64,000 nucleotides of DNA from an uncultured Bacteroidota bacterium (GTDB taxonomy: Bacteria; Bacteroidota; Bacteroidia; UBA4408). The DNA lies in NCBI GenBank assembly GCA_903840505.1, contig CAIMGI010000187.1, positions 18,812 through 82,811 on the forward strand. The letters are read 5' to 3'. Below the pieces are notes generated by a model that ran no database searches, was not told where the DNA came from, and saw nothing but the letters and a program-made list of their open reading frames with translations. Below are positions 1-64,000 of the stretch, piece by piece. Every line of letters begins with the position of its first letter. Within the stretch, counting starts at the first letter, position 1. The translations under genes were made by a program, and so were the position numbers.

Positions 1-1019
1 AATTGTTTGCAATTCCATTGAATCAAGTACATACCTATCGGGCATACCATAAAAAACACCCATTTTATAACATTTCAATGAATCGGAAGGAACGTTTAGC
101 AATACACATTCATAGGTGGTCATTTGTCGGTACATTCCTGATTGTTTCGGGTATTCAATAGCAAAGCCATTCTTCCCAACCTTGTAATTGAATATGTTTC
201 CTGTTGCTTGGTTTAAACTGTCGCATAAATGCTGGTCTAAGTCTACCGAATGAGGGTCAACGTATCTGTAATAGGGGAAATATTCTATATCGGGAATACT
301 TGCTATTACTCCTTTTGTTTTCCCGGTGGAAGTAAGTGTGTTTACAATATTGTCAATGTTTGTAGCAAAAGTAGAGGTTGTAGGAATTGTTTTGTTATAG
401 CCACCAAAACGGGCATATTCATATATGTCTTCCATTCCTAGCCACATAATTGAAAAAGTGTGCGCTGTATTATTTGCTTCGGTTAACAGATTCGCTACTC
501 CTAAATTTTTAGAAATACGATTATAATATACATTCTGAATGGCGACATTGCTAATATCGGTTGTTGTTACAAAGGGTACAGCATAATTTTTATTTGTGCC
601 AGCGGCAGCTTGTAAATAAGGGTTTGCATCGGATGCGCTCATCAATTTCTTTAAAGGAGAGAGACTTGTTACTCCTTCACAATCTGTTTTGTAGCCCAAG
701 TAGGATGCTGAAACATATACGCTTTCCCAAGGACGAGAATTTAACCCTAAGCCAATGTCATCGGGCATATATGGCTGTTCAAATGATTCTCCACCAAGTA
801 ATTTAAATTGTTCGGCAAGTAAATTGGCAATGCATTTTTCTTGTCCGCTTTTACTTAGTGCGCCATTTTGGTAGCCACATAAATAACCTCCACCTAAAGC
901 TACTGTTGTTGTAAAATCGGCTGAACCGGAAGAGGGTGTGGGGATATCAAGATTGGGATTACAGGAGTATGAAAAGAAAACTAGGAGTGTTACAAAAAAT
1001 ATTTTCGCAAAGTTTTTCA
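1..1019 (-). CDS. Hypothetical lipoprotein; only the N-terminal ~340 aa are in the window (C-terminus runs off the window start).
   Basis: My own reverse-strand translation from a GTG near 1019 gives VKNFAKIFFVTLLVFFSYSC, a signal peptide plus lipobox. The frame stays open to the window edge, and no competing long ORF exists on other frames. Function is unknown; an SGNH-like hydrolase is possible but not supported by clear motifs. Confidence 0.45.
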
Positions 1020-1032
1020 CTTTGTATTTCTT

Positions 1033-1296
1033 TTAGGAAATGGCTTCTTCGGTGATGCTGATGGCTTCAACCGATTTAATTTCTGGGACAGCGCGTCTAA
1101 CAGATTCTTCGATTCCCGCTTTTAAGGTCATTATGCTCATACTGCAAGAACGACAAGCACCGTGTAATTTTACTTTTACTATATAGTCATCCGTGATTTC
1201 AACCAAGGTCATATCGCCCCCATCAGCCTCTAAAAACGGCCTTAATTGGGCAATGGCATCCTCTACCTTTTGAATAATTATTTTGTCGGTAATCAC
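1033..1296 (-). CDS. NifU-like (Nfu-type) Fe-S cluster scaffold domain protein
   Basis: 87 aa with the CxxC motif (HGACRSC) and the typical NifU C-terminal domain pattern. It is adjacent to the Mrp/ApbC Fe-S carrier gene. Confidence 0.8.
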   Translation of the reverse strand: MITDKIIIQKVEDAIAQLRPFLEADGGDMTLVEITDDYIVKVKLHGACRSCSMSIMTLKAGIEESVRRAVPEIKSVEAISITEEAIS

Positions 1297-1336
1297 GTAT
1301 TGTTATTGTTGATAAAGTAAATGTAATAATTTAAAA

Positions 1337-2428
1337 CTAGGCCACTACTTGTTGAATTTCTTTTTCTGCATTTTTGATAGCGATTTGCTGAGCAACAGAA
1401 CTTGCTAATTCCTTAAATGCTTTTGATTGAGGTGTTCCTTCTTGCAGTACGGCAGGACGACCAACATCACCCGCTTCACAAATACTTTGTACCAAAGGAA
1501 TTTCACCCAGCAAAGGAACCTGAAGTTTTTCGGCTAAATTTTTTGCGCCATCTTTCCCAAAAATATAGTATTTATTATCCGGCAATTCAGCAGGAGTAAA
1601 ATAGGCCATATTTTCTACTATGCCTAAAATAGGAACATTGAACTGAGGCATTTGAAACATTGCTACTCCTTTTTGAGCATCTGCTAATGCAACTGCTTGA
1701 GGGGTGCTTACTACAATAACTCCTGTTAATGGAGCCAACTGCACCAATGACAAATGAATATCTCCTGTGCCCGGAGGAAGGTCAATTAATAAGTAATCCA
1801 ACTCTCCCCAGTCGGCATCTCTAAAAAGTTGATTCAGGGCTTTAGAGGCCATAGGTCCACGCCAAACAATTGCTTGCGATGTATCGGTAAAAAAACCAAT
1901 GGATAATAATTTAACACCATAGCTTTCAACCGGAATTAACAAACTTTGTTCACCTACTTTTTTAAGACCCGGTCTTTCATTAACAACATCAAACATAATT
2001 GGCATAGACGGACCGTATATATCCGCATCTACCAAGCCTACTTTTGCTCCTTGTAGTGCTAACGCCACTGCCAAATTAGAAGCAACGGTGGATTTGCCAA
2101 CGCCTCCTTTACCGGAAGCAATGGCAACAATGTTTTTAACCTGTGGAAGTACCGGACGATCGTCTCCTCTACGAGAAGTTACATCGGCAGTCATTGTTAC
2201 ATTTACTTGCGCTTCCTTGTCTACAAAATGAATGATTGCATTTTTACAAGCCTTATGAATCATTTCCTTCATTGGGCAGGCAGGTGTGGTTAAAACTACC
2301 GTGAAAGAAACATTTTTTTCATTCACCACTACGTCTTTTACCATACCCAAGGTAACAATGTCCTTCTTTAAATCAGGATCATCAACATTTTTTAATGCCT
2401 CTAAAACTTGTTCTTTTGTGATGCTCAT
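1337..2428 (-). CDS. mrp: Mrp/ApbC family Fe-S cluster carrier ATPase
   Basis: Deviant Walker A (SGKGGVGKST), a conserved CPxxE-type motif (TTPACPMKE) and a ParA/MinD-like fold signature. Length is 363 aa. Confidence 0.85.
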   Translation of the reverse strand: MSITKEQVLEALKNVDDPDLKKDIVTLGMVKDVVVNEKNVSFTVVLTTPACPMKEMIHKACKNAIIHFVDKEAQVNVTMTADVTSRRGDDRPVLPQVKNIVAIASGKGGVGKSTVASNLAVALALQGAKVGLVDADIYGPSMPIMFDVVNERPGLKKVGEQSLLIPVESYGVKLLSIGFFTDTSQAIVWRGPMASKALNQLFRDADWGELDYLLIDLPPGTGDIHLSLVQLAPLTGVIVVSTPQAVALADAQKGVAMFQMPQFNVPILGIVENMAYFTPAELPDNKYYIFGKDGAKNLAEKLQVPLLGEIPLVQSICEAGDVGRPAVLQEGTPQSKAFKELASSVAQQIAIKNAEKEIQQVVA

Positions 2429-2440
2429 TGCTATTTCGTC

Positions 2441-3238
2441 TTATTTTGTAAGTACATCATTTTTGTACTTTTCTGTTTTTGTAGCTTTTCCTTCTTTCGA
2501 AAACTCCTTCCAAGCGCCTTCTTTTTTATCCTTTACATATTGTCCTTGCAATTTTACTGTTTTGCCGTCTTCGAAAAACTCTCTGTAAAGGCCTTCCATC
2601 ATATTGTTTTTGTAGGTAGTTTCTGTTTCAAGCGAACCATCCTTGTAAAATGATTTTTGAACCCCTTCTAAATTGCCTAATTTGTAGGTGTATTCAATAG
2701 ATGGTTTTCCTTCCTCGTAATACCAAAAAGTAACACCGTCTCTTTTGTCATTAATGTAAAAAGATTCTTCTTGTAACTTATTCGATTGGTAATATACTTT
2801 TTTAGTACCATTCAATTTGCCGGCTTTATACATAGCCTCTTGCTCAACTTTACCACTGCTATTGAATCGCCTTAATTTGCCTTCCAATAAATCATTTTTA
2901 TAATATGCCTCTTTTGAAATATAGCCATTGTTTTTAATATCTAAGCTAATACCATCGCGTTTACCAAAAACAAATTCTTCAACGGACAGCAATGTTTTAT
3001 CTTCTTGGTACGATCGCCAAACGCCATTTTTAACATTGTTCAAATACCTTCCTTCAAAAGTAATTGAGCCTATTTTTTCTTTCCAGGGTCCGGTTTTCTG
3101 GCCATTTGCATCTTTGTTATTGTACAAAGAATCTTCTTTTGCTTGTTCCTTTGTTTTAGCCAATGGGGCTGCTTGTTGCGCTTGAGCAAACACAATAGAA
3201 CAACTAATAAGAATAATAGTTGAGAATAACTTTTTCAT
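2441..3238 (-). CDS. Secreted MORN-repeat protein (YwqK-like)
   Basis: N-terminal signal peptide, followed by repeated ~23-aa G-x-W/Y-x-x-Y-Y-x-N/DG-x-L units (for example EGKLRRFNSSGKV, EGLYREFFEDGK) typical of MORN/YwqK repeats. Confidence 0.6.
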   Translation of the reverse strand: MKKLFSTIILISCSIVFAQAQQAAPLAKTKEQAKEDSLYNNKDANGQKTGPWKEKIGSITFEGRYLNNVKNGVWRSYQEDKTLLSVEEFVFGKRDGISLDIKNNGYISKEAYYKNDLLEGKLRRFNSSGKVEQEAMYKAGKLNGTKKVYYQSNKLQEESFYINDKRDGVTFWYYEEGKPSIEYTYKLGNLEGVQKSFYKDGSLETETTYKNNMMEGLYREFFEDGKTVKLQGQYVKDKKEGAWKEFSKEGKATKTEKYKNDVLTK

Positions 3239-3330
3239 AATTTTTTGTATTTATTGTTTTTCTATTCGTGCGAATTTACGAATAAATAGCTGTTTTTTTA
3301 CGTTAATTTCTGTTAAGAAATGCAGGGCAA

Positions 3331-4380
3331 TTAAAACCACTTTTTTCTTTTAAAATAAATAACCAAACAAAGCATTACTGTTATCATAACAGCCCAAGTG
3401 CCAATATATCCCCACTTGGAATGCAGTTCGGGCATAAAGTCAAAGTTCATTCCATATACCCCGGCAATAAATGTTACAGGAATAAAAATGGTAGAAATGA
3501 TGGTAAGCACCTTCATTACTTCGTTCATTTTATTGCTCACACTCGATAAATAAATATCCATCATACCCGAAAGCAAATCTCGAAAAGTTTCTACTGTATC
3601 AATTACTCTTATGGTATGATCATGTACGTCACGAAGGTATACACTTGTTGAGTCATTAATTAAATCACTTTCACTTTTTTCAAGATTATTAATTAGCTCT
3701 CGCATAGGCCAAACAGCTTTTCGCAAAAAAATCATTTCGCGTTTTAAATGATGTAATTCATTGATGATTTTTCGAGAAGGTTCATTTGCTAATTCATCTT
3801 CCAATAATTCTATTTTGTCGCCAATTTTTTCAAGGACATCAAAATAACAATCTACAACTGCATCAATGAGCGCATAACACAAATAATCGGCTTTGCATTT
3901 TCTTATTCTCCCTTTATTTTGGCGAATTCTATTGCGAATAATATCAAAGGCATCTCCTCCGTGAGCTTCTTGAAATGAAATAACAGTATTGTCGTTTAAT
4001 AGGATAACACAAAGTTGCTCAGAGTGTATTTCATCATCATAATAAATCATTTTCATGATGGAGAATAGATAATCATCATAATCTTCAAACTTTGGACGTT
4101 GTGCTGTACTTACTATATCCTCTAAGGTTAGAGGGTGAATATTAAATAATTTCCCGATTTTTTCAACGGTCTCAATTTTATGAATGCCATCTACATTAAT
4201 CCATTTTACCATAGAAGGATTTACGTGAGCCATACACTCATCAATGCCAAAGAAATCTTTCTCAAAAAAATCTTTTTCATCGTACTCTATCAGTGTTATT
4301 TTTACTTGCTCGTCTCTCTCTTCGCCCGAATAAATCAATGTTCCCGGAGGTGCGCCTGTTTTATCGGTTATTGGTATCAT
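3331..4380 (-). CDS. corA: Magnesium/cobalt transporter CorA
   Basis: C-terminal GMNF motif (YGMNFDFMPEL) followed by two TM helices and a KRKKWF tail. The listed ORF starts at a TTG (4416) that overlaps rsmI, so an internal ATG (MIPITD..., 4380) was chosen. Confidence 0.85.
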   Translation of the reverse strand: MIPITDKTGAPPGTLIYSGEERDEQVKITLIEYDEKDFFEKDFFGIDECMAHVNPSMVKWINVDGIHKIETVEKIGKLFNIHPLTLEDIVSTAQRPKFEDYDDYLFSIMKMIYYDDEIHSEQLCVILLNDNTVISFQEAHGGDAFDIIRNRIRQNKGRIRKCKADYLCYALIDAVVDCYFDVLEKIGDKIELLEDELANEPSRKIINELHHLKREMIFLRKAVWPMRELINNLEKSESDLINDSTSVYLRDVHDHTIRVIDTVETFRDLLSGMMDIYLSSVSNKMNEVMKVLTIISTIFIPVTFIAGVYGMNFDFMPELHSKWGYIGTWAVMITVMLCLVIYFKRKKWF

Positions 4381-4393
4381 AGTGTTTATATAC

Positions 4394-5062
4394 TTAATTT
4401 TTCCCTTCAACAACAATTACAATTTCGCCCTTTATTTGTTTATCGCTGAAATAGGCATTGATTTCCTCTAAGCTCCCACGTTTTGTTTCTTCAAACATTT
4501 TTGTCAATTCCCTTGAAACACTTGCTCTTCTATCCGAACCAAATATAGCTATAAACTCGTTTAAGGCTTTTAATAATCGGTGTGGTGATTCATAAAAAAT
4601 CATAGTACAATCTACTTCTGCTAATGATTTTAGTTTTGTTTGCCTTCCTTTTTTTTGTGGTAAAAAGCCTTCAAAAATAAAGCGTTCACAAGGCAATCCC
4701 GAATTTACCAAAGCGGGAACAAAAGCCGTTGCACCGGGTAAACAATCTACTTCAATATCATTTTTTATACACTCACGAACCAATAAGAATCCCGGATCGG
4801 AAATGGCAGGTGTTCCCGCATCGCTTACCAGGGCAATCTTCTCGCCATTTTTAATTCGATCAACAATGGCAGCAACTGTTTTATGTTCGTTGTGTAAATG
4901 GTGTGCAATTAATTTTTTTTCTATTTGAAAATGACGCAATAAGTTCCCCGTTGTACGCGTATCTTCTGCCAATATAAGATCCACTTCTTTTAATATGCTT
5001 AGCGCTCTAAGCGTAATATCTTGAAGATTTCCAATGGGTGTTGGGATTACAAAAAGTTTCAA
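4394..5062 (-). CDS. rsmI: 16S rRNA (cytidine1402-2'-O)-methyltransferase RsmI
   Basis: The N-terminal LFVIPTPIGNLQDIT motif and the tetrapyrrole-methylase-like fold pattern fit RsmI. The start appears to be TTG. Confidence 0.85.
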   Translation of the reverse strand: MKLFVIPTPIGNLQDITLRALSILKEVDLILAEDTRTTGNLLRHFQIEKKLIAHHLHNEHKTVAAIVDRIKNGEKIALVSDAGTPAISDPGFLLVRECIKNDIEVDCLPGATAFVPALVNSGLPCERFIFEGFLPQKKGRQTKLKSLAEVDCTMIFYESPHRLLKALNEFIAIFGSDRRASVSRELTKMFEETKRGSLEEINAYFSDKQIKGEIVIVVEGKN

Positions 5063-5197
5063 TATGTCTTAATTGTTTTAAGTTATGCGCTAAGGTAAAA
5101 TTAATTTTATTCAATATGAACTAATATTCCCATACCGAACATTCTGCAGTTAAATGAGAAAAGTTTTTTATATTGCAGAAACATTTATCGTTTTTCA

Positions 5198-8100
5198 ATG
5201 AGATGTAAATTGCTTTTGTTCTTGTTTTTATTTTCTGTGAATAGTTATTCGCAGGAATATCAATTTCAAAATATTACCACCAAAGACGGCCTAGCGTCAA
5301 ATAATATCAATTGTATTTTCAAGGATTCAAAGGGGTTTATGTGGTTTGGTACCGGTGACGGAGGTGTTTCGAAATACGATGGAAAGGCATTCACAAATTA
5401 CAACACCGAATCTGGACTACCAAATAATGATGTGCGCTGTGTGTTTGAAGATAAAGAAGGTAAACTCTGGTTCGCAACCCATGGTGGTGGGGTGTCCATT
5501 TTTGATGGGAAAACATTTTCTTCCCTCGATGAAAAGTCAGGGCTTTCAAATAACAGAGTTTATGTTATTTCTCAAGACCCATCAGGAACAATGTGGTTTG
5601 GTACATGGGGTGGGGGACTTTGCAGTTATAATGGGAAGAAATTTACAACCTATTCAGAAAAAGAAGGAGGGCCACGGTTCGTTATAAGTATGTTTTTGGA
5701 TAAGAAGGGTAGACTTTGGGTTGGTAGCCATCTTGGAAAGTTAATTTGTATAATAAATGGGAAGTTTAAAATCTATGGCAAGGAAGACGGATTTAACGAG
5801 AATGCGGTTTGGGGCTTTGATGAGGACTCAAAAGGAAATATTTGGTTTACTTCATACGGCACGAATTTTGCCAAATACGATGGGGAAAAGTTTACATATA
5901 TAACAAATGAAGGTGGGGCATTATCTCGAGCCATTCCGATAAAAATAGATAGCCAAGATAATTTATGGATAGGGCATGCGGAAAAGGGGGGAGTGGAAAA
6001 ATGGAATGGAAAAACATTATTAAGATTGGGCTCCTCCAATGGCTTGCTAAATCCAACCAATTGGAGTTTATATATTGATAAATCAAATACAGTTTGGATT
6101 GGCTCTTCGGGAGGAGGCGTGTTTAAATTAAAATCGGAGTCGATTGTTCGTTATGGTTCTTTGCAAGGTTTAACAGACAATGTTGTTAATACAATTACCC
6201 AAGACAAAAATAATAAAATTTGGATCGGAACAGACACTGCGGGGCTTTTTTATCTTGAAAACAACACTTTTAAGTCATTACTCCCTCTGCAAAAAATTTC
6301 CAAAGCCCCTGTTGCTACCCTTTTGATGGATCGAAAAAGCACCTTGTGGATTGGCCTATTCGGACTTAATTATTCCAATCAAATAGGAGGCATCTTCACA
6401 TTCGATGGAAAAAAAATTAATATTGTTGATACAAACAACCTAAACAGCTCTTGTCATCCTATAGTAAGTTTCGAAGACTCGCATGGAAATATTTGGTTTG
6501 GAAACTGGTTGAGCGGAGGTGTAAATAAATGGGATGGAAAATCCTTTTTCGGTTTAAACAATAAAAAAATATATGGTCGTGATATTACCGCAATAAATGA
6601 AGATCGATACGGCAATATGTATTTCGCTACTCATGGAGCTATTCTTAAAATGGATAAAAACGACTCCGTTAAAGCTATTAAAAAAGAAGATGGGCTTGCT
6701 GATATTGAAACCTCTCAAATATTTCGGGATAAATATAATCTACTTTGGTTTTGTCATGCAAAAGGTGGCGGTATTTCGATACTTGATGTTGATAAAAAAA
6801 AGTGGCGGTATTTAACAACAAAAGAGGGATTACTTGACAATAAGGTGTTATCAGTTGTTGAAGATAAAAACGGGGATGTATGGATTGCGACAGGAAAAGG
6901 ACTGAATAAAATTATTCGACCATCAAAAGATAATTTTGTTTTCGAAAAGATTGACAATGGCACATCTCTTTCTGGCCAAGGGTGCATAAATTTATTTGTA
7001 GATAGAAATAATCAACTATATGTTGCTGCAGAAAATAATGGGCTTTACAAAATAAACATAAATAATTTACCACGAAATATGACCGCCCCAATATTAAGTA
7101 TAACAACAGTTTATTTAAATTACAAAAAAATAAATTGGCAAAAAGGAGATTCTTTGCAAAATGCAGGAATAACTTTTTCTACAAAAGTAAACAGCACAAT
7201 CCCAGAAAAAATTATTTTCAACTACGATCAAAATACCATTGGGTTTGATTTCGTTGGGATTGAACACTACTCTCCAGAAAAAGTTACTTACAGTTGGATA
7301 TTAGAAGGGTTGGAAATGAAATGGTCTCCATTTTCAAGTATCAATCATATTAATTACTCTAGCCTACCTTCCGGCAAGTATAATTTAAAAGTGGTTGCGA
7401 AAAATGAATTTGGTGTTATGGCTAAACCCCCACTTGAATATGAATTTACTATTGTTCCTCCGTTTTGGAAAACAAATTGGTTCTATGTTTTATGCGCATT
7501 AGTTTTTATTGCTGCTATTTTCTTTTTTATTAGAGCAAGGGAAACCAGTTTACGAAAGCAAAAACAATTTTTGGAGAAGAAGGTTAAAGAACGAACAAGC
7601 GATTTAATTGCCGCAAATGAGTCTATTAATATTCAGAAAACTGAACTTGAAGAAAAGAATAAAGAGGTGATGGATTCAATACACTACGCAAAAAGGCTTC
7701 AAGAAGCAATCCTTCCTTCTGTTAAAAAAGTGAATGAGCTATTACCTAATAGCTTTATCATTTATCAGCCCAAAGATATCATTGCAGGCGATTTTTATTG
7801 GATGGAAAAAACGGACGATTTAGTTTTGTTTGCGGCTGCTGATTGCACGGGACATGGTGTTCCTGGTGCATTGGTAAGTTTTGTTTGTAGCAATGCATTG
7901 CATAAAGCAACAATGGAAATGGGGGTTGTTGAGCCTGGAAAAATTTTAGATGCAGTGAGAGAATTTGTTATTGAACAGTTTTCGAAAAGCGAAAGTGATG
8001 TGAAAGATGGAATGGATATTTCTTTATGTTCCTTAAACACCAACACAAATGAACTAATTTGGGCTGGTGCAAACAATCCTTTGTGGATTATAAGAAACAA

Positions 8101-8413
8101 CGAAACAATAATTGAAGAATTTAAACCAAACAAACAGCCTGTTGGGAAATCTGAGAATGCTGTATTGTTTACCTCTCATAAAGTTCAATTGTACAAAGGC
8201 GATTCTTTATATATTTTCAGTGATGGTATTGTCGATCAATTTGGAGGAGAAAGTGGTAAAAAATATAAAAGCAGTAACCTAAAAAAATTATTGTGTAGTA
8301 TTTCCAATTCACCACTTGACAAGCAAAAGGAAATTATTGAAACCAATTTTTCGCAATGGAAAAAGGGATTTGATCAAACCGATGACGTTTGTTTTATAGG
8401 GATAAAAATTTAA
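5198..8413 (+). CDS. Beta-propeller sensor protein (two-component regulator propeller repeats + Y_Y_Y) with TM helix and C-terminal PP2C/SpoIIE serine phosphatase domain
   Basis: About 13 repeats of GL.SN.V..I.QD..G.LWFGT.GGG. A single TM helix (WFYVLCALVFIAAIFFFI) is followed by a coiled coil and then SpoIIE-like motifs (GDFYW...DCTGHGVPGAL...DG..DQ). Confidence 0.85.
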   Translation: MRCKLLLFLFLFSVNSYSQEYQFQNITTKDGLASNNINCIFKDSKGFMWFGTGDGGVSKYDGKAFTNYNTESGLPNNDVRCVFEDKEGKLWFATHGGGVSIFDGKTFSSLDEKSGLSNNRVYVISQDPSGTMWFGTWGGGLCSYNGKKFTTYSEKEGGPRFVISMFLDKKGRLWVGSHLGKLICIINGKFKIYGKEDGFNENAVWGFDEDSKGNIWFTSYGTNFAKYDGEKFTYITNEGGALSRAIPIKIDSQDNLWIGHAEKGGVEKWNGKTLLRLGSSNGLLNPTNWSLYIDKSNTVWIGSSGGGVFKLKSESIVRYGSLQGLTDNVVNTITQDKNNKIWIGTDTAGLFYLENNTFKSLLPLQKISKAPVATLLMDRKSTLWIGLFGLNYSNQIGGIFTFDGKKINIVDTNNLNSSCHPIVSFEDSHGNIWFGNWLSGGVNKWDGKSFFGLNNKKIYGRDITAINEDRYGNMYFATHGAILKMDKNDSVKAIKKEDGLADIETSQIFRDKYNLLWFCHAKGGGISILDVDKKKWRYLTTKEGLLDNKVLSVVEDKNGDVWIATGKGLNKIIRPSKDNFVFEKIDNGTSLSGQGCINLFVDRNNQLYVAAENNGLYKININNLPRNMTAPILSITTVYLNYKKINWQKGDSLQNAGITFSTKVNSTIPEKIIFNYDQNTIGFDFVGIEHYSPEKVTYSWILEGLEMKWSPFSSINHINYSSLPSGKYNLKVVAKNEFGVMAKPPLEYEFTIVPPFWKTNWFYVLCALVFIAAIFFFIRARETSLRKQKQFLEKKVKERTSDLIAANESINIQKTELEEKNKEVMDSIHYAKRLQEAILPSVKKVNELLPNSFIIYQPKDIIAGDFYWMEKTDDLVLFAAADCTGHGVPGALVSFVCSNALHKATMEMGVVEPGKILDAVREFVIEQFSKSESDVKDGMDISLCSLNTNTNELIWAGANNPLWIIRNNETIIEEFKPNKQPVGKSENAVLFTSHKVQLYKGDSLYIFSDGIVDQFGGESGKKYKSSNLKKLLCSISNSPLDKQKEIIETNFSQWKKGFDQTDDVCFIGIKI

Positions 8414-8458
8414 TACAAGTAATTAATTATAAAATCTTTTAAGCTGGTAAAAGAATAA

Positions 8459-8833
8459 TTATTCCTTCATTCCATTAGCAATCCAACATTCAATTAAGTT
8501 GATGGATGCCTTGTCTAATTGGTCTGATTGCGCTGGCATTTTCGGAAATCCTCTATGCCACTTTATGGTTCCCAATAATTCGCCTTTTTCTGCTGCTCTC
8601 CTAATATCAGCGGTAGTTAAAAAATTATAACCGGCATCTCCACCATAACCGTGACAGGAGACACAATTTTTGTCAAATATTGATTGAACAGCCGCAAACG
8701 TTAAACCAGAAGTGCTGCAATCCAACGGAGGCTTTACAATCGGAGCGACTTCTGTTTTGGCAGTTTCCTTTTTTGTCTTGCAAGCAGCAACTAACATCAG
8801 CGCAATTGTAATATAAAACAATCCTTTTCTCAT
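8459..8833 (-). CDS. Small lipoprotein with c-type cytochrome CxxCH motif
   Basis: Signal peptide plus lipobox (LVAAC), a single CVSCH haem-binding motif, and a length of 124 aa. Confidence 0.55.
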   Translation of the reverse strand: MRKGLFYITIALMLVAACKTKKETAKTEVAPIVKPPLDCSTSGLTFAAVQSIFDKNCVSCHGYGGDAGYNFLTTADIRRAAEKGELLGTIKWHRGFPKMPAQSDQLDKASINLIECWIANGMKE

Positions 8834-8859
8834 CTTTTATCTATTAGCTTCATTCGTTT

Positions 8860-10116
8860 TTATAATCCAAACACAATTTCATTCGGGTCTTTTCCACCGA
8901 ACAACATCTTGCTTGGGTTTTCCAACATTTCTTTTACTTTTACTAAAAAGCCAACAGATTCACGACCATCAATAATTCTATGGTCGTAGGATAATGCAAC
9001 ATACATCATTGGGCGAATTACAACTTCACCATTTATTGCAATAGGTCGCTCAACAACATTGTGCATTCCTAAAATGGCACTTTGTGGTGGATTAATGATG
9101 GGGGTGCTCATCATAGAGCCAAATACTCCTCCGTTGGTAATGGTAAATGTTCCACCGGTCATATCATCCAAGGTAATTTTATTTTCTCTGGCTTTTACTG
9201 CAAGGCTTTTTATTTCTGTCTCAATTTGTGTTAGGCTCATTTGTTCTGCGTTTCGCAATACTGGAACAACCAAGCCTTTAGGAGCACTTACTGCAATGCC
9301 TATATCAGCATATTTGTGGTACACAATTTCATCGCCATCAATCATTGCATTTACTGCCGGATATAAATTTAATGCCTCCGTAACTGCCTTAGTGAAGAAA
9401 CTCATAAAGCCCAATTTCACTTCGTACTTCTTTTCTATTGCTGGATTATACTTAGCGCGTAAATTATAAATCGCACTCATATCTACTTCATTAAAAGTAG
9501 TGAGCATTGCCGTTTCATTTTTTACTGCAACCAAACGTTGTGCTAATTTTTTACGTAAAGGAGTCATTTTTGTTCGCTCTTTATCTCTGCTTCCGCCCCA
9601 TCCGGAAGTAGAAGAACTATCAAAGCCATTTGATAAAGTATATAAAATATCACCCTTTGTAATTCTACCGTCTTTTCCACTTGCTACAACTTTGTTTGCC
9701 GAAATTTTATTTTCACCCATCAACTTTTTAGCTGCAGGTGAGGGCGTTCCATTTGCGTAATTAGTTTTTGCCCCGATAGCTATCGGGGGTTGGTTGTTAG
9801 TTGTTGGTTTGGCTTCTGCTTTAGCAGTAACAGCAACATCTTTTTTGGGTTCAGTCTTAGGTTTACTCTCCCCCTTTACAGATGTGTCGATGGAACAAAC
9901 AACTTGGCCAACCTTAACAGTATCGCCTTCTGCAGCCAGCGTTTTTATTGCTCCCGATTCTTCTGCATTGATGGTCAATGTAGCTTTGTCGGAATCTACT
10001 TCCGCAACTTCTTCATCTTTCTCTACATATTCTCCGTCCTTTTTTAACCAACGCGCAATTACTACTTCAGTAATTGATTCGCCAGGACTTGGTACTTTCA
10101 TTTCGATTATCGCCAT
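8860..10116 (-). CDS. sucB: Dihydrolipoyllysine-residue succinyltransferase (E2 of 2-oxoglutarate dehydrogenase)
   Basis: The protein has a lipoyl domain ([16 protein letters not shown]), an Ala/Pro/Lys-rich linker and a C-terminal catalytic domain (DHRIIDG). The start was moved to the ATG at MAIIEMKVP. Confidence 0.9.
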
Positions 10117-10207
10117 TTTATTTAGATATTGGATGTTGGATATTGGATAATTAGATTGGAGCAAGTCCAACATCTAATATCCAATTGCTAACATCGATTT
10201 TTACCAT

Positions 10208-12934
10208 TTATTTTTCAAAAACCTTATTTATAATTGCTTGTTGTTGTTGTACGTGTGATTTTGCAAAACCTGTTGCCGGGCTTGCTCCTTCCGATCTTCC
10301 AATGTATTTCAATTGTATTCCTTGAGTTTCTATATGCTTCATAAACATTCGAATGATAAATGCCCAAGCTCCCATGTTTTCGGGTTCTTCTTGTACCCAA
10401 CAATACTCTTTTGCATTTTTATATTTTAGCAACACCTCGTTTACCTGCTTTATTGGAAAGGGATACAACTGTTCCAATCGTACAATTGCTATATCATCTG
10501 CTCCCGATTTTTCTTTTGCTTCATTCAAATCATAGAAAATTTTTCCGGTACAAAAAACCACTTTTTTTACCGACTTACTGTTTGCTGTAGAGTCGTCTAT
10601 TAATTCTTGAAAAGCACTTGAACTAAAATCATTGGCTGTTGAAACACAGCTTGGATAACGCAACAACTTTTTAGGAGTAAAGCATATCAATGGTTTTCGG
10701 AAACTGTGTTTTAATTGTCTGCGCAAAACGTGAAACTGATTTGCAGGTGTTGTTGTATTCACAACTTGAATATTATTTTCGGCACATTGTTGTAAAAAGC
10801 GCTCCATACGTGCACTCGAATGTTCGGGGCCCTGACCTTCATAGCCGTGTGGTAATAACATTACCAAGCCATTCATTCTTCTCCATTTGTATTCGGCAGA
10901 AGTAATAAATTGATCAATAATAATTTGTGCGCCATTAAAAAAATCGCCAAACTGTGCTTCCCAAATAGTTAAATTATTGGGCGATGCCATTGCATATCCG
11001 TATTCGTATCCTAACACAGCATATTCTGAAAGCAAGGAATTATAGATATCTAATTTGCCTTTTGCTCCAAAATTATTGAGTGGTAAATATTCTTCTTCTG
11101 AATCTTCCACTTTAACCACAGCGTGGCGGTGCGAGAATGTTCCCCTTTCAACATCTTGACCGCTAAATCGAACATTATAGCCTTCGTTCATTAAGGTTGC
11201 GTATGCCATCAATTCGCCCATTGCCCAATCGTATTTATCGTTTGTAATCATTGCCGCGCGGTCGTCAAAAAGTTTTTGAATTTTATTGAAAAACTTTTTG
11301 TCTTTGGGTAGTGTGGCAATTTTTTTTGCTATGTCTAAAAATGCTTTTTTCTCTACTCCTGTATTGGGTGACTTATCGAAGGATTCATTTCCTGCCATTT
11401 GTAAACCCGTCCATTGTCCTTCCAAGAAGGAAGTTATTTTTGCCTTTTCTGTTTGCTTTGCCTCATCTAATTTTTCTTGCAACAGGAGTTTAAAATTCTT
11501 TTCCAATTCTTTTGCAGCACTTGCTTCAATAGCTCCTTGGGCAAGCAATTGCTGAATATATATTTCCCTTGGGTTAGGGTGATTTGCAATTAATTTGTAC
11601 AACAAGGGCTGTGTAAAACGAGGCTCATCACCTTCATTATGGCCATACTTTCGGTAACATAAAATATCTACAAATACATCTTTCTTGAAAGTTTGACGAA
11701 ACTCCATTGCCATTTGACAAGCAAAAACGACAGCTTCCACATCATCACCATTTACGTGAAAAACGGGCGACAATACCACTTTTGCAACATCGGTACAATA
11801 AATACTGGAACGTGCGTCTGTATAATTAGTAGTAAACCCAACCTGATTGTTAATTACCAAATGCATTGTCCCACCTGTTTTATAGCCGTCCAACATCGAC
11901 ATTTGAATCAACTCATATATTATTCCTTGACCCGCAACGGCAGCATCTCCGTGCAATAGAATGGGGCAAACTTTACTGCTGTCTCCTTTGTGTGTAGTAT
12001 CAATTTTTGCTCTCGCAATTCCCGCAACAACCGGATTAACCGCCTCTAAGTGAGAAGGATTGGGAGTTAAGCTGGTGTGTATTTTTTTACCCTTATTACT
12101 CAATTGATCAGATGAATAACCCATGTGGTATTTTACATCCCCATCAAACAAAGAGTCTTCCGACTGCGTTCCTTCAAATTCGGTAAAAATATCTTTGTAT
12201 GTTTTGTTTAAAATATTCGCCAATATATTTAATCTTCCGCGGTGAGCCATTCCTATTACATAATCTTCAACACCTAAATCAGAACCTGTTTCAATAATAG
12301 CATCCAAGGCAGGAATAGTAGTTTCGGCACCTTCTAACGAAAAGCGTTTTTGCCCAACAAATTTTGTATGTAAAAAATTCTCGAATACTACCGCCTCATT
12401 TAATTTATTCAGGATTACTTTTTTCTCATCGAGCGAATACGTAGGAGTGTTTTTTGTTGTTTCCATGCGCGTTTGTAACCAATTTACAATCTTCGCATTT
12501 CGAATGTACATATATTCCACACCAATAGATTGACAATAGGTTTGCTCTAAATGCGCAACAATGTCTTTTAATTTAGCAGCACCAATTCCTATTTGTGTTC
12601 CCGCCTGGAAAACAGTTTCTAAATCACTGTTCTCTAAACCAAAATTTACAATATCAAGTGTTGGAGTATATTGTCTTCTTTCACGTACAGGATTTGTTTT
12701 GGTAAACAAATGCCCTCTGCTTCTATATCCGTTTATTAAGTTTATTACACTGAATTCTTTCTTTACATTTTGAGGAATTTCTCCGGCATCCTCGTAATTT
12801 TTTTGTGCAAATTCAAAACCTTCAAAAAACTTTTGCCATCCAATATCCACCGAATTATTGTCTTTTAAGTACTGCTGAAATAAGTCTTCAATGGAAGCAT
12901 TATGAGCATTGCTTAAATAAGAATATTTATCCAT
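10208..12934 (-). CDS. sucA: 2-oxoglutarate dehydrogenase E1 component
   Basis: 908 aa with E1o hallmark regions (GHNEGDEP, the ThDP-binding region and the HGDAAVAGQG motif). It lies immediately upstream of sucB. Confidence 0.9.
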   Translation of the reverse strand: MDKYSYLSNAHNASIEDLFQQYLKDNNSVDIGWQKFFEGFEFAQKNYEDAGEIPQNVKKEFSVINLINGYRSRGHLFTKTNPVRERRQYTPTLDIVNFGLENSDLETVFQAGTQIGIGAAKLKDIVAHLEQTYCQSIGVEYMYIRNAKIVNWLQTRMETTKNTPTYSLDEKKVILNKLNEAVVFENFLHTKFVGQKRFSLEGAETTIPALDAIIETGSDLGVEDYVIGMAHRGRLNILANILNKTYKDIFTEFEGTQSEDSLFDGDVKYHMGYSSDQLSNKGKKIHTSLTPNPSHLEAVNPVVAGIARAKIDTTHKGDSSKVCPILLHGDAAVAGQGIIYELIQMSMLDGYKTGGTMHLVINNQVGFTTNYTDARSSIYCTDVAKVVLSPVFHVNGDDVEAVVFACQMAMEFRQTFKKDVFVDILCYRKYGHNEGDEPRFTQPLLYKLIANHPNPREIYIQQLLAQGAIEASAAKELEKNFKLLLQEKLDEAKQTEKAKITSFLEGQWTGLQMAGNESFDKSPNTGVEKKAFLDIAKKIATLPKDKKFFNKIQKLFDDRAAMITNDKYDWAMGELMAYATLMNEGYNVRFSGQDVERGTFSHRHAVVKVEDSEEEYLPLNNFGAKGKLDIYNSLLSEYAVLGYEYGYAMASPNNLTIWEAQFGDFFNGAQIIIDQFITSAEYKWRRMNGLVMLLPHGYEGQGPEHSSARMERFLQQCAENNIQVVNTTTPANQFHVLRRQLKHSFRKPLICFTPKKLLRYPSCVSTANDFSSSAFQELIDDSTANSKSVKKVVFCTGKIFYDLNEAKEKSGADDIAIVRLEQLYPFPIKQVNEVLLKYKNAKEYCWVQEEPENMGAWAFIIRMFMKHIETQGIQLKYIGRSEGASPATGFAKSHVQQQQAIINKVFEK

Positions 12935-13223
12935 AATAAATTTATCTACAAAATTGAAGTGCCAAAGTTAAGCATAAATTGAATATTGGAAATTATAGCT
13001 TGTTTTTGTTCTGCAATAGGTTGGAATATTGTCTAATAAATCCAATCGTAAATTTCTTCCTTTCGAAAAATTGGCGTAGGTTTGCAGCCATAAATGAAAA
13101 ATTTTAAAAGCGTAAAGCAACTTGATAAACCCTTCCTATAATGGAAAGGATAATTGTGTTTTACACCAAAAAATAACCACAAGCCTTTCCTTAACAGAGA
13201 GGTTTTTTTATGAATAGAATAAT

Positions 13224-14213
13224 ATGAAAGTAGCAGTAGTAGGGGCCACTGGCCTAGTTGGAACAAAAATGATGGAAGTGTTGCTGGAGCGCAACTTCCC
13301 TCTTAGCGAGTTAATTCCGGTTGCTTCTGAAAAGTCGGTAGGCAAAGAAATTGTGTACAATGGAAAAAAATTCAAAGTCGTTGGTATGCAAACCGCCATT
13401 GATATGAAACCCAATGTGGCTTTGTTCTCTGCAGGAGGTTCAACTTCCTTGGAGTGGGCTCCTAAATTTGCTGCTGCAGGAATAACGGTTATAGATAATT
13501 CTTCGGCTTGGAGAATGGATGCAAGTAAAAAATTAGTAGTTCCCGAAATTAATGCAAGCGACTTAACATCAACAGATAAAATAATTGCCAACCCAAATTG
13601 TTCTACCATACAAATGGTGGTTGCATTGAACCCATTACATAAAAAATACAACATTAAAAGGGTCGTTGTTTCAACGTATCAATCGGTTACAGGAACCGGT
13701 GTAAAAGCCGTAACGCAGTTAATGAATGAGCGTAATGGAATAAAAGGGGAGATGGCTTATCCTTATACCATCGACTTAAATGTGATTCCGCAAATTGATG
13801 TTTTTTTGGATAACGGTTACACCAAAGAAGAAATGAAAATGGTGAACGAAACAAAAAAAATTATGGGGGATGAATCTATTCGCCTTACTGCAACTACTGT
13901 TCGTATACCTGTAATGGGAGGACACAGCGAAAGTGTGAACATTGAATTCGCAACTGATTTTGATTTGAGCGAAGTGCGTACATTATTACAAAATGCTCCC
14001 GGGGTTATTGTAGTTGATGATATAAAAAATTTGAAATACCCTATGCCGATGGATGCACACAATAAAGATGAGGTATTTGTAGGAAGAATTCGCAGAGATG
14101 AATCAAACCCAAACACATTGAATATGTGGATAGTTTCCGATAATCTTAGAAAAGGAGCAGCAACCAATGCGATTCAAATTGCTGAATATTTGGTAACACA
14201 GAAGTTAATTTGA
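13224..14213 (+). CDS. asd: Aspartate-semialdehyde dehydrogenase
   Basis: N-terminal VAVVGATGLVG Rossmann motif, the active-site NPNCSTI motif, and a length of 329 aa. Confidence 0.9.
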   Translation: MKVAVVGATGLVGTKMMEVLLERNFPLSELIPVASEKSVGKEIVYNGKKFKVVGMQTAIDMKPNVALFSAGGSTSLEWAPKFAAAGITVIDNSSAWRMDASKKLVVPEINASDLTSTDKIIANPNCSTIQMVVALNPLHKKYNIKRVVVSTYQSVTGTGVKAVTQLMNERNGIKGEMAYPYTIDLNVIPQIDVFLDNGYTKEEMKMVNETKKIMGDESIRLTATTVRIPVMGGHSESVNIEFATDFDLSEVRTLLQNAPGVIVVDDIKNLKYPMPMDAHNKDEVFVGRIRRDESNPNTLNMWIVSDNLRKGAATNAIQIAEYLVTQKLI

Positions 14214-14247
14214 TTTAATATATTTAACCTTTCTTATTTTACACGGA

Positions 14248-15675
14248 ATGAAGTCTTGGAATAAAACTAAAATTATTGCCACAATGGGTCCTGCCTCAAC
14301 CCCCATTGATGTGCTTGAAAAAATGATACAGGCGGGAGTAGATGTTTGTCGCATAAATTCATCACACGGTGCATACGATGACCATCAAAAAGTAATAGAC
14401 AATATTCGCAAACTGAATAAAAAGTACAAACAACATACGGCTATATTGGTAGATTTACAAGGTCCGAAATTACGTATAGGAGCGGTGGAAAATGGTTCGG
14501 TAGAAATAGTGAACGGACAAGAATTAATTATTACTACAGAGCAATGTGTTGGAAACAATAAAAAGGTTTATATCACTTACAAACAATTTCCCAAGGATGT
14601 TGCAATTGGAGATAGAGTACTTATTGATGATGGGAAATTATTGTTAAAGGTAACTGCTACAAATCGTAAAGATACTGTAAAAGCTACCGTTGTGAACGGA
14701 GGAACACTTTCTTCCAAAAAAGGGGTAAACCTGCCCAACACAAAAATTTCATTGCCTTGCCTTACTAAAAAGGATTTACTGGATTTAGACTTTGCACTAA
14801 AAAATAATGTAGAGTGGATTGGTTTGTCTTTTGTTCGTTCGGTTACTGACATTGCCGATTTAAAAGACATCATTAAAAAGAACAAGAAAACATCGCGTGT
14901 TATTGCAAAAATTGAAAAACCGGAGGCGGTAAAAGACATAGACGGCATCATTGATCTTGCAGATGCAATAATGGTTGCACGTGGCGACTTAGGTGTAGAA
15001 ATGCCGATGGAACAAGTTCCTCTGATTCAAAAAATGTTGGTGGATAAATGTATTGAAGCATCAAAACCTGTTATTATTGCCACCCAAATGATGGAGAGTA
15101 TGATTACTGCTTATACACCCACACGTGCAGAAGTGAACGATGTGGCAAATGCGGTGATGGATGGCGCAGATGCGGTGATGTTAAGCGGTGAAACATCGGT
15201 AGGAAAAGATCCTGTAAACGTGATTGAGCATATGCAAAAAATTGTTGCTGCTATTGAGAAAGGTGGAGAAATATATAACCGCGAACACGCACCTGCAATT
15301 ACCACACAAACATTTATTTCCGATTCTATTTGTTACAATGCTTGTGTTATGGCACGCCAAGCAAAAGCAAAAGGAATTGTTTCGATGACGAACTCGGGCT
15401 ATACTGCATTTAAATTATCGAGTCACCGCCCGAAAGCAAATATTTTTATTTTTACGGATAATCCAATCCTGCTAAACACGCTTAGTTTGGTATGGGGTGT
15501 GCGTGGATTTTTTTACGATAAGTACGAAAGTACAGACAAAACAATTGCAGATATAAATACCTATTTAAAAAAGTTCAACTACGTTAAAACGGACGATCTT
15601 GTTATAAACATTGCAAGTATTCCGATGAAGGAAAAAGGAAGAACCAATATGATCAAACTAAGCTATATAAAATAA
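14248..15675 (+). CDS. pyk: Pyruvate kinase
   Basis: N-terminal TKIIATMGPAS motif and the MVARGDLG(V)EMP signature. Length is 475 aa. Confidence 0.9.
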   Translation: MKSWNKTKIIATMGPASTPIDVLEKMIQAGVDVCRINSSHGAYDDHQKVIDNIRKLNKKYKQHTAILVDLQGPKLRIGAVENGSVEIVNGQELIITTEQCVGNNKKVYITYKQFPKDVAIGDRVLIDDGKLLLKVTATNRKDTVKATVVNGGTLSSKKGVNLPNTKISLPCLTKKDLLDLDFALKNNVEWIGLSFVRSVTDIADLKDIIKKNKKTSRVIAKIEKPEAVKDIDGIIDLADAIMVARGDLGVEMPMEQVPLIQKMLVDKCIEASKPVIIATQMMESMITAYTPTRAEVNDVANAVMDGADAVMLSGETSVGKDPVNVIEHMQKIVAAIEKGGEIYNREHAPAITTQTFISDSICYNACVMARQAKAKGIVSMTNSGYTAFKLSSHRPKANIFIFTDNPILLNTLSLVWGVRGFFYDKYESTDKTIADINTYLKKFNYVKTDDLVINIASIPMKEKGRTNMIKLSYIK

Positions 15676-15680
15676 ATTTT

Positions 15681-16727
15681 ATGTCATTAAATATAAAATT
15701 ACTGAAAGAAATATGTGAAACGCCTGGTGTTCCGGGGTATGAACAAAAAGTTAGAAACCTGGTATTGCGTGAAGTGAAAAAGCTTGCCGACAAAGTAAGC
15801 ATTGACAATATGGGCAATGTAACGGCATTTAAGAAAGGGAAAAAAAATAAAAAAGTAATGATTGCTGCTCATATGGATGAGATAGGTTTTATTGTTACTC
15901 ACATTGACGAAAAAGGGTTTTTGCGTTTTATTCCTTTGGGTGGTTTCGACCCAAAAACATTGACAGCACAGCGCGTTGTAGTACACGGGAAAAAAGATGT
16001 AGTAGGTGTAATGGGTTCAAAACCGATACACGTTATGAGTGCCGAAGAGCGTACGAAAGTAGCAAAGATTGAAGATTACTTTATTGATTTGGGTATGTCC
16101 AAAAAGGAAGTGGAGAAAGTAATAAGTGTTGGAAATACTGTTACACGTGAACGTGAATTGATTGAGATGGGAAATTGCGTGAATTGTAAATCGATCGATA
16201 ACCGCGTTTCTGTTTTTATTTTAATTGAAACATTGCGTCAACTAAAAAGTACGCCTTATGATGTATATGCTGTGTTTACTGTACAGGAAGAGGTTGGTAT
16301 AAGAGGAGCCAATGTTTCGGCATTGCAAATACAACCCGATTTTGGATTCGGATTAGATACTACTATTGCCTACGATGTTCCGGGAGCAAGAGAGCACGAA
16401 ATGATTACGCGTTTAGGCGATGGAACCGCTATAAAAATTATGGACTCCAGTACAATTTGCGATTTTCGTATGGTAGAGTATATGAAAAAAACGGCTGCCA
16501 AACACAAAATTAAAACGCAGCTCGAAATATTACCCGCAGGAGGAACCGACACTGCCGGGATACAGCGTATGACAGCCGGAGGTGCTATTTCAGGAGCCGT
16601 ATCCATTCCAACACGACACATCCATCAGGTAATTGAAATGGCCGATAAGGATGATATTTTAGGAAGCATTGCTTTGCTGAAAAATTGCATCCAAGATTTG
16701 GATACTTACGATTGGAGTTTTAACTAA
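15681..16727 (+). CDS. M42 family metallopeptidase (glutamyl aminopeptidase/FrvX-like)
   Basis: N-terminal LLKEICETPGVPGYE motif and the HMDEIGF motif. Length is 348 aa. Confidence 0.8.
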   Translation: MSLNIKLLKEICETPGVPGYEQKVRNLVLREVKKLADKVSIDNMGNVTAFKKGKKNKKVMIAAHMDEIGFIVTHIDEKGFLRFIPLGGFDPKTLTAQRVVVHGKKDVVGVMGSKPIHVMSAEERTKVAKIEDYFIDLGMSKKEVEKVISVGNTVTRERELIEMGNCVNCKSIDNRVSVFILIETLRQLKSTPYDVYAVFTVQEEVGIRGANVSALQIQPDFGFGLDTTIAYDVPGAREHEMITRLGDGTAIKIMDSSTICDFRMVEYMKKTAAKHKIKTQLEILPAGGTDTAGIQRMTAGGAISGAVSIPTRHIHQVIEMADKDDILGSIALLKNCIQDLDTYDWSFN

Positions 16728-17189
16728 ATGAAAATAATTTCTCCTTCAAGCAAAGAGGAGTTTGAGAAGTATTATCAACTTCGCTGGGAAGTACTACGCG
16801 CACCTTGGGGAAAACCAAAAGGAAGTGAAAAAGATGATATAGAAAACACAAGTATTCACGCCTTGATGTTGGATGAAAACAATACTGCAGTAGCGGTATG
16901 CAGATTAAACAGTACAGATGACAAGCAAATAGGTCAAGTACGATTCATGGGTGTTAGTTCTGCTGCACAAGGTAAAGGCTACGGGGCAAAAATAATGGAC
17001 TATATAGAACAAGAAGCTGAGAAACAAGGGATGCATAAAATTATTCTTCACGCGCGTGAAAATGCGTTAGAGTTTTATAAAAGATGCGGTTATACGATAG
17101 TCGAAAAAAGTTATTTAATGTGGGATGAGATACAGCATTATTTGATGGAGAAGGAGATTGCTTCTTCCCTTAAAAGATCATCCCAATAA
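16728..17189 (+). CDS. GNAT family N-acetyltransferase
   Basis: 153 aa with an acetyl-CoA-binding motif (QGKGYGAKIM). The gene is translationally coupled to the M42 peptidase gene (TAAATG). Confidence 0.7.
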   Translation: MKIISPSSKEEFEKYYQLRWEVLRAPWGKPKGSEKDDIENTSIHALMLDENNTAVAVCRLNSTDDKQIGQVRFMGVSSAAQGKGYGAKIMDYIEQEAEKQGMHKIILHARENALEFYKRCGYTIVEKSYLMWDEIQHYLMEKEIASSLKRSSQ

Positions 17190-17206
17190 CTATTTTTGGA
17201 AAAAAA

Positions 17207-18235
17207 TTAAGCAGTAATTTCCCCTCTAAGATTTTTCGAAAGCAAGGTTTTGGTTTTTGCCATTGGATATCCTTTCCCTAACAGGTACATTAATTTACAA
17301 ACTGCCGCTTCGGTAGTAATATCAAAACCCGATACTACACCAATTTTTTGAAGCCCCTTGCTGGTTTCGTATTTGCCTTGTATTACCGATCCACCGTTAC
17401 ATTGCGTTACATTGTACACAATGACACCTTTGGCAATTGCTTTTTTAAGCGCTTCAATAAACCAAGTTTCGGTAGGCGCATTACCGCTTCCAAAGGTTTC
17501 AATTATAACTGCTTTTAATCCTTTAATGCCCAACAACGCATTTACTGCTTGCTCTGTTATTCCGGGATATATTTTTAGTAAAGCAATGTTATAATCTAAC
17601 TTTGTTGATACTGCTAATTTCTTCGAAGTAGGTTTTAATAATGCAACTTGATTGTAATTTATATTTACGCCTGCTTCGGCCAAAGGAGGATAGTTGGCTG
17701 TTTCAAACGCATCGAAATGCTCGGAGTTGTATTTATGTGTTCGGTTACCTCTAAACAGTTGGTATTCGAAATAAATGGCCACTTCATTCACAATGGACTT
17801 TCCATTCTTTTTCGCGGCTGCAATTTCAATGGCAGTTATTAAATTTTCTTTCCCATCTGTGCGTATAATACCTATAGGCAATTGAGAGCCGGTGAGTATA
17901 ACAGGTTTGTTTAGGTTCTCCAACATAAAACTCAATGCCGATGCTGTAAACGCCATCGTATCGGAACCGTGGAGGATTACAAAACCATCGTATTTAGCAT
18001 AGTTTTTTTTGATTATTTCAGCCAATTTTATCCAAATACTTGGGTGCATATTGGAGGAATCTATCGGCTTTTCAAATGCAATGGATGAAAGTTGTATATC
18101 GAATTTTGAAAGTTCGGGAACTTGCTCTGTAAGGTTGCGAAAATTGAAAGGGACGAGCGACTGCGTTTTAGGGTCTTGAATCATACCAATGGTGCCACCG
18201 GTATAAATAAGCAATAGATTTGTTTTGTTGGCCAT
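17207..18235 (-). CDS. ansA: L-asparaginase, type I
   Basis: N-terminal LLLIYTGGTIGM threonine motif and an HGSDTMAF motif. The listed TTG start was replaced by the ATG at MANKT. Confidence 0.85.
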   Translation of the reverse strand: MANKTNLLLIYTGGTIGMIQDPKTQSLVPFNFRNLTEQVPELSKFDIQLSSIAFEKPIDSSNMHPSIWIKLAEIIKKNYAKYDGFVILHGSDTMAFTASALSFMLENLNKPVILTGSQLPIGIIRTDGKENLITAIEIAAAKKNGKSIVNEVAIYFEYQLFRGNRTHKYNSEHFDAFETANYPPLAEAGVNINYNQVALLKPTSKKLAVSTKLDYNIALLKIYPGITEQAVNALLGIKGLKAVIIETFGSGNAPTETWFIEALKKAIAKGVIVYNVTQCNGGSVIQGKYETSKGLQKIGVVSGFDITTEAAVCKLMYLLGKGYPMAKTKTLLSKNLRGEITA

Positions 18236-18313
18236 AAAATTGTTCAACAAATGTAGTAATTTGACTTATACTTTAATCGAATAAAAAGGATAGGGGGCGA
18301 ACAGTAACTTGGC

Positions 18314-18724
18314 TTAAGCCATTTTAAAATTCAATTCCACTTTTGAGCCATTGTCGTGGAAAACAACATTGTCGGCTAAGTGACCCATTAAAAACACGCC
18401 TCTACCATTCGGCTTTTCGATATTTTCAGGGTTTGTAGGGTCGGGAATAATGGTATGGTCAAAACCGGCTCCTTCATCTTTTACCAAAAAGGAAAGCATA
18501 CCATTTTTTGGTTTAAATTCAATGGTTACTTTTTTTGAAAGGTCGTTTTTATTGCCGTGTAAAATGGCATTGTTAACAGCTTCGGTAAGTCCTACCAAAA
18601 TGTTTCCATAATGATCCGTACTTACTTTGTATTCATCGCATACCTCTTCCACCAATTTCTCTACCAGCACTAGATTTTCGACCTTGGAACTGAAACTTAT
18701 TTTATGATTTTGCATTACTGCCAT
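18314..18724 (-). CDS. RsbW/SpoIIAB-like anti-sigma regulatory factor (HATPase_c serine kinase)
   Basis: 136 aa with the N-box (EAVNNAILHG), the G1 box (VKDEGAGFD) and the G2 box (GRGVFLMGHL), laid out as in RsbW. Confidence 0.8.
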   Translation of the reverse strand: MAVMQNHKISFSSKVENLVLVEKLVEEVCDEYKVSTDHYGNILVGLTEAVNNAILHGNKNDLSKKVTIEFKPKNGMLSFLVKDEGAGFDHTIIPDPTNPENIEKPNGRGVFLMGHLADNVVFHDNGSKVELNFKMA

Positions 18725-18737
18725 TTGGCAAATGTAT

Positions 18738-21700
18738 TTATTTTGTAACGTTATTAAAATAATCCGTTACCTTATTTTTATAAAAAGTATTTAACGAAGG
18801 AGGGACAGTTTTTAACAATTCGGTTTCTTTCATTTTAAGTCTGTTATACTCATTAAACAGATTAAGGTTACTAAAATTTTCAATATTCGACTCTTTCGAC
18901 TCTCTTTTTTCGTCTTGATCCCTTTCTCTCTCTGCTTTTTCAGACTCTAACAATCTTGTTAAAATTTCTTCTTGGCGCATCATTGTTTCTTGAGTAATGG
19001 TTTTATTTACCAAATCGGTCTCGGTTTTCTCCATCTGCTCGGCCAATTTTTGCATGTTTCCGTTGCCTTGTTTGCCATCTTTGTTCATTTCATCACCCAT
19101 TTTCTGTAATTCTCTTCTGAGGGCCTCCTGTTGGGCTGCTAAGCGTGCAAATTGCTCACTGGTACTATTCTTTCCGTTTTTACCATCCTTACCATCTTTG
19201 CCTTCCTTGCCATCTTTTTTTCCATTCGGATTTTTCATTCCCTCCTTCAGCTTCGCAATTTGCTCGTTTATTTGTTGTTGCATCGATTTCATAGTAGATG
19301 CGGAAGGTTTTTGACCTTTTCCACCCGGTTTTTTACAACTTCCACTGCCTTCTTTAGCAGGTTTTTTTTGCATTTGCTGTTGCATTTGATTGAGTGCTTC
19401 GCTTAACATCAAGGCAAGGTTATTTACACCTGTCATCACATATTGTTGTCGCCCTGCTGCCACTTGAGTTTGTCTGTCGGCAATGTCGGCTATCGCTTTT
19501 TCCATATTGGCGTTTATTTCGCTTATTTCGCGGTTTACCACTGCCGATATTTGTGGCTGACGTTTACTCAATGCAAACAAGGAATCTTCTATCATTTTCG
19601 AATCGTCCTTTATTTTCTTTTGCTGACGAGCAATTTCAACGTATTTTGGATTAACCCTGTCAATATTATTGGTTTGTTTCATAAGCTCTTCTTGAGCAAA
19701 AGAAACATTGATGAGGTTTTCTAATATTTCACGCAGGGCATTCATATCCTCTTCTTGCTCTTGTTGTTCCATTTGCTGCTGCATACTTTTCATTTCCTGT
19801 GAAAGCTGATCCATTTTTTCACCCGCCTTTTTTTGTGATTTTGCAGCTTGTTGTTTTTTGCTTTCGCTGTTGTTTTTATTCTCGTTAAGTTGCTCTGAAC
19901 TTTTTTCTTGTTCCTTCGATATTTCTTGTTGCAATTCCTCGGTGTTCTTCATTTCATTGGGTTGTTCCAACTCAGCATTTTTCTTTTTTAAGTCTTCCAA
20001 CTCTTTTTTTACCTCGTCAAACTCTTTGTTTAGCTTTTCTTGTTCTTTGTTCAGCTCCTTGCTATCACTTTTCTTCTCTTCCGTTTTCTCTGCTAATTTT
20101 TTTTGATCTTCTGCCAACTTATCCAATTTTTCGGTTGTTTCACCCATCTTTTTCTCAAATTCCAACTGCTTGAAAATTTCCAATGAACGGTCGAGCTCTT
20201 TTTCCATATCCTTGTTATCCAACTTCATTTTTTCCAATTGCTCCTGAATTTTCTCTTTGTCCATTTTACTGAGCAATTTCTCCAATTCTTTGAATTTCTC
20301 TTTCATTTCATCGGTCATAATTTGCTCAAAAAGCTTTTCTAACTGTTGCTGTTTCTCCAACAATTTTTCATCAGGTTGTTTGAATTCATTTTCCTTTTTG
20401 TTGTTCAAGCTGTTCTGCTTTTCAATGTTTTCAACATCTTTTTGCAATTGTTTTTGTTTTTCAAGAAGGTCTTTTATTTTTTTCAATTCATCGTAGCTCA
20501 GTATCTTTTTCTCCAACATTTTTTGATTGATATCCGCTAGTTCTTTTTGTAAGTCCTTTGCTTTCTGTATACTTTCTTGAATGTCCTTTTTTAGCTCCTT
20601 GTTGTTTTTCTCGCTGTTCTTTGCCAATTCACTTAAAGTAGGGGCCTTGTATACCATTCTTTGTGTGCGAGCCGATTTGTTGCCATTTACACCATCGTTA
20701 TCAAATACTTCAAAGTAATATTCTATTTCATCGCCCGGTTGAATGTTAAATGAAGTAAGATCCCAATAGTGGAAAAAATTGTCTTGTGTAATTTGTTTGT
20801 TTAGTCCTAGTTGCTGACTCACCAAACGCCCTGATACAGATTTGTTGGAATCATTTTCAGTTAAAAATTTATAATTGAAAGCAAGTTTTGAAAACCCGTA
20901 ATCGTCTTTAATTTGACCTTTGAAATAAATGCGTTGGCTTGATATAGAATCGGGACGTTCTTCCACCTGAATGCTTGGGTACATATCGGGAATTACATTT
21001 ATGGAATAGCTTATTGAGTCGCCACTTTTAAGAAATTCATTTGCGGTGGTGATGTTATACGTTTTATTATTAAACAGTTGTGATGAATATGAGAAAACAT
21101 TGTTGTTAGGGTGGTCCAATGTAATAATGGTATCAACAAAACCCATTCTTAAAATACGTGAATGTTGTGTGTTGAATGTCCAGCGTACTTTTGTGCCGGC
21201 AGGAATTACCATATCTCCGGTGTTTGAAAGGACTTCGTCTTTTTTACCGACATAGTTCGGGTAATCTAATTGTACTTGAAAGCCAAGCATCAATGGGTTT
21301 GGAAGGGCTGTAATTTCATATTCCTTCGAATAATATCCATCAGCAAACAAACGAAAGCGAAGTGTTTTTTGTATGTTTTTGAACACATAACGAAATTTCA
21401 CCGCATTTTCTTTGTTGAGAGAATATTCGTTTTCGCCCACCTCAATGTAAGCGTTTGCAGGGATTTCATTTCCGCTTACTTTAATGTTTAATTCAAAATC
21501 TTGTTGCTGTATAGCCTGCATCGATTTATTGAGTACCTCAAAGCGAAAAGGGGACTCTTTTTCGTAATACACGGTGTGGTTGAACAGTCTATTGCTTGGG
21601 TCGGTGATGAGGTTAGGAAAAAATGTAAGCAAACAAAGTAAAATAAACACAGGAATAAAGGCATATTTTACATATTTCGAATTTTCCTTTAAGTCAATAG

Positions 21701-22133
21701 CCGAAGTAAAAGGAATTGGCTTTAGTTCGGCAATACGTTGATTGATGCTTGCTTGTACAAGGTTGGCATTGTAGTTAGATTGCTGTTGAAGTTGCAATAC
21801 GTTTAGCAGCTTATCTTGCACATTGGAAAAATGGCTGCCGATAATTTCGGCTGCTTGCTGATGAGAAATGATGTTGCCAAATCGATTAAGTTTAAGCAGA
21901 GGAATAACAATTAGGTTAATCAGTATACCAATGTTGAGTAAGATAAAAAGGTAGAAGAGGATGGTACGTGTAGTTACTCCAAAATGGGCAAAATATTCGA
22001 GAAGGGTTACCGCCAAAAAGAAAAGAAGGAGTGAGGATATAGCATACAATACTCCCCGAATGAGTTGGTTTTTGTAATACTTTCGTATAAACTCATCCAG
22101 TTTTTGTATTAGTATGAGATAGTTGCTTGCCAC
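18738..22133 (-). CDS. Large membrane-anchored coiled-coil protein (DUF4175-like)
   Basis: 1131 aa, starting at a GTG. The N-terminal region carries three predicted TM helices and a beta-rich domain. A ~550-aa K/E/Q-rich coiled coil follows, with a G/K-rich tract (GKKDGKEGKDGKDGKNGKN). The family assignment is from memory and is tentative. Confidence 0.55.
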   Translation of the reverse strand: MASNYLILIQKLDEFIRKYYKNQLIRGVLYAISSLLLFFLAVTLLEYFAHFGVTTRTILFYLFILLNIGILINLIVIPLLKLNRFGNIISHQQAAEIIGSHFSNVQDKLLNVLQLQQQSNYNANLVQASINQRIAELKPIPFTSAIDLKENSKYVKYAFIPVFILLCLLTFFPNLITDPSNRLFNHTVYYEKESPFRFEVLNKSMQAIQQQDFELNIKVSGNEIPANAYIEVGENEYSLNKENAVKFRYVFKNIQKTLRFRLFADGYYSKEYEITALPNPLMLGFQVQLDYPNYVGKKDEVLSNTGDMVIPAGTKVRWTFNTQHSRILRMGFVDTIITLDHPNNNVFSYSSQLFNNKTYNITTANEFLKSGDSISYSINVIPDMYPSIQVEERPDSISSQRIYFKGQIKDDYGFSKLAFNYKFLTENDSNKSVSGRLVSQQLGLNKQITQDNFFHYWDLTSFNIQPGDEIEYYFEVFDNDGVNGNKSARTQRMVYKAPTLSELAKNSEKNNKELKKDIQESIQKAKDLQKELADINQKMLEKKILSYDELKKIKDLLEKQKQLQKDVENIEKQNSLNNKKENEFKQPDEKLLEKQQQLEKLFEQIMTDEMKEKFKELEKLLSKMDKEKIQEQLEKMKLDNKDMEKELDRSLEIFKQLEFEKKMGETTEKLDKLAEDQKKLAEKTEEKKSDSKELNKEQEKLNKEFDEVKKELEDLKKKNAELEQPNEMKNTEELQQEISKEQEKSSEQLNENKNNSESKKQQAAKSQKKAGEKMDQLSQEMKSMQQQMEQQEQEEDMNALREILENLINVSFAQEELMKQTNNIDRVNPKYVEIARQQKKIKDDSKMIEDSLFALSKRQPQISAVVNREISEINANMEKAIADIADRQTQVAAGRQQYVMTGVNNLALMLSEALNQMQQQMQKKPAKEGSGSCKKPGGKGQKPSASTMKSMQQQINEQIAKLKEGMKNPNGKKDGKEGKDGKDGKNGKNSTSEQFARLAAQQEALRRELQKMGDEMNKDGKQGNGNMQKLAEQMEKTETDLVNKTITQETMMRQEEILTRLLESEKAERERDQDEKRESKESNIENFSNLNLFNEYNRLKMKETELLKTVPPSLNTFYKNKVTDYFNNVTK

Positions 22134-22204
22134 TGAAATGCTTTTATAATAACAAATATAGCAATTTTAATACCGTTTTGTTGTTAAAATAGGTTAAGAA
22201 TGTG

Positions 22205-23665
22205 TTATCGAATTTTAGCCTCTAACCAATCGTTGTAGTTAATTATATCCTTATCGGCAGCCTCTTTTGAGGATATGATGGATAAGAACTCCGTGATGTT
22301 TTCATTTAGGTTTTTATTCTTAACCAAATTGTTTGCGTCAAGCATTAGTGCCATAATTTCCGCTAACAGCTTTTCTCTTTTATAATCTTCGTCTTGCAAA
22401 ATGGTTGAAAATGTTTTGCTCGTTTGAGCAAGGAGTGTTTCCAAATATTCCATATCGTTTAATTCAAAACGAATAATCATTTCGGCAAAGGAGAATTTTA
22501 AACGCATAGCCTCATCCAAGTTTTCGTAACTTTTTTGAAGACGCATTTTAACAATGTTTTTAAGTGCTTCCTTGTATTTTTTTAAATCGAATGAGATTAC
22601 GGCAAGGTTGCCATAAATGAAAACAATGTATATGGGCAATTGCTTTATGGCTTTCTCTTCTTTAGCTTGTTCTAATATTTCAATGGCTTTTTCTTTATCG
22701 CTTGCAGTATAATTTATCACAAGGGAATTGTAGTAATAAAATAAATATTTTTCTTTCATCAATCCTGAATATTCATCCATTGCTTCCTTCAGAAGGTTGG
22801 TGTATTGGAGCGATTGTTTAATTTTCCCATTTTTGAACAATGAGTTAATGAGGTAGGTAAGCATTTGCAGCTTCGTTTCGTGGTTCGATTTGTTAAACAA
22901 GTTTTCTTTTAGAAAAGAGCGATAGGTTGTGAGTAGGTATTTTTCGAGGGATTTGAAGTCGTGCTGTTGCAGTAATATACGACTCAATGCGTGGTATATT
23001 TTGAAGCGTAATTGTGGACTTTGTTTTATATCGTCACTCTGGGTGTATTCATTGATTGTTTTCTTCATTACTTCCAACACTTGTGTATTGTGTGCCGAAA
23101 AATTTTGAGACACCAATATTCGGTACCTTAAAACTGCTAACACATCATCAATTTCTTGTAAACGAAGTAATTGTTTTCTGTTTTCTCTGCGTTTCGAAAT
23201 AAATTGTTCGGGGTTTATGGAGTCTGTTTCTTGCGCCAGCTTTATGTATTCCCCATATATTGTATCGGTAAGTTCGGCATTGTGTAATTCGATCGATTTT
23301 TTTTCGGCTTTTTTTAAATAATAAAAGGCAATATCAAACTGCCGTTTTTGCTGGTATATGCGCGAAAGGGCCAAGTAGTTTTGCGATTCGGCAAAAGCAT
23401 TGTTGTCGAAATAATGTACACTCATGCTTTTCCCTATGTCCTCTAAAAGCCTATTCTTTAGTCGGTACAGCACATTTTTATCATCGTGATTGTAAAGCTG
23501 TAAGCAAATTTTTTCTTCATCGTATTCCGGAAATTTTTTCCGAACAAGGTCAAACAGTTGAACATCTTTTCGGTCGTTGTGGTTGTTGGTTCGTGCGAGG
23601 TAAAGTTTTAAATGACGCACTTCTTCTTTGCTCATTAATCCGATTACTTGGTTAAATATATTCAT
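22205..23665 (-). CDS. Hypothetical all-helical (TPR-like) protein
   Basis: About 487 aa from the internal ATG (MNIFNQ). Composition is helical and repeat-like, with no signal peptide. It sits 71 bp upstream of the DUF4175-like gene on the same strand. Confidence 0.5.
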   Translation of the reverse strand: MNIFNQVIGLMSKEEVRHLKLYLARTNNHNDRKDVQLFDLVRKKFPEYDEEKICLQLYNHDDKNVLYRLKNRLLEDIGKSMSVHYFDNNAFAESQNYLALSRIYQQKRQFDIAFYYLKKAEKKSIELHNAELTDTIYGEYIKLAQETDSINPEQFISKRRENRKQLLRLQEIDDVLAVLRYRILVSQNFSAHNTQVLEVMKKTINEYTQSDDIKQSPQLRFKIYHALSRILLQQHDFKSLEKYLLTTYRSFLKENLFNKSNHETKLQMLTYLINSLFKNGKIKQSLQYTNLLKEAMDEYSGLMKEKYLFYYYNSLVINYTASDKEKAIEILEQAKEEKAIKQLPIYIVFIYGNLAVISFDLKKYKEALKNIVKMRLQKSYENLDEAMRLKFSFAEMIIRFELNDMEYLETLLAQTSKTFSTILQDEDYKREKLLAEIMALMLDANNLVKNKNLNENITEFLSIISSKEAADKDIINYNDWLEAKIR

Positions 23666-23759
23666 TGTTTTGTTTTTGAATGCGTAAGAAAGATACGACT
23701 TTTTTTTGAAAGGCTGCACTTTTGTATATACATTTACTGTATTCAAAAATGCACGGATT

Positions 23760-24449
23760 ATGAAAAAGTTAAAAACGCTACTCTTTTGGTCTTTTATTTT
23801 AGCTTCAATGCAGCTAAAAGCACAGGTAAACATTGGGATTGATACCGTTTACAATTTTTTAACCCAAGTTAATAATTACCAAACGGTAAGTTATACCGTT
23901 CATATTAAAAACTATGGCCCTGATACCTTGTTTAATGGAAACTTAACTTTGTATACAGCTGTAGATACAGGAAATGCACTACATACAATTAAAACGGACA
24001 CTTCGCTTTCCGGCATTGCAGTTTTTCCACCTAACACAACTTTAACAATAAATGATAGCATCAGTTTTGTTGGCGGTGGCGGAAATACATTTAGGTTGAA
24101 TGGCGGTAATGTTATTGTTATATGGCCACAGGCTATAGGAGCAAATCTTATTCAATCGTATACAAATACTGTTTTAATAACGCACATTGAGGGAATAGGC
24201 GAAATTAGAATTGAGAAAAACAGTATAGCAGCTTGGCCTAATCCAACTAAGGAAAAGGTATTCTTAACAATTTCGGATCCAAAAACTACTATTGAAAGGG
24301 TAAGAATGTTCGATTCAAAAGGAGCCGAAGTGGTATATGAAGAGCATTCTAAAATATTGGATGTTAAGCAACTACCAAGCGGTGTGTATATTCTTTCGGC
24401 TACTTTAAGCAGCGGGGAAGTAAAAACAATAAAGGTAATCAAGGAGTAA
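23760..24449 (+). CDS. T9SS C-terminal-domain (type A sorting domain) secreted protein
   Basis: Signal peptide (MKKLKTLLFWSFILASMQLKAQ). The C-terminal ~80 aa (AAWPNPTKEKVFL...LPSGVYILSA...KVIK) match the Por secretion-tail pattern. Confidence 0.75.
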   Translation: MKKLKTLLFWSFILASMQLKAQVNIGIDTVYNFLTQVNNYQTVSYTVHIKNYGPDTLFNGNLTLYTAVDTGNALHTIKTDTSLSGIAVFPPNTTLTINDSISFVGGGGNTFRLNGGNVIVIWPQAIGANLIQSYTNTVLITHIEGIGEIRIEKNSIAAWPNPTKEKVFLTISDPKTTIERVRMFDSKGAEVVYEEHSKILDVKQLPSGVYILSATLSSGEVKTIKVIKE

Positions 24450-24451
24450 TT

Positions 24452-25372
24452 TTATCCCTTCTGATAATTTTGCATTTCCTTTGGGAATAAACCTTTTTGA
24501 GGCTTTCTTCTGCGTTTTCTTTTCTTGGATTTGTTTTTCGATTTTTTGTATTCAAAAGTATCATTTGTTGGAACAACCACATCTTTTCTGCCTTTCCAAA
24601 ATCGCCATTGTAAGCGTTTTTTGTGCCTTTCTTTTTTTGAACTGGAAAAGCTGCTTCCTGTTTCGGTTGCAATAACCACATCCTTTTTTTCTTTCCAAAA
24701 CAGTAAACGAGTCTTCTTTTTATGACGTTCTTTTTTTGAACTCGAAAAGCTATTGTCGGTGTTGGTTGCAATAACCACATTTTTTTTACCTTTCCAGAAT
24801 TGCCATTGCCATTGTTTTTTATGGTGTTCTGTTTTTGAACCGCTTCTTAAAGGATTGCCTTTTACTTTTCTAGAACTGCTTCTGTCTCCCAATGTCATTT
24901 TTACATCGGTATTTTGTTGTTTCTTTTTTCCAAACCTTACAGAAAATCCATTTTTATTTTCTTTTCCTTTTCCTCCTTTTGTTTCTGCATTTAGTTTATT
25001 TGAACGTACGCGTCTAGATTTACTCCTGTCGCCCAAGGTCATTTTAACATCGGTATCTTGTGTTTTGTTTTTTCGAAGTTTTAGTGAAAATGGTCTTTTG
25101 TTTTCTTTTGCCTTCCCACCTTTGTTTTCGGCCCTTAATTTATTGGACCGTACACGTTTGGATTTACTTCTATCTCCCAATGTTATTTTTACATCGGTAT
25201 CCTGTTTTTTGTTTCTGCCAAAGCGAACAGAAAAAGGTCTTTTATTCGATTTTACTTTCTCCTTTTTAGTGTTGATTTTAAAATTAGAAGAATCTGAAGA
25301 TTTATTCTTATTAATAGCACAGGAATGGATAAGTATAGCACATAAAAGAAGAATTGCTACGGGGTATCGCAT
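24452..25372 (-). CDS. Highly basic tandem-repeat lipoprotein
   Basis: Signal peptide plus lipobox (LLLCAILIHSCA). Three copies of a ~48-aa K/R-rich repeat (KRPFSVRFG.NK.QDTDVK.TLGDRSKS.RVRSNKL.AE.KGGK.KEN) are followed by three copies of a ~37-aa repeat (SFSSSKKERHKK...FWKGKK.VVIATNTDN). The DNA shows the same tandem periodicity. Confidence 0.65.
   Translation of the reverse strand: MRYPVAILLLCAILIHSCAINKNKSSDSSNFKINTKKEKVKSNKRPFSVRFGRNKKQDTDVKITLGDRSKSKRVRSNKLRAENKGGKAKENKRPFSLKLRKNKTQDTDVKMTLGDRSKSRRVRSNKLNAETKGGKGKENKNGFSVRFGKKKQQNTDVKMTLGDRSSSRKVKGNPLRSGSKTEHHKKQWQWQFWKGKKNVVIATNTDNSFSSSKKERHKKKTRLLFWKEKKDVVIATETGSSFSSSKKERHKKRLQWRFWKGRKDVVVPTNDTFEYKKSKNKSKKRKRRRKPQKGLFPKEMQNYQKG
24490..25290. 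repeat. Coding tandem DNA repeats (3 x ~111 bp, then 3 x ~144 bp) inside the basic lipoprotein gene
   Basis: Near-identical repeat units are visible directly in the sequence, for example ...ggttgcaataaccacat...ttccaaaa... and ...ctcccaatgtcatttttacatcggtat.... Confidence 0.8.
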
Positions 25373-25451
25373 ACTGGTTTTGAATATCCTTATTATAAAA
25401 GAAACCCTCACTTACTGTAAGCGAGGGTTTCTTTTATATTTAATTTATGTG

Positions 25452-26207
25452 TTATCTATTACCGCTTTGCTTATCCCTCATTTCTTGTCTTCTTTTGGCA
25501 CGTTCTTCGGGAGTCATTGAGTTTTGGTCGGCACCATTCATTCGACTACCACCAACAGGTGCGCCCTCTGTTTTTGTGTAGCCTGCAGGAATATCAAATA
25601 CTTCTTTGGCAATTGATTTTTTTTCAATTGTAACTAATTCCATTGTCATATCACCATCTCTCTTCCCTTTAACTATATATTTTACGGGAAATCCATCCAC
25701 TCCGGCATCAATAAGCGATTTTTCAATTTTGCTAATGTTTACTCTTTGGTTATTATTATAAGCTTCTTTGTAATTTTGGTAGTCTACAATTTCTTTAGTA
25801 TTCCATAATTCAGTAATAGTACCGTCATTAACAGATTTTACGAGAATGTGTTTACAAGTGTATCCCAATATTTTTTCTTCTCCTAAATTCTCCAAGGTAT
25901 AATTTCCGTTTTCAGTATCTTTTTTCACAGGACCTTCACTGTAGGTTCTGTAGGTTTCATTTATAGTAAATAAAACTTCAGGATTGTCCATTTTTGTTAT
26001 GGTTATCATCTTCATAGGCTCAGGCAATTGTGGTATAGAAACAGTCATATCTGTTTTTTTACCTATGCTTGAAAAATAAGATGTAACACTACCGTTTGCG
26101 CCCATAGCGGATGAAAATTTCATTTCAATAACAGTTCCATTTTGAGCGAAAAGCTGCGAAGTTGCAAATAGGAATGTAAAAAGGGCTGTAAAAATGTATT
26201 TTTTCAT
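25452..26207 (-). CDS. Secreted hypothetical protein
   Basis: Signal peptide (MKKYIFTALFTFLFATSQLFAQ) and a basic C-terminal tail. It resembles Bacteroidota DUF-type periplasmic proteins, but the function is unknown. Confidence 0.55.
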   Translation of the reverse strand: MKKYIFTALFTFLFATSQLFAQNGTVIEMKFSSAMGANGSVTSYFSSIGKKTDMTVSIPQLPEPMKMITITKMDNPEVLFTINETYRTYSEGPVKKDTENGNYTLENLGEEKILGYTCKHILVKSVNDGTITELWNTKEIVDYQNYKEAYNNNQRVNISKIEKSLIDAGVDGFPVKYIVKGKRDGDMTMELVTIEKKSIAKEVFDIPAGYTKTEGAPVGGSRMNGADQNSMTPEERAKRRQEMRDKQSGNR

Positions 26208-26285
26208 TTTGTTTTTTTGACTCTGTTTATTCAAAGATACTAAATTAAAGATAATTAAACCGAATGGGGTAAATTATCAGTTGAA

Positions 26286-28898
26286 TTATTTAGAATAATT
26301 GTTTGTAAAAAACTGCTCGTACTCCGCTAACTTTTTGGATACATATAGGGCCGAATAATTTGCATCACTCACTATAAATAACTTATAATTCTTCTTGTCA
26401 AGTTTTTTAATTAAAACATGATTCGTAAGCTGATTATAGTATAACATCGCTTTTGTCTTATTTTCAAAAGCTTTCACAAAAATCATTTTGTTTTTATCAT
26501 CGTACACCAAATCTTCTGTTTTTAAATGTGATGTTTCATAAAACTCATTGTTAAAGTTAGATAAGCCTGTTTTTAAGTCCGAAATTTTAATGTTTTTATT
26601 GTCAGCAATAATTACAATAAATTGTTCGGCATTGGCATCAAATGTAAAGAGCTCTTTCTCCTGTATGGTATCGGGTTTAATCTCTCCGGCTTCTTTTTGC
26701 GCTTTTATCACATCCAGCATAGCTTGTGCGGATGGTGTTACTTCACTTTTTGGATAATTAAGTATTAGTTGTTGTAAGCTTAGTTCGAAATCATTTTTGG
26801 TTTGCGTTTTCCCAACAGCCAAGGCATACAAGTATTCGAATTTAGGTTGCAAGTCGCTTTTGCCTACAATGCTATCAACAGCACGAACATTGTTTTTTAC
26901 CTGAACGTAATTGCCCGCTAAATATAAATTATAGGTTTCTTCGTAGTAGTTCTTTGCTTTGTTTTTCGATTGGAGTATATCCAAATTAAAGTTTGGATTC
27001 TTGATGATTTGTGCATACTCACTGTTGGGGTAATTGTTTAGCAATATATCTTTGTATTTTTTCGCTTTCTCTTTTTCTTTCATCGACAAGTAAATTCTAT
27101 ACAATTGGTAATAGCATTCCAATTCGTGTTTGTTTTTAGGGTATTTTTTTAAAAGGTCATCATAGGTTTCTGCCGCTTTTTCGTAATTCTTTAATTGCTC
27201 TTTATAAATTCCACCCAGTTCATAATATGCTTCTACAATTTTAGCGTTTGAAGCAAGCATCATTGAATCGGTTAATGGTATATCCTTTAAATAGCTCAAC
27301 TTGTCACGCATTTTTGGTGCTTTATCCAAACTGTCTTTTCCTTGTTTAAGCGAATCTATAGGGTTTGGATTATCAAAATCCGAGAAGCCTATTTGCTTGT
27401 TACTTCTTCGCCAGTTATCCTCCAGTTTACGCACTCCCCATTTTTTGGAAAAGTCGCTGAATCCTGCACTTAAATTGCCTTGGTTGTAAAAATACCAATT
27501 GCTTCCTGAGCCTTGGTCGTTGCTTCCTCCCGCATTATTTGCATTCAGGTTTAGGTTATTATTCAATTGGCTTGCCTCCTCCTCCTCCTCTTTCTTTTTT
27601 CTTTCGACCTCAATAGCATCGGCCATAATTTTATCAATCAGGGCATTTCTTTCACTATCGCTTAATTTTGCAATTTTTTGCAAGCTGTCTTGGTTAGAAA
27701 TAATATTTAAATTTTTTACCAAATCCGCTAAACTATTTTTCTTGTCTACTATTAAATTATAGTTCGGATAGTTTTTATCCAACAGCGAAACGGCACTATC
27801 GTAATACGATTCGGAGGTTTTATAATCGGGAATATCAAAATATAAATCAGCAATTTTTAAATTAGATAAAGCTTTTTGTCGGGTGTTATTTGTACTTGTT
27901 GCAATGGACTGTTTGAGGTATTTAATGGCTACAGGAATATTATTTTCCTTTATGTAAATTTCGGCAAGCGCATAATTAATTTGATCTAAATATTCAATGT
28001 TTTTAACATCCTTCAGCATTTTTGTCAGTTGCTTTTTAATATCGGCACTGTTGCCGTTTGCAATATCATAAGACTTCGCCAAACTTATTCGGGCATTAAA
28101 CTCCATTACATAGGGAGGGTTTCGTTTAATAACCTGTTTGTAGTTGGCAGTTGCATTTTTAAGTAAACCTTGTTTTTGGTACAATTGAGCCAAAATGTAC
28201 ATATAGCGTGTTCGTTGCTTTTTACTTTTGCTCAATGCAATGGCTTTAGTCAAGTGACTTATTCCCAACTGATAATCGGCTTGCTTGATGTAAAAATCAG
28301 CTAATATGGCCGACAATTCAGCATCGTATTTTGCAGGAAATTTCTTGTCGTTTTTAATAACGTCCATTAAACCTTGCGATTTTGTAAAAAGCCCCATTTC
28401 ATTATAGGTACGGAGCATCCACATCCAGGCTTCATATTTCGTATTTTCCTTTTTAAATTGGGCGGATACGTATTCAAATACTTCCAGTCCGGCAAAATAA
28501 TCGTGTTTGTAAAAATGCGACCTTCCTATAAGTATGTACGTATCGTCAATCCAGTTACAGTACTCAACTCCTTTTAAAAGAATAGAGTGTCTTTCAATAA
28601 CCATAGACCCCTTCTTGAATGTTTTTTCAAGTTCAGTGGAAATGCTTTGGGCTTCTTTTAAATTTCCATAAACAAATACAGGAAGTATTTGGTCGTAATC
28701 GTCAATATGTGTTTTGTCTAGTTTTGCGGTGCCTTCGTTAATACTTTCGCGGGCATAAAAAAAGCCGTTATAGCGGGAAGTAAGGTTGTGGTAACTGCGT
28801 GTAGCAAATGTGTTTTTCTTAGTACTGCAACCATTTAGTATGATTGCAATGCCGAACAGGATTGTGAGCAATGCTATATGTAGGCAATTTTTTTTCAA
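26286..28898 (-). CDS. TPR-repeat lipoprotein, SprE/PorW-like (gliding motility / T9SS component)
   Basis: 870 aa with a TTG start and a lipoprotein signal (LNGCS). The whole protein is made of TPR-like helical repeats. Its size and architecture match F. johnsoniae SprE. The assignment rests on architecture and on neighbourhood with gldBC. Confidence 0.45.
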   Translation of the reverse strand: MKKNCLHIALLTILFGIAIILNGCSTKKNTFATRSYHNLTSRYNGFFYARESINEGTAKLDKTHIDDYDQILPVFVYGNLKEAQSISTELEKTFKKGSMVIERHSILLKGVEYCNWIDDTYILIGRSHFYKHDYFAGLEVFEYVSAQFKKENTKYEAWMWMLRTYNEMGLFTKSQGLMDVIKNDKKFPAKYDAELSAILADFYIKQADYQLGISHLTKAIALSKSKKQRTRYMYILAQLYQKQGLLKNATANYKQVIKRNPPYVMEFNARISLAKSYDIANGNSADIKKQLTKMLKDVKNIEYLDQINYALAEIYIKENNIPVAIKYLKQSIATSTNNTRQKALSNLKIADLYFDIPDYKTSESYYDSAVSLLDKNYPNYNLIVDKKNSLADLVKNLNIISNQDSLQKIAKLSDSERNALIDKIMADAIEVERKKKEEEEEASQLNNNLNLNANNAGGSNDQGSGSNWYFYNQGNLSAGFSDFSKKWGVRKLEDNWRRSNKQIGFSDFDNPNPIDSLKQGKDSLDKAPKMRDKLSYLKDIPLTDSMMLASNAKIVEAYYELGGIYKEQLKNYEKAAETYDDLLKKYPKNKHELECYYQLYRIYLSMKEKEKAKKYKDILLNNYPNSEYAQIIKNPNFNLDILQSKNKAKNYYEETYNLYLAGNYVQVKNNVRAVDSIVGKSDLQPKFEYLYALAVGKTQTKNDFELSLQQLILNYPKSEVTPSAQAMLDVIKAQKEAGEIKPDTIQEKELFTFDANAEQFIVIIADNKNIKISDLKTGLSNFNNEFYETSHLKTEDLVYDDKNKMIFVKAFENKTKAMLYYNQLTNHVLIKKLDKKNYKLFIVSDANYSALYVSKKLAEYEQFFTNNYSK

Positions 28899-29009
28899 CA
28901 GTGTAATAACTCTAAAATTTCAAAAATAGTATGCTCATTACCTTCATAAATTATAAAACAAAAAACAGGCATTGCTTGACAACACCTGTTTGTAAAATGC
29001 AGCTGTTCT

Positions 29010-29777
29010 TTAAAAAATTACTCCAACAGTAAGTGAAATAAAATTACTTGTCGCTTTTTGAGTAATAGCGGCATTTGTTCCAGATCTTAAATCGGGAGAG
29101 TTTTTCTTTAAAGTGTTTGTAAAACCGTTGCTGTAGTTAACTCCGGCAACCAATACCGTGCTTCCTACTAATCCATACTCTACACCAAGACCAATATTCA
29201 GTGCTACTCGGAAAAGACCAACATCTTGTTTTGCCTCCACTTTTGCTATGCTCGACAAGGTGCTTTTATTGTTTGTAAAATTCAAATAGCCTGTATCCGT
29301 AGCACGCGCCTTGGCTCTAACCCCAAGGTCGAAACCAAATTGACCATAATATGCCATTAGCCCAATTTCCTTTGTTTTCATTTTCAAGGAAAGTGGCACA
29401 TTTATGTATTGCAATTTATATTCGCGTTTCTTGATAAGAAATGCAGTTGCTGGGTCACTTAAATAATCTTTTCCATTCAAAGAGCGATAAACGCTGTCGG
29501 TATAGTTTAATCCACCTCCTGCATAGGTTACTTCCAAACCGGTTAAAAATGAGGCTATGTCATTTATTCTGAACTCAGTAATAAGTCCGTATCCAAATTT
29601 CATTACTGTTTTTCCTCTTTCGAATCGGGTATCATCGGGTTTAAGCCAACATACCGAAGGTGCAGCCTTTAATCCGAAACGGAATTTTTTCGCAACATCA
29701 CTCACAGGAATCGCATCTTGCGCAAAACTAGCAATTGTACTTATTGTTATTAATAGTAAGGTAACTATCTTTTTCAT
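29010..29777 (-). CDS. Outer-membrane beta-barrel protein (PorT/OmpA-like porin family)
   Basis: Signal peptide, alternating hydrophobic beta-strands, a C-terminal aromatic residue (VIF), and a length of 255 aa. Confidence 0.5.
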   Translation of the reverse strand: MKKIVTLLLITISTIASFAQDAIPVSDVAKKFRFGLKAAPSVCWLKPDDTRFERGKTVMKFGYGLITEFRINDIASFLTGLEVTYAGGGLNYTDSVYRSLNGKDYLSDPATAFLIKKREYKLQYINVPLSLKMKTKEIGLMAYYGQFGFDLGVRAKARATDTGYLNFTNNKSTLSSIAKVEAKQDVGLFRVALNIGLGVEYGLVGSTVLVAGVNYSNGFTNTLKKNSPDLRSGTNAAITQKATSNFISLTVGVIF

Positions 29778-29798
29778 ATTTTTGCTTTAAAGTTTATA

Positions 29799-30848
29799 AT
29801 GGTGTTATCTACAAAAGTAAGCATAATTTCAAGTTTAAGAAAGGGATTGCCCCGAATATCGGTTTTTATGTTTTTGCTGTGTTGTTCGTGCAAGCAAAAT
29901 AAGCTGGACGTAAACGTTTCCAACATAAAACTTTCGGTTGATTGCAAGCGTTTCGATTATGATTTGTTTAGCCTCAGATGCCCAGTAGAAGCTGCCGGTA
30001 TAAATACTTTAAGAAATAAGTACGGAAATTTTGTTGACCGATTTGGTGCAAACATCATAAAAATTGGTTCTCCTGAGTCGCCTTCTTATGCAGCTAATTT
30101 GAGTAATTTTTTATCCGACAACGATATGCGTACTGTTTATGGGGATGTTAAAAGTCAATACCCAAATACAGATGAATTAAACAAAGAGCTTACCGATGCT
30201 TTTAAACATTACAAATATTATTTCCCAAATAAAACTATTCCGCAGGTAGTAACCTATGTTTCGGGTTTTAATTATGCCATTGTTGCCGATGATACTACGT
30301 TGGGAATTGGCTTGGATATGTACTTAGGAGCAGATTATAAATATTACCAACTGATGCAGTTGCCAAAATATAGAACAGCATTAATGCGCAAAGAGCGCAT
30401 TGCCATTGATGCGCTCAAATCGTGGATTTCAACTGAGTTTGAAGCCGACATTACAAAGACCGATTTGCTTTCACAAATTATTCACGAGGGTAAAATTATG
30501 TATGCCTTGGATGCTTTGTTTCCTGCTGCCCACGATTCACTTAAAATGGGCTATTCGAAAAAGCAAAACGATTGGGCAAAAGTGAGTGAAGCTCAAATAT
30601 GGGCATACTTTATTGATAAAAAATTATTGTTCTCCACCAATTATGGAGAGAATATGAAATTCCTGAACGATGCTCCTTTTACTTCGGGTTTACCACGCGA
30701 TTCGCCTCCTAAAATTGGCGTGTGGTTGGGTTGGCAAATAGTGAGGGCCTATATGAATACTAAATCCGACATTTCGTTGGAAGCATTGTTTACTGAAAAA
30801 GACGCACAAAAAATACTTTCACAATCAAAATACAAACCTGCTAAATAA
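29799..30848 (+). CDS. gldB: Gliding motility lipoprotein GldB
   Basis: A ~330-aa lipoprotein (lipobox LLCCSC) immediately upstream of a gldC-like gene, as in the F. johnsoniae gldB-gldC operon. The start is uncertain because the gap to the divergent gene is only ~21 bp. Confidence 0.6.
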   Translation: MVLSTKVSIISSLRKGLPRISVFMFLLCCSCKQNKLDVNVSNIKLSVDCKRFDYDLFSLRCPVEAAGINTLRNKYGNFVDRFGANIIKIGSPESPSYAANLSNFLSDNDMRTVYGDVKSQYPNTDELNKELTDAFKHYKYYFPNKTIPQVVTYVSGFNYAIVADDTTLGIGLDMYLGADYKYYQLMQLPKYRTALMRKERIAIDALKSWISTEFEADITKTDLLSQIIHEGKIMYALDALFPAAHDSLKMGYSKKQNDWAKVSEAQIWAYFIDKKLLFSTNYGENMKFLNDAPFTSGLPRDSPPKIGVWLGWQIVRAYMNTKSDISLEALFTEKDAQKILSQSKYKPAK

Positions 30849-30856
30849 AAGCTATA

Positions 30857-31195
30857 ATGAAAACTTCCGAAATAAATTTCACGATTAAATTAGATCAAAA
30901 TAACCTACCCGAAAGCATAGATTGGGAAGCAACCGATTCGGGTGTGGATGGTAAAATACCAAGCAAAGCAGTAATGTTAGCCGTGTGGGACCCAAAAGAA
31001 AACAACACCTTGAAAATAGATTTGTGGACAAAGGATATGATGGTGGATGAAATGAAATTGTTTTTTCATCAAACCTTGCTAAGTATGGCGGGCACCTTTG
31101 AACGTGCTACAGGCGAAGATAAAATGGCGGGAGATATGAAGGATTTTTGCCAGTATTTTGCCGAGAAAATGAATTTGTTGGAGAAGAAGAATTAG
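30857..31195 (+). CDS. gldC: Gliding motility-associated protein GldC
   Basis: 112-aa cytoplasmic protein. Its conserved blocks (IDLWTKDMMVDEMK, FFHQTLLSMA, DFCQYFAEK) are characteristic of GldC, and it lies 8 bp after gldB. Confidence 0.65.
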   Translation: MKTSEINFTIKLDQNNLPESIDWEATDSGVDGKIPSKAVMLAVWDPKENNTLKIDLWTKDMMVDEMKLFFHQTLLSMAGTFERATGEDKMAGDMKDFCQYFAEKMNLLEKKN

Positions 31196-31311
31196 GAGAC
31201 TGGAAAACTGTTTCTAAGCGTTTATTCTCAAAAGCTATTCTCCACATTTGGTTTCACAAGAAAGTAATTTACAAGTTATGGGAAAAATGTCGAATAAATT
31301 GGTGATCAAAT

Positions 31312-31349
31312 AAGCCATAACCGTTTAGTTTTTTAAATAGTTATGGCTT
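31312..31349 (+). terminator. Perfect 10-bp stem hairpin (aagccataac ... gttatggctt) followed by ATTTTAG, between gldC and tRNA-Ala
   Basis: The inverted repeat is readable in the sequence. It lies downstream of gldC and may also serve the convergent tRNA. Confidence 0.5.
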
Positions 31350-31356
31350 ATTTTAG

Positions 31357-31430
31357 TGGAGAATATCGGATTCGAACCGATCACCTCTTCACTGCCAGCG
31401 AAGCGCTCTAGCCAAATGAGCTAATTCCCC
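31357..31430 (-). tRNA. tRNA-Ala (anticodon GGC)
   Basis: The reverse complement folds as a canonical 74-nt cloverleaf, with acceptor GGGGAAT/ATTCTCC, anticodon loop CTGGCAG and a T-arm with TTCGAAT. CCA is not encoded. Confidence 0.85.
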
Positions 31431-32135
31431 TTACAATCACCGAAGCTTTAGCATAGGTGGTTTATAGTTATTATAAAGAGCCCTAATGATATTGCACTTA
31501 ATTTGCCCAAAAGTATATAAAATATTGGAATTTAACGAGATTTCGAAATAAACGTAAGTGCTTGTATATTTGGTTTCCTGTACAACGTTCTGTCTATAAA
31601 AACACTCGAATTCCACATTCCATAACAGTTCATCGGAAAGGGCAACGACTCCCCCAATACAGTAAAAACCAATAATCGCTTTTGCACATAATGTCGGAAA
31701 TTGTGGTTGCCTAAAATCAAACACTCGAGCAAGAGTAGAACACGTATTGGGATTTATGGAACAAATTACGAATTGGTTATTTATACACTCAGTAGGAATA
31801 TTACGAGCAACTGGAATAACAGGGCTTATCAATTTAACCTGCAATTTATTTAGGTATGAACAAACTAAATAAGACTTTAAGCGCAATACCTTGTCGGGTA
31901 GAGAGATAGTTAGGCAGGTAAATAGATAGGGAAATTATGACGATGAAAGAAAAAACATTGTATTGTTGAAAAACAGATTACAAAAAATCGTTTAACGGTG
32001 CCTGCAATTCTTGTTCAAATCTATAAAAAAGAATACTTTAAGCCAATCTGTATGAGATTTTTTATTATATTTAGCTTTTATTTTTTAAAAGGCAAAGCAT
32101 TTTCAGTTTGCATAAATAATAAAACGGTAGGGTAT

Positions 32136-33125
32136 ATGACAAAAGTTTATCTTTTATTGTTATCAATTTATTTCCTTTCTATCACAACTGTTGTGGCGCA
32201 GGATTCTATAAAAAAGGCAGCTCCCCAATCTGCCGGTGTTGTAGCACAGGATTCTATAAAAAAAGGAGCACCCCAACCTGCCGATACTTTAAAAAAATCT
32301 ATTGTTCCCGGTTCAAGTAAAACTAATGTACCTGACACTACCGTAAAAAGGGGTTCAACTATTGATGCTGGAATAGGGGTTGCTGTTTCGCCAAGCACTT
32401 TGCGCTTTAATTTGAAACCGGGTAATGCCCAAACAAAAACCATTAAGGTTACTAATGATACTAAAGTAGCGAAGAAATTTAATGTTACCGTACAGGAATT
32501 TAGAGCAAGTGAATTAGGGAAACCCGTTTATTCAAAAATCGGGGAAAGTAAATTTGGTCTTGCAAAATGGTTAAACATTTCTCCCTCCTATATTGAATTA
32601 AGAGCAGGTGAGAAAAAAAACATTAATGTGCAGTTGGATATACCCGATGTTGATAGTGCGGCAATAGCAGGTTGGGTAATTATAGCCATTGATGAAGTAC
32701 GCGATAGAGCCCCTTTAGACCAGTCATCAACGAATAAAAACACCCTTGCGCTTGGAATTGTTCCTTCCATAGGATTTGGAGTGTATGTATTTCAAAATCC
32801 TCCCGAAGTAAATAGCCATAATGTTGAAATTACAAGCTTTAAGTATAACGAAACGGGGAATAAAAGAATTGTTGAAATGGAATGTAAAAATATAGGAAAC
32901 GGAATAGGTTTTTGCAGTAATTATTTGGAGCTAATTAATTTAACGACAGGTGAACAAACAAAGTTGCCAATAAAGCAGGTAACAATACTACCAGGATTTG
33001 TAAGAAAGTTTTATTTTGAGTTGTCTTCTACTTTAAAGCCTGGCAAATACTCGGCTGCGGGGGTCCTTGATTTTGGAAGCAAAGAGTATGTACAAACTGC
33101 TGAGCTAGAATTTTTAATACAATAA
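32136..33125 (+). CDS. Secreted two-Ig-like-domain protein, putative periplasmic chaperone of the adjacent fibre operon
   Basis: Signal peptide (MTKVYLLLLSIYFLSITTVVAQ) and a duplicated 16-aa linker. Two ~110-aa beta-rich domains follow, with PapD-like strand patterns (VSPSTLRFNLKPG..TKTIKVTN....FNVTVQEF). The chaperone role is inferred. Confidence 0.4.
   Translation: MTKVYLLLLSIYFLSITTVVAQDSIKKAAPQSAGVVAQDSIKKGAPQPADTLKKSIVPGSSKTNVPDTTVKRGSTIDAGIGVAVSPSTLRFNLKPGNAQTKTIKVTNDTKVAKKFNVTVQEFRASELGKPVYSKIGESKFGLAKWLNISPSYIELRAGEKKNINVQLDIPDVDSAAIAGWVIIAIDEVRDRAPLDQSSTNKNTLALGIVPSIGFGVYVFQNPPEVNSHNVEITSFKYNETGNKRIVEMECKNIGNGIGFCSNYLELINLTTGEQTKLPIKQVTILPGFVRKFYFELSSTLKPGKYSAAGVLDFGSKEYVQTAELEFLIQ
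32198..32293 (+). repeat. 48-bp direct tandem duplication encoding VVAQDSIKK(A/G)APQ(S/P)A(G/D)
   Basis: gttgtggcgcaggattctataaaaaaggcagctccccaatctgccggt / gttgtagcacaggattctataaaaaaaggagcaccccaacctgccgat. Confidence 0.8.
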
Positions 33126-33276
33126 AAAACTTAATATTTTAACCTAAAATATGATACAAAAAGAAAGATAAAGGACAACGTGTTTTCATAGTCGCCTAGG
33201 GCGATATTTGAAAAGGCGCTTAAGCTCGCATAGTTAGTCTTTTTAAATCAATAAAATAAACTTAAACTCTTTATTT

Positions 33277-34074
33277 ATGAAAAAAATAATTTTTATAGCT
33301 TTAGTAGCAGCAGGGTCAATTCTAGCATCTAATTCTTATGCGCAGTTAATAGATGAAAAAAACGTAACTATTACAATGGATTTGCAACCAATTTTGCAAT
33401 TGAACATGACTACTCCTGATCAAATTGATTTCGTATTTGATGAAATTCCTGAATACATTGGAGGTATCACTAAATACGCAGGAACTGTTCTTAAAGTAAG
33501 CTCTTCTGTATCTTGGGATCTTTATGCAGCAGCTAGTTCCAATGCTCATTTGGGCGGTGTAGGAGATATTTGGGATCAACAAGTTATTTATGGTGCAGGT
33601 ACTTCTGCTGGTGCGAGAAGTGACTTACCCCTAAACTTGCTGGAAATGCATCAATTTGGACCAAACAATTTTCCTGGTACAGCCACAAACTTTGCCGACT
33701 ATAGCGGAGCATTCCGCCCGGTATCCGGTTTAGGTACTAACGATGGACAAAATAACGTGTATGTAAGCGCAGCTGGTACACCTTATGTTTCCCCTCCTGA
33801 TGGTGAGAAATACATTAATGGCGGTGAAGCTGCAATAGCAACAGCTTTGGTACCAGGGGGGTCTTATTTGACAACACTTTTTCCAGTTGGAACAAGTGAT
33901 TACTATTTTGTAATTGACTACCGTGTCCTTCCGGGCTTACCTGCTATTTTTCCACTTGCTTCTGATAATACAGGTGCTGTAAATGACTTAGTAACTTCAG
34001 GTGCTGTAGGTGATTATGCACAACCTGGTGTTTACACTATGGATGTGAAATATGTTTTAATTGAAAATCAATAG
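33277..34074 (+). CDS. Secreted fibre-subunit-like protein A (paralog of next gene)
   Basis: Signal peptide. The N-terminus has alternating hydrophobics (NVTITMDLQPILQL), a conserved IDFVFD...IGGI block and a C-terminal DYRVLPG...VKYVLIEN beta-strand. Length is 265 aa. Confidence 0.45.
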   Translation: MKKIIFIALVAAGSILASNSYAQLIDEKNVTITMDLQPILQLNMTTPDQIDFVFDEIPEYIGGITKYAGTVLKVSSSVSWDLYAAASSNAHLGGVGDIWDQQVIYGAGTSAGARSDLPLNLLEMHQFGPNNFPGTATNFADYSGAFRPVSGLGTNDGQNNVYVSAAGTPYVSPPDGEKYINGGEAAIATALVPGGSYLTTLFPVGTSDYYFVIDYRVLPGLPAIFPLASDNTGAVNDLVTSGAVGDYAQPGVYTMDVKYVLIENQ

Positions 34075-34134
34075 TCCCTTTATATAAACCCCTCGAATCG
34101 TTTTTGTTTCGGGGGGGTTATTAAATTATAGTTT

Positions 34135-34758
34135 ATGAGGCTGTTAATAGTAATTCTCTTTTTAATAGTGACCAAACCTGTTTTTTCTCAATGCCCCCTT
34201 GTGGTTACTGCAGAATGTGCAGGAGTTCCTATGAGTGGCATTATTGTAAGTGCCAGCCAATTAGAAAATATAGATTTTACATTTGATAGTTTTTCAAAAA
34301 TAATTGGCGGTATCGGCATGAGTGGAAAAACACAATTGCGAGTGAAAGTACAAGCAAATACAGCTCTTTGTAAGTGGGGCTTGTATATGACCATTGATAA
34401 TATTGGCGCAGTAGGTGCAACTGATTGGAGTAGCAATGTTATATACGGGACAAGTGGTAACCCCCCCGGGTTGGATTTATTAAAAGTAGAAGTATATAAT
34501 GGCTGTAACACACCCATTAATAATCGTGTTTATCAAGCGTTTGTTACCAATGCGCAAATGATACCTATAATAGAAGATCTAGGGGCCATTAATGTAGCGG
34601 GTTCTTGTGTCACTAATGTGAATGGGCCTGGCAATTATATAACAAATTATAATGAATTCTCTTTTACGGTTGATTATCGAATTATTCCTTCCCCATCTTT
34701 AAATATAACACCTGGTCAATATTCAGTAAAAGTCCATTTTTGTTTAGTAGAAAATTGA
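34135..34758 (+). CDS. Secreted fibre-subunit-like protein B (paralog of previous gene)
   Basis: Signal peptide and four Cys residues. It shares the IDFTFD...IGGI block and the C-terminal DYRIIP...VKVHFCLVEN strand with the previous gene. Length is 207 aa. Confidence 0.45.
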   Translation: MRLLIVILFLIVTKPVFSQCPLVVTAECAGVPMSGIIVSASQLENIDFTFDSFSKIIGGIGMSGKTQLRVKVQANTALCKWGLYMTIDNIGAVGATDWSSNVIYGTSGNPPGLDLLKVEVYNGCNTPINNRVYQAFVTNAQMIPIIEDLGAINVAGSCVTNVNGPGNYITNYNEFSFTVDYRIIPSPSLNITPGQYSVKVHFCLVEN

Positions 34759-34762
34759 GTTG

Positions 34763-37700
34763 ATGGAGAAGCTGCTAAATTCAAATATCAAAACACACAC
34801 TTTAGGAAATTTGCTATTGTATAAATACATATTTATCCTTCTTTTTTCATTATTTATTCTTCCTTTTGAGATGAGATCTCAAACACAAAATCAAAACAAT
34901 AAAAAGGTTACTGCTACTTTCAGCTCGCAAGTAATAGAGTTAAAAACAAAATCAGAATTGATATCAAATGTTTTGAAAGTAAAAAACATTAACGGTACTC
35001 CAAAAGATTTTTACATAGACGTTAATTGTCCGAACGATTGGAAGGTTCTTAATTCCACAAAACAGATATATACTGTTAATGCGGGTGACTCCATATACAT
35101 TCCCGTACGCGTCATTCCGTCTCTTTTAACATTTAAAGGCGGTTCGCTGTATATGATAAATGTTTTTTTAATTGCAACTATTGATGGAAAGCAATTGGAT
35201 AATACTATGTTTAAAATTTCTAAACCAAGCAAGAGGAGTTGGGCATTGGATGTATTACCCGAATCCCGCATTTATTTTTTAAATGATCACAAAAAAGCAC
35301 CATTTAGTGTTTCTGTTGCTAATAATGGCGAAGATAAAGAGGATATTAGTCTTTTTATAAATCATGTTGGACAGTCGCTCAATATTGCAGATACAGCAGG
35401 CCAAGAAGTTAAAAAACGTTTTTTTGACATTACGCTGAACCCTTCAAATGACACAACGTTAAAATTTTTGGCAGATATAAAGGATGTGCCTCGAAACTTT
35501 AAACGAGTTGATCTGGATAACCATAACCCGAAAGAAGCTTTTGAAACTAGAAAGTATACAATCTTTTTTAGAGCAACGGAACCCAAAACACGAAAAATAA
35601 AAAAAAGCGACACTAAAAAATCAGTTGCCGTTGCAACTAAAGTCGTCTCCGTAACTAAAAAAATTAATAAAACTCATGCTGTAAGGTACAGCAAAACACT
35701 TGACTTTATTCGCCTCTCAGATAATGTAATTGTAAACAATTATCGTAGCTCAATTATCCCAGTTTCAGTAGAAGCTAATTTTCATAATATTTTTGGTTTT
35801 CAGCCCATTGGCAATACAATTATTCGTTCAAATAAATTACTTAGCCCCACTTCGAGTTTTAACTTTTTATTACAAAATAATTTTTCCTATTATTCTCCTG
35901 AAAAATTTCTTGCCAGGGGAAACAGCTCATTTTATTTAGGTTACTATTCTAAGCATTGGGATTTTAGTGTAGGAACAAATGCAGGTTTGATGGGTATTGG
36001 AGGCTCCACAGCTATGAATAGCGGCAATGGATCTGCAGCAAGTTATCATACAAAAAGGTTCAGAGCATCGGCTTTTTATAGTAGAGGCCCTATCTTAGGG
36101 TCACCTATAAACCATAGTTATGGAGCAGGGGTAAGTGGCAATTTTTTTAATAGACTTACCTTATCAGCAGGCTCAAGTCAAAGTCGATCTTTGATTCTTC
36201 CATCGGATGCCAGTTTTGTTTTTGCACGAGCCAATTACAGAGCAAATAAGTTTTTGAGTTTATTTGTTGGTTATAATTATCGTGTATCAAGAGCTAACAT
36301 AAACGCCCCTGGTCAGATTACTACAGAAGGCAATTTTTTTAATGGCGGCTATAGTGCATTATTCCTTAAACAAAGGCTGAACCAATCAATGTCTGCCAAT
36401 TTTGGTGATACGTATTATGCGAATGTAAGGCTCAGATCAAAATTTTCTATTGTTTTATCTAATAAGTTTTCTCCTAAGTCAAGAGCCTACTTGCTTCGTA
36501 TGCGTAACAGTTATTTTCAGTCGCAAGATTCACTTAAGGGGTTTTCGAAATACGATCGCTTAGCATTCAGCAACTCTTTTTCTTATAGTAAATCAAGCCA
36601 AAAGAAAGGATCTTTAGTTCCAAATTTTTTTTATAATTATTCTCAACAAGCGCTTGCTAAAATGCATTTTAGAGGCATAGGGTTCAATTCGTTTTATGGT
36701 AATCAAGAAAAGAACACGAGAGCTTCTGTTTCATCAATTGTAGGATATAATCGTTACATAGATAGCGCTATTACAAAAGAGTTGTTTAGTTTACAATTTT
36801 ATGGAATGGTTCAATGGCAAACATTCACGATGAATGCAAATTATTATTATGGTCCGGCCGGAATTTATGGTGCCAAAAGAGTATTGTATAGCACCAATAG
36901 TTATCCTCAAATTTTTAGAACATCTCTTTCATACGAATACTTATTTAAAAATAGACGTTTTGTATTAAGGCTTCCCCTTAGTTACGCCTATAACAATACT
37001 GCTTTTTCTCATAATATAAATATTAACCCACAAGTATATTTGTTTACTTATAACGATTGGCGCCTAAGATTGGATTTGAATTATTCGTACTTAAGAAATA
37101 ATCTGCAAAAACAATTTCAATACACTTCACAATCAACATTTGAGGATGATTTAGATAAGCCAACGGTGGGCAATGTCTTTACTATTGGTGTAGGAATAAA
37201 AAAAGATTTTGGCATTCCTATACCTAAAAAATGGTCGAAAATAGCATACGGCAGTCCGACATTTTTAGCGTTCCTTGACTTTAATGGCAATAGGGTAATG
37301 GATAAGGAAGAGGCTCTTTTAGAAAACATTGTGATTAGGGTTGATAATTATGAAATATTGACCAATGAAAAAGGTTCGGCCTTTTTGACAAATATGCCTG
37401 CCGGAAGATATTCTTACAATGTATTTTCGTTGGTTGACCTTGGCGGATGGTTTTATCAACATTTGGATAGTTTAGATATTGACGGCAGAAAAATATATTA
37501 TATCCCCTATACTCGCGGAGTTAAAGTTTTTGGTAATGTGGTTATTGACCGAGAAAAATATTCGAGCGATGTTGTAAAAGATTTAGATATTTCTCGCATA
37601 AAGCTGTCTGTTATAGACACTGCTGGCAAAACACAAACCACATTAACAAATACAAAAGGGGAATTTTATTTTTATGTGCAATATGGAACGTATGTATTAA

Positions 37701-38290
37701 GTATGGATCAAAATGTATTGGGCGAAAAGTTTACATTGGCCCAAAATAATATTAAATTAGAGTTGGAGGAAGGTATGGATAGTTATTTTAACTCATTCTA
37801 TGTGATTGAAAAACACAGAAAGGTCAAGAAAAAAATATTCGGAGCTGATGGGAAATATGAATTGGTAGAGGTGGATCCTGAAAATAATAAAGCGTACCCA
37901 GCCAATAACAACAGAAATCCAAACAATAAGATTTTAAATTTTGATCAAAAACAAAAACAATTGGATTCATTAATTACCCAATTGAATATGTTAAATAATA
38001 AATCACCTAACCGTGCAGATCTACGTTTAATAGTAATAATTAAAACACAAAAATTGGCAACAGAATTAAGTTATGTTTTTTATATAAAGCTTGCCGAAGT
38101 GCCAAAAGGCGTTGCTCCCGAAGCTGCTTTGTCTGATTTGTTGAAGAAAAACAACTTGAAAGGATCGTTAAATATGGATGGTTCAATTACCTATACTGCC
38201 GGGGACTTTAAAACGATAGCCGAGGCTGAAAAAGAATGTTTGAAATATATGAAAGCGGGGCTTACAAAAGCGACCATTGAAAAAAAATGA
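34763..38290 (+). CDS. Large outer-membrane beta-barrel protein with usher-like domain order (N-terminal Ig-like domain, barrel, two carboxypeptidase-regulatory-like domains, SPOR-like C-terminus)
   Basis: The N-terminus has a hydrophobic signal or anchor. The central ~450 aa are Y/S/N/G/F-rich with alternating amphipathic strands (SFYLGYYSKHWDFSVGT, LSLFVGYNYRVSRANI). Two CarbopepD_reg-like beta-sandwich domains follow (IVIRVDNYEILTNEKGSAFL..., IKLSVIDTAGKTQTTLTNTKGEFYF). The C-terminus looks like a SPOR/RNP domain (YTAGDFKTIAEAEKECLKYMKAGL). Confidence 0.45.
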   Translation: MEKLLNSNIKTHTLGNLLLYKYIFILLFSLFILPFEMRSQTQNQNNKKVTATFSSQVIELKTKSELISNVLKVKNINGTPKDFYIDVNCPNDWKVLNSTKQIYTVNAGDSIYIPVRVIPSLLTFKGGSLYMINVFLIATIDGKQLDNTMFKISKPSKRSWALDVLPESRIYFLNDHKKAPFSVSVANNGEDKEDISLFINHVGQSLNIADTAGQEVKKRFFDITLNPSNDTTLKFLADIKDVPRNFKRVDLDNHNPKEAFETRKYTIFFRATEPKTRKIKKSDTKKSVAVATKVVSVTKKINKTHAVRYSKTLDFIRLSDNVIVNNYRSSIIPVSVEANFHNIFGFQPIGNTIIRSNKLLSPTSSFNFLLQNNFSYYSPEKFLARGNSSFYLGYYSKHWDFSVGTNAGLMGIGGSTAMNSGNGSAASYHTKRFRASAFYSRGPILGSPINHSYGAGVSGNFFNRLTLSAGSSQSRSLILPSDASFVFARANYRANKFLSLFVGYNYRVSRANINAPGQITTEGNFFNGGYSALFLKQRLNQSMSANFGDTYYANVRLRSKFSIVLSNKFSPKSRAYLLRMRNSYFQSQDSLKGFSKYDRLAFSNSFSYSKSSQKKGSLVPNFFYNYSQQALAKMHFRGIGFNSFYGNQEKNTRASVSSIVGYNRYIDSAITKELFSLQFYGMVQWQTFTMNANYYYGPAGIYGAKRVLYSTNSYPQIFRTSLSYEYLFKNRRFVLRLPLSYAYNNTAFSHNININPQVYLFTYNDWRLRLDLNYSYLRNNLQKQFQYTSQSTFEDDLDKPTVGNVFTIGVGIKKDFGIPIPKKWSKIAYGSPTFLAFLDFNGNRVMDKEEALLENIVIRVDNYEILTNEKGSAFLTNMPAGRYSYNVFSLVDLGGWFYQHLDSLDIDGRKIYYIPYTRGVKVFGNVVIDREKYSSDVVKDLDISRIKLSVIDTAGKTQTTLTNTKGEFYFYVQYGTYVLSMDQNVLGEKFTLAQNNIKLELEEGMDSYFNSFYVIEKHRKVKKKIFGADGKYELVEVDPENNKAYPANNNRNPNNKILNFDQKQKQLDSLITQLNMLNNKSPNRADLRLIVIIKTQKLATELSYVFYIKLAEVPKGVAPEAALSDLLKKNNLKGSLNMDGSITYTAGDFKTIAEAEKECLKYMKAGLTKATIEKK

Positions 38291-38315
38291 ACTAAATAAT
38301 GTGGTTTAAATTTAT

Positions 38316-39875
38316 ATGAAAAACACACACGTATGGTTCCTCCTCTTATTGCTTTTTACTAAAGTACTAGTTGCGCAACCTCAAAAGCCTATTAAGTTTA
38401 AAAAGACCACTTCCGGTTTGGAGTATGCTATCATTAAAAAAGGGCAAGGCAAAAAAGCGAAAATCGGGAATAGGATTTTTTTGAATTATTTTTCTAGAAT
38501 AAAACTCGATAGCATTTTTGATAGTAACAACAATAAATATCCATACAGTTTTATATTAGGACAAGGTGATGTTTTAAAAGGTTGGGACGAAGGTATTGCA
38601 TTGTTGAGTGAAGGGGATAGTGCTGTTTTTCGCATTCCTCCACAATTGGCATTTGGTGAAAAGAAAATTGCTAAGATACCTTCTAATACTACTTTTTTGC
38701 TTGAAGTAAAGATTTTAAAAGTAGAAGAAGCATTTTACGATGGAAAACAAAAAGACACTGTACAGCTTGCCCTTGGGTTAAAAAAGATTTTGATAAAAAG
38801 TAGCACCGGTAAACCTGCTAGGTCATTCATGGGTGTAACATTAAATTACACAGGATATTACATTAATGACAAAAAACAAAAAAGAATATTCGAATCTTCT
38901 TATGTTACTGGCTTGCCCGCATCTTTTCAATTGGGAACAGAGCGCTTTTTGAAAGGGCTGGATATTGGTATAGCAGGAATGAAGATTGGGGAAAAATCCA
39001 TTTTTATTCTTAGTCCTGAAATGTCGTATGGAACTAAACCTGCAGGAGAGGTGCCTCTTGGAGCAATAGTCTATTTTGATATAGAATTATTGGCAGTAAA
39101 CAATCCATTTTTTGATGCAAGCGGAAAGGATACTATTAAAACAAAAAGTGGCTTAGCTATTATAGTTATTGATCCGGGGGCAGGACCGTTAATAAATAGA
39201 GGAAATTATATTACGATGCATTATACAGGTTTTTTAAAAAATGGAGAAGGAAATAAAATAATATTTGATAATACCATTGAGAGGAAACAACCGGTTGTGT
39301 TCAGGCCAAATTCCCCCAACTTATTAAAAGGATGGACAGAAGCCTCTTTATTGCTTCGCAAAGGGGCAAAAGCCATTTTAATAATCCCTCCTCAATTGGC
39401 TTACGGAGACATAGAGTTATCAAGGGTTCCAAAAAACTCAACGGTTTTTTTTGATATTGAAATAACGAATGTAAGCGAACCATTTTTTAATGTAACCAAT
39501 AAAGATACGGTTACATTGAGCTCAGGCTTAAAATATATCGTTGCAGCCTATGGAGATGGAGTGCTACCAAATCCAATAAAAGCTTTTACGGGGAAAGTTG
39601 TGGTTGTAAATTATGTGGGATTTATTTTAGACTCTTTACGTAAGCCCATTGTTTTTGATACATCAATTGAAAGAGGTAACCCGCTTGAATTTAAACTAGG
39701 AGCAGGTAAAGTAATTAAGGGGATGGAAGAGGGTGTTTTAGGTATGCATATGGGAGAAAAAAGAAGATTGATTATTCCTGGGAACTTAGGATACGCAGAA
39801 AAAGGTATCCCACCGCTTATACCATCCGATGCTACACTTTATTTTGATATTGAATTAGTGAAGGTGTTAAAGTAA
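38316..39875 (+). CDS. Secreted FKBP-type peptidyl-prolyl cis-trans isomerase with four tandem FKBP domains
   Basis: Signal peptide, then four ~100-aa units each with FKBP signatures (GW.EG...L..G....IPP.LAYG......IP.N.TL.F.IEL). It lies 25 bp downstream of the fibre operon on the same strand. Confidence 0.75.
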   Translation: MKNTHVWFLLLLLFTKVLVAQPQKPIKFKKTTSGLEYAIIKKGQGKKAKIGNRIFLNYFSRIKLDSIFDSNNNKYPYSFILGQGDVLKGWDEGIALLSEGDSAVFRIPPQLAFGEKKIAKIPSNTTFLLEVKILKVEEAFYDGKQKDTVQLALGLKKILIKSSTGKPARSFMGVTLNYTGYYINDKKQKRIFESSYVTGLPASFQLGTERFLKGLDIGIAGMKIGEKSIFILSPEMSYGTKPAGEVPLGAIVYFDIELLAVNNPFFDASGKDTIKTKSGLAIIVIDPGAGPLINRGNYITMHYTGFLKNGEGNKIIFDNTIERKQPVVFRPNSPNLLKGWTEASLLLRKGAKAILIIPPQLAYGDIELSRVPKNSTVFFDIEITNVSEPFFNVTNKDTVTLSSGLKYIVAAYGDGVLPNPIKAFTGKVVVVNYVGFILDSLRKPIVFDTSIERGNPLEFKLGAGKVIKGMEEGVLGMHMGEKRRLIIPGNLGYAEKGIPPLIPSDATLYFDIELVKVLK

Positions 39876-40001
39876 TTATTTTATAAGCAGGCTTTTCTTC
39901 TTCCGTTACATTTCGCCACTCACCAAGGTTTAGGTTTCAAAGCAAATAGACACTTACCATTATCAAATACTATTTTTAATTACATTTGGTTTTCAAAAAT
40001 T

Positions 40002-42149
40002 ATGCCCAATATGAAAAAAGCCCTTATTCCTTTACTATTATTTTTTATTTTCTGTGAATTTTCAACCGCTCAAAATAAACTTTTTACCCTTGAAGAGGCT
40101 GTTCTTAAACAACGTGCTCTTGCACCTAAATCTTTAACGCAGCTTTCGTGGATTCCGAATAGCACAAATTATGTGTATGTTGAGAATGGTGTATTAACAA
40201 TTACCAATGCAGCTACTGAAAAAGTAATAGGAAAGGTCGCATTGGTGGATATAAACAAGGAATTGGCGAAATTGAAATCGGTTGACACGCTTCCGAATTT
40301 TTTCGGGATTGATTGGGACAATTCAAATGTATTAATAGTGAAAACAAATAATCAACAGTTTCATTATGATTTAACTGCCAATAAAATAATAGAACAACGC
40401 AGTAATTTATTTACGGATGTGACTGAAAATACAGACGAAGAACCAACCCAAAAATCTAGAGCTTATACAGTAAAAAACAATCTCTTTGTTCAGGCAAATT
40501 CAAAAATAACGCAGGTAACCAAAGATGAAAATGAGAATATTGTAAATGGAAAATCGGTTCACCGTGAAGAGTTTGGGATTTACAAAGGAACTTTTTGGTC
40601 GCCCAAAGGGAATTTCCTTGCTTTTTACCGAATGGACCAAACAATGGTGAAGGATTATCCCATTTTAGATTTTAGTGCCAATCCCGCAGAAAACAAGAAT
40701 ATCAAGTATCCTATGGCGGGTGGAATAAGTCACGAAGTAACATTTGGTGTGTACGATGTGAAGAAAGACAAAACGACATTTTTAGAAACAGGCAGTCCAA
40801 AGGATCAATATCTAACAAATGTTGCTTGGAGTAATGATGAGACAAAAGTATACATAGCTATTTTGAATCGCGACCAGAATCATATGATGCTGAACAGCTA
40901 CAATGCTACTACAGGAAAGTTTATTCAGACACTTTTTGAAGAGAAAGGTGAAAAATATGTTCAGCCATTACACCCCTTGGAATTTATTAACGACAATAAT
41001 TTTATTTGGCAAAGCGAACGGGATGGACACAACCACATTTACTTGTATGACATCAGTGGAAAATTAATAAAACAACTCACAAAAGGAAACTGGGAAGTGT
41101 TGGCTGTAAATGGTTTTGATGCTAAAGGGCAGCAAATTTATTTTTCAGCTTCAACGGAAAATCCTATAAATAAAGATGTATATAAAGTAGATCTAAAAAG
41201 TGGGAAAGTAGCACGCATAACAAGCGGAGAAGGAACGCACAATGTTGTGTTTAATTACAACAAAGAGTACCTCATAGACTATTTCAGCAGTACCACTGTA
41301 CCACGCGAAATTGCTATTGTGAATACTGTAAAGCCAGCAAAGAAAATAATATTTAAGGCTGAAAACCCGCTAAAGGAATACAAAACAGGCAAACTAAATG
41401 TATTCACTATAAAAACCGAAAACAACATCGATTTGTTTTGCCGAATGGTTAAGCCGGTTGATTTCGATTCTACAAAAAAGTATCCCGTAATTGTTTATTT
41501 GTATAATGGTCCGGGCGTGCGCCTTATTTACAATACTTGGCAAGCCGGTGGCGACCTTTGGTATCAGTATATGGCGCAAAAAGGCTTTATTGTATTTACG
41601 GTAGATGGGCGTGGTTCGGAAGACAGGGGTGTGGCATTTGAACAAGCAACTTTTAAACAATTGGGAAATATTGAAATGGTGGATCAGCTAAAAGGTGTGG
41701 AGTATTTAAAATCCTTGCCTTATGTTGACGCTAACAGGATGGGCGTTCACGGCTGGAGCTATGGTGGCTTTATGACAACATCGTTGATGACAAGACACCC
41801 GGGAGTATTTAAAGTTGGTGTAGCGGGTGGTCCTGTGATTGATTGGAGCTATTACGAAATAATGTATACCGAACGTTTTATGGATACACCGCAAACAAAT
41901 AAAAAGGGCTACGATGAATCGAATTTGTTAAACTATGCGGACAAGTTAAAGGGGAAGTTGTTAATGATACACGGTACAAATGATGATGTTGTTGTGTGGC
42001 AACATAGTTTGATGTTTATAAAAAAATGTGTTGACAAAAATGTGCCGATAGATTATTTTGCCTATCCCGGACATCTTCACAATGTGTCGGGTAAAGATCG
42101 CTTACACCTGATGACAAAAATTACAGATTATTTTATTACGAATTTGTAG
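40002..42149 (+). CDS. S9 family serine peptidase, dipeptidyl-peptidase IV-like
   Basis: Signal peptide, an N-terminal beta-propeller region and a C-terminal alpha/beta hydrolase with the GWSYGGFMT nucleophile elbow and the catalytic D/H region (HGTNDDVV...HLH). Confidence 0.85.
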   Translation: MPNMKKALIPLLLFFIFCEFSTAQNKLFTLEEAVLKQRALAPKSLTQLSWIPNSTNYVYVENGVLTITNAATEKVIGKVALVDINKELAKLKSVDTLPNFFGIDWDNSNVLIVKTNNQQFHYDLTANKIIEQRSNLFTDVTENTDEEPTQKSRAYTVKNNLFVQANSKITQVTKDENENIVNGKSVHREEFGIYKGTFWSPKGNFLAFYRMDQTMVKDYPILDFSANPAENKNIKYPMAGGISHEVTFGVYDVKKDKTTFLETGSPKDQYLTNVAWSNDETKVYIAILNRDQNHMMLNSYNATTGKFIQTLFEEKGEKYVQPLHPLEFINDNNFIWQSERDGHNHIYLYDISGKLIKQLTKGNWEVLAVNGFDAKGQQIYFSASTENPINKDVYKVDLKSGKVARITSGEGTHNVVFNYNKEYLIDYFSSTTVPREIAIVNTVKPAKKIIFKAENPLKEYKTGKLNVFTIKTENNIDLFCRMVKPVDFDSTKKYPVIVYLYNGPGVRLIYNTWQAGGDLWYQYMAQKGFIVFTVDGRGSEDRGVAFEQATFKQLGNIEMVDQLKGVEYLKSLPYVDANRMGVHGWSYGGFMTTSLMTRHPGVFKVGVAGGPVIDWSYYEIMYTERFMDTPQTNKKGYDESNLLNYADKLKGKLLMIHGTNDDVVVWQHSLMFIKKCVDKNVPIDYFAYPGHLHNVSGKDRLHLMTKITDYFITNL

Positions 42150-42418
42150 AGAGCCAAGTTCAGATATTTTAATTAAGGTGTTATGTGCGGCTTTGCCTCA
42201 CACTCCAATTTCTTTTTCCTTGATGAAAAAGTAATCAAAAAATCAAGAGCAAACGCCATTTTCAGGTCTTCGTTTTGTCACACAAGCCTAAGCCATCAAT
42301 TTCCACGAAACCTGAAATTCGCACCGTTTGCTCATTTGCTCCCCACCTTTCTAACAAAATTATTCTAAACATCTTTAGAATGGCGTGTTAGCCCGAACAC
42401 ATTAGTCTGTGTTTTACA

Positions 42419-43366
42419 CTAATCCAGCTCAATTCCAATATGAATAAGCGCATCGCCTTGGCGTATTACCGGCATATTATTTATTCCCAAAATATAACCA
42501 TCAACAGGCGACACTAATTTTTGTTCTATTGCACCATAAGGATTGCAGAGCATTCCAACCAATTCTCCTTTTGAAACAAATGTCCCGTTTGATTTGGAAC
42601 AATGAAAAAGTCCGGAGTGTTTTGCTCTCACCCAAGTAGTTTTATCAATTTTAACCGATACACTTTCGGGTAGTTTGGCATCAATCATTCCTAAATGTTT
42701 CATCAATCGAAGACAACCATTTATTCCTTCATTGATAGCTTCGTAGTCGAAGCGGGATGATTCACCACCTTCAAATACCAAAATGGATTTGCCTTTTTTA
42801 GAAGCCTCTTTTCGGAGTGTATTGTCTCGGAAAGGAGAGTTGATAATAAGGGGTGCAGAGAAGGCTTCAGACAATTCTAAATTTTGATGAACATCAAATA
42901 CACAGCGTATTTGAGGATAGTTGCTTATTTTTGAACCTCCTGTGTGAAAGTCAATGCCATAATCTATTTGTGGAATTATTTCCTTCATTAAATCGTATGC
43001 GATTCTGCTTCCCAACGAACCATTTTTACTTCCCGGGAAGCAGCGGTTAAGGTCCCTGCCATCGGGTAGCTCGCGCGAACCGAATAAAAAGGAAACAATG
43101 TTAATGATTGGAATGGCAATGATGGTCCCCTTTATCGGATTAGTTACATCGCTCCGTGTAATTAGTTTTCTAATAATTTCAATTCCATTTATTTCATCAC
43201 CGTGCATACCAGCTTGCAAAAACAACACCGGACCATCTTCTTTTGAACGAAAAACAGAAACAGGAATTTGAACGGCTGTCTTCGTAGGAAGTGGATATTC
43301 GTTGAGAACAACTTGACGGTTTTCACCGGGCTGTATTTCTTGTCCGTTTATGGTTATTGTTCCCAT
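42419..43366 (-). CDS. Succinylglutamate desuccinylase/aspartoacylase (AstE/AspA) family zinc deacylase
   Basis: Zinc-ligand motifs HGDE (AGMHGDEING) and the downstream H/E residues, matching the family pattern. Length is 315 aa. Confidence 0.75.
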   Translation of the reverse strand: MGTITINGQEIQPGENRQVVLNEYPLPTKTAVQIPVSVFRSKEDGPVLFLQAGMHGDEINGIEIIRKLITRSDVTNPIKGTIIAIPIINIVSFLFGSRELPDGRDLNRCFPGSKNGSLGSRIAYDLMKEIIPQIDYGIDFHTGGSKISNYPQIRCVFDVHQNLELSEAFSAPLIINSPFRDNTLRKEASKKGKSILVFEGGESSRFDYEAINEGINGCLRLMKHLGMIDAKLPESVSVKIDKTTWVRAKHSGLFHCSKSNGTFVSKGELVGMLCNPYGAIEQKLVSPVDGYILGINNMPVIRQGDALIHIGIELD

Positions 43367-43888
43367 TTAGTTTTTCTCTTCTATTACAATTTTTAATTTT
43401 TCGTAGCTTTTTTGTTGCACATTTTTGAAATACGATTTTGATACTACAAACAATGATTTCCAAAAAATATTTTTCCCGCTTACCTTGTTATGTGCTGTAA
43501 TTAGGGTACGCTGACCTTTTGATGTAAAAACAATTTCGATATCGTTCGACATCATTTCGTTACTTAAATTAAAAGCAAACACTTCGTTTTCTTTGTAGGC
43601 AGTCATTGTTTCTATCAACTCCATCCTTTTACCTTCTTGTTTAACAACCAATTTCCATTTGCTGCCTACTTCATTTGGCCAACCGCTTATCGGTTCAATA
43701 AATTGAAAACCGGGAATCCATTTATACATATTGGATACATCATTGAATTCGGCAAATGTTTTTTCAATAGGTTTGTTTACTTCTACTACATTGTCGAATG
43801 AAAAAGTGGGAATGAATAATCCCAAAGAAAAAAAGAGAACAGCAAGTGCGAAAATTCCAATGACAATAAATCGCAATACTTTTTTCAT
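43367..43888 (-). CDS. Membrane-anchored SRPBCC-like (polyketide cyclase/START superfamily) protein
   Basis: N-terminal TM helix, then a ~140-aa domain with an SRPBCC-like pattern. The call is weak. Confidence 0.4.
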   Translation of the reverse strand: MKKVLRFIVIGIFALAVLFFSLGLFIPTFSFDNVVEVNKPIEKTFAEFNDVSNMYKWIPGFQFIEPISGWPNEVGSKWKLVVKQEGKRMELIETMTAYKENEVFAFNLSNEMMSNDIEIVFTSKGQRTLITAHNKVSGKNIFWKSLFVVSKSYFKNVQQKSYEKLKIVIEEKN

Positions 43889-45139
43889 TTATAATGCATT
43901 TTTTAATATTTCACCAAAACGAAATATGTCTTCAAAGGTATTGTATAAGGGTACGGGAGCCATACGAATAACATTGGGTTCGCGCCAATCGGCAATGATA
44001 CCGTTTTCTGTTAGTTTGTTAAAAAGCTCTTTCCCTTTACCGTGCGCGATAATAGAAATTTGGCAACCTCTTTCACTTTTGTTTCGTGGAGTAATGATTT
44101 CCAAGGGTTCGCCAATTTCATCTATTACAAATTCAAGGTAATCACTTAGTTTTTTGCTCTTTGCTACCAAAGCGTCCATTCCGGCTTCGTCAACAATATC
44201 AAGTGCAGCCAAATGTGCCGCCATAGAAAAAATAGGAGCATTACTTAGTTGCCACCCTTCGGCACCATCCATAGGTTTAAAACCTTTTTGCATTAAAAAG
44301 CGTGTTTCCTTTTCGTGTCCCCACCAACCTGCAAAACGAGGAAAATCATTGTGAGCGTGCTGTTGATGAACAAATATGCCTGATACACTGCCCGGTCCGC
44401 TATTAAGATATTTATAACTGCACCAAGCTGCAAAATCAACATTCCAATTGTGTAAATCTAATTTGATATTTCCGGCAGCGTGAGCAAGGTCGAAACCAAC
44501 ATAAGCACCAGCTTTATGCCCGGCTTCGGTAATGGTTTTCATATCAAACACCTGACCGCTGTAATAGTTTACTCCACCAATCATCACTAATGCCAATTCA
44601 TTTTTATTTTTTTCAATTGCAGCAATAATATCTTCGGTACGAATGCAATGTTCTCCTTCTCGGGGAGAAACTTCTACAATACTTGTTTCGGGATTATATC
44701 CGTGAAATTTTACTTGTGTTTCCAACACATATTGGTCGGAAGGAAAGGCTTTTGCTTCACAGAGTATTTTGTAACGTTGTGCTGTTGGTCGGTAAAAGGA
44801 AACCATCATCAGGTGAATGTTGATGCTTAACTGATTCATCAATACAACTTCTGAGGGCAAAGCCCCTACAACTTTTGCTGCTTTTTCGCTTAGCAATTCG
44901 TGATAGGAGAACCAAGGTTTTTTAGCTTGAAAATGACCTTCTACACCGTATTTAGCCCAGTCGTTTAATTCCTCTTGAATATAGCTTGCCGTTGTTTTAG
45001 GCTGCAAGCCCAAGGAATTTCCGGTAAAATAAATAACCTCTTTGTTGTTGTGTAAGGGAATATGAAATTGTTGTCTGAATTTTTTCAGCGCGTCTTCTTG
45101 GTCTAATTGTTTTGCAAAAGCAATATTATTCTGATACAT
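43889..45139 (-). CDS. kynU: Kynureninase
   Basis: PLP-dependent fold with conserved kynureninase blocks (YFTGNSLGLQP, FAAWCSYKYLNSGPG and the PLP-binding lysine region). Length is 416 aa. Confidence 0.85.
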   Translation of the reverse strand: MYQNNIAFAKQLDQEDALKKFRQQFHIPLHNNKEVIYFTGNSLGLQPKTTASYIQEELNDWAKYGVEGHFQAKKPWFSYHELLSEKAAKVVGALPSEVVLMNQLSINIHLMMVSFYRPTAQRYKILCEAKAFPSDQYVLETQVKFHGYNPETSIVEVSPREGEHCIRTEDIIAAIEKNKNELALVMIGGVNYYSGQVFDMKTITEAGHKAGAYVGFDLAHAAGNIKLDLHNWNVDFAAWCSYKYLNSGPGSVSGIFVHQQHAHNDFPRFAGWWGHEKETRFLMQKGFKPMDGAEGWQLSNAPIFSMAAHLAALDIVDEAGMDALVAKSKKLSDYLEFVIDEIGEPLEIITPRNKSERGCQISIIAHGKGKELFNKLTENGIIADWREPNVIRMAPVPLYNTFEDIFRFGEILKNAL

Positions 45140-45171
45140 ATTTTACGAAAGGTAAGGCATTAATTCAACAA

Positions 45172-45939
45172 TTATCTTGCACCCGTTTTAAATTTTTGAA
45201 TGGCGTTTTTGGTAAAATCAGAAAGTACAAGTTTGCCACTCATTTCAGCACGTTCTAAGAGTAAGTTATCCCAATGTTCTGTTCCTTGCCACATTGCTTT
45301 TTTTAGCAATAACATTGCTTCAGGATTGCTTTGTGATAGTTTGGTTGCAAGCGAATCAATAGCTTCGTCCATTTCGGAAACTGTATTGTACACTTCGGCA
45401 TACATATTTTTTTCCTTTGCCCATTGGGCTGTTTGCCATTCTGTTGCATTGATGGTTAATTGTGAAAATGCAGCAGTTCCTACTTTTCTTTCTACAGCCG
45501 GACCTACCACAAATGGTCCAATTCCTACTGCCAACTCACTTAATTTAACGGATGCGCTTTCAACGGCAAAAGTATAATCGGCAGCACAGGCAATTCCTAC
45601 ACCACCGCCTACAGCTTTTCCTTGTACTCGAGCAATTACAAATTTTGGTGCAGTACGCATTGCATTAATTACCATTGCAAAGCCCGAAAAGAATTTTTTG
45701 CCTTGTTCAAGATTTTCAATTGCAATAAGTTCGTCAAAGCTAGCTCCTGCACAAAATGCTTTTTCTCCCGCACTTTGCAAAACAATTACTTTTGCTTCGG
45801 GATTATTTCCAACTGCAGTGATTTCTTCGGCAAGCTTTCTCAATATTGCTCCGGGCAATGAGTTGCTTTGCGGATGTGAGAATGTTATATACCCAATTCC
45901 GTTTTTTATACTTGTTGAAACGTCTCCTTGATTTGACAT
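45172..45939 (-). CDS. Enoyl-CoA hydratase/isomerase (crotonase) family protein
   Basis: Crotonase signature (AFCAGASFDEL...GGGVGIACAADY). Length is 255 aa. Confidence 0.8.
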   Translation of the reverse strand: MSNQGDVSTSIKNGIGYITFSHPQSNSLPGAILRKLAEEITAVGNNPEAKVIVLQSAGEKAFCAGASFDELIAIENLEQGKKFFSGFAMVINAMRTAPKFVIARVQGKAVGGGVGIACAADYTFAVESASVKLSELAVGIGPFVVGPAVERKVGTAAFSQLTINATEWQTAQWAKEKNMYAEVYNTVSEMDEAIDSLATKLSQSNPEAMLLLKKAMWQGTEHWDNLLLERAEMSGKLVLSDFTKNAIQKFKTGAR

Positions 45940-45970
45940 AGTTTTATTTTTACGGTACTAAAATAAATAA

Positions 45971-46010
45971 AAAAGCACGAACCAAGGGCTCGTGCTTTTT
46001 TCTATAGATT
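45971..46010 (-). terminator. Rho-independent terminator-like hairpin (aaaagcacga-accaagggct-tcgtgctttt) with flanking T/A runs
   Basis: A perfect 10-bp inverted repeat lies downstream of the 46020-46466 minus-strand gene. It looks bidirectional because of flanking A and T runs. Confidence 0.6.
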
Positions 46011-46019
46011 TTTTTTCTT

Positions 46020-46466
46020 CTAGTTTTCTGTATAAGCAGGAAGTTTACCTTCTTTTATAAGTTGCATACTTTTAATTTTATGCTCCTCATAGTTTCCAAA
46101 ACAAAGCGCATCCAACATCTCACCGCGTTCCATTTTTGGATTACCAAATGCTTTTTTTATCTCATCCTGACAACGGTCAACGTATTTTTCAAAACGCTCG
46201 GGAGCCCAAATGTAATTGTGCTTCGTCCAGTCTGTTAACGTTCTATCAACAGCAAACTCTTGTGGTAAATTACCTTCAATTTTGCTTTTAATGGTAATGC
46301 CTTCGTACTTTTTAGGAAGTTGGCGGTTATCAAACAAAAAGGGTTTTGAAATATTAATGATGTGCGTCTTCTTCTTCGGATCAATCATCTGCATACCATT
46401 TATTTTTAAGCCTTTCTTCTTTAAAGGAGCAAATTTGGTCTCAAAATTCTTTAATATGTCTAACAT
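46020..46466 (-). CDS. Hypothetical protein
   Basis: Clean 148-aa ORF with no recognisable motif, followed by the terminator hairpin. Confidence 0.5.
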   Translation of the reverse strand: MLDILKNFETKFAPLKKKGLKINGMQMIDPKKKTHIINISKPFLFDNRQLPKKYEGITIKSKIEGNLPQEFAVDRTLTDWTKHNYIWAPERFEKYVDRCQDEIKKAFGNPKMERGEMLDALCFGNYEEHKIKSMQLIKEGKLPAYTEN

Positions 46467-46626
46467 TGGGAATGTGGGTTATTACGGTGTAAAGATACAA
46501 TAAAAGAATTGATTGTTAATAACTATTTTAGACTATTGATATTCAGTAACCTACCACTGTGGAAAAAAAACTGACGAAGCTCTGTTTTAAGGTGTCAAAT
46601 TTCCAATTTTAGACTACAAAATAGCC

Positions 46627-47112
46627 TTATTCCTTGTTTAAAATGGTATCCCATACCAAATCGGATTCAAATCCCCTGGAAATAGTGTAGTAGGCTGCTT
46701 TTTGGTTTTTTAACCGAATTGTACCCGCTTTAATACTGCTTAATTTTTTGTCTAATACTTGCTTTAATGTTTTCATATAATCCTGTGAATCAATCTCTTG
46801 CATTCCTTTTTTTATACAATAGTCGCTAATTTTCCTTTTTTTGAGTTCTATCTTGATTTTAACCCTACCCCATTTTTTGATTCTAAATTTTCCTCCCGCA
46901 AATGCTTTTGCAAAACGCTCTTCGTTTAAAAAATTATCGGTAATCAAATTGCTTATTGTGTTTTCAACAGCTTCTTGCCACAATCCCCATTCGTACAATT
47001 TATCCCTCACTTCTTGTTGGTGTCGCTCTTGGTAAGCACAATAGGATTGAGCCTTTTCCAAGGCCACCTTCTCGCTTGTTATCTTTTTAACGGGCTTCTT
47101 TTCTCTATCCAT
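46627..47112 (-). CDS. recX: Regulatory protein RecX
   Basis: 161 aa made of three helical repeats, with an N-terminal A.SYCAYQERHQQEVR..L motif typical of RecX. Confidence 0.7.
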   Translation of the reverse strand: MDREKKPVKKITSEKVALEKAQSYCAYQERHQQEVRDKLYEWGLWQEAVENTISNLITDNFLNEERFAKAFAGGKFRIKKWGRVKIKIELKKRKISDYCIKKGMQEIDSQDYMKTLKQVLDKKLSSIKAGTIRLKNQKAAYYTISRGFESDLVWDTILNKE

Positions 47113-47141
47113 CTTTTACAATTAGCTTTGTGCAAATATAA

Positions 47142-48416
47142 ATGCAAAATCGTACTCCTATATTATTGTTGCTAACAGCAAATGCCGTTTCGGGTTTTGC
47201 TCAGGGAATCAGTATGCTGGCCATTCCTTGGTATTTTATTGATGTGTTGCACAATGCATCCTTATTCGGACAAATATATGCGGTGATTACCTTCGGGGTA
47301 ATTATTTGGAGTTTATATGCCGGAGCCTTGGTGGACAGGTATTCCAGAAAAAAAATATTTTTGCTCTTATGTTTAATATGTGGTGTGGTTGTTTTTTCGG
47401 TTGCACTAATGGGTTATGCCTTGGGCTATGTTCCAATACCATTAATTATATTGGTTTTCGCCACTACGGTTTTTAATTATAATGTGCATTATCCTGCCCT
47501 ATATGCATTAAGTCAGGAAATTACTGAAAAGGGAAATTATGGTCGTTTAAATTCACTGATTGAAATTCAGGGACAAGCAACCAGTGTATTGTCGGGAGCT
47601 TTTGCTGCTGTATTGTTGTCGGGTGCCGAGAACGGAAAATTTAATTTATTGGGCTTAAGCCTTAACTTGCCTTTTAGTATTCCGAAGTGGAGTTTGGCGG
47701 ACATTTTTATGTTGGATGCAGCAACCTACTTTATTGCCATATTGCTCATAATGGGTATACGCTATACACCAACAGTAATAGATAAAATTGATGTAGGAAG
47801 TGTTTTAGAGCGTGTAAAAGGTGGAATCCTATTTTTGAAACAAAATAAATCCTTGTTTGTTTTTGGAAATGCATCCTATTCCATTTTTGCATTATTGTTG
47901 GTGGAGGTACATTTACTGCTGCCTTTATACGTAAAAAATTACTTAAATAGTGGTGCCGATGTATATGCCTCGGCCGAAATATATTATGCAATTGGTGCTT
48001 TGTTTGCCGGGTTTTTTATAAGAAAAGTATTTGCATCAGTTAAAACGGTATCAGCAATTTTAATGTTGATTGCACTTACCTCTTTGTTGTTATTTATTTG
48101 TTCAATTACACAAAGTGTACTTTACTTTTTCATATTTTCAATGCTCATAGGAATTACCAATGCAGGAACGAGGGTATTGAGGGTTACTTGGCTCTTTCAG
48201 CACATTCCAAATAATATTATTGGAAGAACAGGAAGTGTGTTTCAGGTAATAAACATTGTTACCCGCTCCTTATTTATTGCACTTTTTTCACTTGCTTTTT
48301 TCTCAGAAGGAACGAATGTAAGATGGTGCTATGCAATATTTGGTATTTATTTAATGTGTTCGTTTAGCTTGCTGTTTTTATTTTCAAAGAAGATAAATGC
48401 ATTGGAAAGGATTTAG
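47142..48416 (+). CDS. MFS transporter
   Basis: 12 predicted TM helices with an MFS-like motif between TM2 and TM3 ([11 protein letters not shown]). Length is 424 aa. Confidence 0.8.
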
Positions 48417-50452
48417 TTTACGAGCATTTTTATAGCGCCTTCAACTTTTTCCATTGGCAACTGACAAACGTTATTCTCACACACATAAACCAGTGTTTTG
48501 TTTGGCTCATACTTGTTTTTTAATAATTCAAAGGAATCTTCCTTTTCACTTGCCAATAAAATATAATTGGTGAAATAATATTTTTTTAGTTGTTGTGCTT
48601 TCTTTATTGCCTCTTCACCAACAATAGCAATTTCGTAAAATGGTTTTGTGTTATTTAACATTAAAATTGCCCAATTGGAATAACCCGGTCCGTAGGATAT
48701 TATATTGTTTTTCATTGAACTTAGCATTTGTTGTGCTTGCTTAATGTATTCAGGCTTACTTAAATACTTGCCTAAATAAAATGAGGAATTTGCAATGGAA
48801 GAACAAGAAGCCGGAATTACATTATCCGACAATTCCATTTTTCGTGCAATTAATGGGGTGTCTTTACTGCTTGTGAAAAAAAACATTCCTGTTTCTGTAT
48901 CTTCAAAATGTGTTTTGGTATAGTGCATTAATTCATCTGCAATAATTAGCCAATTGGACTCAAAAGTCGCATTGTAACAGCTTATACAGGCCTCTATTAC
49001 AAAAGCGTAGTCTTCTAAGAAACCATTGATAGAAGATTTCCCATTTTTATAATTGTGGTAAATCCCACCATCCGGAGTGCGCATTTTTGTGATAATAAAA
49101 CGGAGTGCCTTTTTTGCTTTTTCTAAATAGAGTGGGTTTTCGAATGCCTCAAAAGCATCAGCGTATGCCTTTACCATCAGTGCATTCCAGGAGGTAAGCG
49201 ATTTGTCGTCCAGGCCGGGTTTAATTCTTTTGCTGCGTTCTAATAGCAGCTTTTTTCGACAACGTTCAATGCATTCTTTTAGTGTAGCCACCTCAACTGC
49301 CATTTTTTTCGCAACATCTTCATCGTTTTGTTTACGCAACAAAATATAATTGTTGTGTTCCCAATAGCCAATTTCATTTACATTGTAATTGGCAGCAAAA
49401 AGTAAAAAATCTTGTTCTAAAACATGCTCCAATTCGGCTTTTGTCCAAACATAGTACTTTCCTTCTTCTCCTTCCGAATCAGCATCTAAGGCAGAATAAA
49501 AAACACCTTCAGGTGATGTTAGTTCTTCTTCCACAAACACAATCGTTTCTTCCACAATTTTTTTATAAAGCGGATTTTTGTTTATTCTGTAAGCTTCTGA
49601 ATAAAGAGAAATTAATTGCGCATTGTCGTAAAGCATTTTTTCGAAATGAGGAACCTTCCATTCCATATCGGTTGAATAACGAGCAAAGCCTCCTCCCAAT
49701 TGATCGTATATGCCCCCGTAAGCCATACTTTGAAGTGTAAGCTGTACGTGTTCCATTAGTCCCATATCTTTTTTGTTATGTGCATGACGCAATAAAAAAA
49801 GATAATTATTTGGAAGTGGAAATTTTGGTGCTTTGTTCGGACCACCATCTTTATCATCAAGTCGCTGTTGCCAATCGTTTATACAGTCTTGTAAATCGGT
49901 GTCCGAAAAAGTTTGTTCTGTTTGTTTATTTTCAATTACCTCACTTAATCGTATTCCCTCTGTTAATTTTTCAGCATATTCTAATACCTTAGAAGGGTCA
50001 TTTTTATATACATCTGCAAGATTCAACAAAATGTTTTTCCAACTTTCTTTCGCGAAATAGGTTCCGCCATAAACAGGTCTGCCATCGGGCAAGGTAAAAC
50101 AATTCAAGGGCCAACCACCTCTTCCTGTCATCAATTGAACGGCATTCATATACACTTGATCAATGTCTGGACGTTCCTCCCTGTCAACTTTAATATTGAT
50201 AAAATGTTCGTTCATTATTTTTGCCACATCCTCATTTTCAAAACATTCGTGCTCCATTACGTGACACCAATGGCAGGCCGAATAACCGATGCTTACCAAT
50301 ATTAGTTTGTTTTTATCCTTGGCAAGCTGTAAAGATTTTTCGTTCCAGGCATACCATTGAACCGGATTGTGTGCGTGTTGTAATAAATAAGGACTACTCT
50401 CCTCAATGAGATTGTTTGTAAATGAATGCGAATTTTTATTTCCTGAGCTCAT
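48413..50452 (-). CDS. Thioredoxin-domain protein, YyaL/DUF255 family (thioredoxin + six-hairpin glycosidase-like domain)
   Basis: N-terminal [17 protein letters not shown]...[14 protein letters not shown], which is the conserved CxxC thioredoxin-like block of this family. Length is 679 aa. Confidence 0.85.
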
Positions 50453-51833
50453 TCAACAAGTTGTTAAAATCAGAGTTTTTTCGGAGAGCTAAAAATCGTT
50501 CATCATTTTCCAATCTTGAAACATCAGAGAAGCCAAGGCTGATTGCCTCTTTTAAGGAGGTGATGGTGTTTGGAATGTTTCCTTTTTTTGCAAACAAGCA
50601 AGCCGATAGATAAGCGTGTTCAGAATTTAATGGGTCAACGATTTTATAAATAGCAAGTACTTTTTCACCTTCAATTTCTTTACCCGCTTGATTTAGCAGC
50701 TGTGAGGCATAAGAGTATGTACCTATACTAAGATACCCTTTTACCCTTTCATACATTTCTTTTTCAGAATTATTTATAGGACTATCTAGTTTTTTAAGTT
50801 CGGTAGAAATTTTATCTAATTCGAAAGAACTAAAGTAGTTTTTAAATGTTTTTTGAATTTCCTTTTCGCGCTTAAAAAGGTCGCTTTGTTTTGCTACTGC
50901 ATTTTTAAAAGTAGCACTTTCGATAAGTTGTTGTAATTGTTTTTGCTCGTCAGAGGTGTTTGTAATGCCATTCAAAAATTGCACTTTCTTGTCCAAGCAA
51001 TCAACCTCGTTCAAAATATTGCCTTCTTGCTTTGCTCGTTTTAAATTAGCGTCCGACAAGGCAGTATAGCGATTTACAATAAAGGTATCATTTTTTGGAG
51101 ATTGCTTTTTCATTCTCGTAAGCTCTAAAAACAATAAGCCTTCCTCAAAAGTTTGTTCGGGTGGCCATTCGTGTGTGCCATCAAAATTAATTAATGTATG
51201 TCCTGCTGTTGAATCCTTCGATTGATTGTCTTTTAGTATCATATCCAATAAATTCATATCGCTTTTTCCTGCAATTCCTGCAAAGGGAACCGTTATTTTC
51301 ATATTTCTTCCCAGTGCCCCCGAACAAGAAATAACACCGGAAATATAACGTGTGTTATATGCCGCTAATTGAGCGACTTTTCCGCCTCCTGAAAATCCGG
51401 CAGCAAAAATATGAGAAGTGTCGGCAGAAACAGTTGATAGTACATCTGAAAAAAAGGGCATAATGATATTTTTCAATTGCACTTTATTCAAACCATTTTT
51501 TGAATTATTTGATCCTGCTAAAATAAATCCATACCGCTCCGCAACAGCTTTGTATTTTTCTAAAGGGAGATTTCCATTTGCGTGAGGGTCGAAAAAAAAT
51601 AATACTGGATAGGTTTTGTTTTTTGTGTATGAAGTAGGTAGATAAATCGCATAGCTTTGTGAAGGCTCGGCTTTACAAACTATTTTATCTGTCTTTCCTA
51701 CAAGTAAATGTAGTGAAGTCGATGATGTTTCGGTCGGCTCTACTGTTTTTTCTACTTGCGTTTCTGTTGGTGCATCAGAACATGAAAACAAAGTAAAAAG
51801 TGTAAAGTAAAATAAAAAAATGTTTTTTAGCAT
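50436..51833 (-). CDS. Alpha/beta-hydrolase esterase-family lipoprotein with C-terminal helical extension
   Basis: Signal peptide plus lipobox (LFSCSD), a GFSGGG nucleophile-elbow motif and a helical C-terminal half. It overlaps the upstream gene by ~17 bp. Confidence 0.6.
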
Positions 51834-52022
51834 ACAGCACAATTTGAGTCTACGAATGTACTAATTAAAGTATTTTAGGGTTTTATTTTTTTGACAACAA
51901 ATGTTGTTTTAAAAATCAATGGAGTACTCAATCATTCATAAAATTCGGTATTTACTAATAATTTGTATAAATTAGCATCGAAAAGTAATTTGGTAACATT
52001 ATAGTAAGATTAAATTAAGACA

Positions 52023-53210
52023 ATGAAACATAAAATAACGCTTCTCTTTTTTGTACTATCTTTTTCGATTAGTCAAGCGCAGTGGGCTTGGGTTCAAAAG
52101 GCTGATTATGGCGGGACAAAGGTGTCAGATGCCTCTTGCTTTTATATTGGTAAAAATGCCTATGTGGGGACAGGAAATGCTGATGGGACAAATACAAAAC
52201 AATTTTGGATGTACAATACAGTAACAGATACCTGGACTCAGAAATCAGATTATTTAGGCACTGCAAGAAGAAACACCTCCGCTTTTGCTCTTGGAAGAAA
52301 AGGGTTTATTTGTAACGGTTACTCGGGTAGTCCAAGTACAAGATTATATGAATATGACACACTAACCAATGTGTGGACACAAAAGGCAAATTATGGCGGT
52401 GGTTCCAGAGAAGGAACGGTATCTTTTGCATTGAAAGGTTTGGGTTATACCGGATTGGGTAATGATGCCAATGGCTTCAAGCAGGATTTTTGGGCCTTTG
52501 ATACCACAAACAATACCTGGACTCAAAAGGCAAATTTTGGAGGCACTGCTCGTTCAAGAGCAACCGCTTTTTTTATTGGCGACAGAGCCTTTGTTGTTAC
52601 CGGAAACGATGGAGGAATGAAGAATGATTGTTGGGCTTATGATGCTGCATCAAATACGTGGTCTTCAAAGGCAAAATTTCCCGGTGTAAAAAGAGAAGAC
52701 GCAACAGCTTTCGCTTTTCTTGGAAAAGGCTATGTTGGTACAGGAGTAGATTCATTGGGTTTGTATAAAAAGGATTTTTGGGCATATGATACTACATCAA
52801 ACAGTTGGACTCAAATAGCCGACCTTACAGGTGTTGGAAGAAAGGGAGCCTTTGCTTTTGCAACAGATAGCAATGGTTATGTTGGAACTGGCGTTGACGC
52901 TATTGCATATTACCACGTTGATTTTTGGCAGTTGAAAAATGTAACCTCAATTACTGAAACAATTTCTGAGAAAACTGTTGTAAATATTTACCCTAATCCT
53001 GTAAGGGACATTGCTACTATTTCTATATCAAACACAAACGAATGTGTTTTTACTTTGTATACTTTACAAGGTAAAGAAATACAGCAACTTATTGTGAATG
53101 GAGGAAAGGCAACATTCAATAAAAACAATATTGCTGTCGGAGTATATATGTACACTTTATCACAAAAAAATAACAAATCGGTTTCAGGTAAATTAATTAT
53201 TTCAGAATAA
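52023..53210 (+). CDS. T9SS C-terminal-domain cargo protein with seven-bladed Kelch-like beta-propeller
   Basis: Signal peptide, then seven ~47-aa repeats (W.QKA.YGG..R....FA.G...Y.GTG....G...DFW.YD..TN.W). The C-terminus has a Por secretion tail (IYPNPVRDIATISI...GVYMYTL...GKLII). Confidence 0.75.
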   Translation: MKHKITLLFFVLSFSISQAQWAWVQKADYGGTKVSDASCFYIGKNAYVGTGNADGTNTKQFWMYNTVTDTWTQKSDYLGTARRNTSAFALGRKGFICNGYSGSPSTRLYEYDTLTNVWTQKANYGGGSREGTVSFALKGLGYTGLGNDANGFKQDFWAFDTTNNTWTQKANFGGTARSRATAFFIGDRAFVVTGNDGGMKNDCWAYDAASNTWSSKAKFPGVKREDATAFAFLGKGYVGTGVDSLGLYKKDFWAYDTTSNSWTQIADLTGVGRKGAFAFATDSNGYVGTGVDAIAYYHVDFWQLKNVTSITETISEKTVVNIYPNPVRDIATISISNTNECVFTLYTLQGKEIQQLIVNGGKATFNKNNIAVGVYMYTLSQKNNKSVSGKLIISE

Positions 53211-53214
53211 TTCT

Positions 53215-53619
53215 ATGAAGTATATTCTTGGAGTACTTTGTGCTTTTTTAATTTTTTCGTGTAGCAATAATACAAGCGAAACTACAAACCTTGCAGCTGA
53301 TTCGTCAACAGTAACAACAATTACTGACAGTGCCAGATTAACAGAAATGGCAATGGCGCCTATTGTCGAAGCCAAAGTGTATAACAATTCGAACGGACCA
53401 TCTGCAAGTAGGTTTACAGGATGGGGCTATGATATTTATATTGATGGAAAGCAGTCCATCATTCAACCAAGTGTTCCAGGTGTTCCCGGGAATGATGGTT
53501 TTAAAACCGAAGAAGATGCAAAAATAATAGGAGAATTTGTTGCCAATAAAATACGCAAGAACATTATGCCCCCTACTGTTAGTACTGAGGAACTAGATAG
53601 CTTACTGGCAAAACCATAA
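53215..53619 (+). CDS. Hypothetical lipoprotein
   Basis: Signal peptide plus lipobox (LIFSCSN). Length is 134 aa. Confidence 0.5.
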   Translation: MKYILGVLCAFLIFSCSNNTSETTNLAADSSTVTTITDSARLTEMAMAPIVEAKVYNNSNGPSASRFTGWGYDIYIDGKQSIIQPSVPGVPGNDGFKTEEDAKIIGEFVANKIRKNIMPPTVSTEELDSLLAKP

Positions 53620-53667
53620 GCCTCACTTTTTTTTCTTACATTCGCCTATTATATATCTACTAGTTGT

Positions 53668-54756
53668 ATGGCTAAAACAGCTCTTATTACAGGCATAACC
53701 GGACAAGACGGTGCTTATTTGGCAGAATTGCTGCTGAACAAAGGATACATTGTACACGGTGTAAAACGAAGAAGTTCCTTGTTTAATACAAACAGAATAG
53801 ACCATTTGTACAAGGACAAACACGAAAAAAAAGTGCAGTTCTTTTTGCATTATGGCGACTTAACCGATTCAACCAATCTTATTCGCATAATACAGGAAGT
53901 TCAACCCGATGAAATATATAATTTGGCGGCACAGTCGCACGTAAAAGTTTCATTTGAAACACCTGAATATACTGCAAATGCAGATGCCTTGGGTACACTG
54001 AGAATATTAGAAGCTATTCGTATTTTAAAGTTAGAAAAGAAAACAAAATTTTATCAGGCCTCTACTTCCGAACTATACGGATTGGTGCAGGAAATTCCAC
54101 AAAAGGAAACAACACCTTTTTATCCTCGAAGTCCTTATGGTGTTGCTAAATTGTATTCCTACTGGATAGTTAGGAATTATAGAGAAGCCTATAATATATT
54201 TGCTTGTAACGGTATACTTTTTAATCACGAAAGTCCGGTAAGGGGCGAAACTTTTGTTACGCGCAAAATAACACGTGCGGTAGCAAAAATAAAATTGGGC
54301 TTGCAGGAAAATTTGTTTCTTGGTAACATAGATGCAGAGAGAGATTGGGGACACGCCAAAGATTATGTAGAGGGAATGTGGTTGATGTTACAACAGGACA
54401 AGCCCGATGATTTTGTTTTGGCAACAGGCAAAAAGGTATCGGTAAGAAGTTTTATAGAAATGGCTTTTAATGAAGTTGGCATCAGTATTAACTGGCAAGG
54501 AAAAGGGGTGGATGAAAAAGGTTTGGATGCAAAAACCGGAAAAATATTAGTTGAAATTGACCCCAAGTATTTCCGACCTACAGAGGTTGATTTACTAGTA
54601 GGGGATGCTTCTAAAGCGGAAAGAGAATTGGGTTGGAAACCAAAGCATACTGTGCAGCAACTTGTAAAAGAAATGGTGGCATCCGATTTAAAATTGTTTG
54701 AAAAGGATAAATATTTGTTGGAAGGTGGTCACGATGTGGTTGATTTTCAAGAATAA
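53668..54756 (+). CDS. gmd: GDP-mannose 4,6-dehydratase
   Basis: N-terminal [19 protein letters not shown] motif and a YxxxK short-chain dehydrogenase active site (YGVAKLY). Length is 362 aa. Confidence 0.9.
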
Positions 54757-54770
54757 TTTTGGTTTAACGA

Positions 54771-55697
54771 ATGGAGAAAAATGCCAAAATATATGTTGCG
54801 GGACACAGAGGGATGGTTGGTTCGGCTATTATACGTAGGTTAAGTGCAGCAGGTTATAACAATATTGTTTTTGCCTCATCAAAGGAAGTTGATTTAAGAA
54901 ATCAACAAGCTGTGCAGAATTTTTTTGCACGCGAAAAACCCAATTATGTTTTTTTGGCAGCTGCAAAAGTAGGTGGCATATATGCCAACAATACATATCG
55001 CGCAGAGTTTTTGTACGATAATTTAATGATACAAAACAATATTATTGACGCTTCACATAAAAACGAAGTAACAAAATTAATGTTCTTGGGCTCCTCTTGT
55101 ATATACCCAAAAATGGCTCCACAGCCCTTGAAGGAAGATTATTTGCTTAGCGGTGTATTAGAGCCCACAAATGAACCTTATGCAATAGCTAAAATTGCGG
55201 GTATCAAACTGTGTGATGCCTATAGAAGTCAGTACGCTTGTAATTATATATCCGTAATGCCCACCAATTTATACGGACCAAACGACAATTATGACCTCAA
55301 TAATTCACACGTATTGCCGGCATTGATAAGGAAGTTTCATACCGCAAAGAAGGAAAACAGTCCTTCTGTTGAGGTATGGGGAAGCGGCACTCCCTTGCGT
55401 GAATTTTTGCACGTGGACGATTTGGCAGATGCTTGTTTTTATTTGATGATGCATTACAACGAGCAGGGTTTGGTAAACATAGGAACGGGAACAGATTTAT
55501 CCATAAAAGATCTTGCCTTATTGGTAAAGAAAACCATAGGGTATGAAGGCGAATTAACTTGGGATGCATCAAAACCCGATGGTACGCCCAGAAAGCTAAT
55601 GGATGTGGGCAAGTTGCATAACTTGGGTTGGAAGCACAAGATTGAATTGGCTGAAGGAATAAAATCTGTATACGAAGAAGTAAAACATAATTTTTGA
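54771..55697 (+). CDS. fcl: GDP-L-fucose synthase
   Basis: N-terminal [14 protein letters not shown] motif and a YAIAK active site. Length is 308 aa, and it lies immediately after gmd. Confidence 0.9.
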
Positions 55698-57289
55698 GAA
55701 AGTACTACTACTTACTTATTGTTTTTTCCCCTTTGCTGACATTGGCACAGCAAAAGAATTTACCATTGAACCAACAATCTTTTCAACGGACTGAGTCAAT
55801 GTTGAGCCGCAAAGGAGACATTACTTACCACTCCGCGGTCAAGCCAATAATTGAAAGCAATGTTGGCACCTATAATTTGCAAGGAGCTTGTGGTGTTTTT
55901 ACTTATTATGATTCATTAAAACGATCGTGGTTGGCACGAAAAGTAAAACACGAAAGCCTAGTTGTATTGAAAGATTCTTCTACAGGAATGTTCATCACTA
56001 TCGACCCTGTTTTTAATTTAGAATACGATAAAGACAACAACATTGATACCGGAAAATACTATCAAAATACAAGAGGGTTATTGGTACGCGGTGATATAGG
56101 AACAAAATTTTCTTTCGAAAGTTCCTTTTATGAAAACCAGGCATTTTTTGTAAATTACGTTGATAGTTTTGTGCGTGCAAATGAGGTAGTGCCCGGACAG
56201 GGGAGGGTAAAAGCCTTTAAAACAAATGGCTTCGATTATGCAATGGCATCGGGTTATATTTCATATTCCCCCTTCAAAAAATTAATTTTACAAATGGGGC
56301 ACGGAAAACATTTCATAGGGGATGGATACCGTTCCTTGTTGCTTTCCGATAATGCTTTTAATTATCCTTATGTGAGGGCAACTACGAGCATTGGCAAATT
56401 TCAATTTACCAACATCCTTGCATCCTTGCAACTCATCGACAATGGTAGAATATTTATTACTGCATTGAATGAACCTTTATTTCAAAAAAAGACAGCCACT
56501 TTTCATTATGTGAGTTATATGCCGGTTTCCAAAGTTCAGTTTGGACTTTTTCAATCTACTATGTATAATGTTCGCAGAGGCTATAGCCCTACCTTTAATG
56601 CGAACTATGTGAATCCTTTTATTCTTTCATCTGCTATGCAATTCGGGCTCAGCAGCAACGATAATGTAATGCTGGGAGCAACTGCGAAATTTAATATTAC
56701 CCGTTTTGTATCAGTATACGGTCAGTATGTGGTAGATGATGTCGACAGTAAAAAAATGTCGACACACAATAAAAACGGATATCAGATTGGATTAAAATAC
56801 CACGATGCTTTTAAATTGAAAAACCTGTATTTGCAAGCCGAATACAACAGCGTTACAGCCTTTACATACTCGTTTAGAAAACCCGAACAAAATTATACTC
56901 ATTATAATCAAAGCTTAGCACATCCACTGGGTGCCAATTTTAATGAAGTAGTAGGTATTCTTCGATATAGCCTGCTTGATTTTTTTATAGAAGCAAAAAT
57001 AAATTATGCAACTTACGGAGCAGACAGTGTTTATAAGCATTATGGAAACAATGTATTGTTACCCGATGACAATGCCGGAGTGCTTACAGACAATAAAATA
57101 CAAGGGTTTTCTACTACGCTATCTACCTATGCTTTTTCTTTCGGTTATAAGGTTAATCGGGCAACCAATATGAATATAGTGGCAGGAGTATATATGCGTA
57201 CGCTGAACAATGCCTTTCAACACGGTGTAACTGACTATTTTTTTATAGGTTTCAGAACCTCTTTATCCAATACATACTTCGATTTTTAA
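55694..57289 (+). CDS. Outer-membrane beta-barrel protein, capsule-assembly Wzi-like family (paralog A)
   Basis: Signal peptide. It shares conserved blocks ([33 protein letters not shown]) with the gene at 58449, and ends ...TYFDF. The family name is from memory and is tentative. Confidence 0.4.
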
Positions 57290-57352
57290 CACATATTAGA
57301 AGATTTTTTTTAAGTTTGTATAAACGCACATTATAATTTTGATTGTAGAATT

Positions 57353-58438
57353 GTGGAAATGCTCATACTATCCTTCCTTACCTCTTTTGTAGTAGTATTT
57401 CTATTTACACCCTCATTGATTAAGATTGCCAAGCTGAAAAATCTCAATGACGATCCAGGAGATGATCGTAAATTGCATAAACGAAAGACTCCGACTATTG
57501 GCGGTATAAATATTTTTGCAGGAACAATATTTGCTTTTGCCTTGTGGTTACCGGCAAATAAGTTGTTGGATGTTGAAAGTATGGGTACAGCGATTTCCGA
57601 TTTTAAATACGTTATAGCAACCGTAATAGTACTTTTCTTTGTAGGTGTAAAGGACGACATTATAGGAACGGCTCCCATAAAAAAATTGTTGGCCCATATA
57701 GGTGTGGCAATGGTACTGGTGCTTATGGCAAACATTCGCTTAAAGGGCTTACACGGAATATTCGGAGTGTACGAAATGCCGGAATGGGCAAGTATCTTTA
57801 TTTCTATTTTTACTATTATCGTAATTGTAAATGCTTTTAACCTTATTGATGGTGTTGATGGTTTGGCTGCGGGTATAGGTTTTATTGCATCCACGGCATT
57901 TGGTTTATGGTTCTTTTTTGCGGGAAATTTAACTATGTCTGCATTGGCATTCTCATTGGCAGGAGCATTAATCGCATTCCTGTTTTATAATTTTTCACCT
58001 GCCCGTATTTTTATGGGCGATTCAGGTTCTTTAACCATTGGTTTAATTATTTCGGTATTGGCAATTAAACTGATTGAGTTTGATAAAAACAGTATCGAAA
58101 CAATTCTTGTTCACGTCTCAAAACCTGTTTTTGTAATCGCTGTGCTTATCTTCCCATTGTTTGATACACTGCGTATTTTTATTTTTAGAACCGTAAAGGG
58201 CGTTTCACCATTTGCAGCCGATCGCAATCACATTCACCATCGCTTATTGGATTTGGGTCTTAATCAAAGGAAAACGGTTATCTTATTGTATTCAATAAAC
58301 ATAGCCCTCATTGCCATTTCAATTTTATTGTATAAAGTAAATCCAAGCATTGCTTTTTTAGTAGTTGGTTTCATAGCGCTTGTGGCATTTCAGATTCCCT
58401 TTCTCATTAAAATAAAAGATAAAGAACCCGGTAAATAA
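57353..58438 (+). CDS. Polyprenyl-phosphate GlcNAc-1-phosphate transferase (WecA/MraY glycosyltransferase family 4)
   Basis: About 10 TM helices with conserved DD (KDDIIG), NLIDGVDGLA and FMGDSGS motifs. Confidence 0.85.
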   Translation: MEMLILSFLTSFVVVFLFTPSLIKIAKLKNLNDDPGDDRKLHKRKTPTIGGINIFAGTIFAFALWLPANKLLDVESMGTAISDFKYVIATVIVLFFVGVKDDIIGTAPIKKLLAHIGVAMVLVLMANIRLKGLHGIFGVYEMPEWASIFISIFTIIVIVNAFNLIDGVDGLAAGIGFIASTAFGLWFFFAGNLTMSALAFSLAGALIAFLFYNFSPARIFMGDSGSLTIGLIISVLAIKLIEFDKNSIETILVHVSKPVFVIAVLIFPLFDTLRIFIFRTVKGVSPFAADRNHIHHRLLDLGLNQRKTVILLYSINIALIAISILLYKVNPSIAFLVVGFIALVAFQIPFLIKIKDKEPGK

Positions 58439-58448
58439 AATTCGTCCT

Positions 58449-60083
58449 TTGCGTTATTACATACTTAGTAAATTACTTTTTGTTGTTGTCTTGCTTTCGC
58501 TGAGCAGAAGCCTATTTGCTCAAACAGAAGCGGAAATAAACATAAGAATGGCGACCGGAAAACGTCATGGGCAACAGGCAAATATGTTGCTGAACAATGA
58601 GCAAATGTTACGCTATGAGAATCTGGCTCGAGATAAAAACTCCAACTTTCATTCTAACTGCAAACCCTTTGTTATAGGTGAATTAGAAAGCTTAAAGGGA
58701 TACGACTCTCTGCAAACCCCTGCTTTTCTGAATGAAAAATATGCTTATAAACTGTTCAACAGACACGGGCTTGGGATTACTCGTTCTTTAAAGATTGACC
58801 CCATTCTAACACTAATTGGTGGTTATGACCGTACACGAAGCGACAAAGCAGCCGAAACTGCTTTAGGCGCAAGCTTTTTATACTTAGGCAAAGACCATTT
58901 CTCTGCGCGTTATAATATTGCAATTATCAATGCGCAGTATCCTTACTATATGGATAGTGTTATTCAAAAAACGGATATAATTCCGCAATACGGTTATGCC
59001 GACAGTGGTAGAATCGGGTATAAAACACTTTTACAAACAGGCTATTTGGCCTACGCTCCCAATAAAACATTTCGTTTTGAAGCGGGTAACGGGAAACATT
59101 TTTTTGGTGATGGTTACCGCTCTCTTTTATTGTCCGACAATGCAAATGCTTACCCCTATTTTAAAATTACTACCACCATTTGGAAATTTAAATACACCAA
59201 CCTTTTTGCCGAATTGCGCGATATAAGAGGTTCATTGGGTAACAAACAGTTGATGGAGAAAAAATATGCAGCCTTTCATTACTTGAGTTGGAATGTTACA
59301 AAACGTTTTAATTTTAGTTTCTTCGAATCCATTGTATGGCAATCGCGAAGTAAAACAGGAGGTTTAGGTTACGATGTAAATTATCTTAACCCGATAGTTT
59401 TTTACCGACCCGTTGAATACTCAGTAGGTTCGCCCGACAATGCACTTTTAGGAGCAAGCTTTAAATTAAAAATTGCTAAAAACATTCAACTTTATTCACA
59501 AGTATTAATTGATGAATTTTACCTTAAATTTTTAAAAGAGCGCAAAGGCTGGTGGGCGAACAAACAAGGATACCAAGCGGGTTTTAAGGTTTTCAATTTA
59601 TTTCACTTGAATAATTTATACCTCCAAGGCGAAGCCAATTATGTGCGACCTTACACCTATTCGCACGGTAATTCAATCCAAAATTACGGGCATTATAATC
59701 AATCATTGGCACATCCTATGGGGGCTAATTTTTATGAAGCCATTGGAATTATTAGTTATCAATACAAACTCTGGTTCTTCAGTACCAAAGTAAATTATGC
59801 AAAAGTAGGGCTCGACTCATCAAACGTTAATTATGGACAGAATATTTATGCTTCTTATACTACACGTCCAAGCGACTTTGGTAACTATGTTGGGCAAGGA
59901 CTCACAACCCATTTAATTATTGGAGAAGCAAAAGTTTCGAGATTAATTAGACCGAAGTACAATTTACTTCTCGAAGCAGGTGCCAGGTATCGCACACAAC
60001 AAAATGTTTTAAATACGAATAACACTATCTTTATATTTGTAGGAATCAGGACCGCATTGTCTAATCTGTATAACGATTTTTAA
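58449..60083 (+). CDS. Outer-membrane beta-barrel protein, capsule-assembly Wzi-like family (paralog B)
   Basis: Signal peptide. It shares blocks ([33 protein letters not shown]) with the gene at 55694 and ends LYNDF. Confidence 0.4.
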   Translation: MRYYILSKLLFVVVLLSLSRSLFAQTEAEINIRMATGKRHGQQANMLLNNEQMLRYENLARDKNSNFHSNCKPFVIGELESLKGYDSLQTPAFLNEKYAYKLFNRHGLGITRSLKIDPILTLIGGYDRTRSDKAAETALGASFLYLGKDHFSARYNIAIINAQYPYYMDSVIQKTDIIPQYGYADSGRIGYKTLLQTGYLAYAPNKTFRFEAGNGKHFFGDGYRSLLLSDNANAYPYFKITTTIWKFKYTNLFAELRDIRGSLGNKQLMEKKYAAFHYLSWNVTKRFNFSFFESIVWQSRSKTGGLGYDVNYLNPIVFYRPVEYSVGSPDNALLGASFKLKIAKNIQLYSQVLIDEFYLKFLKERKGWWANKQGYQAGFKVFNLFHLNNLYLQGEANYVRPYTYSHGNSIQNYGHYNQSLAHPMGANFYEAIGIISYQYKLWFFSTKVNYAKVGLDSSNVNYGQNIYASYTTRPSDFGNYVGQGLTTHLIIGEAKVSRLIRPKYNLLLEAGARYRTQQNVLNTNNTIFIFVGIRTALSNLYNDF

Positions 60084-60085
60084 TT

Positions 60086-60805
60086 ATGTTAGATACACTT
60101 AACCTCGAGAACATTTTGTTTCTGGATATTGAAACTGTTCCCAATGCCGCTAATTATTCAAAACTTCCGGCAAGTATGAAGGATTTGTGGAATAAAAAAA
60201 CCGCAACACTTAAAAAATCAGAAGAGGATACTCCTGAAACCTTGTATAAAAGAGCGGGCATATATGCCGAGTTCGGAAAAATAATTTGCATCTCGGTAGG
60301 TATTGTAACCAAAGGGAAATACGCATATAACTTTCGGGTAAAATCGTTTTTTGGACACGATGAAAAAAAATTATTAAAAGGATTTATTGAATTGCTGGAT
60401 ACTCATTACAATAAAAAAGCAAGTTTACTTTGTGCGCACAACGGTAAAGAGTTTGATTATCCTTTTATAGCAAGGCGCATACTGATAAATGGTTTAAAGC
60501 TACCCGCCATATTAAACATTACAGGTAAAAAACCTTGGGAAATAAGTCATTTAGATACAATGGAGCTGTGGAAGTTTGGAGACTACAAAAGCTATACTTC
60601 GCTGAACCTCTTAGCGGCTGTATTTAATATTCCTACACCAAAAGACGACATTGATGGCAGCCAAGTGTACAGCGTTTATTACGAAGAAAAGAACCTCGAA
60701 CGCATTGTAAAGTATTGTCAGAAAGATGTACTCACAGTAGCACAACTCCTCATTAAATACAGAGGAGAAGAATTGATTAAAGAGAAAAATATTACGATAG
60801 CTTAG
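60086..60805 (+). CDS. Predicted 3'-5' exonuclease (RNase H-like, PolB-exo-related family)
   Basis: Acidic Exo I motif (FLDIETVP), then HNGKEFDYPF and YCQKDV blocks. It begins 3 bp after the preceding gene. Confidence 0.6.
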   Translation: MLDTLNLENILFLDIETVPNAANYSKLPASMKDLWNKKTATLKKSEEDTPETLYKRAGIYAEFGKIICISVGIVTKGKYAYNFRVKSFFGHDEKKLLKGFIELLDTHYNKKASLLCAHNGKEFDYPFIARRILINGLKLPAILNITGKKPWEISHLDTMELWKFGDYKSYTSLNLLAAVFNIPTPKDDIDGSQVYSVYYEEKNLERIVKYCQKDVLTVAQLLIKYRGEELIKEKNITIA

Positions 60806-60807
60806 AA

Positions 60808-61326
60808 TTACTTCTTCTCAAACGTCAACGACTCCGAGTTAATACAATAACGTAAGCCCGTAGGTTTTGGTCCATCATCAAACACGTGACCCAGATGCCC
60901 GCCACATTTAGCGCACATTACTTCGGTACGCATCATTCCGTGACTTGAATCGGTTTTACTGATAATATTTTTTTCGGCAGCGGCTTCCGAAAAACTCGGC
61001 CATCCACAACCTGCATCAAATTTTGTTTGTGATGAGAATAAATAATTTCCACAAGCAGCACAATGGTACTCGCCTTTTTCATTGCTATCCCAAAACTTAC
61101 CCGTAAATGGACGTTCCGTTCCTTTTTGGCGCAATACATAAAATTGATCGGGCGTAAGTTGTTTTTGCCACTCTTCTTCTGTTTTTGTCACTTTGCTAGT
61201 GTCTGTCATAGGGCTTTTTTGCGTTTTAATAATTGTAGTTTGTGTGTTTTTATCGCTTGTTTGGCCTGTGCAGGCAACAAAAAATAGCAATAAAACACCT
61301 AAAAAGGCTTGTTGTTTAGTTTTCAT
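60808..61326 (-). CDS. msrB: Peptide-methionine (R)-S-oxide reductase MsrB (lipoprotein form)
   Basis: Signal peptide plus lipobox (FFVACTG). Two CxxC zinc motifs and the GCGWPSF / RYCINS catalytic motifs are present. Confidence 0.85.
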
Positions 61327-61465
61327 GCAATAATTTACGAAAAAGTTACACTTTTGGTTTTATCTAAAAAAACAACTTGTTAGGCGAAAGGTTTAGCCAT
61401 CAACTTGTGGGTTTAGTATAAAATTGTACTTTTACTCGTGTAAATCTATTATTTTTTTCGATTGT

Positions 61466-63265
61466 ATGGAGCAAAAGCCATTATTGGAAGTACGAAATTT
61501 GTGTACGGAGTTTAAGACAGAAGAGGAGATTGTTAAAGCAGTAGACGGTGTTTCTTTCACCCTTCATAAGGGGCAAACCATTGGTATTGTTGGTGAATCG
61601 GGCTCAGGAAAGTCGGTAACGTCACTTTCTGTAATGCGACTTATTCAAAGTCCTCCTGGACGAATCAGTGCCGGTGAAATGATGTTTCACTCAAGAAGTA
61701 AAGGTGTAATTGATTTATTAAAATTAAACGACAAGGAAATGCGCTCGTTAAGAGGCAATGAAATAGCGATGATATTTCAGGAGCCTATGACTTCGCTAAA
61801 CCCTGTTTTTACTTGTGGAAATCAGGTAATGGAAGCCATTATGCTTCACCAAAAAGTTGACAAAAAGGTAGCAAAAGAAAAAACCATCGATTTGTTTAAA
61901 TTGGTTGAATTGCCCCGACCGGAAAGTATTTTCGATACCTATCCGCATCAAATATCGGGTGGACAAAAGCAACGTGTAATGATTGCGATGGCGATGAGCT
62001 GTAACCCATCCATACTGATTGCCGATGAACCTACAACCGCTTTGGACGTAACAGTTCAAAAAACCATACTCGACTTAATGCGCGATTTGCAGTTAAAAGA
62101 AGAAATGGGAATATTATTTATTACACACGATTTGGGTGTAATTGCTGAATTGGCCGATAATGTGGTGGTAATGTACAAAGGGAAAATTGTGGAGCAGGGA
62201 AGTGTTTGGGATATTTTTGCAAACCCGCAACATCCTTATACCAAGGGACTTCTTGCTTGCCGACCACCATTAAACAAACGCTTACATTGGTTGCCAACAG
62301 TTTCTGATTTTATGCAAACCGATGATGCCGGTGCGATGACAGAAAGCAGCAAGTCGGTTGCTGAGGTTACCGATAAGTTGATAATTACAACCAAAGAAAG
62401 AGAAAAGAGACACTTGGATTTATATGCACAAGCACCCTTGTTGCAGATAAAAAACTTGAAAACATATTTTCCTATCAGCAAAGGCTTATTTGGAAAAGCC
62501 ACTGAATTTGTAAAAGCGGTTGACGATGTGAGTTTTGATGTATACCCTGGAGAAACACTTGGTTTGGTAGGTGAATCGGGCTGCGGAAAAACAACCTTGG
62601 GCAGAACCATACTTCGATTGGTTGAACCTACTTCCGGAGAAATAATATACAAGGGAACAAATGTTATTAAATTAAATAGTGCCGAAATGCGCAATATCCG
62701 TAAGGATGTTCAAATCATTTTTCAAGACCCTTATTCTTCTCTTAATCCGCGTATTACAATAGGCGAGGCCATTATTGAGCCTATGCAAGTACACGGAATA
62801 TTGGAGAATGACAAAGCACGCAAAGCACGGGTTATTGAGTTGTTGGAACGTGTAAATATGAAAGAAGCGCATTATTACAGATACCCACACGAATTTTCTG
62901 GCGGACAGCGTCAACGAATATGTATTGCTCGAGCATTGGCACTTCAGCCACAGTTTATTATTTGTGATGAGTCTGTATCTGCCCTTGACGTATCAGTTCA
63001 GGCACAAGTACTTAATTTGTTGAACGAATTGCGCGAGGAGTTTGGTTTTACCTATATCTTTATTTCACACGATTTGTCGGTTGTTAAATTTATGAGCGAC
63101 CGTATGTTGGTGATGAATAAAGGTAAAATTGAAGAGATGGGCGATTCTGATCAAATCTACTCTAACCCTCAAACAGAGTATACCAAAAAACTTATTGGAG
63201 CAATCCCTAAAGGCGAGTTAAACGATATTCAAGCGTCCATTAATCGCAAAAAAGTGTTGGCTTAG
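61466..63265 (+). CDS. ABC transporter ATP-binding protein with two fused nucleotide-binding domains (Dpp/Opp/YejF-like)
   Basis: Two Walker A motifs (GESGSGKS, GESGCGKT), two LSGGQ/SGGQRQR signatures and two Walker B motifs (ILIADEPT, FIICDES). Confidence 0.85.
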   Translation: MEQKPLLEVRNLCTEFKTEEEIVKAVDGVSFTLHKGQTIGIVGESGSGKSVTSLSVMRLIQSPPGRISAGEMMFHSRSKGVIDLLKLNDKEMRSLRGNEIAMIFQEPMTSLNPVFTCGNQVMEAIMLHQKVDKKVAKEKTIDLFKLVELPRPESIFDTYPHQISGGQKQRVMIAMAMSCNPSILIADEPTTALDVTVQKTILDLMRDLQLKEEMGILFITHDLGVIAELADNVVVMYKGKIVEQGSVWDIFANPQHPYTKGLLACRPPLNKRLHWLPTVSDFMQTDDAGAMTESSKSVAEVTDKLIITTKEREKRHLDLYAQAPLLQIKNLKTYFPISKGLFGKATEFVKAVDDVSFDVYPGETLGLVGESGCGKTTLGRTILRLVEPTSGEIIYKGTNVIKLNSAEMRNIRKDVQIIFQDPYSSLNPRITIGEAIIEPMQVHGILENDKARKARVIELLERVNMKEAHYYRYPHEFSGGQRQRICIARALALQPQFIICDESVSALDVSVQAQVLNLLNELREEFGFTYIFISHDLSVVKFMSDRMLVMNKGKIEEMGDSDQIYSNPQTEYTKKLIGAIPKGELNDIQASINRKKVLA

Positions 63266-63334
63266 TATTTCCTTTCTGATTTTTTACAGCTTTTTTACAT
63301 TGAATTTTTAGTAATTTAACAGCGGAATTTTTCT

Positions 63335-63898
63335 ATGAAAAACATTGCTGTATTTGCTTCCGGAAATGGGACTAACGCACATCAAATTATGCGCTATTTC
63401 GCTGGTAACAGTAAGGCAATGATTAGGCTTGTGATTACCAACAATGAAAAAGCCGGTATCATTCATAAATGCAAGCAAGAAGGTATTCCTTGTTTTGTGT
63501 TTCCAAAAGATAATTTTGTAACTCCCTATGCATTAATTACATTCTTAATTCAAAACAATATTGATTACATTGTTTTGGCGGGTTTTTTATTACAAATACC
63601 GCAAGCTTTGATTAAGGAATTCCCAAAAAAAATAATAAACATACACCCTGCCTTATTGCCTAAATTTGGAGGAAAGGGTATGTATGGAATAAATGTTCAT
63701 AAAGCAGTACTGGAAGCAGGAGAAAAGGAAACAGGAATTACCATACATTATGTGAATGAGCATTATGATAAAGGAGAAATTATTTTACAGCAAAAGTGTG
63801 CAATAACAGCAGGAGATACAGCAGAAAGTATCGGCTTGAAGGTGCAACAATTGGAGCACGAATATTATCCCGAAACATTAAAAAATATCATTAAATAA
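63335..63898 (+). CDS. purN: Phosphoribosylglycinamide formyltransferase
   Basis: N-terminal IAVFASGNGTN motif and HPALLPKFGG, the formyl-transferase SLLP-type motif. Length is 187 aa. Confidence 0.85.
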   Translation: MKNIAVFASGNGTNAHQIMRYFAGNSKAMIRLVITNNEKAGIIHKCKQEGIPCFVFPKDNFVTPYALITFLIQNNIDYIVLAGFLLQIPQALIKEFPKKIINIHPALLPKFGGKGMYGINVHKAVLEAGEKETGITIHYVNEHYDKGEIILQQKCAITAGDTAESIGLKVQQLEHEYYPETLKNIIK

Positions 63899-63903
63899 TA
63901 GCA

Positions 63904-64000
63904 ATGAAAAGAATTGTTACCTACAATGTAAACGGTATTCGTGCCGCACTGAGTAAAAATTGGATGGATTGGTTAAAAGCCGCAAATCCTGATGTAATTT
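63904..64000 (+). CDS. xth: Exodeoxyribonuclease III, N-terminal fragment (continues beyond window)
   Basis: MKRIVTYNVNGIRAAL... is the typical ExoIII/APE N-terminus. Only ~32 codons are present. Confidence 0.6.
   Translation, partial: MKRIVTYNVNGIRAALSKNWMDWLKAANPDVI

Follow-up and report, generated by a model that had tools for sequence, protein, structure and literature searches.

Locus and gene products

Three open reading frames (ORFs) lie on the minus strand at positions 18314-23665 of the window, the 64,000-nucleotide stretch of Bacteroidota DNA analyzed here. The gaps of 71 and 13 bp that the earlier note gave between them are exact (22134-22204 and 18725-18737). From upstream to downstream, the locus consists of the following features.

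22205-23665 (-): TPR-like ORF, 486 aa from the ATG chosen in the earlier note; outside the conserved module (synteny; 871 homologues in the family)
22134-22204 (-): 71-bp gap from the TPR-like gene to the DUF4175 gene, with a -7 box, TATATTTG, at 22153-22160 (consensus match only)
18738-22133 (-): DUF4175 protein ORF, 1131 aa, start codon GTG
18725-18737 (-): 13-bp gap from the DUF4175 stop to the kinase start, with TACATTTG at 18729-18736 (consensus match)
18314-18724 (-): RsbW-like kinase ORF, 136 aa; cytoplasmic GHKL protein of the RsbW/SpoIIAB serine-kinase/anti-sigma type, HATPase_c_2 (PF13581, profile matches)

Each of the three proteins has hundreds to thousands of full-length homologues, indicating that the locus is not a product of chance, and a scan of the gaps for extra ORFs gave no plausible one. 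The TPR-like ORF could formally be extended to 23833; its start at 23665 is supported by the homologues, which measure 481-488 aa. The TPR matches of this protein are weak, every one falling below its cut-off. Only two minus-strand matches to the Bacteroidetes -7 consensus, TAnnTTTG, occur in 18314-23665, one in each short gap. The Bacteroidetes-type box TATATTTG lies 20 nt ahead of the DUF4175 start and is likely a separate putative promoter element for the DUF4175-kinase pair; the match of TACATTTG may be due to chance.

The small downstream protein is, as had been proposed, a true GHKL protein of the RsbW/SpoIIAB type. It scores 82.6 bits against PF13581 (HATPase_c_2; E 3e-23), and a profile comparison aligns it over the full length with the structures of RsbW (6m36, E 7.6e-14) and SpoIIAB (E 5e-11). 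The N box (E48, N52 and H56-G57-N58), the G1 box (D83-x-G85-x-G87) and the G2 box (G107-x-G109) vary little or not at all among 64 orthologues, which also keep a PDP(T) motif; judged by its motifs, the ATP-binding site is intact. The sequence contains neither a signal peptide nor a transmembrane (TM) segment. At the position aligned with R20 of SpoIIAB, a residue that we take to be important for partner binding, the kinase carries a near-invariant Glu, suggesting that its partner surface is unlike that of SpoIIAB.

Architecture and predicted topology of the DUF4175 protein

The assignment of the middle protein to the DUF4175 type is borne out by a score of 36.4 bits against PF13779, above the cut-off of 27.3, with the match limited to residues 290-522. 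The sequence features previously listed for this protein are all found at the locus, and it divides into the following regions.

22053-22133 (-): N-terminal helix, residues 1-27, positively charged and predicted cytoplasmic, with the motif KLDEFIRKYYKNQL.RG (AF2, conservation)
21894-22052 (-): TM helices 1 and 2, residues 28-80, with a short outside loop between them (hydropathy; AF2 helices 3-49 and 53-84)
21672-21893 (-): predicted cytoplasmic loop, residues 81-154 (conservation; pLDDT 46-60, low)
21600-21671 (-): TM helix 3, residues 155-178 (hydropathy, charge distribution; AF2 helix 148-171)
20640-21566 (-): three tandem Ig/FN3-like beta-sandwich domains, residues 190-498 (motifs ALPNP at 276-280 and FEVFDNDG at 474-481)
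19368-20639 (-): K/E/Q-rich amphipathic helical region, residues 499-922, about 11 long helices (AF2 pLDDT 55-80, composition, periodicity)
19164-19367 (-): two disordered low-complexity linkers around one helix, residues 923-990 (pLDDT <50 at 924-944 and 968-990)
18738-19163 (-): C-terminal helical region, residues 991-1131, and stop codon (conservation; helical in the model)

The three N-terminal TM helices correspond to hydrophobic stretches at about residues 28-49, 58-80 and 155-176, and the beta-rich region spans residues 196-496 at a model pLDDT of 80-90. In the predicted topology, TM helix 3 places the remaining ~950 residues outside the cytoplasm. From hydropathy, the positive-inside rule, the AF2 models and the Ig/FN3 folds, typical features of extracytoplasmic regions that agree with this topology, we infer a cytoplasmic location for the N-terminal helix and the ~75-residue loop and a periplasmic one for the large C-terminal part. 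Residues 1-27, with five K/R versus two D/E, form the best-conserved segment of the protein (65-68% identity across distant clades), and the loop at 81-154 ranks second (55-57% across clades). Its invariant columns are G86, S90, A94, IIG99-x-HF102 and D107-K-L-x-N-x-LQL115, with S90 as the sole near-invariant Ser/Thr, and the loop is a candidate site for kinase docking.

The AF2 model is helical over residues 500-1127. The coiled coil of ~550 aa described earlier is indeed helical and K/E/Q-rich (K 22%, E 19% and Q 11% over residues 496-800), but it is modeled as discontinuous, with ~17 helices of 15-67 residues split by short breaks and the two disordered linkers. For ~340 of the 628 residues of this helical part, the surrounding sequence windows exceed the 99th percentile of shuffled sequences in heptad-like periodicity, and residues 499-922 may form hairpins, bundles or an oligomeric coiled coil. 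The first linker reads GSGSC933-KKPGG, with CKKPGGKG at 933-940 and the only Cys beyond the membrane domain, and the second is the G/K-rich tract GKKDGKEGKDGKDGKNGKN at residues 971-989. G929, G931, C933 and P936 do not vary across 62 homologues; among 109 diverse representatives, 77 have C-x-x-P in the linker zone and 23 lack a Cys there. The C-terminal region (residues 991-1131) retains 52-55% identity across clades, with many invariant columns and the conserved motifs ETETDLVNK, ILTRLLE-EKAE-ER, ELLKTV and KV--YFN.

Conservation of the gene pair across Bacteroidia

The DUF4175 gene and the kinase gene are a conserved two-gene module of the class Bacteroidia. An HMM search found the kinase in 65 of 79 informative GTDB Bacteroidia DUF4175 loci, spanning Flavobacteriales, Sphingobacteriaceae, Chitinophagales-type genomes and some Bacteroidales MAGs. 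Among 63 ORF-called pairs, 61 have the kinase gene immediately after the DUF4175 gene and in the same orientation. The measured gap is between -4 and 12 bp for 53 of the 63 pairs; in 14 pairs it is -4 bp, with stop and start codons overlapping by four bases. Such short or overlapping gaps are consistent with co-translation or translational coupling. The association proposed from the window is tight and also reciprocal, with the C terminus of DUF4175 encoded directly upstream of the kinase in 80 of 80 metagenome loci anchored by the kinase profile (46-63% identity). In the searched literature we found no description of a DUF4175 protein paired with an RsbW-like kinase, nor of a role for this pair of Bacteroidia.

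In fourteen Lentimicrobium/Bacteroidales-type loci, ybeY comes after DUF4175 and the ±8 kb flanks contain no kinase gene. The cytoplasmic segments of their DUF4175 proteins are conserved as strongly as those of kinase-bearing clades, which points to a constraint that does not depend on a kinase encoded nearby. A covariation analysis of the two proteins (98 pairs, Neff 66, underpowered) showed no enrichment of the cytoplasmic positions.

The proposal of an operon of all three genes stands for the DUF4175-kinase pair and not for the TPR-like gene. The common strand in the window and the 71-bp gap could be taken to mean that the DUF4175/kinase system includes the TPR-like protein as a third member, as could the finding that a TPR/T9SS-cargo pair lies ≤~2 kb from the DUF4175/kinase pair in seven genomes of one clade, including the window, in three arrangements. 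Co-occurrence of the trio in other genomes, which the earlier note had set as the test of its operon, does not hold: the closest relatives (loci L082-L084), otherwise colinear and with 91% DUF4175 identity, lack the TPR-like gene, and this gene occurs within the ±8 kb flanks of 6 of 80 GTDB loci, each time on the opposite strand (five convergent and directly downstream of the kinase, one ~2.2 kb upstream). On Mb-scale contigs it lies far from DUF4175 (~100 kb away on one 1.53-Mb contig) and is always divergent from a ~230-aa Por_Secre_tail gene, its invariant partner; in the window, its divergent neighbor is the T9SS-cargo gene at 23760-24449 (+). A -7 box within the 71-bp gap also counts against a common operon. 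We consider a three-gene system, largely refuted by synteny, to be highly improbable; by its gene order, the TPR-like gene is a neighbor from another unit and partner of the T9SS-cargo gene.

Possible roles of the DUF4175-kinase pair

The absence of a STAS gene from the window, noted earlier, is upheld by a profile search of window ORFs of at least 110 aa, which returned zero STAS-family matches. The window yielded no gene of the STAS, DUF1987/SiaC-like or sigma-factor kind, and none is conserved across 160 related loci, for which the phmmer search is a weak test. A SpoIIE-type PP2C sensor phosphatase, not raised previously, is encoded at 5198-8413, ~10 kb from the pair and not syntenic with it; enzymes of this kind oppose RsbW-type kinases. 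A SpoIIE-type gene lies directly upstream of DUF4175 at loci L018, L042 and L169, and the density of such genes near the module, ~8 per Mb, is not clearly above chance.

We tentatively propose, as a serious possibility and the likeliest of the functions considered, that the DUF4175 protein is an envelope-state sensor or scaffold whose cytoplasmic face provides the docking place for a partner-switching-type kinase. The two proteins would be produced together and form a complex, with the kinase docking on the conserved cytoplasmic face, the only part of the DUF4175 protein within reach of a cytoplasmic protein. The periplasmic part would report some state of the cell envelope and thereby alter the kinase between held and active forms. 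As in other partner-switching pathways, the active kinase would phosphorylate a partner whose gene lies elsewhere, either a small STAS-like protein or one of another kind, and SpoIIE-type PP2C sensor phosphatases, which are abundant in these genomes, could undo this phosphorylation, the one in the window among them. A sigma-B/F-type sigma factor is unlikely as the output; to our knowledge, none is known in Bacteroidota. The strict linkage, the kinase motifs, the predicted topology, the predicted cytoplasmic location of the most conserved segments and the SpoIIE context favor this model, whereas the absence of a nearby partner gene, the kinase-less loci, the null covariation result, the Glu at the R20 position and the near-chance frequency of SpoIIE genes speak against it.

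The substrate of the kinase might instead be the DUF4175 protein itself, for example at the near-invariant Ser90, in an inside-out regulation that would tune a periplasmic structural or assembly role (envelope spacing, tethering or a division-associated scaffold) and make a STAS partner dispensable. This would fit the strict reciprocal linkage with its overlapping stop and start codons, the failure to find a STAS gene anywhere nearby, the presence of Ser/Thr at position 90 in 51 of 55 kinase-bearing sequences and weak, indirect envelope or division hints from other proteins matching these models (a TIGR02302 protein and AdvA). We nevertheless regard it as rather unlikely: S90 is also kept in 10 of 13 kinase-less sequences, the loop is modeled with low confidence as short helices and is not STAS-like, the covariation signal is absent, and every characterized HATPase_c_2 kinase that we know of acts on a STAS-type or SiaC-type partner. 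The two genes could also be conserved neighbors whose products do not interact directly, in an old housekeeping string of DUF4175, kinase, ybeY and mnmG, with the kinase working in a pathway that has nothing to do with DUF4175. The genes conserved downstream have housekeeping functions (ybeY follows in 88 of 160 loci, mnmG in 56 of 160), so inherited gene order could account for part of the synteny; the retention of DUF4175 followed by ybeY in kinase-less clades and the empty covariation test point the same way. That account seems improbable to us, given that kinase-ybeY spacing ranges widely, from -44 to 1023 bp, whereas the DUF4175-kinase gap seldom falls outside -4 to 12 bp, that the pair is intact in the window and its relatives after loss of ybeY and mnmG from the neighborhood, and that all 80 independently found kinase homologues adjoin DUF4175.

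A kinase docked on an envelope sensor would share features with several known systems. Like RsbW and SpoIIAB of Bacillus, which act with RsbV and SpoIIAA and are opposed by the RsbU, RsbP and SpoIIE PP2C phosphatases, the kinase consists of a single GHKL domain (~140 aa), shares their N, G1 and G2 boxes and matches both by profile over the full length, and SpoIIE-family phosphatases in genomes with the pair, one of them in the window, extend the likeness to Bacillus partner-switching modules. Unlike in those modules, no STAS antagonist or sigma-factor gene adjoins the kinase gene, which is coupled to that of a 1131-aa membrane protein; the kinase also falls far below the equivalog cut-offs (46 vs 135 for SpoIIAB and 41 vs 145 for RsbW) and has the conserved Glu at SpoIIAB R20. 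In the stressosome, the small kinase RsbT is held by a large sensor scaffold (RsbR/RsbS) and released on stress. RsbT is similar in size to our kinase, and there may be a working likeness in that a much larger sensory protein is encoded next to the ~135-aa kinase and presumably holds it. The proposed DUF4175 scaffold differs in being a membrane protein with predicted Ig-like and helical periplasmic parts and in having no STAS or globin domains, and no RsbR- or RsbS-like genes were found. The SiaABCD system of Pseudomonas aeruginosa, composed of the PP2C SiaA, the RsbW-like kinase SiaB, the non-canonical partner SiaC and the output enzyme SiaD, demonstrates that RsbW-type kinases of Gram-negative bacteria can have partners not annotated as STAS and outputs other than sigma factors. 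Over its last 280 residues, the phosphatase at 5198-8413 resembles SiaA, although it scores 168 bits against a cut-off of 700. Unlike in SiaABCD, neither a SiaC (DUF1987) gene nor a diguanylate cyclase gene lies near the pair, and the phosphatase is not syntenic.

The DUF4175 protein shares N-terminal TM helices and a long extracytoplasmic region that includes low-complexity tracts with the DUF4175 (PF13779)/TIGR02302 proteins of Alphaproteobacteria and with AdvA of A. baumannii. Its PF13779 score is above the gathering threshold, and at 15.5 bits against a TIGR02302 cut-off of 394, it is not that equivalog. The papers that we found describe no kinase partnership for these proteins. An alphaproteobacterial TIGR02302 protein is a target of the CenR regulon, an envelope or division regulon, and AdvA, which has an N-terminal DUF4175 match, is an essential division protein; by analogy, these published links give weak hints toward envelope biology.

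Linkage of the DUF4175 and kinase genes

The earlier note described three minus-strand ORFs separated by gaps of 71 and 13 bp, and all were found as described.

Minus-strand ORFs of the region (window positions)
18314-18724, minus: kinase, 136 aa
18738-22133, minus: DUF4175 protein, 1131 aa, GTG start
22205-23665, minus: TPR-like protein, 486 aa

We assign the GTG start to the DUF4175 gene because the N terminus that is conserved in all homologues requires it, and the resulting 1131-aa protein is identical to a recorded one (P0001). The start that gives the TPR-like protein 486 aa likewise fits the lengths of its homologues, 481-488 aa. With PADLOC defence-system models, none of the three proteins gave a match at E ≤ 0.01.

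The -7 promoter consensus of Bacteroidetes is TAnnTTTG. Within 18314-23665, the minus strand holds only two matches to it, one in each gap: TATATTTG in the 71-bp gap, 20 nt 5' of the DUF4175 GTG start, and a second in the 13-bp gap, 4 nt (CCAA) before the kinase ATG. If the latter is functional, the transcript from it would be leaderless or internal. Over the whole window, the consensus is not enriched (97 matches versus 105 expected), and a sigma-70 promoter and terminator scan, which is poorly suited to Bacteroidetes, returned background levels. The motif lies just 5' of the start codons of the asparaginase, kinase and DUF4175 genes (18248-18255, 18729-18736 and 22153-22160, respectively, all minus).

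A scan of GTDB, in which each species was represented by one genome, was run with aligned DUF4175 homologues and recovered 80 loci (45-57% identity); they belong to Flavobacteriales, Sphingobacteriaceae, Vicingaceae, Lentimicrobium, other Bacteroidales and many unclassified Bacteroidia MAGs. With tblastn and ORF clustering, 63 loci have a kinase orthologue after the DUF4175 gene on the same strand; HMM search of six-frame translations places it there in 65 of 79 informative loci. In 53 of 63 pairs, -4 to 12 bp separate the DUF4175 stop codon from the kinase start, with a 4-base overlap of stop and start codons in 14 of the 63; two exceptions (L042 and L058) carry a gene inserted between the two. 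The reciprocal scan, with the kinase alignment against metagenome contigs, gave 80 loci at 46-63% identity, and in every one a DUF4175 C terminus is encoded on the same strand, ending no more than 400 bp upstream. The DUF4175 and kinase genes are a conserved two-gene unit, one that is probably translationally coupled. No natural fusion of the two was present among 138 kinase ORFs. The next conserved genes are ybeY, at a variable spacing from the kinase gene (-44 to 1023 bp), mnmG and a class-I methyltransferase gene, with a large sensor histidine kinase gene in 14 loci.

In 14 loci, nearly all of Lentimicrobium/Bacteroidales type, the DUF4175 gene is present and the kinase gene is absent within ±8 kb, and ybeY follows the DUF4175 gene in all but one of them. 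HMM search of the six-frame translations revealed no degenerate kinase remnants in these loci. The Lentimicrobium/Bacteroidales-type clade comprises L031, L032, L037, L043, L055, L065, L067, L068, L070, L074, L079, L080 and L081, where the gene order is DUF4175, ybeY, mnmG, methyltransferase and a histidine kinase of roughly 1230 aa. A separate Bacteroidetes MAG (L066) also lacks the kinase gene within ±8 kb, and no ybeY was found after its DUF4175 gene.

The TPR-like gene and the T9SS/gliding neighbourhood

The earlier note had joined the TPR-like gene to the other two as a three-gene operon, a proposal that comparison with other genomes does not support, as the three genes were not seen together in one orientation there; the operon was rejected on synteny. 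In the window's closest relatives (L082-L084), whose DUF4175 protein and kinase are 91% and 83% identical to those of the window, the colinear order is GldC, GldB, OMP, PorW/SprE, DUF4412, K-rich protein, DUF4175, kinase and asparaginase, and both the TPR-like gene and the adjoining Por_Secre_tail gene are absent. The TPR-like gene occurs in 6 of the 80 GTDB loci, on the opposite strand in each; together with its Por_Secre_tail gene, it lies downstream of the kinase gene and convergent with it in five, and upstream on the opposite strand in one. On three Mb-scale contigs, it is unlinked to the DUF4175 gene, and each time its divergent partner is a Por_Secre_tail gene of about 230 aa; on one 1.53-Mb contig, the TPR-like (P0306) and DUF4175 (P0012) genes are about 100 kb apart. 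Inverting the DUF4175-kinase pair in an arrangement of L003 type would yield that of the window. We read the TPR-like gene as a unit of its own, which probably goes with the T9SS-cargo gene divergent from it.

In the window, this divergent pair spans 22205-24449, with the TPR-like gene (22205-23665, minus) facing away from the gene for a 229-aa Por_Secre_tail protein (23760-24449, plus). The two genes stay paired in every genome examined (L003, L010, L012, L014, L018, L072 and L165-L167). All Pfam TPR matches to the TPR-like protein are sub-threshold, and some sources give its homologues the putative label 'AraC-like DNA-binding protein'; the pair may be a regulator with its target.

Upstream of the DUF4175-kinase pair, a T9SS and gliding gene cluster occupies 25452-31195.

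T9SS and gliding gene cluster (window positions)
25452-26234: DUF4412 protein
26286-28898: PorW/SprE (NF052312, 685 bits)
29010-29777: OMP beta-barrel protein
29799-30848: GldB
30857-31195: GldC

A link of the pair to T9SS or gliding was considered and rejected, as none of the 80 GTDB loci has SprE, DUF4412 or the K-rich protein in its flanks; the adjacency is lineage-specific. The K-rich gene (24452-25411, minus) encodes a 319-aa K/R-rich protein whose N terminus resembles that of a lipoprotein (…LIHSC) and which contains tandem repeats, with periods of 99 and 144 bp in the DNA; it has no match in Pfam or NCBIfam and is represented by a 258-aa version in the closest relatives.

Local differences are also seen in a strain variant (L001) whose DUF4175 protein is 100% identical to that of the window and whose kinase is just 95% identical. 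Between its asparaginase and M42 peptidase genes, at 14952-16735 (corresponding to about 17190-17206 of the window), L001 has an additional two Por_Secre_tail genes, each encoding 297 aa, together with a truncated acetyltransferase gene. The window has neither extra gene, and the difference is a local gain or loss of T9SS-cargo genes. Elsewhere in the window, a gene for a 519-aa protein with four FKBP-type PPIase domains (38316-39875, plus) follows that of a 1176-aa protein (34760-38290, plus) whose only match is a weak one to CarboxypepD_reg, an unusual pairing.

Family and architecture of the two proteins

The RsbW/SpoIIAB-type assignment made for the small protein holds: Pfam HATPase_c_2 (PF13581) matches residues 11-131 over positions 1-125 of the 127-position model at 82.6 bits, against a cut-off of 27.4, and the ATP-binding boxes are intact. 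These comprise the N box (E48, N52 and H56-G57-N58), G1 (D83-x-G85-x-G87) and G2 (G107-x-G109), do not vary among 20 diverse orthologues, are conserved across 64, and on proper alignment line up with the motifs of SpoIIAB and RsbW; a PDP(T)-P-EN motif in the lid region is conserved as well. The protein has no signal peptide and no TM segment, and its sequence predicts a kinase-competent GHKL protein. The named anti-sigma equivalogs were tried and rejected, with 46, 41 and 31 bits versus cut-offs of 135, 145 and 155 for SpoIIAB (TIGR01925) and RsbW (NF003144 and TIGR01924). By these scores, we class it as a member of the RsbW/SpoIIAB superfamily that is the equivalog of neither.

A profile of the kinase family matches Bacillus subtilis RsbW (6m36) and SpoIIAB over their full length. 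At the position of SpoIIAB R20, which we take to be an important residue, the alignment places a near-invariant Glu in the kinase family, and the partner surface may therefore differ. The best PDB match of the profile falls on the C-terminal catalytic domain of 'SenB', whose entry (9qih) accompanies a paper about LvrB, a Leptospira histidine kinase; the match offers no functional lead.

Similarly, the resemblance of the large protein to DUF4175 is borne out by a match to PF13779 above the gathering score (36.4 bits, cut-off 27.3), confined to residues 290-522 and positions 191-420 of the 825-position model; a precomputed PF13779 match is present on most of the close homologues. The alphaproteobacterial 'aProt_lowcomp' equivalog TIGR02302 was rejected at 15.5 bits versus a cut-off of 394.3, so that profile scores place the protein in Pfam DUF4175 and outside TIGR02302. 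Its architecture is that of the family, with N-terminal TM helices followed by a long predicted non-cytoplasmic region with low-complexity tracts. The Ig region matches 2446 representative clusters at E ≤ 1e-3 and 657 at E ≤ 1e-30, and among the best 150 of the 2446 representatives, architecture, domain position and length (about 1100-1140 aa) are uniform.

Hydropathy gives the three N-terminal TM helices that had been noted. From the distribution of charges, residues 1-27 (five K/R versus two D/E) and the loop at 81-154 are predicted to be cytoplasmic, and everything after residue 178 to lie outside the cytoplasm. The AF2 model of the full-length protein has a mean pLDDT of 68 and a pTM of 0.39, and its global arrangement is therefore unreliable. 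The beta-rich region noticed earlier is confidently predicted both in this model (pLDDT 80-89) and as a separate domain (85.4), and is modeled as three tandem Ig/FN3-like sandwiches. Residues 500-1127 are modeled as helical, split into about 17 helices, with disordered linkers at 924-944 (GSGSC-KKPGG) and 968-990 (the G/K tract), and about half of the helical region displays heptad-like periodicity above a shuffled null. A PDB sequence search with the DUF4175 profile returned coiled-coil noise only. Identity among homologues is 65-68% in the N-terminal helix, 55-57% in the loop, 52-55% at the extreme C terminus and 41-49% elsewhere; the predicted cytoplasmic parts are the most conserved surface.

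Candidate partners and a possible relay

As the earlier note had observed, the window holds no STAS gene: among its ORFs of at least 110 aa, we found no STAS or DUF1987 match, and no sigma-factor gene was found in the window. Searching six-frame translations by phmmer with approximate SpoIIAA and RsbV seeds, a weak test, gave no match, and the 160 loci contain no conserved small-protein cluster besides YbeY. The window does encode one sensor phosphatase.

Sensor phosphatase gene (window positions)
5198-8413, plus: 1071-aa sensor PP2C phosphatase with a signal-like N terminus, Reg_prop repeats (beta-propeller), Y_Y_Y, a TM segment and a C-terminal SpoIIE domain (73.5 bits)

This phosphatase, to which no connection had been drawn, is of partner-switching type and lies 10 kb from the kinase gene; its C-terminal 280 residues resemble SiaA at 168 bits, a score below the cut-off. 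SpoIIE genes occur in 14 of the 160 related loci, directly upstream of the DUF4175 gene in L018, L042 and L169, and their density near the pair, about 8 per Mb, is not clearly above chance.

The DUF4175-kinase linkage is strong and renders a family of unknown function testable. As for the mechanism, we infer, tentatively and with somewhat less than even confidence in the reading as a whole, that the kinase would dock on the conserved cytoplasmic face of the DUF4175 protein, whose bulk (Ig-like domains and helices) is predicted to be periplasmic and may sense or scaffold something in the envelope. The kinase would then feed a phospho-relay of partner-switching type, with a substrate encoded elsewhere and SpoIIE-type phosphatases opposing it. 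The nearest behavioral analogies are RsbT held by the stressosome and membrane-linked partner switching such as SiaABCD, but the STAS/SiaC partner that defines such systems was not found here, either among window ORFs of at least 110 aa or in the 160 loci.

The same pairing admits other explanations. Phosphorylation of the DUF4175 protein by the kinase is unlikely in our estimation, and we give slightly less credence to the two genes being neighbors whose products do not interact. Comparisons that might have told the readings apart were negative or underpowered: S90, a near-invariant Ser in the predicted cytoplasmic loop, does not differ between kinase-bearing and kinase-less sequences, and an underpowered test for covariation between the two proteins (MI with APC; 98 pairs, Neff 66) detected no enrichment at cytoplasmic positions. 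Degradation of the cytoplasmic face in the kinase-less clade was considered and ruled out, since this face is equally conserved there. A trio that includes the TPR-like protein would accord with the short gaps in the window and is very improbable given the synteny of its relatives.

Our understanding of RsbW-type kinases rests almost wholly on their soluble STAS partners and on sigma factors, as studied in Firmicutes and a few Proteobacteria. Many SpoIIE-type sensor phosphatases are encoded in Bacteroidia genomes, and the pathways they serve are for the most part uncharted. In the present loci, one RsbW-type kinase subfamily is encoded beside a large, predicted envelope-exposed DUF4175 protein at all 80 kinase-anchored loci examined, often with overlapping stop and start codons. 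The pair offers an entry point to two questions, namely the role of DUF4175 (more than 2000 representative clusters) and how Bacteroidia couple envelope state to cytoplasmic phospho-signaling. Were the DUF4175 protein a direct partner of the kinase, the partner-switching concept would reach a transmembrane scaffold.

In the literature, we found nothing on a DUF4175-kinase pairing or on DUF4175 in Bacteroidota, and nothing relevant on RsbW or partner switching in Bacteroidetes or Flavobacterium. Searches for DUF4175, PF13779 and TIGR02302 led only to AdvA, an essential division protein of A. baumannii with an N-terminal DUF4175 match, and to one entry in an R. sphaeroides CenR-regulon table, a TIGR02302 gene bound by this regulator of envelope and division. 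These are the only functional hints for matches to the models, and they are indirect.

A more speculative version, which we consider improbable, makes the DUF4175 protein itself the kinase's switching partner, with its helix and loop replacing STAS and either sequestering the kinase or being phosphorylated, while the Ig domains and the helices would read out a property of the envelope, possibly via a Cys-x-x-Pro disulfide. Such a protein would be an envelope sensor built from a single membrane protein, present throughout the class and of a type undescribed for partner-switching kinases. Apart from the membrane domain, the protein has a single Cys, C933, which does not vary among 62 close homologues; among 109 diverse representatives, 77 have C-x-x-P in this zone and 23 have no Cys there. 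Functionally important intermolecular disulfides are described for T9SS/gliding proteins of Bacteroidota, between GldK and SprF or PorG (PMC12635249), and would serve for C933 as a precedent alone, unlinked to the DUF4175 protein.

Follow-up and report, generated by a model that had tools for sequence, protein, structure and literature searches.

Several known lipoproteins resemble the product of the gene described here in layout. E. coli LpoB and RcsF are outer-membrane lipoproteins with long disordered Lys-rich tethers that lead to a terminal folded domain whose partner is known. In mycoplasmas, lipoproteins of the Vlp/Vsa type carry a lipoprotein signal followed by in-frame, charged, low-complexity tandem repeats; these repeats are near-identical and vary in number between clones. 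NHBA, the neisserial heparin-binding antigen, is a surface-exposed lipoprotein with a largely disordered region, a folded C-terminal domain and an Arg-rich polybasic motif that binds polyanions. Its Arg-rich region is reported to bind heparin (bioRxiv 10.1101/395988). For Bacteroidota, a lipoprotein export signal (LES) with at least two acidic residues after the Cys has been described (C-X-K-(D/E)2, SDDDD or SDDFE), a rule established in Capnocytophaga, Bacteroides and Flavobacterium and not in the lineage considered here (PMC5080379).

Here we analyze gene X, which encodes an extremely basic repeat protein in a 64,000-nucleotide stretch of DNA (the whole of it referred to as the window) from an uncultured Bacteroidota bacterium. 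By analogy, its product might work most like the polybasic disordered lipoprotein NHBA or the tethered LpoB and RcsF, while sharing no sequence with any of them. It resembles NHBA in being a putative lipoprotein with a probably disordered, polybasic chain. Unlike NHBA, it has no surface-export signal and no detectable folded domain, and it is basic along its entire length in two repeat families; Pfam and NCBIfam give no family match and a PDB profile search returned nothing at E ≤ 1. With LpoB and RcsF it would share a lipid anchor at the N-terminus, an extended basic stretch of unfolded chain in the periplasm and a conserved distal element suited to dock on a partner, but this element is only an invariant 17-residue C-terminal peptide, the chain is predicted to be unfolded throughout, and there is no homology. 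X also has the signal-plus-repeat layout of the Vlp/Vsa lipoproteins, whereas its repeats are old, diverged (56-76% DNA identity) and fixed in number in the 15 same-species contigs read. Our preferred reading, to which we assign a probability of roughly 40%, is that X is a lipid-anchored, periplasm-facing, disordered polycation that binds anionic components of the cell envelope.

Results

X is a complete gene of 306 residues on the minus strand (Table 1), and the initial annotation had its position right. The N-terminus, MRYPVAILLLCAILIHSC, is arranged like a Cys-type signal peptide. Gene calls in public assemblies include exactly this 306-residue product, on contigs from 55 blocks; those read are ENA metagenome contigs, and gene callers place the same start on most of the ENA contigs listed and a longer upstream start (320 residues) on two. 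A start at GTG 25411 was considered and is unlikely, since a hairpin encloses this codon and no start codon occurs at that place in the sister species. The mature chain of 288 residues contains 31.8% Lys plus Arg, in line with the ~30% first estimated, and 8.7% Asp plus Glu, with a pI of 11.1 and a net charge of +67. No other ORF of at least 100 residues in the window, counted from the first Met, comes near this basic content. The sole exception is an ORF that overlaps X out of frame.

Table 1. Gene X, its parts and its surroundings, in window coordinates.
Feature	Position	Strand	Residues of X	Remarks
Gene X, complete	24452..25372	-		ATG 25372, TAA stop 24452-24454; 306 aa; from ORF list and translation
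Signal peptide and putative lipobox	25319..25372	-	1-18	MRYPVAILLLCAILIHS, then C
Post-Cys linker	25244..25318	-	19-43	AINKNKSSDSSNFKINTKKEKVKSN; no acidic export signal
A1 unit	25100..25243	-	44-91	
A2 unit	24956..25099	-	92-139	
A3 unit	24839..24955	-	140-178	diverged
B1 unit	24740..24838	-	179-211	SKTEHHKKQWQWQFWKGKKNVVIATNTDNSFSS
B2 unit	24641..24739	-	212-244	
B3 unit	24542..24640	-	245-277	
Polybasic tail	24455..24541	-	278-306	SKNKSKKRKRRRKPQKGLFPKEMQNYQKG
Upstream neighbor, DUF4412 protein	25452..26207	-		251 aa, signal peptide; PF14371, E 2.6e-42
Convergent neighbor, small protein with T9SS type A C-terminal sorting domain	23763..24449	+		PF18962, TIGR04183
Strong stem-loop followed by UUUUAUAAU	25394..25438	-		between DUF4412 stop and X start

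The coding status of X could be assessed against an ortholog from a sister species, present at two identical loci (L007 and L013, the latter in a GTDB representative MAG, isolate ME-08apr19-307). The ortholog is 258 residues long, 83% identical outside a single 48-residue gap, and occupies the matching position downstream of porW/sprE and the DUF4412 gene. Differences between the two genes number 22, 25 and 85 at codon positions 1, 2 and 3. The annotated frame has a pN/pS of 0.16; in four other frames the ratio exceeds 1, and the antiparallel shadow frame reaches 0.27 but has stops. By the Nei-Gojobori method, dN/dS is 0.10-0.12 at a dS of 0.8-0.9. Nine same-species sequences from different samples vary at 14 sites, 13 of them synonymous and all of these at third positions, and the sole non-synonymous change converts V5 to I or L within the signal peptide. 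Neither a dS of about 0.85 nor a 144-bp in-frame indel has disrupted the reading frame, and in the ortholog alignment constraint reaches the linkers and the C-terminal peptide. Codon-position bias, pN/pS and polymorphism together argue that X is almost certainly a real gene that encodes protein in its annotated frame and is subject to purifying selection. An antisense ORF of 255 residues on the plus strand (24753-25520) was rejected, as opposite-strand frames have either pN/pS above 1 or stops.

The mature protein is built from two tandem arrays and a polybasic tail. The three A units follow a 48-residue consensus, KxPFSVRFGKNKxQDTDVKMTLGDRSKSxRVRSNKLNAExKGxKxKEN, and A3 shares 50-54% of its residues with A1 and A2. 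When A3 is read in the 48-residue register, its final 9 residues are the opening residues of B1. The three B units follow a 33-residue consensus, SKKEHHKKxxQWRFWKGKKDVVIxTNTxxSFSS. Tandem Repeats Finder reports a 144-bp period for the A array (2.6 copies, 75% matches, no indels, score 435) and a 99-bp period for the B array (2.8 copies, 72% matches, score 276). At the protein level, 61 of 96 residues match at lag 48 (shuffle mean 9.1, maximum 21) and 37 of 66 at lag 33 (shuffle mean 6.2, maximum 15), so that both periodicities far exceed chance for a composition this skewed. Three repeats of about 48 residues had been noted from the outset and are present; of the three repeats of about 37 residues that had been proposed to follow them, the number stands and the period does not, being 33 residues or 99 bp. 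Nor are the DNA repeats near-identical, as had been assumed: A1 and A2 are 0.76 identical, A3 is 0.63 identical to either, and B units range pairwise from 0.56 to 0.72.

Each A unit contains two short motifs in which hydrophobic or aromatic residues alternate with others, F-x-V-x-F and V-x-I-x-L (for example FSVRF and VKITL), and each B unit likewise contains two, W-x-W-x-F-W and V-V-I (for example WQWQFW and VVI), with Lys/Arg-rich spacers separating these motifs in both. The two unit types are taken as separate families, because neither hhalign nor Smith-Waterman comparison relates them: the hhalign probability was 8.8%, with only the tail of A aligned to the head of B, and Smith-Waterman scores of A against B gave z values of -1.0 to 2.0 against shuffles. 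Eighteen columns are invariant across the five A units of both species and ten across the six B units. The tail, which includes a KRKRRRK stretch, is 0.86 identical to that of the sister species, and its final 17 residues (K290-G306; 24455-24505) are invariant between the two. Because of these invariant columns and the invariant 17-mer, the constraint on X is sequence-specific and not compositional alone.

Comparison of units between the two species shows how old the arrays are. Four of the sister's five units share more DNA identity with their orthologous copy (B1 0.90, B3 0.86, B2 0.78, and A3 with the sister's A2 0.76) than is seen with any paralogous copy within one gene (0.56-0.76). This pattern implies that the arrays formed before the two species diverged (dS about 0.8-0.9) and have not been homogenized by concerted evolution since, contrary to the recent expansion originally envisaged. 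The exception is the sister's single unit matching A1 and A2, which is nearly equally identical to both (0.78 to A1, 0.81 to A2). The number of A units, three in the window species and two in the sister, is the only copy-number difference. In a MAFFT alignment the 48-residue block absent from the sister corresponds to residues 73-120, across the A1/A2 boundary; the sister's single unit thus looks like an A1/A2 hybrid, and the pattern reads as the signature of one unequal crossover, which either added a unit in one lineage or removed one in the other. Among contigs of the window species, the length variation that had been suspected, and for which a comparison of copy number among strains had been proposed, does not appear: X is 921 bp long in 15 of 15 same-species contigs read, drawn from several independent studies (the BUCK21, GROS21, MEHR18 and LIAN20 series and other ENA assemblies), a constancy that rests on assemblies, in which short-read assembly can hide rare or minority length variants.

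X sits between a T9SS cargo gene and another gene for a secreted protein, as described initially. The convergent cargo gene matches Por_Secre_tail (PF18962, E 2.7e-9) and TIGR04183 (E 1.4e-9), and its stop codon and that of X are 2 bp apart; it is missing from the sister-species locus, so this adjacency is not conserved. The upstream DUF4412 protein, which has a signal peptide, is identical to protein P0001, and a literature search on DUF4412 retrieved no papers. Between the DUF4412 gene and X lies a hairpin with a 21-bp stem (-28.6 kcal/mol, z -8.2 by RNA folding), with its end 21 nt upstream of the ATG. An equivalent hairpin (-28.9 kcal/mol, z -8.6) of different stem and loop sequence is present in the sister species. 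This element probably serves the DUF4412 gene as its intrinsic terminator, although a terminator scan did not list it, and X would then be either a separate transcription unit with an overlapping promoter or be transcribed by read-through. A sigma-70-like TATAAT (10/12 match) is listed, a consensus from which Bacteroidota promoters differ. Across the window, Rfam returned only one tRNA, far from X.

Searches for relatives of the repeat protein, a check that the initial annotation had proposed for the repeat unit, yielded little. An exhaustive HMMER search with X against 1.84 billion cluster representatives gave two matches, both fragments: one is a truncated copy of X itself, and the other is a 71-residue ORF on a 603-bp contig. 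Just 152 bp of that contig are related to X, being 87% identical to the A3/B1 junction, with unrelated flanks; this stretch is a relic. A word-indexed homology search and an exact cluster look-up with X found no match, nor did a scan of JGI metagenomes with the X alignment or a scan of genome contigs with the DUF4412 neighbor. In Pfam, NCBIfam, PHROGs and PADLOC nothing scored above threshold. The only profile matches returned were Pfam DUF7625 (PF24620; 18.1 bits against a gathering threshold of 27, over 19 residues) and the NCBIfam BPTD_2524 lipoprotein family (NF046053; 14.6 bits for a cut-off of 50, matching the signal peptide), and membership in either was rejected. A literature search on lysine-rich repeat lipoproteins turned up nothing comparable.

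Relatives of the locus were ordered by PorW identity, which steps from 99% through 89% (the sister) and 70% to 49% or less. The 70% relative keeps the order gldC-gldB-OMP-porW-DUF4412, but X is absent from the syntenic site, where a fatty-acid desaturase gene follows after a 203-bp gap; X is likewise absent from more distant DUF4412 loci. These loci without X indicate a young gene, restricted to about genus level, that is not part of a conserved T9SS/gliding neighborhood. By all searches X is an orphan, confined to two uncultured species of freshwater Bacteroidota that are close relatives.

The N-terminus of X is positively charged (M-R-Y) and runs into the hydrophobic stretch PVAILLLCAILI; a charged n-region and a hydrophobic h-region thus precede the Cys, as expected of a lipoprotein. 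The Arg, the hydrophobic core and Cys18 are conserved in the ortholog, as is the whole of ILIHSC around the LIHSC end of the signal peptide, whereas the other Cys, C11, is not. Compared with the pattern [LVI]-[ASTVI]-[GAS]-C, the putative lipobox I-H-S-C fits at -3, -1 and +1 and deviates by its His at -2, which is not among the residues usual at that position (PROSITE PS51257). LISC, LFSC, IFSC, FVAC and CCSC are the endings of further Cys-type signal peptides in the window, so xxSC lipoboxes are common there and the -2 residue is otherwise hydrophobic or small. PorW/SprE, a member of a lipoprotein family encoded in the window, ends in LNGC with a polar Asn at -2, which suggests that this position is relaxed in the organism. 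From these features we infer that X is probably, not certainly, a lipoprotein modified on Cys18. The designation as a lipoprotein given at first therefore stands with regard to the conserved signal peptide and Cys; the atypical His reduces it to a probable one.

Known signals for delivery to the cell surface are absent. No acidic LES follows the Cys, the residues at +2 to +7 being A-I-N-K-N-K and the first acidic residue a single D at +10. Pfam and NCBIfam searches found no T9SS C-terminal domain (PF18962/TIGR04183) in X, and the same searches matched it in the neighbor. By the known rules X would stay on the periplasmic side, and we consider a periplasm-facing protein somewhat better than an even bet; the surface exposure proposed in the initial annotation is not borne out by these signals.

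The mature chain has a mean normalized hydropathy of 0.321, against a charge-hydropathy boundary of 0.497 for its net charge, which places it deep in the natively unfolded region. A single-sequence AlphaFold2 model has a mean pLDDT of 38 and shows secondary structure only in the signal peptide, a short C-terminal turn and a few three-residue helical turns; low confidence from a run made with no alignment is weak evidence for disorder. Mature X is probably an unfolded polycation.

Discussion

We propose that X is exported by means of its signal peptide, lipid-modified on Cys18 and held at the periplasmic side of the membrane. The mature protein would be a natively unfolded polycation of 288 residues and charge +67 with a beads-on-a-string layout, in which the six amphipathic motif units might serve as interfacial stickers on a polybasic string. 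In this arrangement X could bind an anionic component of the envelope multivalently and electrostatically, with phospholipid head groups, the carboxylates or phosphates of peptidoglycan or LPS, or an acidic glycan in transit as candidate ligands. The invariant 17-residue C-terminal peptide may provide a specific docking site. The charge alone makes binding to polyanions plausible, and we put forward actual binding to a polyanion or a membrane only as a tentative suggestion.

Different accounts of the gene itself have to be considered. X could lack any function, as a spurious ORF within repetitive, A-rich intergenic DNA or as a gene in decay, a notion invited by homologs confined to one small clade, a coding strand with 45% A and a terminator-like hairpin directly upstream. 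The substitution pattern refutes it: the strong third-position bias and low pN/pS between species, the 13:1 ratio of synonymous to non-synonymous sites within the species, and a frame unbroken over a considerable divergence and an in-frame indel make it extremely improbable. Hardly more credible is that X works as a contingency locus and encodes a repeat lipoprotein of the mycoplasma Vlp type whose size or phase varies through slipped-strand mispairing. The in-frame tandem repeats, several poly-A runs of 7-8 bases within Lys codons and the one A unit that differs between species would suit such a mechanism. However, slippage would not be efficient between repeats this diverged, the gene has one length and no frameshift in all 15 same-species contigs read, and the arrays show no concerted evolution, so that repeat divergence and fixed length largely refute this account as well.

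Other accounts concern where the protein resides and what it does. X may be soluble, a periplasmic or secreted polycation cut by SPase I after SCA and carrying no lipid anchor, since His at -2 lies outside the usual lipobox residues and S-C-A before Ile is a good alternative SPase I site that fits the -3/-1 rule; the hydrophobic or small -2 residues of the other lipoboxes in the window point the same way. Conservation of the LIHSC Cys but not of C11 in both species, and the polar Asn of PorW/SprE, speak for the lipid anchor instead, and we regard a soluble protein as unlikely. About equally unlikely is the reading that builds on the initial annotation, in which X is displayed on the cell surface as a polycationic lipoprotein and, like the heparin- and DNA-binding NHBA, captures eDNA, anionic polysaccharide or particles of negative charge. 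Such a role would suit the net charge, the KRKRRRK tail and the location of X next to a T9SS cargo gene and porW/sprE, and NHBA supplies the precedent of a surface lipoprotein whose Arg-rich region is reported to bind heparin (bioRxiv 10.1101/395988); the missing LES and T9SS C-terminal domain nevertheless count against it, as do the lack of the cargo gene in the sister species and the lack of X downstream of porW-DUF4412 in the next relative. The B units (KKQWQWQFWKGKK) are reminiscent of antimicrobial peptides rich in Arg and Trp, the lactoferricin core for example, and repeated cationic Trp/Phe-rich modules flanked by Lys/Arg runs could be released by proteolysis at dibasic sites from a lipid-anchored polyprotein precursor. 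For this we see very little likelihood, given that no protease, transporter or immunity gene is adjacent, PADLOC found no match, the A units are not Trp-rich, and constraint covers the linkers and the C-terminal peptide too. Set beside these alternatives, a lipid-anchored, periplasm-facing, disordered polycation remains our preferred reading of X.

X is a real gene of an otherwise ordinary kind, a lineage-specific gene for a low-complexity envelope protein, albeit one of unusually extreme charge. A bolder view, which we consider improbable, would see in it a recently born, genus-restricted and hitherto undescribed kind of protein: a lipid-anchored disordered chain that folds or assembles only on an anionic scaffold by means of twelve amphipathic strand-like motifs. 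If this were true, the scaffold could be the face of the membrane, LPS, peptidoglycan or nucleic acid, and X might staple the cell envelope together electrostatically or trap polyanions. In that case X would also offer a clear example of a gene born through internal duplication of A-rich sequence, because its repeat history is still readable.

The wider importance of X is modest, since it has no demonstrated link to T9SS, gliding or any other system and occurs in two uncultured species only. If the protein is made, X would add a sequence-orphan example to the few lipid-anchored, entirely disordered polycationic proteins of the bacterial envelope. Moreover, the purifying selection acting on X shows that low-complexity ORFs of this type in uncultured freshwater Bacteroidota are not to be written off as annotation noise.

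Strain variation in and beside the repeat gene

Within X, the gene for the polycationic repeat protein (window 24452-25372), two of the contigs compared (L016 and L018) share 10 substitutions clustered in the first 105 nt (nt 13-105), nine of them synonymous, together with a 3-bp length difference in the intergenic region upstream. Beyond these 105 nt, X in both contigs hardly differs from the copies in the other strains; L018 carries one more synonymous change. From the sequences, this cluster looks like an imported recombination tract.

The segment directly downstream of X (window 22205-24449) varies from strain to strain among contigs L001-L006 and L014-L021. Gene calls for the convergent T9SS-CTD gene come out at 229, 213 or 166 aa, and those for the TPR gene that follows it at 486, 513, 504 or 406 aa, or as two separate ORFs; both genes are absent from the sister species. 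The next gene, encoding the DUF4175 protein, is 802 aa long in L001 and L006 and 1131 aa in most contigs. The middle section of its product is long, low in complexity, rich in Lys, Glu and Gln, and coiled-coil-like.

Features around X and the X-like stretch on contig L012; positions refer to the window unless a contig is named
Feature	Position	Strand	Remarks
DUF4175 protein, 1131 aa	18738-22133	-	91% identical between species
Hairpin between DUF4412 gene and X	25394-25438; L007 (sister species) 6766-6811	- (window)	RNA folding, about -29 kcal/mol
DUF4412 protein gene	25452-26207	-	59% identity between species
X-like stretch, 152 bp	L012 243-394		603-bp contig, sample series BUSI22; 87% identical to A3/B1 repeat-unit junction of X

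Occurrence in sequence collections

A search for encoding contigs found the exact X protein on contigs in 55 blocks, despite which an exact cluster look-up did not find it in the collection. A word-indexed homology search with X returned zero matches and missed even the near-identical fragment P0034; for a query of such low complexity, a negative from this search is not trustworthy on its own. The X-like stretch on L012 lies within a 71-aa ORF that lacks a signal peptide, and is bordered on either side by unrelated sequence. The stretch may represent a relic or a mini-gene, or may have arisen as an assembly chimera.

The GTDB representative bearing the ortholog of X (L013, CAMAVS010000002.1) is titled ‘Chitinophaga pinensis isolate ME-08apr19-307’. 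For the neighbouring genes, the closest named relatives are only ‘Bacteroidia/Bacteroidota bacterium’ MAGs, and the species name seems to be a placeholder.

The intergenic hairpin and the upstream neighbour

The structure of the hairpin between the DUF4412 gene and X is conserved across the two species; its stem and loop sequences differ. The hairpin was not reported by a terminator scan, though it is very stable on folding. The DUF4412 gene itself adjoins porW in three relatives. Its product is 59% identical between the species, compared with 83-99% for the products of the flanking gldC, gldB, porW, DUF4175 and asparaginase genes. Judged by these identities, the DUF4412 protein is unusually fast-evolving for one whose gene is kept beside porW in three relatives.

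Follow-up and report, generated by a model that had tools for sequence, protein, structure and literature searches.

The Locus and Its Genes

The window analyzed in this work, a stretch of 64,000 nucleotides of DNA from an uncultured member of Bacteroidota, carries four compactly arranged open reading frames, g1–g4, all located on the + strand. The first-pass annotation of this DNA had described four closely spaced genes of the same strand, and the measured intergenic gaps of 151, 60, and 1–4 bp agree with that description. A Sec-type signal peptide can be read from the sequence at the start of each of the four. The features discussed below, including a fifth gene that begins 25 bp after g4, are the following:

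32136..33125, + strand: g1, candidate periplasmic PapD-like two-domain chaperone, 329 aa
32189..32283, + strand: 48-bp tandem duplication within g1 (TRF: period 48, 2.0 copies, 87% match)
32745..32801, + strand: g1 aa 204–222 (LALGIVPSIGFGVYVFQNP), candidate complementing strand (hhalign to FimC-type chaperones)
33277..34074, + strand: g2, major pilin of the TLP-1 fibril protomer family, 265 aa (profile and BLASTP against PDB 9IKJ/9IKK)
33343..33390, + strand: g2 aa 23–38 (QLIDEKNVTITMDLQP), N-terminal donor strand, beta1 (conservation and alignment to TLP-1 chains)
34135..34758, + strand: g3, Cys-rich minor pilin paralogue of g2, 207 aa (BLASTP against g2)
34760..38290, + strand: g4, putative platform for assembly at the outer membrane, resembling ushers in position and domain order (ORF and homologs)
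34892..35584, + strand: g4 aa ~45–275, tandem Ig-like module, g1-related (chaperone-like; hhalign)
35747..37234, + strand: g4 aa ~330–825, predicted outer-membrane beta-barrel of ~24–26 amphipathic strands (family-averaged beta-amphipathicity scan)
37262..37819, + strand: g4 aa ~835–1020, two transthyretin/CarboxypepD_reg-like beta-sandwich domains (Pfam)
38063..38287, + strand: g4 aa 1102–1176, SPOR-like peptidoglycan-binding C-terminal domain (domain profile)
38316..39875, + strand: g5, secreted multi-FKBP peptidyl-prolyl isomerase, 519 aa (FKBP_C Pfam match)

Conservation of the Gene Set

Gene neighborhoods were compared across Bacteroidota, as had been proposed when the locus was first described, over 84 loci, namely the window and 83 loci from other contigs, nearly all of them labeled as Bacteroidota MAGs. 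The four-gene set was found together on one strand in 78 of the 84, and the remaining six are cut by contig ends. Among the 78 complete cassettes, the order is g1-g2-g3-g4 in 68, g2-g3-g4-(g5)-g1 in eight, and g2-g1-g3-g4 in two; across the loci, the gap between g3 and g4 has a median of 3 bp. Every other flanking family is confined to 14 loci or fewer in this comparison. The co-occurrence exceeds chance, and the four genes are strictly co-inherited. The g5 gene accompanies the cassette as an optional accessory in some lineages only: it is adjacent and on the same strand in 9 of the 84 loci, lies between g4 and g1 in three of these nine, and also follows the cassette in contig P0002.

The Major Pilin and the TLP-1 Fibril

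The TLP-1a/b fibrils (PDB 9IKJ/9IKK) are 8-nm tubular fibrils from pond water whose structures were determined by cryo-EM in 2024 (PMC11494351). In these fibrils, strand beta1 of protomer n+4 inserts into protomer n and completes its Ig-like fold (PMC11494351); with the donor four protomers away, four donor-strand-exchange chains run in parallel and make up the 8-nm tubule. The TLP-1 sequence was derived from the density only, without a report of any gene, species, operon, or assembly factor to go with it, and metagenomics and mass spectrometry failed to assign a gene or species (PMC11494351). Our literature search found no paper in which TLP-1 is connected with genes, with a chaperone, or with a taxon. 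The TLP-1 maps contain a homopolymer only.

The family profile of g2 matches both structures (9IKK, E 9.4e-68; 9IKJ, E 4.2e-66). In BLASTP, g2 itself is 41% identical to the TLP-1 protomer over the whole mature length (residues 24–263, E 2e-48), and members of its family reach 35–50% identity, with the alignment always starting at residue 24, at the mature N-terminus. The family is large, with 767 homologs at E<=0.01, and the 120 listed are 51–60% identical to g2, leaving aside the match to itself (100%). The signal peptide of g2 (aa 1–22) is of Sec type I and ends in ..SYA before QL; neither g2 nor g3 has a typical lipobox. Directly after the signal peptide follows the best conserved stretch of the family, aa 23–38, in which D26, E27, V30, T31, T33, M34, D35, L36, Q37, and P38 are near-invariant. 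Here, LIDEKNVTITMDLQP of g2 aligns with LISEQNVTVTMDLQP of TLP-1, from chain residue 2 onward. At the other end of the molecule, 78 of 84 g2 proteins stop exactly two residues past the last strand. In chaperone-usher pilins, the C-terminal carboxylate is held by the chaperone.

The alignments establish, at the level of sequence, that g2 is homologous to the protomer of a solved donor-strand-exchange fibril. The imaged fibril was not made of the g2 of the window, which is merely related to it. Very probably, the four genes are the building kit for a hollow 8-nm fiber of the TLP-1 type.

The Minor Pilin

The paralogy of the two small secreted proteins, claimed in the first-pass annotation, is supported by BLASTP (g3 against g2: E 4e-8, 24% identity). 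Both had also been credited with a mature N-terminus resembling a donor strand, which is true for g2 and not for g3. The latter lacks a g2-type donor strand and keeps the C-terminal PGxY..V.F.L.E strand; over 82 g3-like ORFs, the N-terminus of the family is a Cys or a C-x7-8-C loop. The position of g3 is invariable, after g2 or g1 and before g4. Because the donor strand is missing, g3 is proposed to serve as an initiator or at the distal end of the fiber; a tip role is probable but inferred.

The Predicted Outer-Membrane Component

The largest protein of the set, g4, starts either at the TTG at 34760, which gives 1176 aa, or at the ATG at 34763, which gives 1175 aa, and it has 496 representative homologs at E<=1e-3. 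Its N-terminal tandem Ig-like module is related to g1: aligned with the g4 profile by hhalign, the g1 profile scored 78.5% (E 1.7e-5, 195 columns, g4 residues 34–238). Weak FixG_C and NPCBM_assoc matches were also recorded there. The following region (aa ~330–825) is rich in Y, S, N, and G with alternating hydrophobic residues, and its last strand ends in ..GIKKDF. The AlphaFold2 (AF2) model of g4 was unusable (pLDDT 28), and therefore the barrel remains an inference from sequence alone, as does its role as a pore. The amphipathicity scan, a crude method, found no plug-sized insert (>=60 aa, i.e., of at least 60 residues) in the barrel, which suggests that there is no usher-type plug.

Beyond the barrel, Pfam matches in the window g4 are CarboxypepD_reg (845–888), NOMO_5th (924–983), and SpaA (946–980); in the family, 38 of 45 members have CarboxypepD_reg and 30 of 45 have SdrD_B, and the family profile matches NOMO2 repeats in the PDB profile search. 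For the C-terminal domain, a profile built from nine family members matched the SPOR domain of CwlC (1x60, E 3.4e-4) and, more weakly, FtsN (0.17). A SPOR match was obtained in one g4 homolog (P0274, E 0.0013), and further members carry LysM (E 2e-20) or SPOR at the C-terminus. These peptidoglycan-binding endings put the C-terminal domains on the periplasmic side, where those of ushers also lie.

No relationship to ushers was detected. The Pfam families Usher, PapC_N, and PapC_C have no match in the window g4 (E<=1) or in 45 members (E<=0.01), the g4 family profile matched no usher in the PDB search, and hhalign gave 3% against six E. coli ushers and 0.3% against FimD alone. The designation of g4 as usher-like is therefore an inference from position and domain order only. 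That order (N-terminal module, barrel, two beta-sandwich domains) is as the first-pass annotation had read it, apart from the N-terminal module, which has two Ig domains where one had been counted, and the SPOR-like end, which had been missed. The domains arranged in this order belong to other families than those of ushers. In profile comparisons, g1 matches PapD/FimC-type chaperones; g2 has no match to Fim-type pilins and g4 none to ushers. It had also been stated that a match of the large protein to TonB-dependent receptors, BamA/TamA, or PorV/FadL, or homologs with well-characterized unrelated functions, would refute the proposal. No match to TonB-dependent receptor/SusC, BamA/TamA, or FadL/PorV families was found in 45 g4 members (E<=0.01) or in the window g4 (E<=1), no homolog with a characterized unrelated function was encountered, and none of the refuting conditions named beforehand was fulfilled.

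The absence of usher homology and of a detectable plug leaves room for another role of g4. The fiber and its chaperone could be real and g4 only a base anchor, a peptidoglycan tether, or a scaffold, with the pilins leaving the cell through the type of secretion known as T9SS, in vesicles, or by lysis. The SPOR-like tail suggests tethering, four chains, as in TLP-1, would be difficult to thread through a single barrel, and gld/T9SS-type genes lie nearby in the host lineage. However, neither g2 nor g3 has a T9SS C-terminal domain or a match to Por_Secre_tail, and the C-terminus is the last structural strand plus two residues. Moreover, g4 is present in every complete cassette and is the only outer-membrane candidate there, and some 500 residues of barrel-like sequence seem excessive for a mere anchor. 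We regard an anchor without a pore as unlikely, and the platform remains the preferred interpretation of g4.

The Chaperone Candidate

The g1 protein consists of a signal peptide (aa 1–22), a disordered linker (aa 23–78), and two Ig-like domains (about aa 81–220 and 224–329). The 48-bp duplication covers the junction of signal peptide and linker, so that the last residues of the former and the first of the latter occur twice (VVAQDSIKK[A/G]APQ..). In the AF2 model, pLDDT is ~96 in both beta domains; a beta strand closes the model at residue 328, and there is no membrane anchor or C-terminal transmembrane helix. The protein thus meets the chaperone criterion of two Ig-like domains in the chaperone arrangement combined with Sec export. 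Against eight E. coli chaperones, hhalign gave 92.9% (E 3.7e-7) over 194 columns spanning both domains. The Pfam signal in the family is marginal, with PapD_N in 1 of 57 members (E 0.0067) and the related MSP domain in 32 of 57. The confident fold and the hhalign match bear out the earlier description of g1 as a secreted protein with two PapD-like Ig domains, and the profile comparison identifies it as a remote homolog of chaperone-usher chaperones.

The candidate complementing strand lies at aa 204–222, where alternating hydrophobic residues align with the G1 donor strand of FimC-type chaperones and the ..KLfYRP motif. G207, F214, N221, and P222 are invariant in the family. The pLDDT drops to 71–76 over aa 191–210, in the loop before this strand, and is ~96 again from aa 211. 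Residues 204–219 are probably the strand offered to pilins, judging by this alignment; complementation is inferred, as is the interaction between g1 and the pilin, since no complex was modeled or observed. The classical cleft is another matter. In the hhalign alignment, Arg8 of FimC corresponds to R90 of g1 and the INDYG motif to VLDFG, but only 34 of 57 family members have Arg at the R90 position, and Lys112 of FimC is replaced by Tyr217. Three further basic positions are invariant in the family (R/K191, K/R276, R/K290), and their placement in the cleft is not established. The cleft pair, as far as it can be read from the alignment, is incomplete, which is a point against the assembly mechanism proposed below.

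The WxLIP proteins (DUF916-DUF3324) of WxL clusters in Firmicutes (PDB 9I1Y, 9I25; PMC10599100) have a real fold similarity to g1, but they carry a C-terminal transmembrane helix and act on the Gram-positive wall together with WxL proteins, whereas g1 has no such helix, its partners are not WxL proteins, and its host is a diderm. WxLIP_PGBD scores 26.4 bits against the window g1, below the cut-off of 27.3, and g2 and g3 gave no match to a WxL domain; g1 was accordingly rejected as a WxLIP.

It could still be a WxLIP-like adaptor that stays on the fiber or cell surface by beta-strand insertion, with the fiber assembling itself without a chaperone. Such chaperone-free assembly is reported for some donor-strand-exchange fibers, TasA and archaeal cannulae (PMC12518558). 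The missing helix and the absence of WxL proteins among g2 and g3 also speak against this possibility, and the profile homology of g1 to periplasmic fimbrial chaperones covers both domains (the 92.9% given above). Furthermore, because the host is a diderm, a soluble Sec-exported protein such as g1 is expected to be periplasmic unless it is exported further. We therefore consider a surface adaptor quite improbable and retain g1 as a chaperone candidate.

Genomic Setting

The called neighbors of the cassette in the window are gldB/gldC-like and housekeeping genes; genes of the gld/T9SS type are found near the cassette in the host lineage. A tRNA-Ala(GGC) gene is located at 31356–31430 on the minus strand, 705 bp upstream of g1, and the operon had been proposed to be a tRNA-adjacent accessory locus preceded by an AT-rich non-coding stretch. 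Neither part of this proposal is supported. The 705-bp gap has a GC content of 34%, equal to the window average (31–38%), and is therefore not distinctively AT-rich. The nearby tRNA and the differences in cassette neighborhoods between genomes would suit a horizontally acquired island inserted at tRNA-Ala, instead of an operon typical of the lineage. However, the tRNA lies on the strand opposite to the cassette, no integrase or mobile-element family was seen among the called neighbor genes in the window, the cassette shows no compositional anomaly (its GC content equals that of the flanks), and among 60 other loci a tRNA adjoins the cassette in only two and a tmRNA in one. A total of 202 representative genomes were found to contain relatives, and of the 80 loci retained, nearly all bear a Bacteroidota label. 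There is little chance that the cassette is such an island.

An unrelated operon of secreted Ig-like proteins and an outer-membrane transporter, for example for nutrient uptake, could account for the absence of any fimbrial Pfam family above threshold in the four window proteins, but TonB-dependent receptor and plug domains are absent from all 45 g4 members, and this possibility is effectively refuted by the profile match of g2 to 9IKK/9IKJ, a protein solved as a helical fibril.

Comparison with Known Systems

The closest known relatives are the TLP-1 fibrils themselves, with which g2 shares the protein family, the mature N-terminus, and the conserved beta1 donor strand. The window adds the genomic context, i.e., a chaperone, a minor pilin, an outer-membrane platform, and a bacterial phylum.

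The chaperone-usher systems of Proteobacteria (classical Fim/Pap, alternate CFA/I, and archaic Csu/CupE) resemble the cassette in their Sec-exported incomplete-Ig pilins with an N-terminal donor strand, in their two-domain PapD-like periplasmic chaperone, of which g1 is a remote homolog, and in a large outer-membrane protein whose barrel is both preceded and followed by periplasmic beta-sandwich domains, as predicted for g4. They likewise form a compact single operon and include a minor subunit without a donor strand, the tip adhesin, comparable to g3. The differences are also considerable. Neither g2 nor g4 is detectably homologous to Fim-type pilins and ushers, respectively; g4 has no plug insert that could be found, its N-terminal module resembles the chaperone itself, and toward its C-terminus it has transthyretin-like domains and then a SPOR-like one. 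In TLP-1, donation from protomer n+4 results in a tubule of four parallel chains, the Arg8/Lys112 cleft pair does not appear to be conserved in g1, and the present cassette belongs to Bacteroidota.

To our knowledge, only type V pili (FimA/Mfa1) have been known from this phylum. Their fibers also consist of strand-exchanged Ig-like pilins. Type V pilins are made as lipoprotein precursors that a protease matures, and they are not known to depend on a chaperone or an usher. In contrast, g2 and g3 have ordinary Sec signals and stand beside a PapD-like chaperone, and the donor strand of g2 is N-terminal and begins at the mature N-terminus. No FimA/Mfa-type Pfam or NCBIfam match and no lipoprotein signal were found for g2 or g3, and their assignment to the type V pilins was rejected.

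TasA of B. subtilis and the archaeal cannulae, cited as structural neighbors of TLP-1 (PMC11494351), are donor-strand-complemented fibers of Ig-like or jelly-roll domains outside the classical chaperone-usher pathway. They have no dedicated PapD-like chaperone or outer-membrane platform, whereas the present cassette has candidates for both, strictly co-inherited with the pilin.

Proposed Assembly Mechanism

We consider it likely that g1–g4 constitute a self-contained set for the biogenesis of a Bacteroidota pilus of the TLP-1 type, operating on the chaperone-usher principle. In the proposed mechanism, g2 would be exported by Sec and fold as an Ig-like domain short of one strand, and g1 would cap the open groove until assembly, probably with its hydrophobic stretch at aa 204–219. 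At the outer membrane, the N-terminal strand of the next pilin (QLIDEKNVTITMDLQP) would displace the g1 strand, and this donor-strand exchange between g2 subunits would produce covalent-like chains. Having an acceptor groove and no donor strand, g3 would be incorporated first and cap the distal tip. The platform would be provided by g4, with subunits leaving through the predicted barrel of ~24–26 strands. Its g1-like tandem Ig module would sit on a flexible Lys-rich tether, while two periplasmic transthyretin-like domains would be followed by the SPOR-like tail fixing the machine to peptidoglycan. In some lineages, the FKBP isomerase g5 may aid folding.

A simple usher model meets a difficulty here: a single usher-size pore is not obviously able to extrude a four-chain 8-nm tubule. 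A bolder interpretation, for which we see about even chances, is that the cassette represents an unrecognized class of chaperone-usher type, in which a PapD-related chaperone works with a platform evolutionarily unrelated to FimD/PapC. This platform would have its own chaperone-like module and peptidoglycan anchor, would probably be oligomeric, and would build four-chain hollow tubules, so far almost only in Bacteroidota MAGs. In that case, the orphan TLP-1 fibrils, which abound in fresh water, would have their missing genetic source in this cassette.

Significance

The first-pass annotation knew of no described chaperone-usher-like system in Bacteroidota, and the literature search supports this, as no paper on such a system was found in the literature searched; the fiber itself had already been seen as TLP-1a/b, without genes. 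The cassette connects the orphan TLP-1 structure with Bacteroidota as host phylum, with a gene family numbering in the hundreds, and with candidates for the assembly factors, which makes the biology of the fibril directly testable. The four-chain tubule raises a puzzle, namely how many platforms serve one fiber and how the chains are coordinated, to which classical usher models give no answer, and the stoichiometry is unexplained. The phylum range of chaperone-assisted pilus assembly by donor-strand exchange would widen to Bacteroidota. Only the chaperone of this cassette is recognizably ancient, and not the pilin or the outer-membrane component, which bears on the evolution of chaperone-usher systems.

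Fibre Subunits of the Cassette

The major pilin of the cassette (g2) is, by sequence comparison, a member of a known fibre subunit family, that of the cryo-EM fibrils TLP-1a and TLP-1b. A profile of the g2 family matched the PDB entries 9IKK (E 9.4e-68) and 9IKJ (E 4.2e-66), with 16 chains each, and g2 itself is 41% identical to the TLP-1 chain across the whole mature protein (E 2e-48). The alignment of TLP-1 to members of the g2 family begins at residue 24; the g2 donor strand, QLIDEKNVTITMDLQP, lies immediately after the signal peptide and is conserved more strongly than any other stretch of these proteins. Exactly two residues follow the last strand in 78 of 84 g2 proteins (..Y[IV]LLE[DN]Q). 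Conserved prolines also occur in the pilins (DLQP, LPGLPAIFP).

The gene belongs to a set of same-strand genes with the following layout:

Features of the cassette and its surroundings
29799-31195: a gldB-like gene (349 aa) and a gldC-like gene (112 aa), closely preceding the tRNA gene (Pfam GldB_lipo and GldC-like)
31356-31430, opposite strand to g1: tRNA-Ala(GGC), 705 bp upstream of g1
32136-33125, + strand: g1, ORF of 329 aa, candidate PapD-like periplasmic chaperone
32189-32283: 48-bp tandem duplication in g1 (aa 19-50), 2.0 copies, 87% match
33277-34074, + strand: g2, ORF of 265 aa, major pilin
34135-34758, + strand: g3, ORF of 207 aa, minor pilin
34760-38290, + strand: g4, ORF of 1176 aa, large outer-membrane platform, usher-like by position and domain order only
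38316-39875, + strand: g5, putative multi-FKBP isomerase of 519 aa, starting 25 bp after g4

The four closely spaced ORFs of the first-pass annotation were confirmed, with gaps of 151, 60 and 1-4 bp; in public gene calls, g4 starts at an ATG one codon downstream of 34760. Sec-type signal peptides open all four proteins.

At least 767 homologues of g2 were found, and the 120 listed are 51-60% identical to it, leaving aside the self-hit (100%). Among these listed matches all are unnamed or "hypothetical", and organism labels, where present, are those of Bacteroidota MAGs. Pfam gave no family match for g2, and hhalign of the g2 family against Fim-type pilins aligned signal peptides only. Type V pilins were rejected for g2 and g3 on the basis of Pfam scans, and T9SS cargo was rejected because the pilins carry no sorting domain at the C-terminus and their chains end at a fixed position.

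The entries 9IKJ and 9IKK come from the CryoSeek paper and represent its TLP-1a/b fibrils, 8-nm tubules whose lumen measures 15 Å and which were imaged in filtered pond water (PMC11494351). In these fibrils protomer n+4 places its N-terminal beta1 strand in a cleft of protomer n, whose Ig-like domain is thereby completed by donor-strand exchange (PMC11494351). The sequence was built from density, the authors' metagenome and mass spectrometry data gave no match, and species and identity were declared unknown; chaperones and ushers are named only in the reference list (PMC11494351). In later papers by the same group, TLP-1 still figures as a protein fibril without origin, and our literature search found no paper tying it to genes or to Bacteroidota.

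Sequence comparison identifies g3 as a paralogue of g2. Donor-strand-like N-termini had been claimed for both small proteins; the claim holds for g2 and fails for g3, as the conserved donor strand is missing across 82 g3-like ORFs. Their mature N-terminus is of two kinds, a Cys with the first core strand right behind it or a polar loop of the form C-x7-8-C. At the other end, the alignment with g2 shows that g3 retains the C-terminal strand motif. Tip subunits of chaperone-usher (CU) pili accept a strand and cannot donate one, and by analogy with them we propose that g3 may be a distal cap or initiator.

Conservation of the Cassette

Relatives of g2 were scanned in one genome per species, 80 loci were kept, and their ORFs were searched with HMMs of g1-g4. 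Such relatives are present in 202 genomes, and nearly all of the 80 kept loci are labelled Bacteroidota. The Flavobacteriales carriers include Crocinitomicaceae, Salibacteraceae, Vicingaceae and Fluviicola, and further carriers belong to Bacteroidales, Lentimicrobiaceae and Chitinophagaceae. MAG labels among loci L060, L068, L008, L057 and L064 are Bifidobacteriaceae, Comamonas sp., Sphingobacterium thalpophilum and Chitinophaga pinensis. The two non-Bacteroidota labels (Comamonas, Bifidobacteriaceae) look like binning or naming errors, since the distribution is otherwise uniformly Bacteroidota and the records are MAGs.

All four genes lie on one strand in 78 of 84 loci, the remaining 6 being cut by contig ends. 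Gene content is constant, while the order varies: g1-g2-g3-g4 in 68 loci, g2-g3-g4-(g5)-g1 in 8 and g2-g1-g3-g4 in 2, with a median g3-g4 gap of 3 bp. In 9 of 84 loci (the window at 38316-39875, L008, L014, L015, L025, L042, L046, L075 and L085) an FKBP gene is a direct neighbour of the cassette, and in 3 of them it stands between g4 and g1, which makes it an optional member. Among the remaining flanking families, none occurs in more than 14 loci. The product of g5 is a secreted protein of ~520 aa in which FKBP_C is the only domain on record, the number of domains being undetermined. To our knowledge, a prolyl isomerase dedicated to a pilus system would be unusual.

Proposed Assembly Pathway and Outer-Membrane Component

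The best reading of the cassette is a chaperone-usher-like pathway. Sec would export the pilins, whose groove g1 would keep capped until, at the g4 platform, the chaperone strand gave way to the N-terminal strand of the incoming pilin. The minor pilin would enter first and end at the tip, and the fibre would exit via the g4 barrel, itself anchored to peptidoglycan. One weak point of this pathway is g4, which is not a detectable homologue of ushers and in which no plug-sized insert was found; another is that contact between chaperone and pilin is unobserved.

Since exchange in TLP-1 takes place between n and n+4, each tubule consists of four parallel donor-strand-linked chains. These are hard to reconcile with a single usher-sized pore, which is a further weak point and hints at a platform that is oligomeric or differs in some other way. 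We know of no usher model that explains how four chains are fed by one or several outer-membrane platforms.

A full HMMER search returned 496 representative homologues of g4, and the conserved core spans residues ~40-1030. Both domains of the g1 profile find a counterpart in the N-terminal ~200 residues (78.5%, E 1.7e-5), which thus form a chaperone-like tandem Ig module, followed by a Lys-rich linker; against CU chaperones this N-terminus gave no signal. For residues ~330-825 the sequence predicts ~24-26 amphipathic beta strands joined by short loops, without any insert as long as 60 aa, and two CarboxypepD_reg/transthyretin-like domains come after this predicted barrel. The last 75 residues are SPOR-like (profile match to CwlC SPOR, E 3.4e-4), and relatives have SPOR or LysM at the same place, from which the C-terminal half of g4 is predicted to be periplasmic. 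Relatives range from ~950 to >1500 aa (for example locus L006, 13014-17603), a spread that comes mostly from differing C-terminal extensions (SPOR-like, LysM, low-complexity); the extension in the window protein (aa 1040-1176) is common to only a minority of them.

No homology of g4 to ushers was found by Pfam (window protein and a 45-member family alignment), PDB profile search or hhalign against 6 E. coli ushers; hhalign against FimD alone (0.3%) was uninformative. Of the usher-like reading made earlier, the order of Ig-like domain, barrel and two sandwich domains stands, now with a tandem Ig module and a SPOR-like tail. The 45-member Pfam scan gave no TonB-dependent, BamA or FadL match either; a SusC/TonB-like transporter was rejected on the same scan. 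The AlphaFold2 model of g4, built from only two sequences, is unusable (pLDDT 28), so the barrel and any pore are inferred solely from periodicity, composition and context. A rival explanation, in which g4 is an anchor only, would be compatible with the SPOR-like tail and the absence of detectable usher relatives; the predicted strand-rich region and the chaperone-like module speak for an assembly platform.

The Chaperone Candidate

The AlphaFold2 model of g1, based on a 57-sequence alignment, is confident (pLDDT ~96 in two beta domains). Foldseek placed a WxL-interacting protein (WxLIP) of Firmicutes first (PDB 9I1Y/9I25), followed by dozens of CU chaperones (E 1e-8 to 1e-10, TM 0.5-0.58 normalised to target). 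This Gram-positive protein is the closest solved fold, level with the CU chaperones. Pfam signals in the family are weak (WxLIP_PGBD, MSP, Cep192, one PapD_N), WxLIP_PGBD being touched by 52 of 57 relatives. A rival view takes g1 for a WxLIP-like adaptor, with chaperone-free assembly.

On the side of the chaperone reading stands hhalign of the g1 profile with a profile of 8 E. coli K-12 fimbrial chaperones, which gave 92.9% (E 3.7e-7) over 194 columns in both domains. Such comparisons use small E. coli family profiles; the lone FimC sequence gave an uninformative 0.3%, and single-sequence PDB searches with g1 and with g4 returned nothing useful. In the alignment, FimC Arg8 corresponds to g1 R90 (Arg in 34 of 57 family members), the G1 donor strand and KLfYRP motif to g1 aa 204-222 (LALGIVPSIGFGVYVFQNP), and INDYG to VLDFG. 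The Lys112 position is Tyr in g1, and the classical cleft pair appears not to be strictly kept in the family. Because fold match, profile-profile homology and aligned chaperone motifs are all present, g1 counts as remotely homologous to CU chaperones, whereas its capping of pilins by strand complementation is only inferred. The fold and Pfam matches to WxLIP also hint at a single superfamily of strand-complementing partners that takes in these proteins as well as the fimbrial chaperones.

The tandem duplication in g1 covers the end of the signal peptide, where cleavage is likely (VVAQ|DS), together with the first part of the disordered linker; mature g1 may therefore hold a second cleavage-site-like motif.

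Genomic Surroundings

The called upstream neighbours are the gldB/gldC-like genes, the mark of a Bacteroidota host that has genes for gliding/T9SS. Nothing suggests that this pair is part of the cassette, as it does not flank it in the other loci examined. Downstream lie a DPP-IV peptidase and housekeeping genes. The only Rfam match in the region is the tRNA, none falling in 31431-32135. Scans for sigma-70 promoters, terminators and the Bacteroidota -7 motif TAnnTTTG stayed at chance level. This 705-bp gap holds no convincing promoter, and its only ORFs are spurious-looking ones on the minus strand. GC is 0.44 at 33500-33999, inside g2, versus 0.31-0.38 elsewhere in the region, probably owing to the Gly/Ala/Pro-rich pilin composition or to codon usage that goes with high expression.

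The first-pass annotation described the gap as AT-rich and the operon as a tRNA-adjacent accessory locus. The rival reading as a mobile island, for which the neighbouring tRNA could be cited, is not supported, and a tRNA-linked island was rejected: GC in the gap (34%) equals the window average, a tRNA adjoins only 2 of 60 loci (a tmRNA one more), and no integrase was seen among the called neighbours in the window.

Significance

The TLP-1 fibre structure, without known genes behind it, and the principle of donor-strand exchange with a PapD-like chaperone are already known. What is new is an outer-membrane component without detectable relation to ushers, the recognition of a chaperone of the TLP-1 fibre family, and the link between this family and a four-gene cassette that is conserved in Bacteroidota.

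Follow-up and report, generated by a model that had tools for sequence, protein, structure and literature searches.

A four-gene cassette of freshwater Bacteroidota likely to encode a TLP-1-type tubular fibre and its chaperone-usher-like assembly system

Background

What do two adjacent genes for secreted, paralogous proteins make in an uncultured Bacteroidota bacterium, and with which machinery? The genes, here called A and B, lie in the window, i.e. the whole 64,000-nucleotide stretch of DNA that was analysed, between the gene for a chaperone-like protein, UP, and that for a large usher-like protein, BIG (Table 1). The question bears on TLP-1a and TLP-1b, 8-nm tubules from pond water whose cryo-EM structures appeared in 2024 (coordinates 9IKJ/9IKK) and in which the N-terminal beta1 of protomer n+4 completes the Ig-like fold of protomer n, a case of donor-strand exchange (PMC11494351). 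TLP-1 was reported as a homopolymer, and its organism, genes, operon and assembly machinery were not identified; the pond-water metagenome and mass spectrometry of that study gave no match, and its best AlphaFold match was a protein of a Flavobacteriales bacterium (PMC11494351). Later papers of the TLP-1 series hold nothing on organism, genes or assembly. Published as a showcase of cryo-EM-first discovery, TLP-1 has remained an orphan without an organism or an assembly route.

Here we present evidence that A is likely to be the major and B the minor subunit of a tubular surface fibre of the TLP-1 type, built by a chaperone-usher-like four-gene cassette; in the same joint reading an uncultured freshwater member of the Bacteroidota is, as the best explanation, the likely producer of the fibre. 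Through the window, the TLP-1 fibre family gains a defined and widely conserved set of four genes in freshwater Bacteroidota, and genetics can now be applied to where the fibre comes from and how it is assembled. For four large families now annotated as hypothetical, UP, A, B and BIG are offered as names.

Results and Discussion

Table 1. Features of the cassette and of the gene that follows it, in positions of the window
Feature	Position	Strand	Description
UP	32136..33125	+	Secreted chaperone-like protein, 329 aa; signal peptide, disordered low-complexity linker (~22-80), two beta-sandwich domains (80-329)
A	33277..34074	+	Putative major fibre subunit of 265 aa, homologous to the TLP-1a/b protomer
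Signal peptide of A	33277..33342	+	Residues 1-22; predicted cleavage between SYA and QLIDE
Donor strand region of A	33346..33387	+	Residues 24-37, LIDEKNVTITMDLQ; corresponds to beta1 of TLP-1
Hairpin	34089..34116	+	GC-rich, CCCCTCGAA...TTCGGGGGG, followed by a U-rich tail; 15 nt after the stop codon of A
B	34135..34758	+	Putative minor subunit paralogue, 207 aa; signal peptide residues 1-18, cleavage between VFS and QC; six cysteines, no A-type donor strand
BIG	34763..38290	+	Usher-like outer-membrane protein (predicted), 1175 aa; signal peptide, then sandwiches, linker, barrel, transthyretin-like domains and tail
Barrel of BIG	35684..37219	+	Residues 308-819 of the model
FKBP-type protein	38316..39875	+	519 aa, four peptidyl-prolyl isomerase domains; FKBP_C E=3e-87, 4 matched stretches; 25 nt after BIG

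A is a homologue of the TLP-1 protomer

Over its mature length (residues 24-263 of 265), A matches chain residues 2-236 of PDB 9IKK (E=8.6e-45) and 9IKJ (E=1.6e-43) and is 43% identical to the TLP-1 protomer, the protomer sequences used for comparison having been read from density. Among the first 22 residues aligned with TLP-1b 16 are identical, and the stretch NVTITMDLQP of A aligns with the beta1 donor strand. As residue 2 of the PDB chain corresponds to L24 of A, residue 1 of the chain corresponds to Q23, which directly follows SYA at the predicted signal-peptidase site and is invariant across the A family. TLP-1 and A share the mature N-terminus, the donor strand beta1 and the strand at the C-terminus are highly conserved, and the host group of A agrees with the Flavobacteriales match of the TLP-1 paper; A of the window is nevertheless not the imaged protein. 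A metagenome scan with the TLP-1b sequence did not identify the imaged producer: no database relative of TLP-1b exceeds ~55% identity, with the exception of a 57-residue fragment at 72%.

We recovered 767 homologues of A, none of which is annotated. The best-conserved portion of the family is the stretch NVTITMDLQPILQL, in which A displays the alternating hydrophobic residues V30, I32, M34 and L36, and across the donor region D26, E27, N29, V30, T31, T33, M34, D35, L36, Q37 and P38 are invariant or near-invariant. In 76/76 homologues 29 residues separate the mature Gln from the F.FD block, with zero indels. Cysteine is absent from A, that of a lipobox included, and its family is nearly free of it. 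Not one of 51 family members matches a Pfam model at E<=0.01, the Fimbrial, SCPU and FimA/Mfa models included, and profile comparison of the A family with FimA of E. coli (hhalign) returns a probability of 0.8%. By inference from the homology to 9IKJ/9IKK at 43% identity, A is likely to be assembled through an N-terminal donor strand that completes an incomplete Ig fold, which has not been observed for A itself.

B is a paralogue without the donor strand

A and B align in a pairwise BLASTP comparison (E=4e-8, 24% identity) from the (Q/N)IDF(V/T)FD block to the C-terminal (L)(I/V)EN, and the two families are united by profile-profile comparison with hhalign (probability 99.7%, E=3e-25, 206 columns). 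The blocks common to both families are F.FD....(Y/I)GGI near the mature N-terminus and DYR(I/V).P and PG.Y....(K/H)(Y/F).L.E near the C-terminus, where A, as does B, ends in a conserved structural strand of the form L(I/V)EN(Q). B also matches PDB 9IKK directly (E=1.5e-4).

The strands that flank the groove are conserved in B as in A. The conserved N-terminal beta1 donor strand of the A type is absent from the B family, whose alignment displays at this place either a stub of ~15 residues or a Pro/Thr/Asn-rich C-x7-C loop. Of the cysteines of mature B (C20, C28, C79, C124, C158 and C203), C20, C79, C124 and C158 are invariant in the family, and C28 and C203 co-vary, being both present in 36 members, both absent in 17 and mixed in none. 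B is without a canonical lipobox, and the residue preceding the first Cys varies in the family between Q, P, H and L and is not G, A or S. None of 53 members of the B family matches a Pfam model at E<=0.01. Because the acceptor groove is kept and the donor strand is absent, B would sit solely at a chain end with its groove filled by A. We accordingly regard B as a putative chain-end subunit, i.e. a tip or an initiator, an inference in which the state of the groove and the disulfide pattern rest on alignments alone; B has never been seen in a fibre.

The initial annotation, made from the sequence alone, had proposed two open reading frames of 265 and 207 aa encoding secreted paralogues, and both points held, the coordinates and lengths being exact and the paralogy being borne out by the alignments above. 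Its reading of the alternating hydrophobics at the N-terminus of A as donor-like also held, as this is the same strand as the beta1 donor of TLP-1. The two shared motifs that it described held in part: in the N-terminal motif, given as I.GGI, the correct spacing is FD, five residues and IGGI, and the spacing of the C-terminal motif differs between A and B because of a 23-residue insert in A relative to B. The count of four cysteines in B failed, and the absent donor strand of B was not foreseen. The absence of a T9SS tail and of a lipobox from both proteins was confirmed by inspection of the sequences and by Pfam and NCBIfam searches, in which neither A nor B showed a T9SS C-terminal domain or matched any model at E<=1. 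The SCPU- or DUF-type Pfam families that it suggested found no match among the 51 A-family or 53 B-family members. Homology to enzymes or other non-fibre families, which it had named as a refutation, was not found for A or B; nor was its other refutation met, a compact monomer without groove or extension, since the solved TLP-1 homologue has both an N-terminal extension and a groove. Its central proposal of paralogous major and minor fibre subunits is supported by the homology of A to TLP-1 and by the chaperone-like and usher-like neighbours.

UP has a chaperone-like fold and BIG may be usher-like in layout

The structure model of UP displays the two-domain PapD-like chaperone fold and terminates in a beta-strand at residue 328, with no C-terminal helix. 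At the level of sequence, the PapD_N and PapD_C models of Pfam match 0/53 UP-family members, comparison of the family with FimC of E. coli by hhalign returns a probability of 0.35%, and neither Arg nor Lys is invariant at any position of the family, which was the criterion applied for a chaperone anchor residue, residue-level structural equivalence being left aside. Searched against PDB sequences, the UP profile recovers weak C2 and WxLIP matches and nothing else. Identity of UP with WxLIP (DUF916 + DUF3324) was considered and rejected: its DUF916 score of 26.4 bits falls under the Pfam cut-off of 27.3, it lacks a C-terminal transmembrane helix and no WxL-domain gene lies nearby. Unlike the WxLIP of Firmicutes, UP belongs to a diderm host and has A, B and BIG rather than WxL proteins as neighbours.

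In the model of BIG, two beta-sandwich domains (residues 49-272) and a disordered linker precede a barrel of ~28 strands, which is followed by two transthyretin-like domains (833-1036) and an optional tail (1060-1175) with a helical part and a b-a-b-b-a-b unit. The best Foldseek matches of the model are the full-length ushers FimD and PapC, with low TM-scores to FimD (0.25-0.37). The barrel of ushers has 24 strands. An usher-type plug domain cannot be discerned in the model, in which loops between barrel strands reach at most 21 residues. The Usher model of Pfam (PF00577) matches 0/44 BIG homologues, hhalign comparison of the family with FimD of E. coli gives a probability of 0.5%, and a search of PDB sequences with the BIG profile gave no match. 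A representative search recovered 494 BIG pore clusters; a word-indexed homologue search gave 2 proteins. From the fold, the usher-like layout and the synteny we infer that BIG is the outer-membrane exporter of the fibre, both its localisation and its export function being predictions. As a separate observation, the tail of BIG is SPOR-like in the order of its secondary-structure elements, without a Pfam or PDB sequence match.

The cassette is conserved and its first subunit gene is followed by a hairpin

The gene order UP-A-hairpin-B-BIG is fixed in the window and in 80 Bacteroidota genome loci. B is found in 78/80 of these, BIG in 75/80 and UP in 70/71, and exactly one A together with one B occurs in 74/80. 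The same cassette is present in the metagenome contigs nearest to TLP-1b. Relative to the published account of TLP-1, the gene is here placed in a UP-A-B-BIG cassette with a second, donor-less paralogue.

The hairpin between A and B has a folding energy of -18.3 kcal/mol in the window. A hairpin at <= -12 kcal/mol occupies the A-B spacer in 56/60 loci (median -20, median z -7.3), with a sequence that differs from locus to locus; in control regions the same threshold was reached in 7/48 cases inside BIG, 9/46 after BIG and 21/79 upstream of A. B and BIG are separated by a median gap of 3 nt across loci. We consider it likely, as an inference from sequence, that the hairpin acts in intrinsic termination or attenuation and thereby fixes how much A is made relative to B plus BIG. 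In the pap and fim operons, too, the major-subunit gene is followed by a hairpin. As to promoters, none of UP, A and B in the window is preceded by the Bacteroidota -7 motif TAnnTTTG, which was found upstream of A in only 10/79 loci, and a sigma-70 scan showed no enrichment.

A proposed assembly route and its relation to known systems

As read from their sequences, all four proteins of the cassette would leave the cytoplasm through Sec and be cleaved so that the mature form begins with Gln. In the periplasm UP may keep the subunits competent for polymerisation, as inferred from its fold and the synteny. The groove of A would lie between beta2 (IDFVFD) and the last strand (VKYVLIE) and be filled by NVTITMDL of the A four positions along the helix, a step that is shown for the homologues 9IKJ/9IKK and inferred for A from 43% identity. 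On the evidence of its fold, usher-like layout and synteny, BIG is predicted to receive the chaperone-subunit complexes and to export the growing fibre, with its beta-sandwich domains in the periplasm at both ends of the barrel. By analogy with usher systems, B, whose N-terminus is the stub or a loop presumably stapled by a disulfide, may be the first-assembled subunit, i.e. the distal tip or nucleator. Finally, the hairpin after A and the tight coupling of B to BIG would yield far more A than B and BIG, again an inference from sequence.

The closest parallel is with the chaperone-usher pili of Proteobacteria (Fim, Pap, CFA/I, Csu/CupE), which have the gene set proposed for the cassette, of chaperone, major and minor subunit and outer-membrane pore, polymerise through an N-terminal donor strand as do TLP-1 and, by inference, A, and share with the cassette the two-domain PapD-like chaperone fold of UP; going by the predicted model of BIG, a barrel flanked by beta-sandwich domains may be a further common trait. 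In contrast to them, none of the parts of the cassette is detectably homologous in sequence or a member of their Pfam families, the TLP-1 donor comes from n+4 rather than n+1, resulting in a four-stranded tubule, B is a single-domain protein without a lectin domain, and the host belongs to the Bacteroidota. Several observations stand against the proposal: the TLP-1 fibre consists of four donor-strand-linked strands, the export of which by a single usher-like pore is hard to explain; no part of the cassette has sequence homology to Fim proteins, all hhalign probabilities being <1%; the BIG model scores low against FimD and shows no usher-type plug domain; B is absent from all fibres seen so far, its structure being inferred from alignments alone; and the identity between A and TLP-1 is only 43%, against sequences derived from density.

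A bolder reading, against which the balance tips slightly, is that the cassette represents an unrecognised, phylum-wide chaperone-usher-type pathway of Bacteroidota, whether an independent invention or the product of extremely deep divergence, which would make four-stranded hollow tubules in place of single-stranded rods, with B nucleating or capping them. As part of this reading, and with the same reservation, the pore of ~28 strands, being much wider than that of an usher, or several pores acting together, would export the four linked chains.

In this phylum the literature that we searched covers only type V pili and T9SS-dependent appendages, to which the cassette suggests adding a chaperone-usher-like pathway. 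Type V pilins are made as lipoproteins, matured by proteolysis and polymerised through a C-terminal strand. The type V pili (FimA/Mfa1) share the phylum with the cassette and are also strand-exchange fibres; A and B differ in lacking a lipobox and a FimA/Mfa Pfam match, and the structural homologue of A uses an N-terminal donor. Type V pilus identity was rejected for A and B on the first two grounds. Identity as T9SS cargo was likewise rejected, there being no C-terminal sorting domain in Pfam/NCBIfam searches at E<=1, as was the cyanobacterial tubular (CT) pilus, a separate family found only in cyanobacteria. The puzzles that the cassette raises are how a pore-based system assembles a four-stranded donor-strand tubule and what role the donor-less, Cys-rich B plays in it.

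Alternative explanations

The alternative that survives best, which we consider unlikely, retains the fibre and its machinery and makes B either a cell-proximal terminator or anchor, or a non-fibre assembly factor such as a plug or activator of BIG that would fill the pore until A arrives. In its favour, B is tightly coupled to BIG and not to A (the median gap noted above), and its position across the hairpin from A suggests a stoichiometry near that of BIG. Its conserved disulfides, themselves predicted, would fit a rigid domain that stands by itself, and in the long B clade the C28-C203 bond predicted beside the groove might allow the N-terminus to fill the groove of B itself. However, the last rod subunit of an usher system has to receive a strand from the terminator and B offers no such strand, the short B clade lacks the N-terminal segment, so that self-complementation cannot be general, and B conserves both groove-flanking strands, as does A.

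We regard as very unlikely that the fibre self-assembles outside the cell like TasA or the archaeal cannulae, with BIG no more than a secretion pore or an unrelated porin and UP an Ig-domain surface protein of WxLIP type acting as anchor or binder of the fibre. For WxLIP, partner binding at the cell surface through an inserted strand has been proposed (PMC10599100), sequence homology to Fim proteins is absent for UP, BIG and A, and donor-strand systems without a chaperone are described in the literature. Against this, the C-terminal transmembrane helix that WxLIP has is missing from UP, in a diderm any open-grooved subunit has to pass through the periplasm unpolymerised, and the strict four-gene synteny across the phylum, together with a Foldseek ranking that places ushers first, points to a dedicated machine.

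That A and B are secreted monomeric Ig-like adhesins or binding proteins sharing only the fold of TLP-1 is all but excluded: the identity of 43% is modest and there are no experimental data for the host organism, but the donor strand is the most conserved, indel-free part of the A family, the homology of A to TLP-1 is full-length (E~1e-44) and the chaperone-like and usher-like neighbours fit a fibre.

An FKBP-type gene adjoining the cassette

The FKBP-type gene downstream of BIG is possibly an accessory to the fibre system proposed here, its membership being uncertain. It adjoins the cassette in only 9/80 genome loci, but does so in 4/6 of the longer contigs of the clade nearest to TLP-1b.

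Two secreted paralogues, one of them homologous to the TLP-1 fibrils

The initial annotation had proposed that two neighbouring, same-strand ORFs, A and B, encode secreted major and minor subunits of a fibre. This interpretation is essentially right as a whole; the finding is real, and both ORFs lie exactly where they had been placed. A and B are paralogues, as claimed: BLASTP aligns them with 24% identity (E=4e-8) across the span from the (Q/N)IDF(V/T)FD block to the C-terminal L(I/V)EN, and comparison of the family alignments with hhalign (A1, 51 sequences, for A; A2, 53 sequences, for B) gives a probability of 99.7% and E=3e-25 over 206 columns. Each begins with a signal peptide ending before Gln, and the claim that both lack a lipobox and a T9SS C-terminal domain also held. 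The two shared motifs held only in part, the N-terminal one being corrected to FD-x5-IGGI and the C-terminal one being interrupted in A by a 23-residue insert, while the count of four cysteines in B failed, mature B having six.

Features of the cassette and its neighbours (window coordinates)
Feature	Position	Strand	Description
gldB + gldC	29799..31195	+	directly upstream of cassette
tRNA-Ala(GGC)	31356..31430	-	between gldC and cassette
149-aa ORF	31437..31886	-	adjoins tRNA-Ala
UP	32136..33125	+	329 aa, secreted, chaperone-like
UP linker	~32196..32375	+	UP residues 22-80
A	33277..34074	+	265 aa, proposed major subunit
E-K-N-V-T	33355..33369	+	A residues 27-31, donor-strand start
GC-rich hairpin	34089..34116	+	dG -18.3 kcal/mol, 15 nt past A stop codon
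B	34135..34758	+	207 aa, proposed minor subunit
BIG	34763..38290	+	1175 aa, usher-like, predicted outer-membrane protein
BIG tail	37940..38287	+	BIG residues 1060-1175, optional
FKBP gene	38316..39875	+	519 aa, four FKBP-type prolyl isomerase domains (E=3e-87), 25 nt after BIG
DPP-IV / S9 family peptidase	40002..42149	+	715 aa, DPPIV_N E=1e-80, after FKBP gene

No Pfam or NCBIfam model matched A or any of its 51 family members. Against PDB sequences, A has two strong full-length matches, 9IKK (E=8.6e-45) and 9IKJ (E=1.6e-43), in which its residues 24-263 align with chain residues 2-236. The two entries are the deposited structures of TLP-1b and TLP-1a, respectively, 8-nm helical tubules that have a 15-Å lumen and were observed by cryo-EM in filtered pond water (PMC11494351). 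In TLP-1 the strands beta2 and beta7 of protomer n take up between them the N-terminal strand beta1 of protomer n+4, which completes an Ig-like fold; this is donor-strand exchange (PMC11494351). A is homologous to this solved donor-strand-exchange fibre: identity with the TLP-1b model is 43% overall and rises to 16/22 over the first 22 aligned residues, and the PDB chains start at the position of A Q23, the predicted signal-peptidase site. The stretch NVTITMDLQP, flagged earlier as resembling a donor strand, is by homology the TLP-1 donor strand; it is the best-conserved region of the A family and lies at a fixed distance of 29 residues from the F.FD block in all 76 of 76 homologues.

Bacterial N-glycosylation sequons have the form D/E-x-N-x-S/T. 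The E-K-N-V-T of A fits this pattern, with N29 about 90% conserved and T31 invariant in the family; a purely structural cause of this conservation is possible.

The authors of the TLP-1 structures could not identify the organism, their own metagenome and mass spectrometry giving no match (PMC11494351); later papers of that series add nothing on the organism or gene of origin, and the literature searched gave no other paper citing the reference protein or describing such a system. The fibre type is already known structurally, and A adds a further relative. The literature searched has no description of the cassette, with its chaperone-like protein, donor-less minor subunit, usher-like pore and putative attenuator, which supplies the missing genetics of an orphan structure.

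B lacks the donor strand

B keeps both groove-flanking strands (IDFTFD and Y.VKVHFCLVE). The A-type donor strand is absent from its family in one of two ways: in one clade only ~15 residues separate the first Cys from F.FD, and in the other a Pro/Thr/Asn-rich C-x7-C loop replaces the strand. The A family is nearly cysteine-free; in the B family C20, C79, C124 and C158 are invariant, and C28 and C203 occur together in 36 sequences and are missing together from 17, no sequence having only one of them, from which we predict a disulfide between the N-terminal loop and the last strand. Since B could accept a strand but not donate one, it would fit only at the chain end whose groove A fills. Fim and Pap usher systems place the first-assembled, distal subunit at that end, and by analogy we infer that B is such a subunit. 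That B instead serves as a base anchor, as a plug or activator of the pore, or as a self-complemented monomer remains possible.

Predicted folds of the flanking proteins

The folds of UP and BIG are shown in the form of AlphaFold2 models. In the model of UP (input alignment of 53 sequences), residues 80-329 form two beta-sandwich domains (pLDDT ~95) after a disordered linker, and the predicted fold is that of the pilus chaperones. Structural comparison gave, in two unlabelled columns of figures, CfaA (13.6; 189), CsuC (12.4; 181), EcpB (12.0; 155), YadV (11.6; 168), FimC (11.3; 173), SafB (11.1; 175), CupB2 (11.0; 158) and PapD (10.2; 180). The UP family has weak Pfam matches in the PapD-like clan (WxLIP_PGBD, Cep192, MSP, ASH), and some JGI records already name its members 'P pilus assembly chaperone PapD'. 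No family member matched PapD_N or PapD_C, hhalign against FimC was not significant, and the family alignment has no invariant basic residue. The linker, predicted to be disordered, carries a near-perfect tandem duplication, VVAQDSIKK(A/G)APQ(S/P)A, and varies in length and sequence among homologues.

A representative search with BIG recovered 494 clusters, of which 136 reached E<=1e-30, and 54 of its sequences were used for the model (mean pLDDT 82). A signal peptide (1-~40) is followed by two beta-sandwich domains (49-272), a disordered Lys-rich linker (277-305), about 28 long strands (308-819) and two transthyretin-like domains (833-1036; CarboxypepD_reg, SdrD_B and SpaA matches in 24-32 of 44 homologues). 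In composition (13% Ser, 10% Asn, 17% Phe+Tyr) the strand region is that of an outer-membrane barrel, and short and long loops alternate in it. With the whole chain, the top Foldseek matches were to full-length FimD in pilus-assembly complexes (E=5e-13 to 3e-10, ~830-860 aligned columns), with PapC next (6e-10), both above LptD and TonB-dependent receptors. However, TM-scores are low (0.25-0.37), BIG has no sequence homology to FimD, none of the 44 homologues matches the Usher Pfam model, and no plug-sized insertion is evident in the model. We therefore call BIG usher-like in predicted layout and probable role, and not a member of the usher family. Its tail, two long helices and then a b-a-b-b-a-b unit, occurs in only ~20% of genome-locus homologues, though the TLP-1b-like clade has it too; in strand order it is similar to a SPOR-type peptidoglycan-binding domain, without any Pfam or PDB sequence match.

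A putative assembly pathway

The best-supported reading, which we regard as likely, is a chaperone-usher-like pathway building TLP-1-type tubules. All four proteins would be exported by Sec; UP would cap A and B in the periplasm, BIG would receive the subunits, and donor-strand exchange would polymerise them with B at one chain end. Physical interactions, protein localisation, the position of B and the manner in which four strands linked by donor exchange (n to n+4) would be exported jointly are all inferred.

By sequence, the cassette is not a member of the classical chaperone-usher families. A type V pilus is excluded by the lack of a lipobox, the lack of a FimA/Mfa model match and the N-terminal location of the donor strand. 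That A and B are T9SS cargo is rejected, as neither has the C-terminal domain.

The spacer between A and B holds a GC-rich hairpin. Counting hairpins at <= -12 kcal/mol, this spacer has one in 56/60 loci (median -20, median z -7.3), against 7/48 inside BIG, 9/46 after BIG and 21/79 upstream of A. Their sequences are unrelated from locus to locus, and a T-rich tail follows in 25 of the 56. This is consistent with attenuation by which far more A than B and BIG would be made, inferred from sequence alone; no promoters could be defined for the cassette.

Conservation and genomic context

A profile search across genomes, one for each species, found 187 loci, the best 80 of which served for synteny counts. 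B lies immediately 3' of A in 78/80 and BIG (~1000-1200 aa) immediately 3' of B in 75/80, with a median gap of 3 nt; UP (~290-330 aa) lies 5' of A, a median of 106 nt before it, in 70 of the 71 loci having enough upstream DNA. Short contigs explain most loci without B or BIG, and 74/80 have exactly one A and one B. All 80 come from metagenome-assembled genomes, and all but two of these bear the name of a Bacteroidota lineage (Flavobacteriales, Crocinitomicaceae, Vicingaceae, Salibacteraceae, Chitinophagaceae, Bacteroidales and others). The two exceptions, L054 and L062, are titled 'uncultured Bifidobacteriaceae' and 'Comamonas sp.', which look like binning or labelling errors given that all other loci are Bacteroidota.

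The cassette also occurs on metagenome contigs whose A-type protein is nearest to TLP-1b (51-55% identity). In this clade (L101:5302-7001, L110:4503-7001, L087, L107), UP ends 0.9-1.6 kb before A and not ~100 nt, and an extra gene may lie between them; two contigs have no UP match despite reaching 3 to 7 kb upstream.

In the window, gldB (349 aa, GldB_lipo E=9e-107) and gldC (112 aa, GldC-like E=2e-39) mark the host as a gliding, T9SS-bearing Bacteroidota. The ORF adjoining the tRNA gene is without support and likely spurious. The FKBP gene adjoins the cassette in 9/80 genome loci and in 4/6 contigs of the TLP-1b-nearest clade; its product is possibly a periplasmic folding helper for proline-rich subunits. 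There is no evidence that the DPP-IV / S9 peptidase belongs to the fibre system; its position is kept in near-identical metagenome contigs. Identical copies of the locus are present in ENA metagenome assemblies, and the gldB-gldC-cassette order is repeated in four ENA metagenome contigs.
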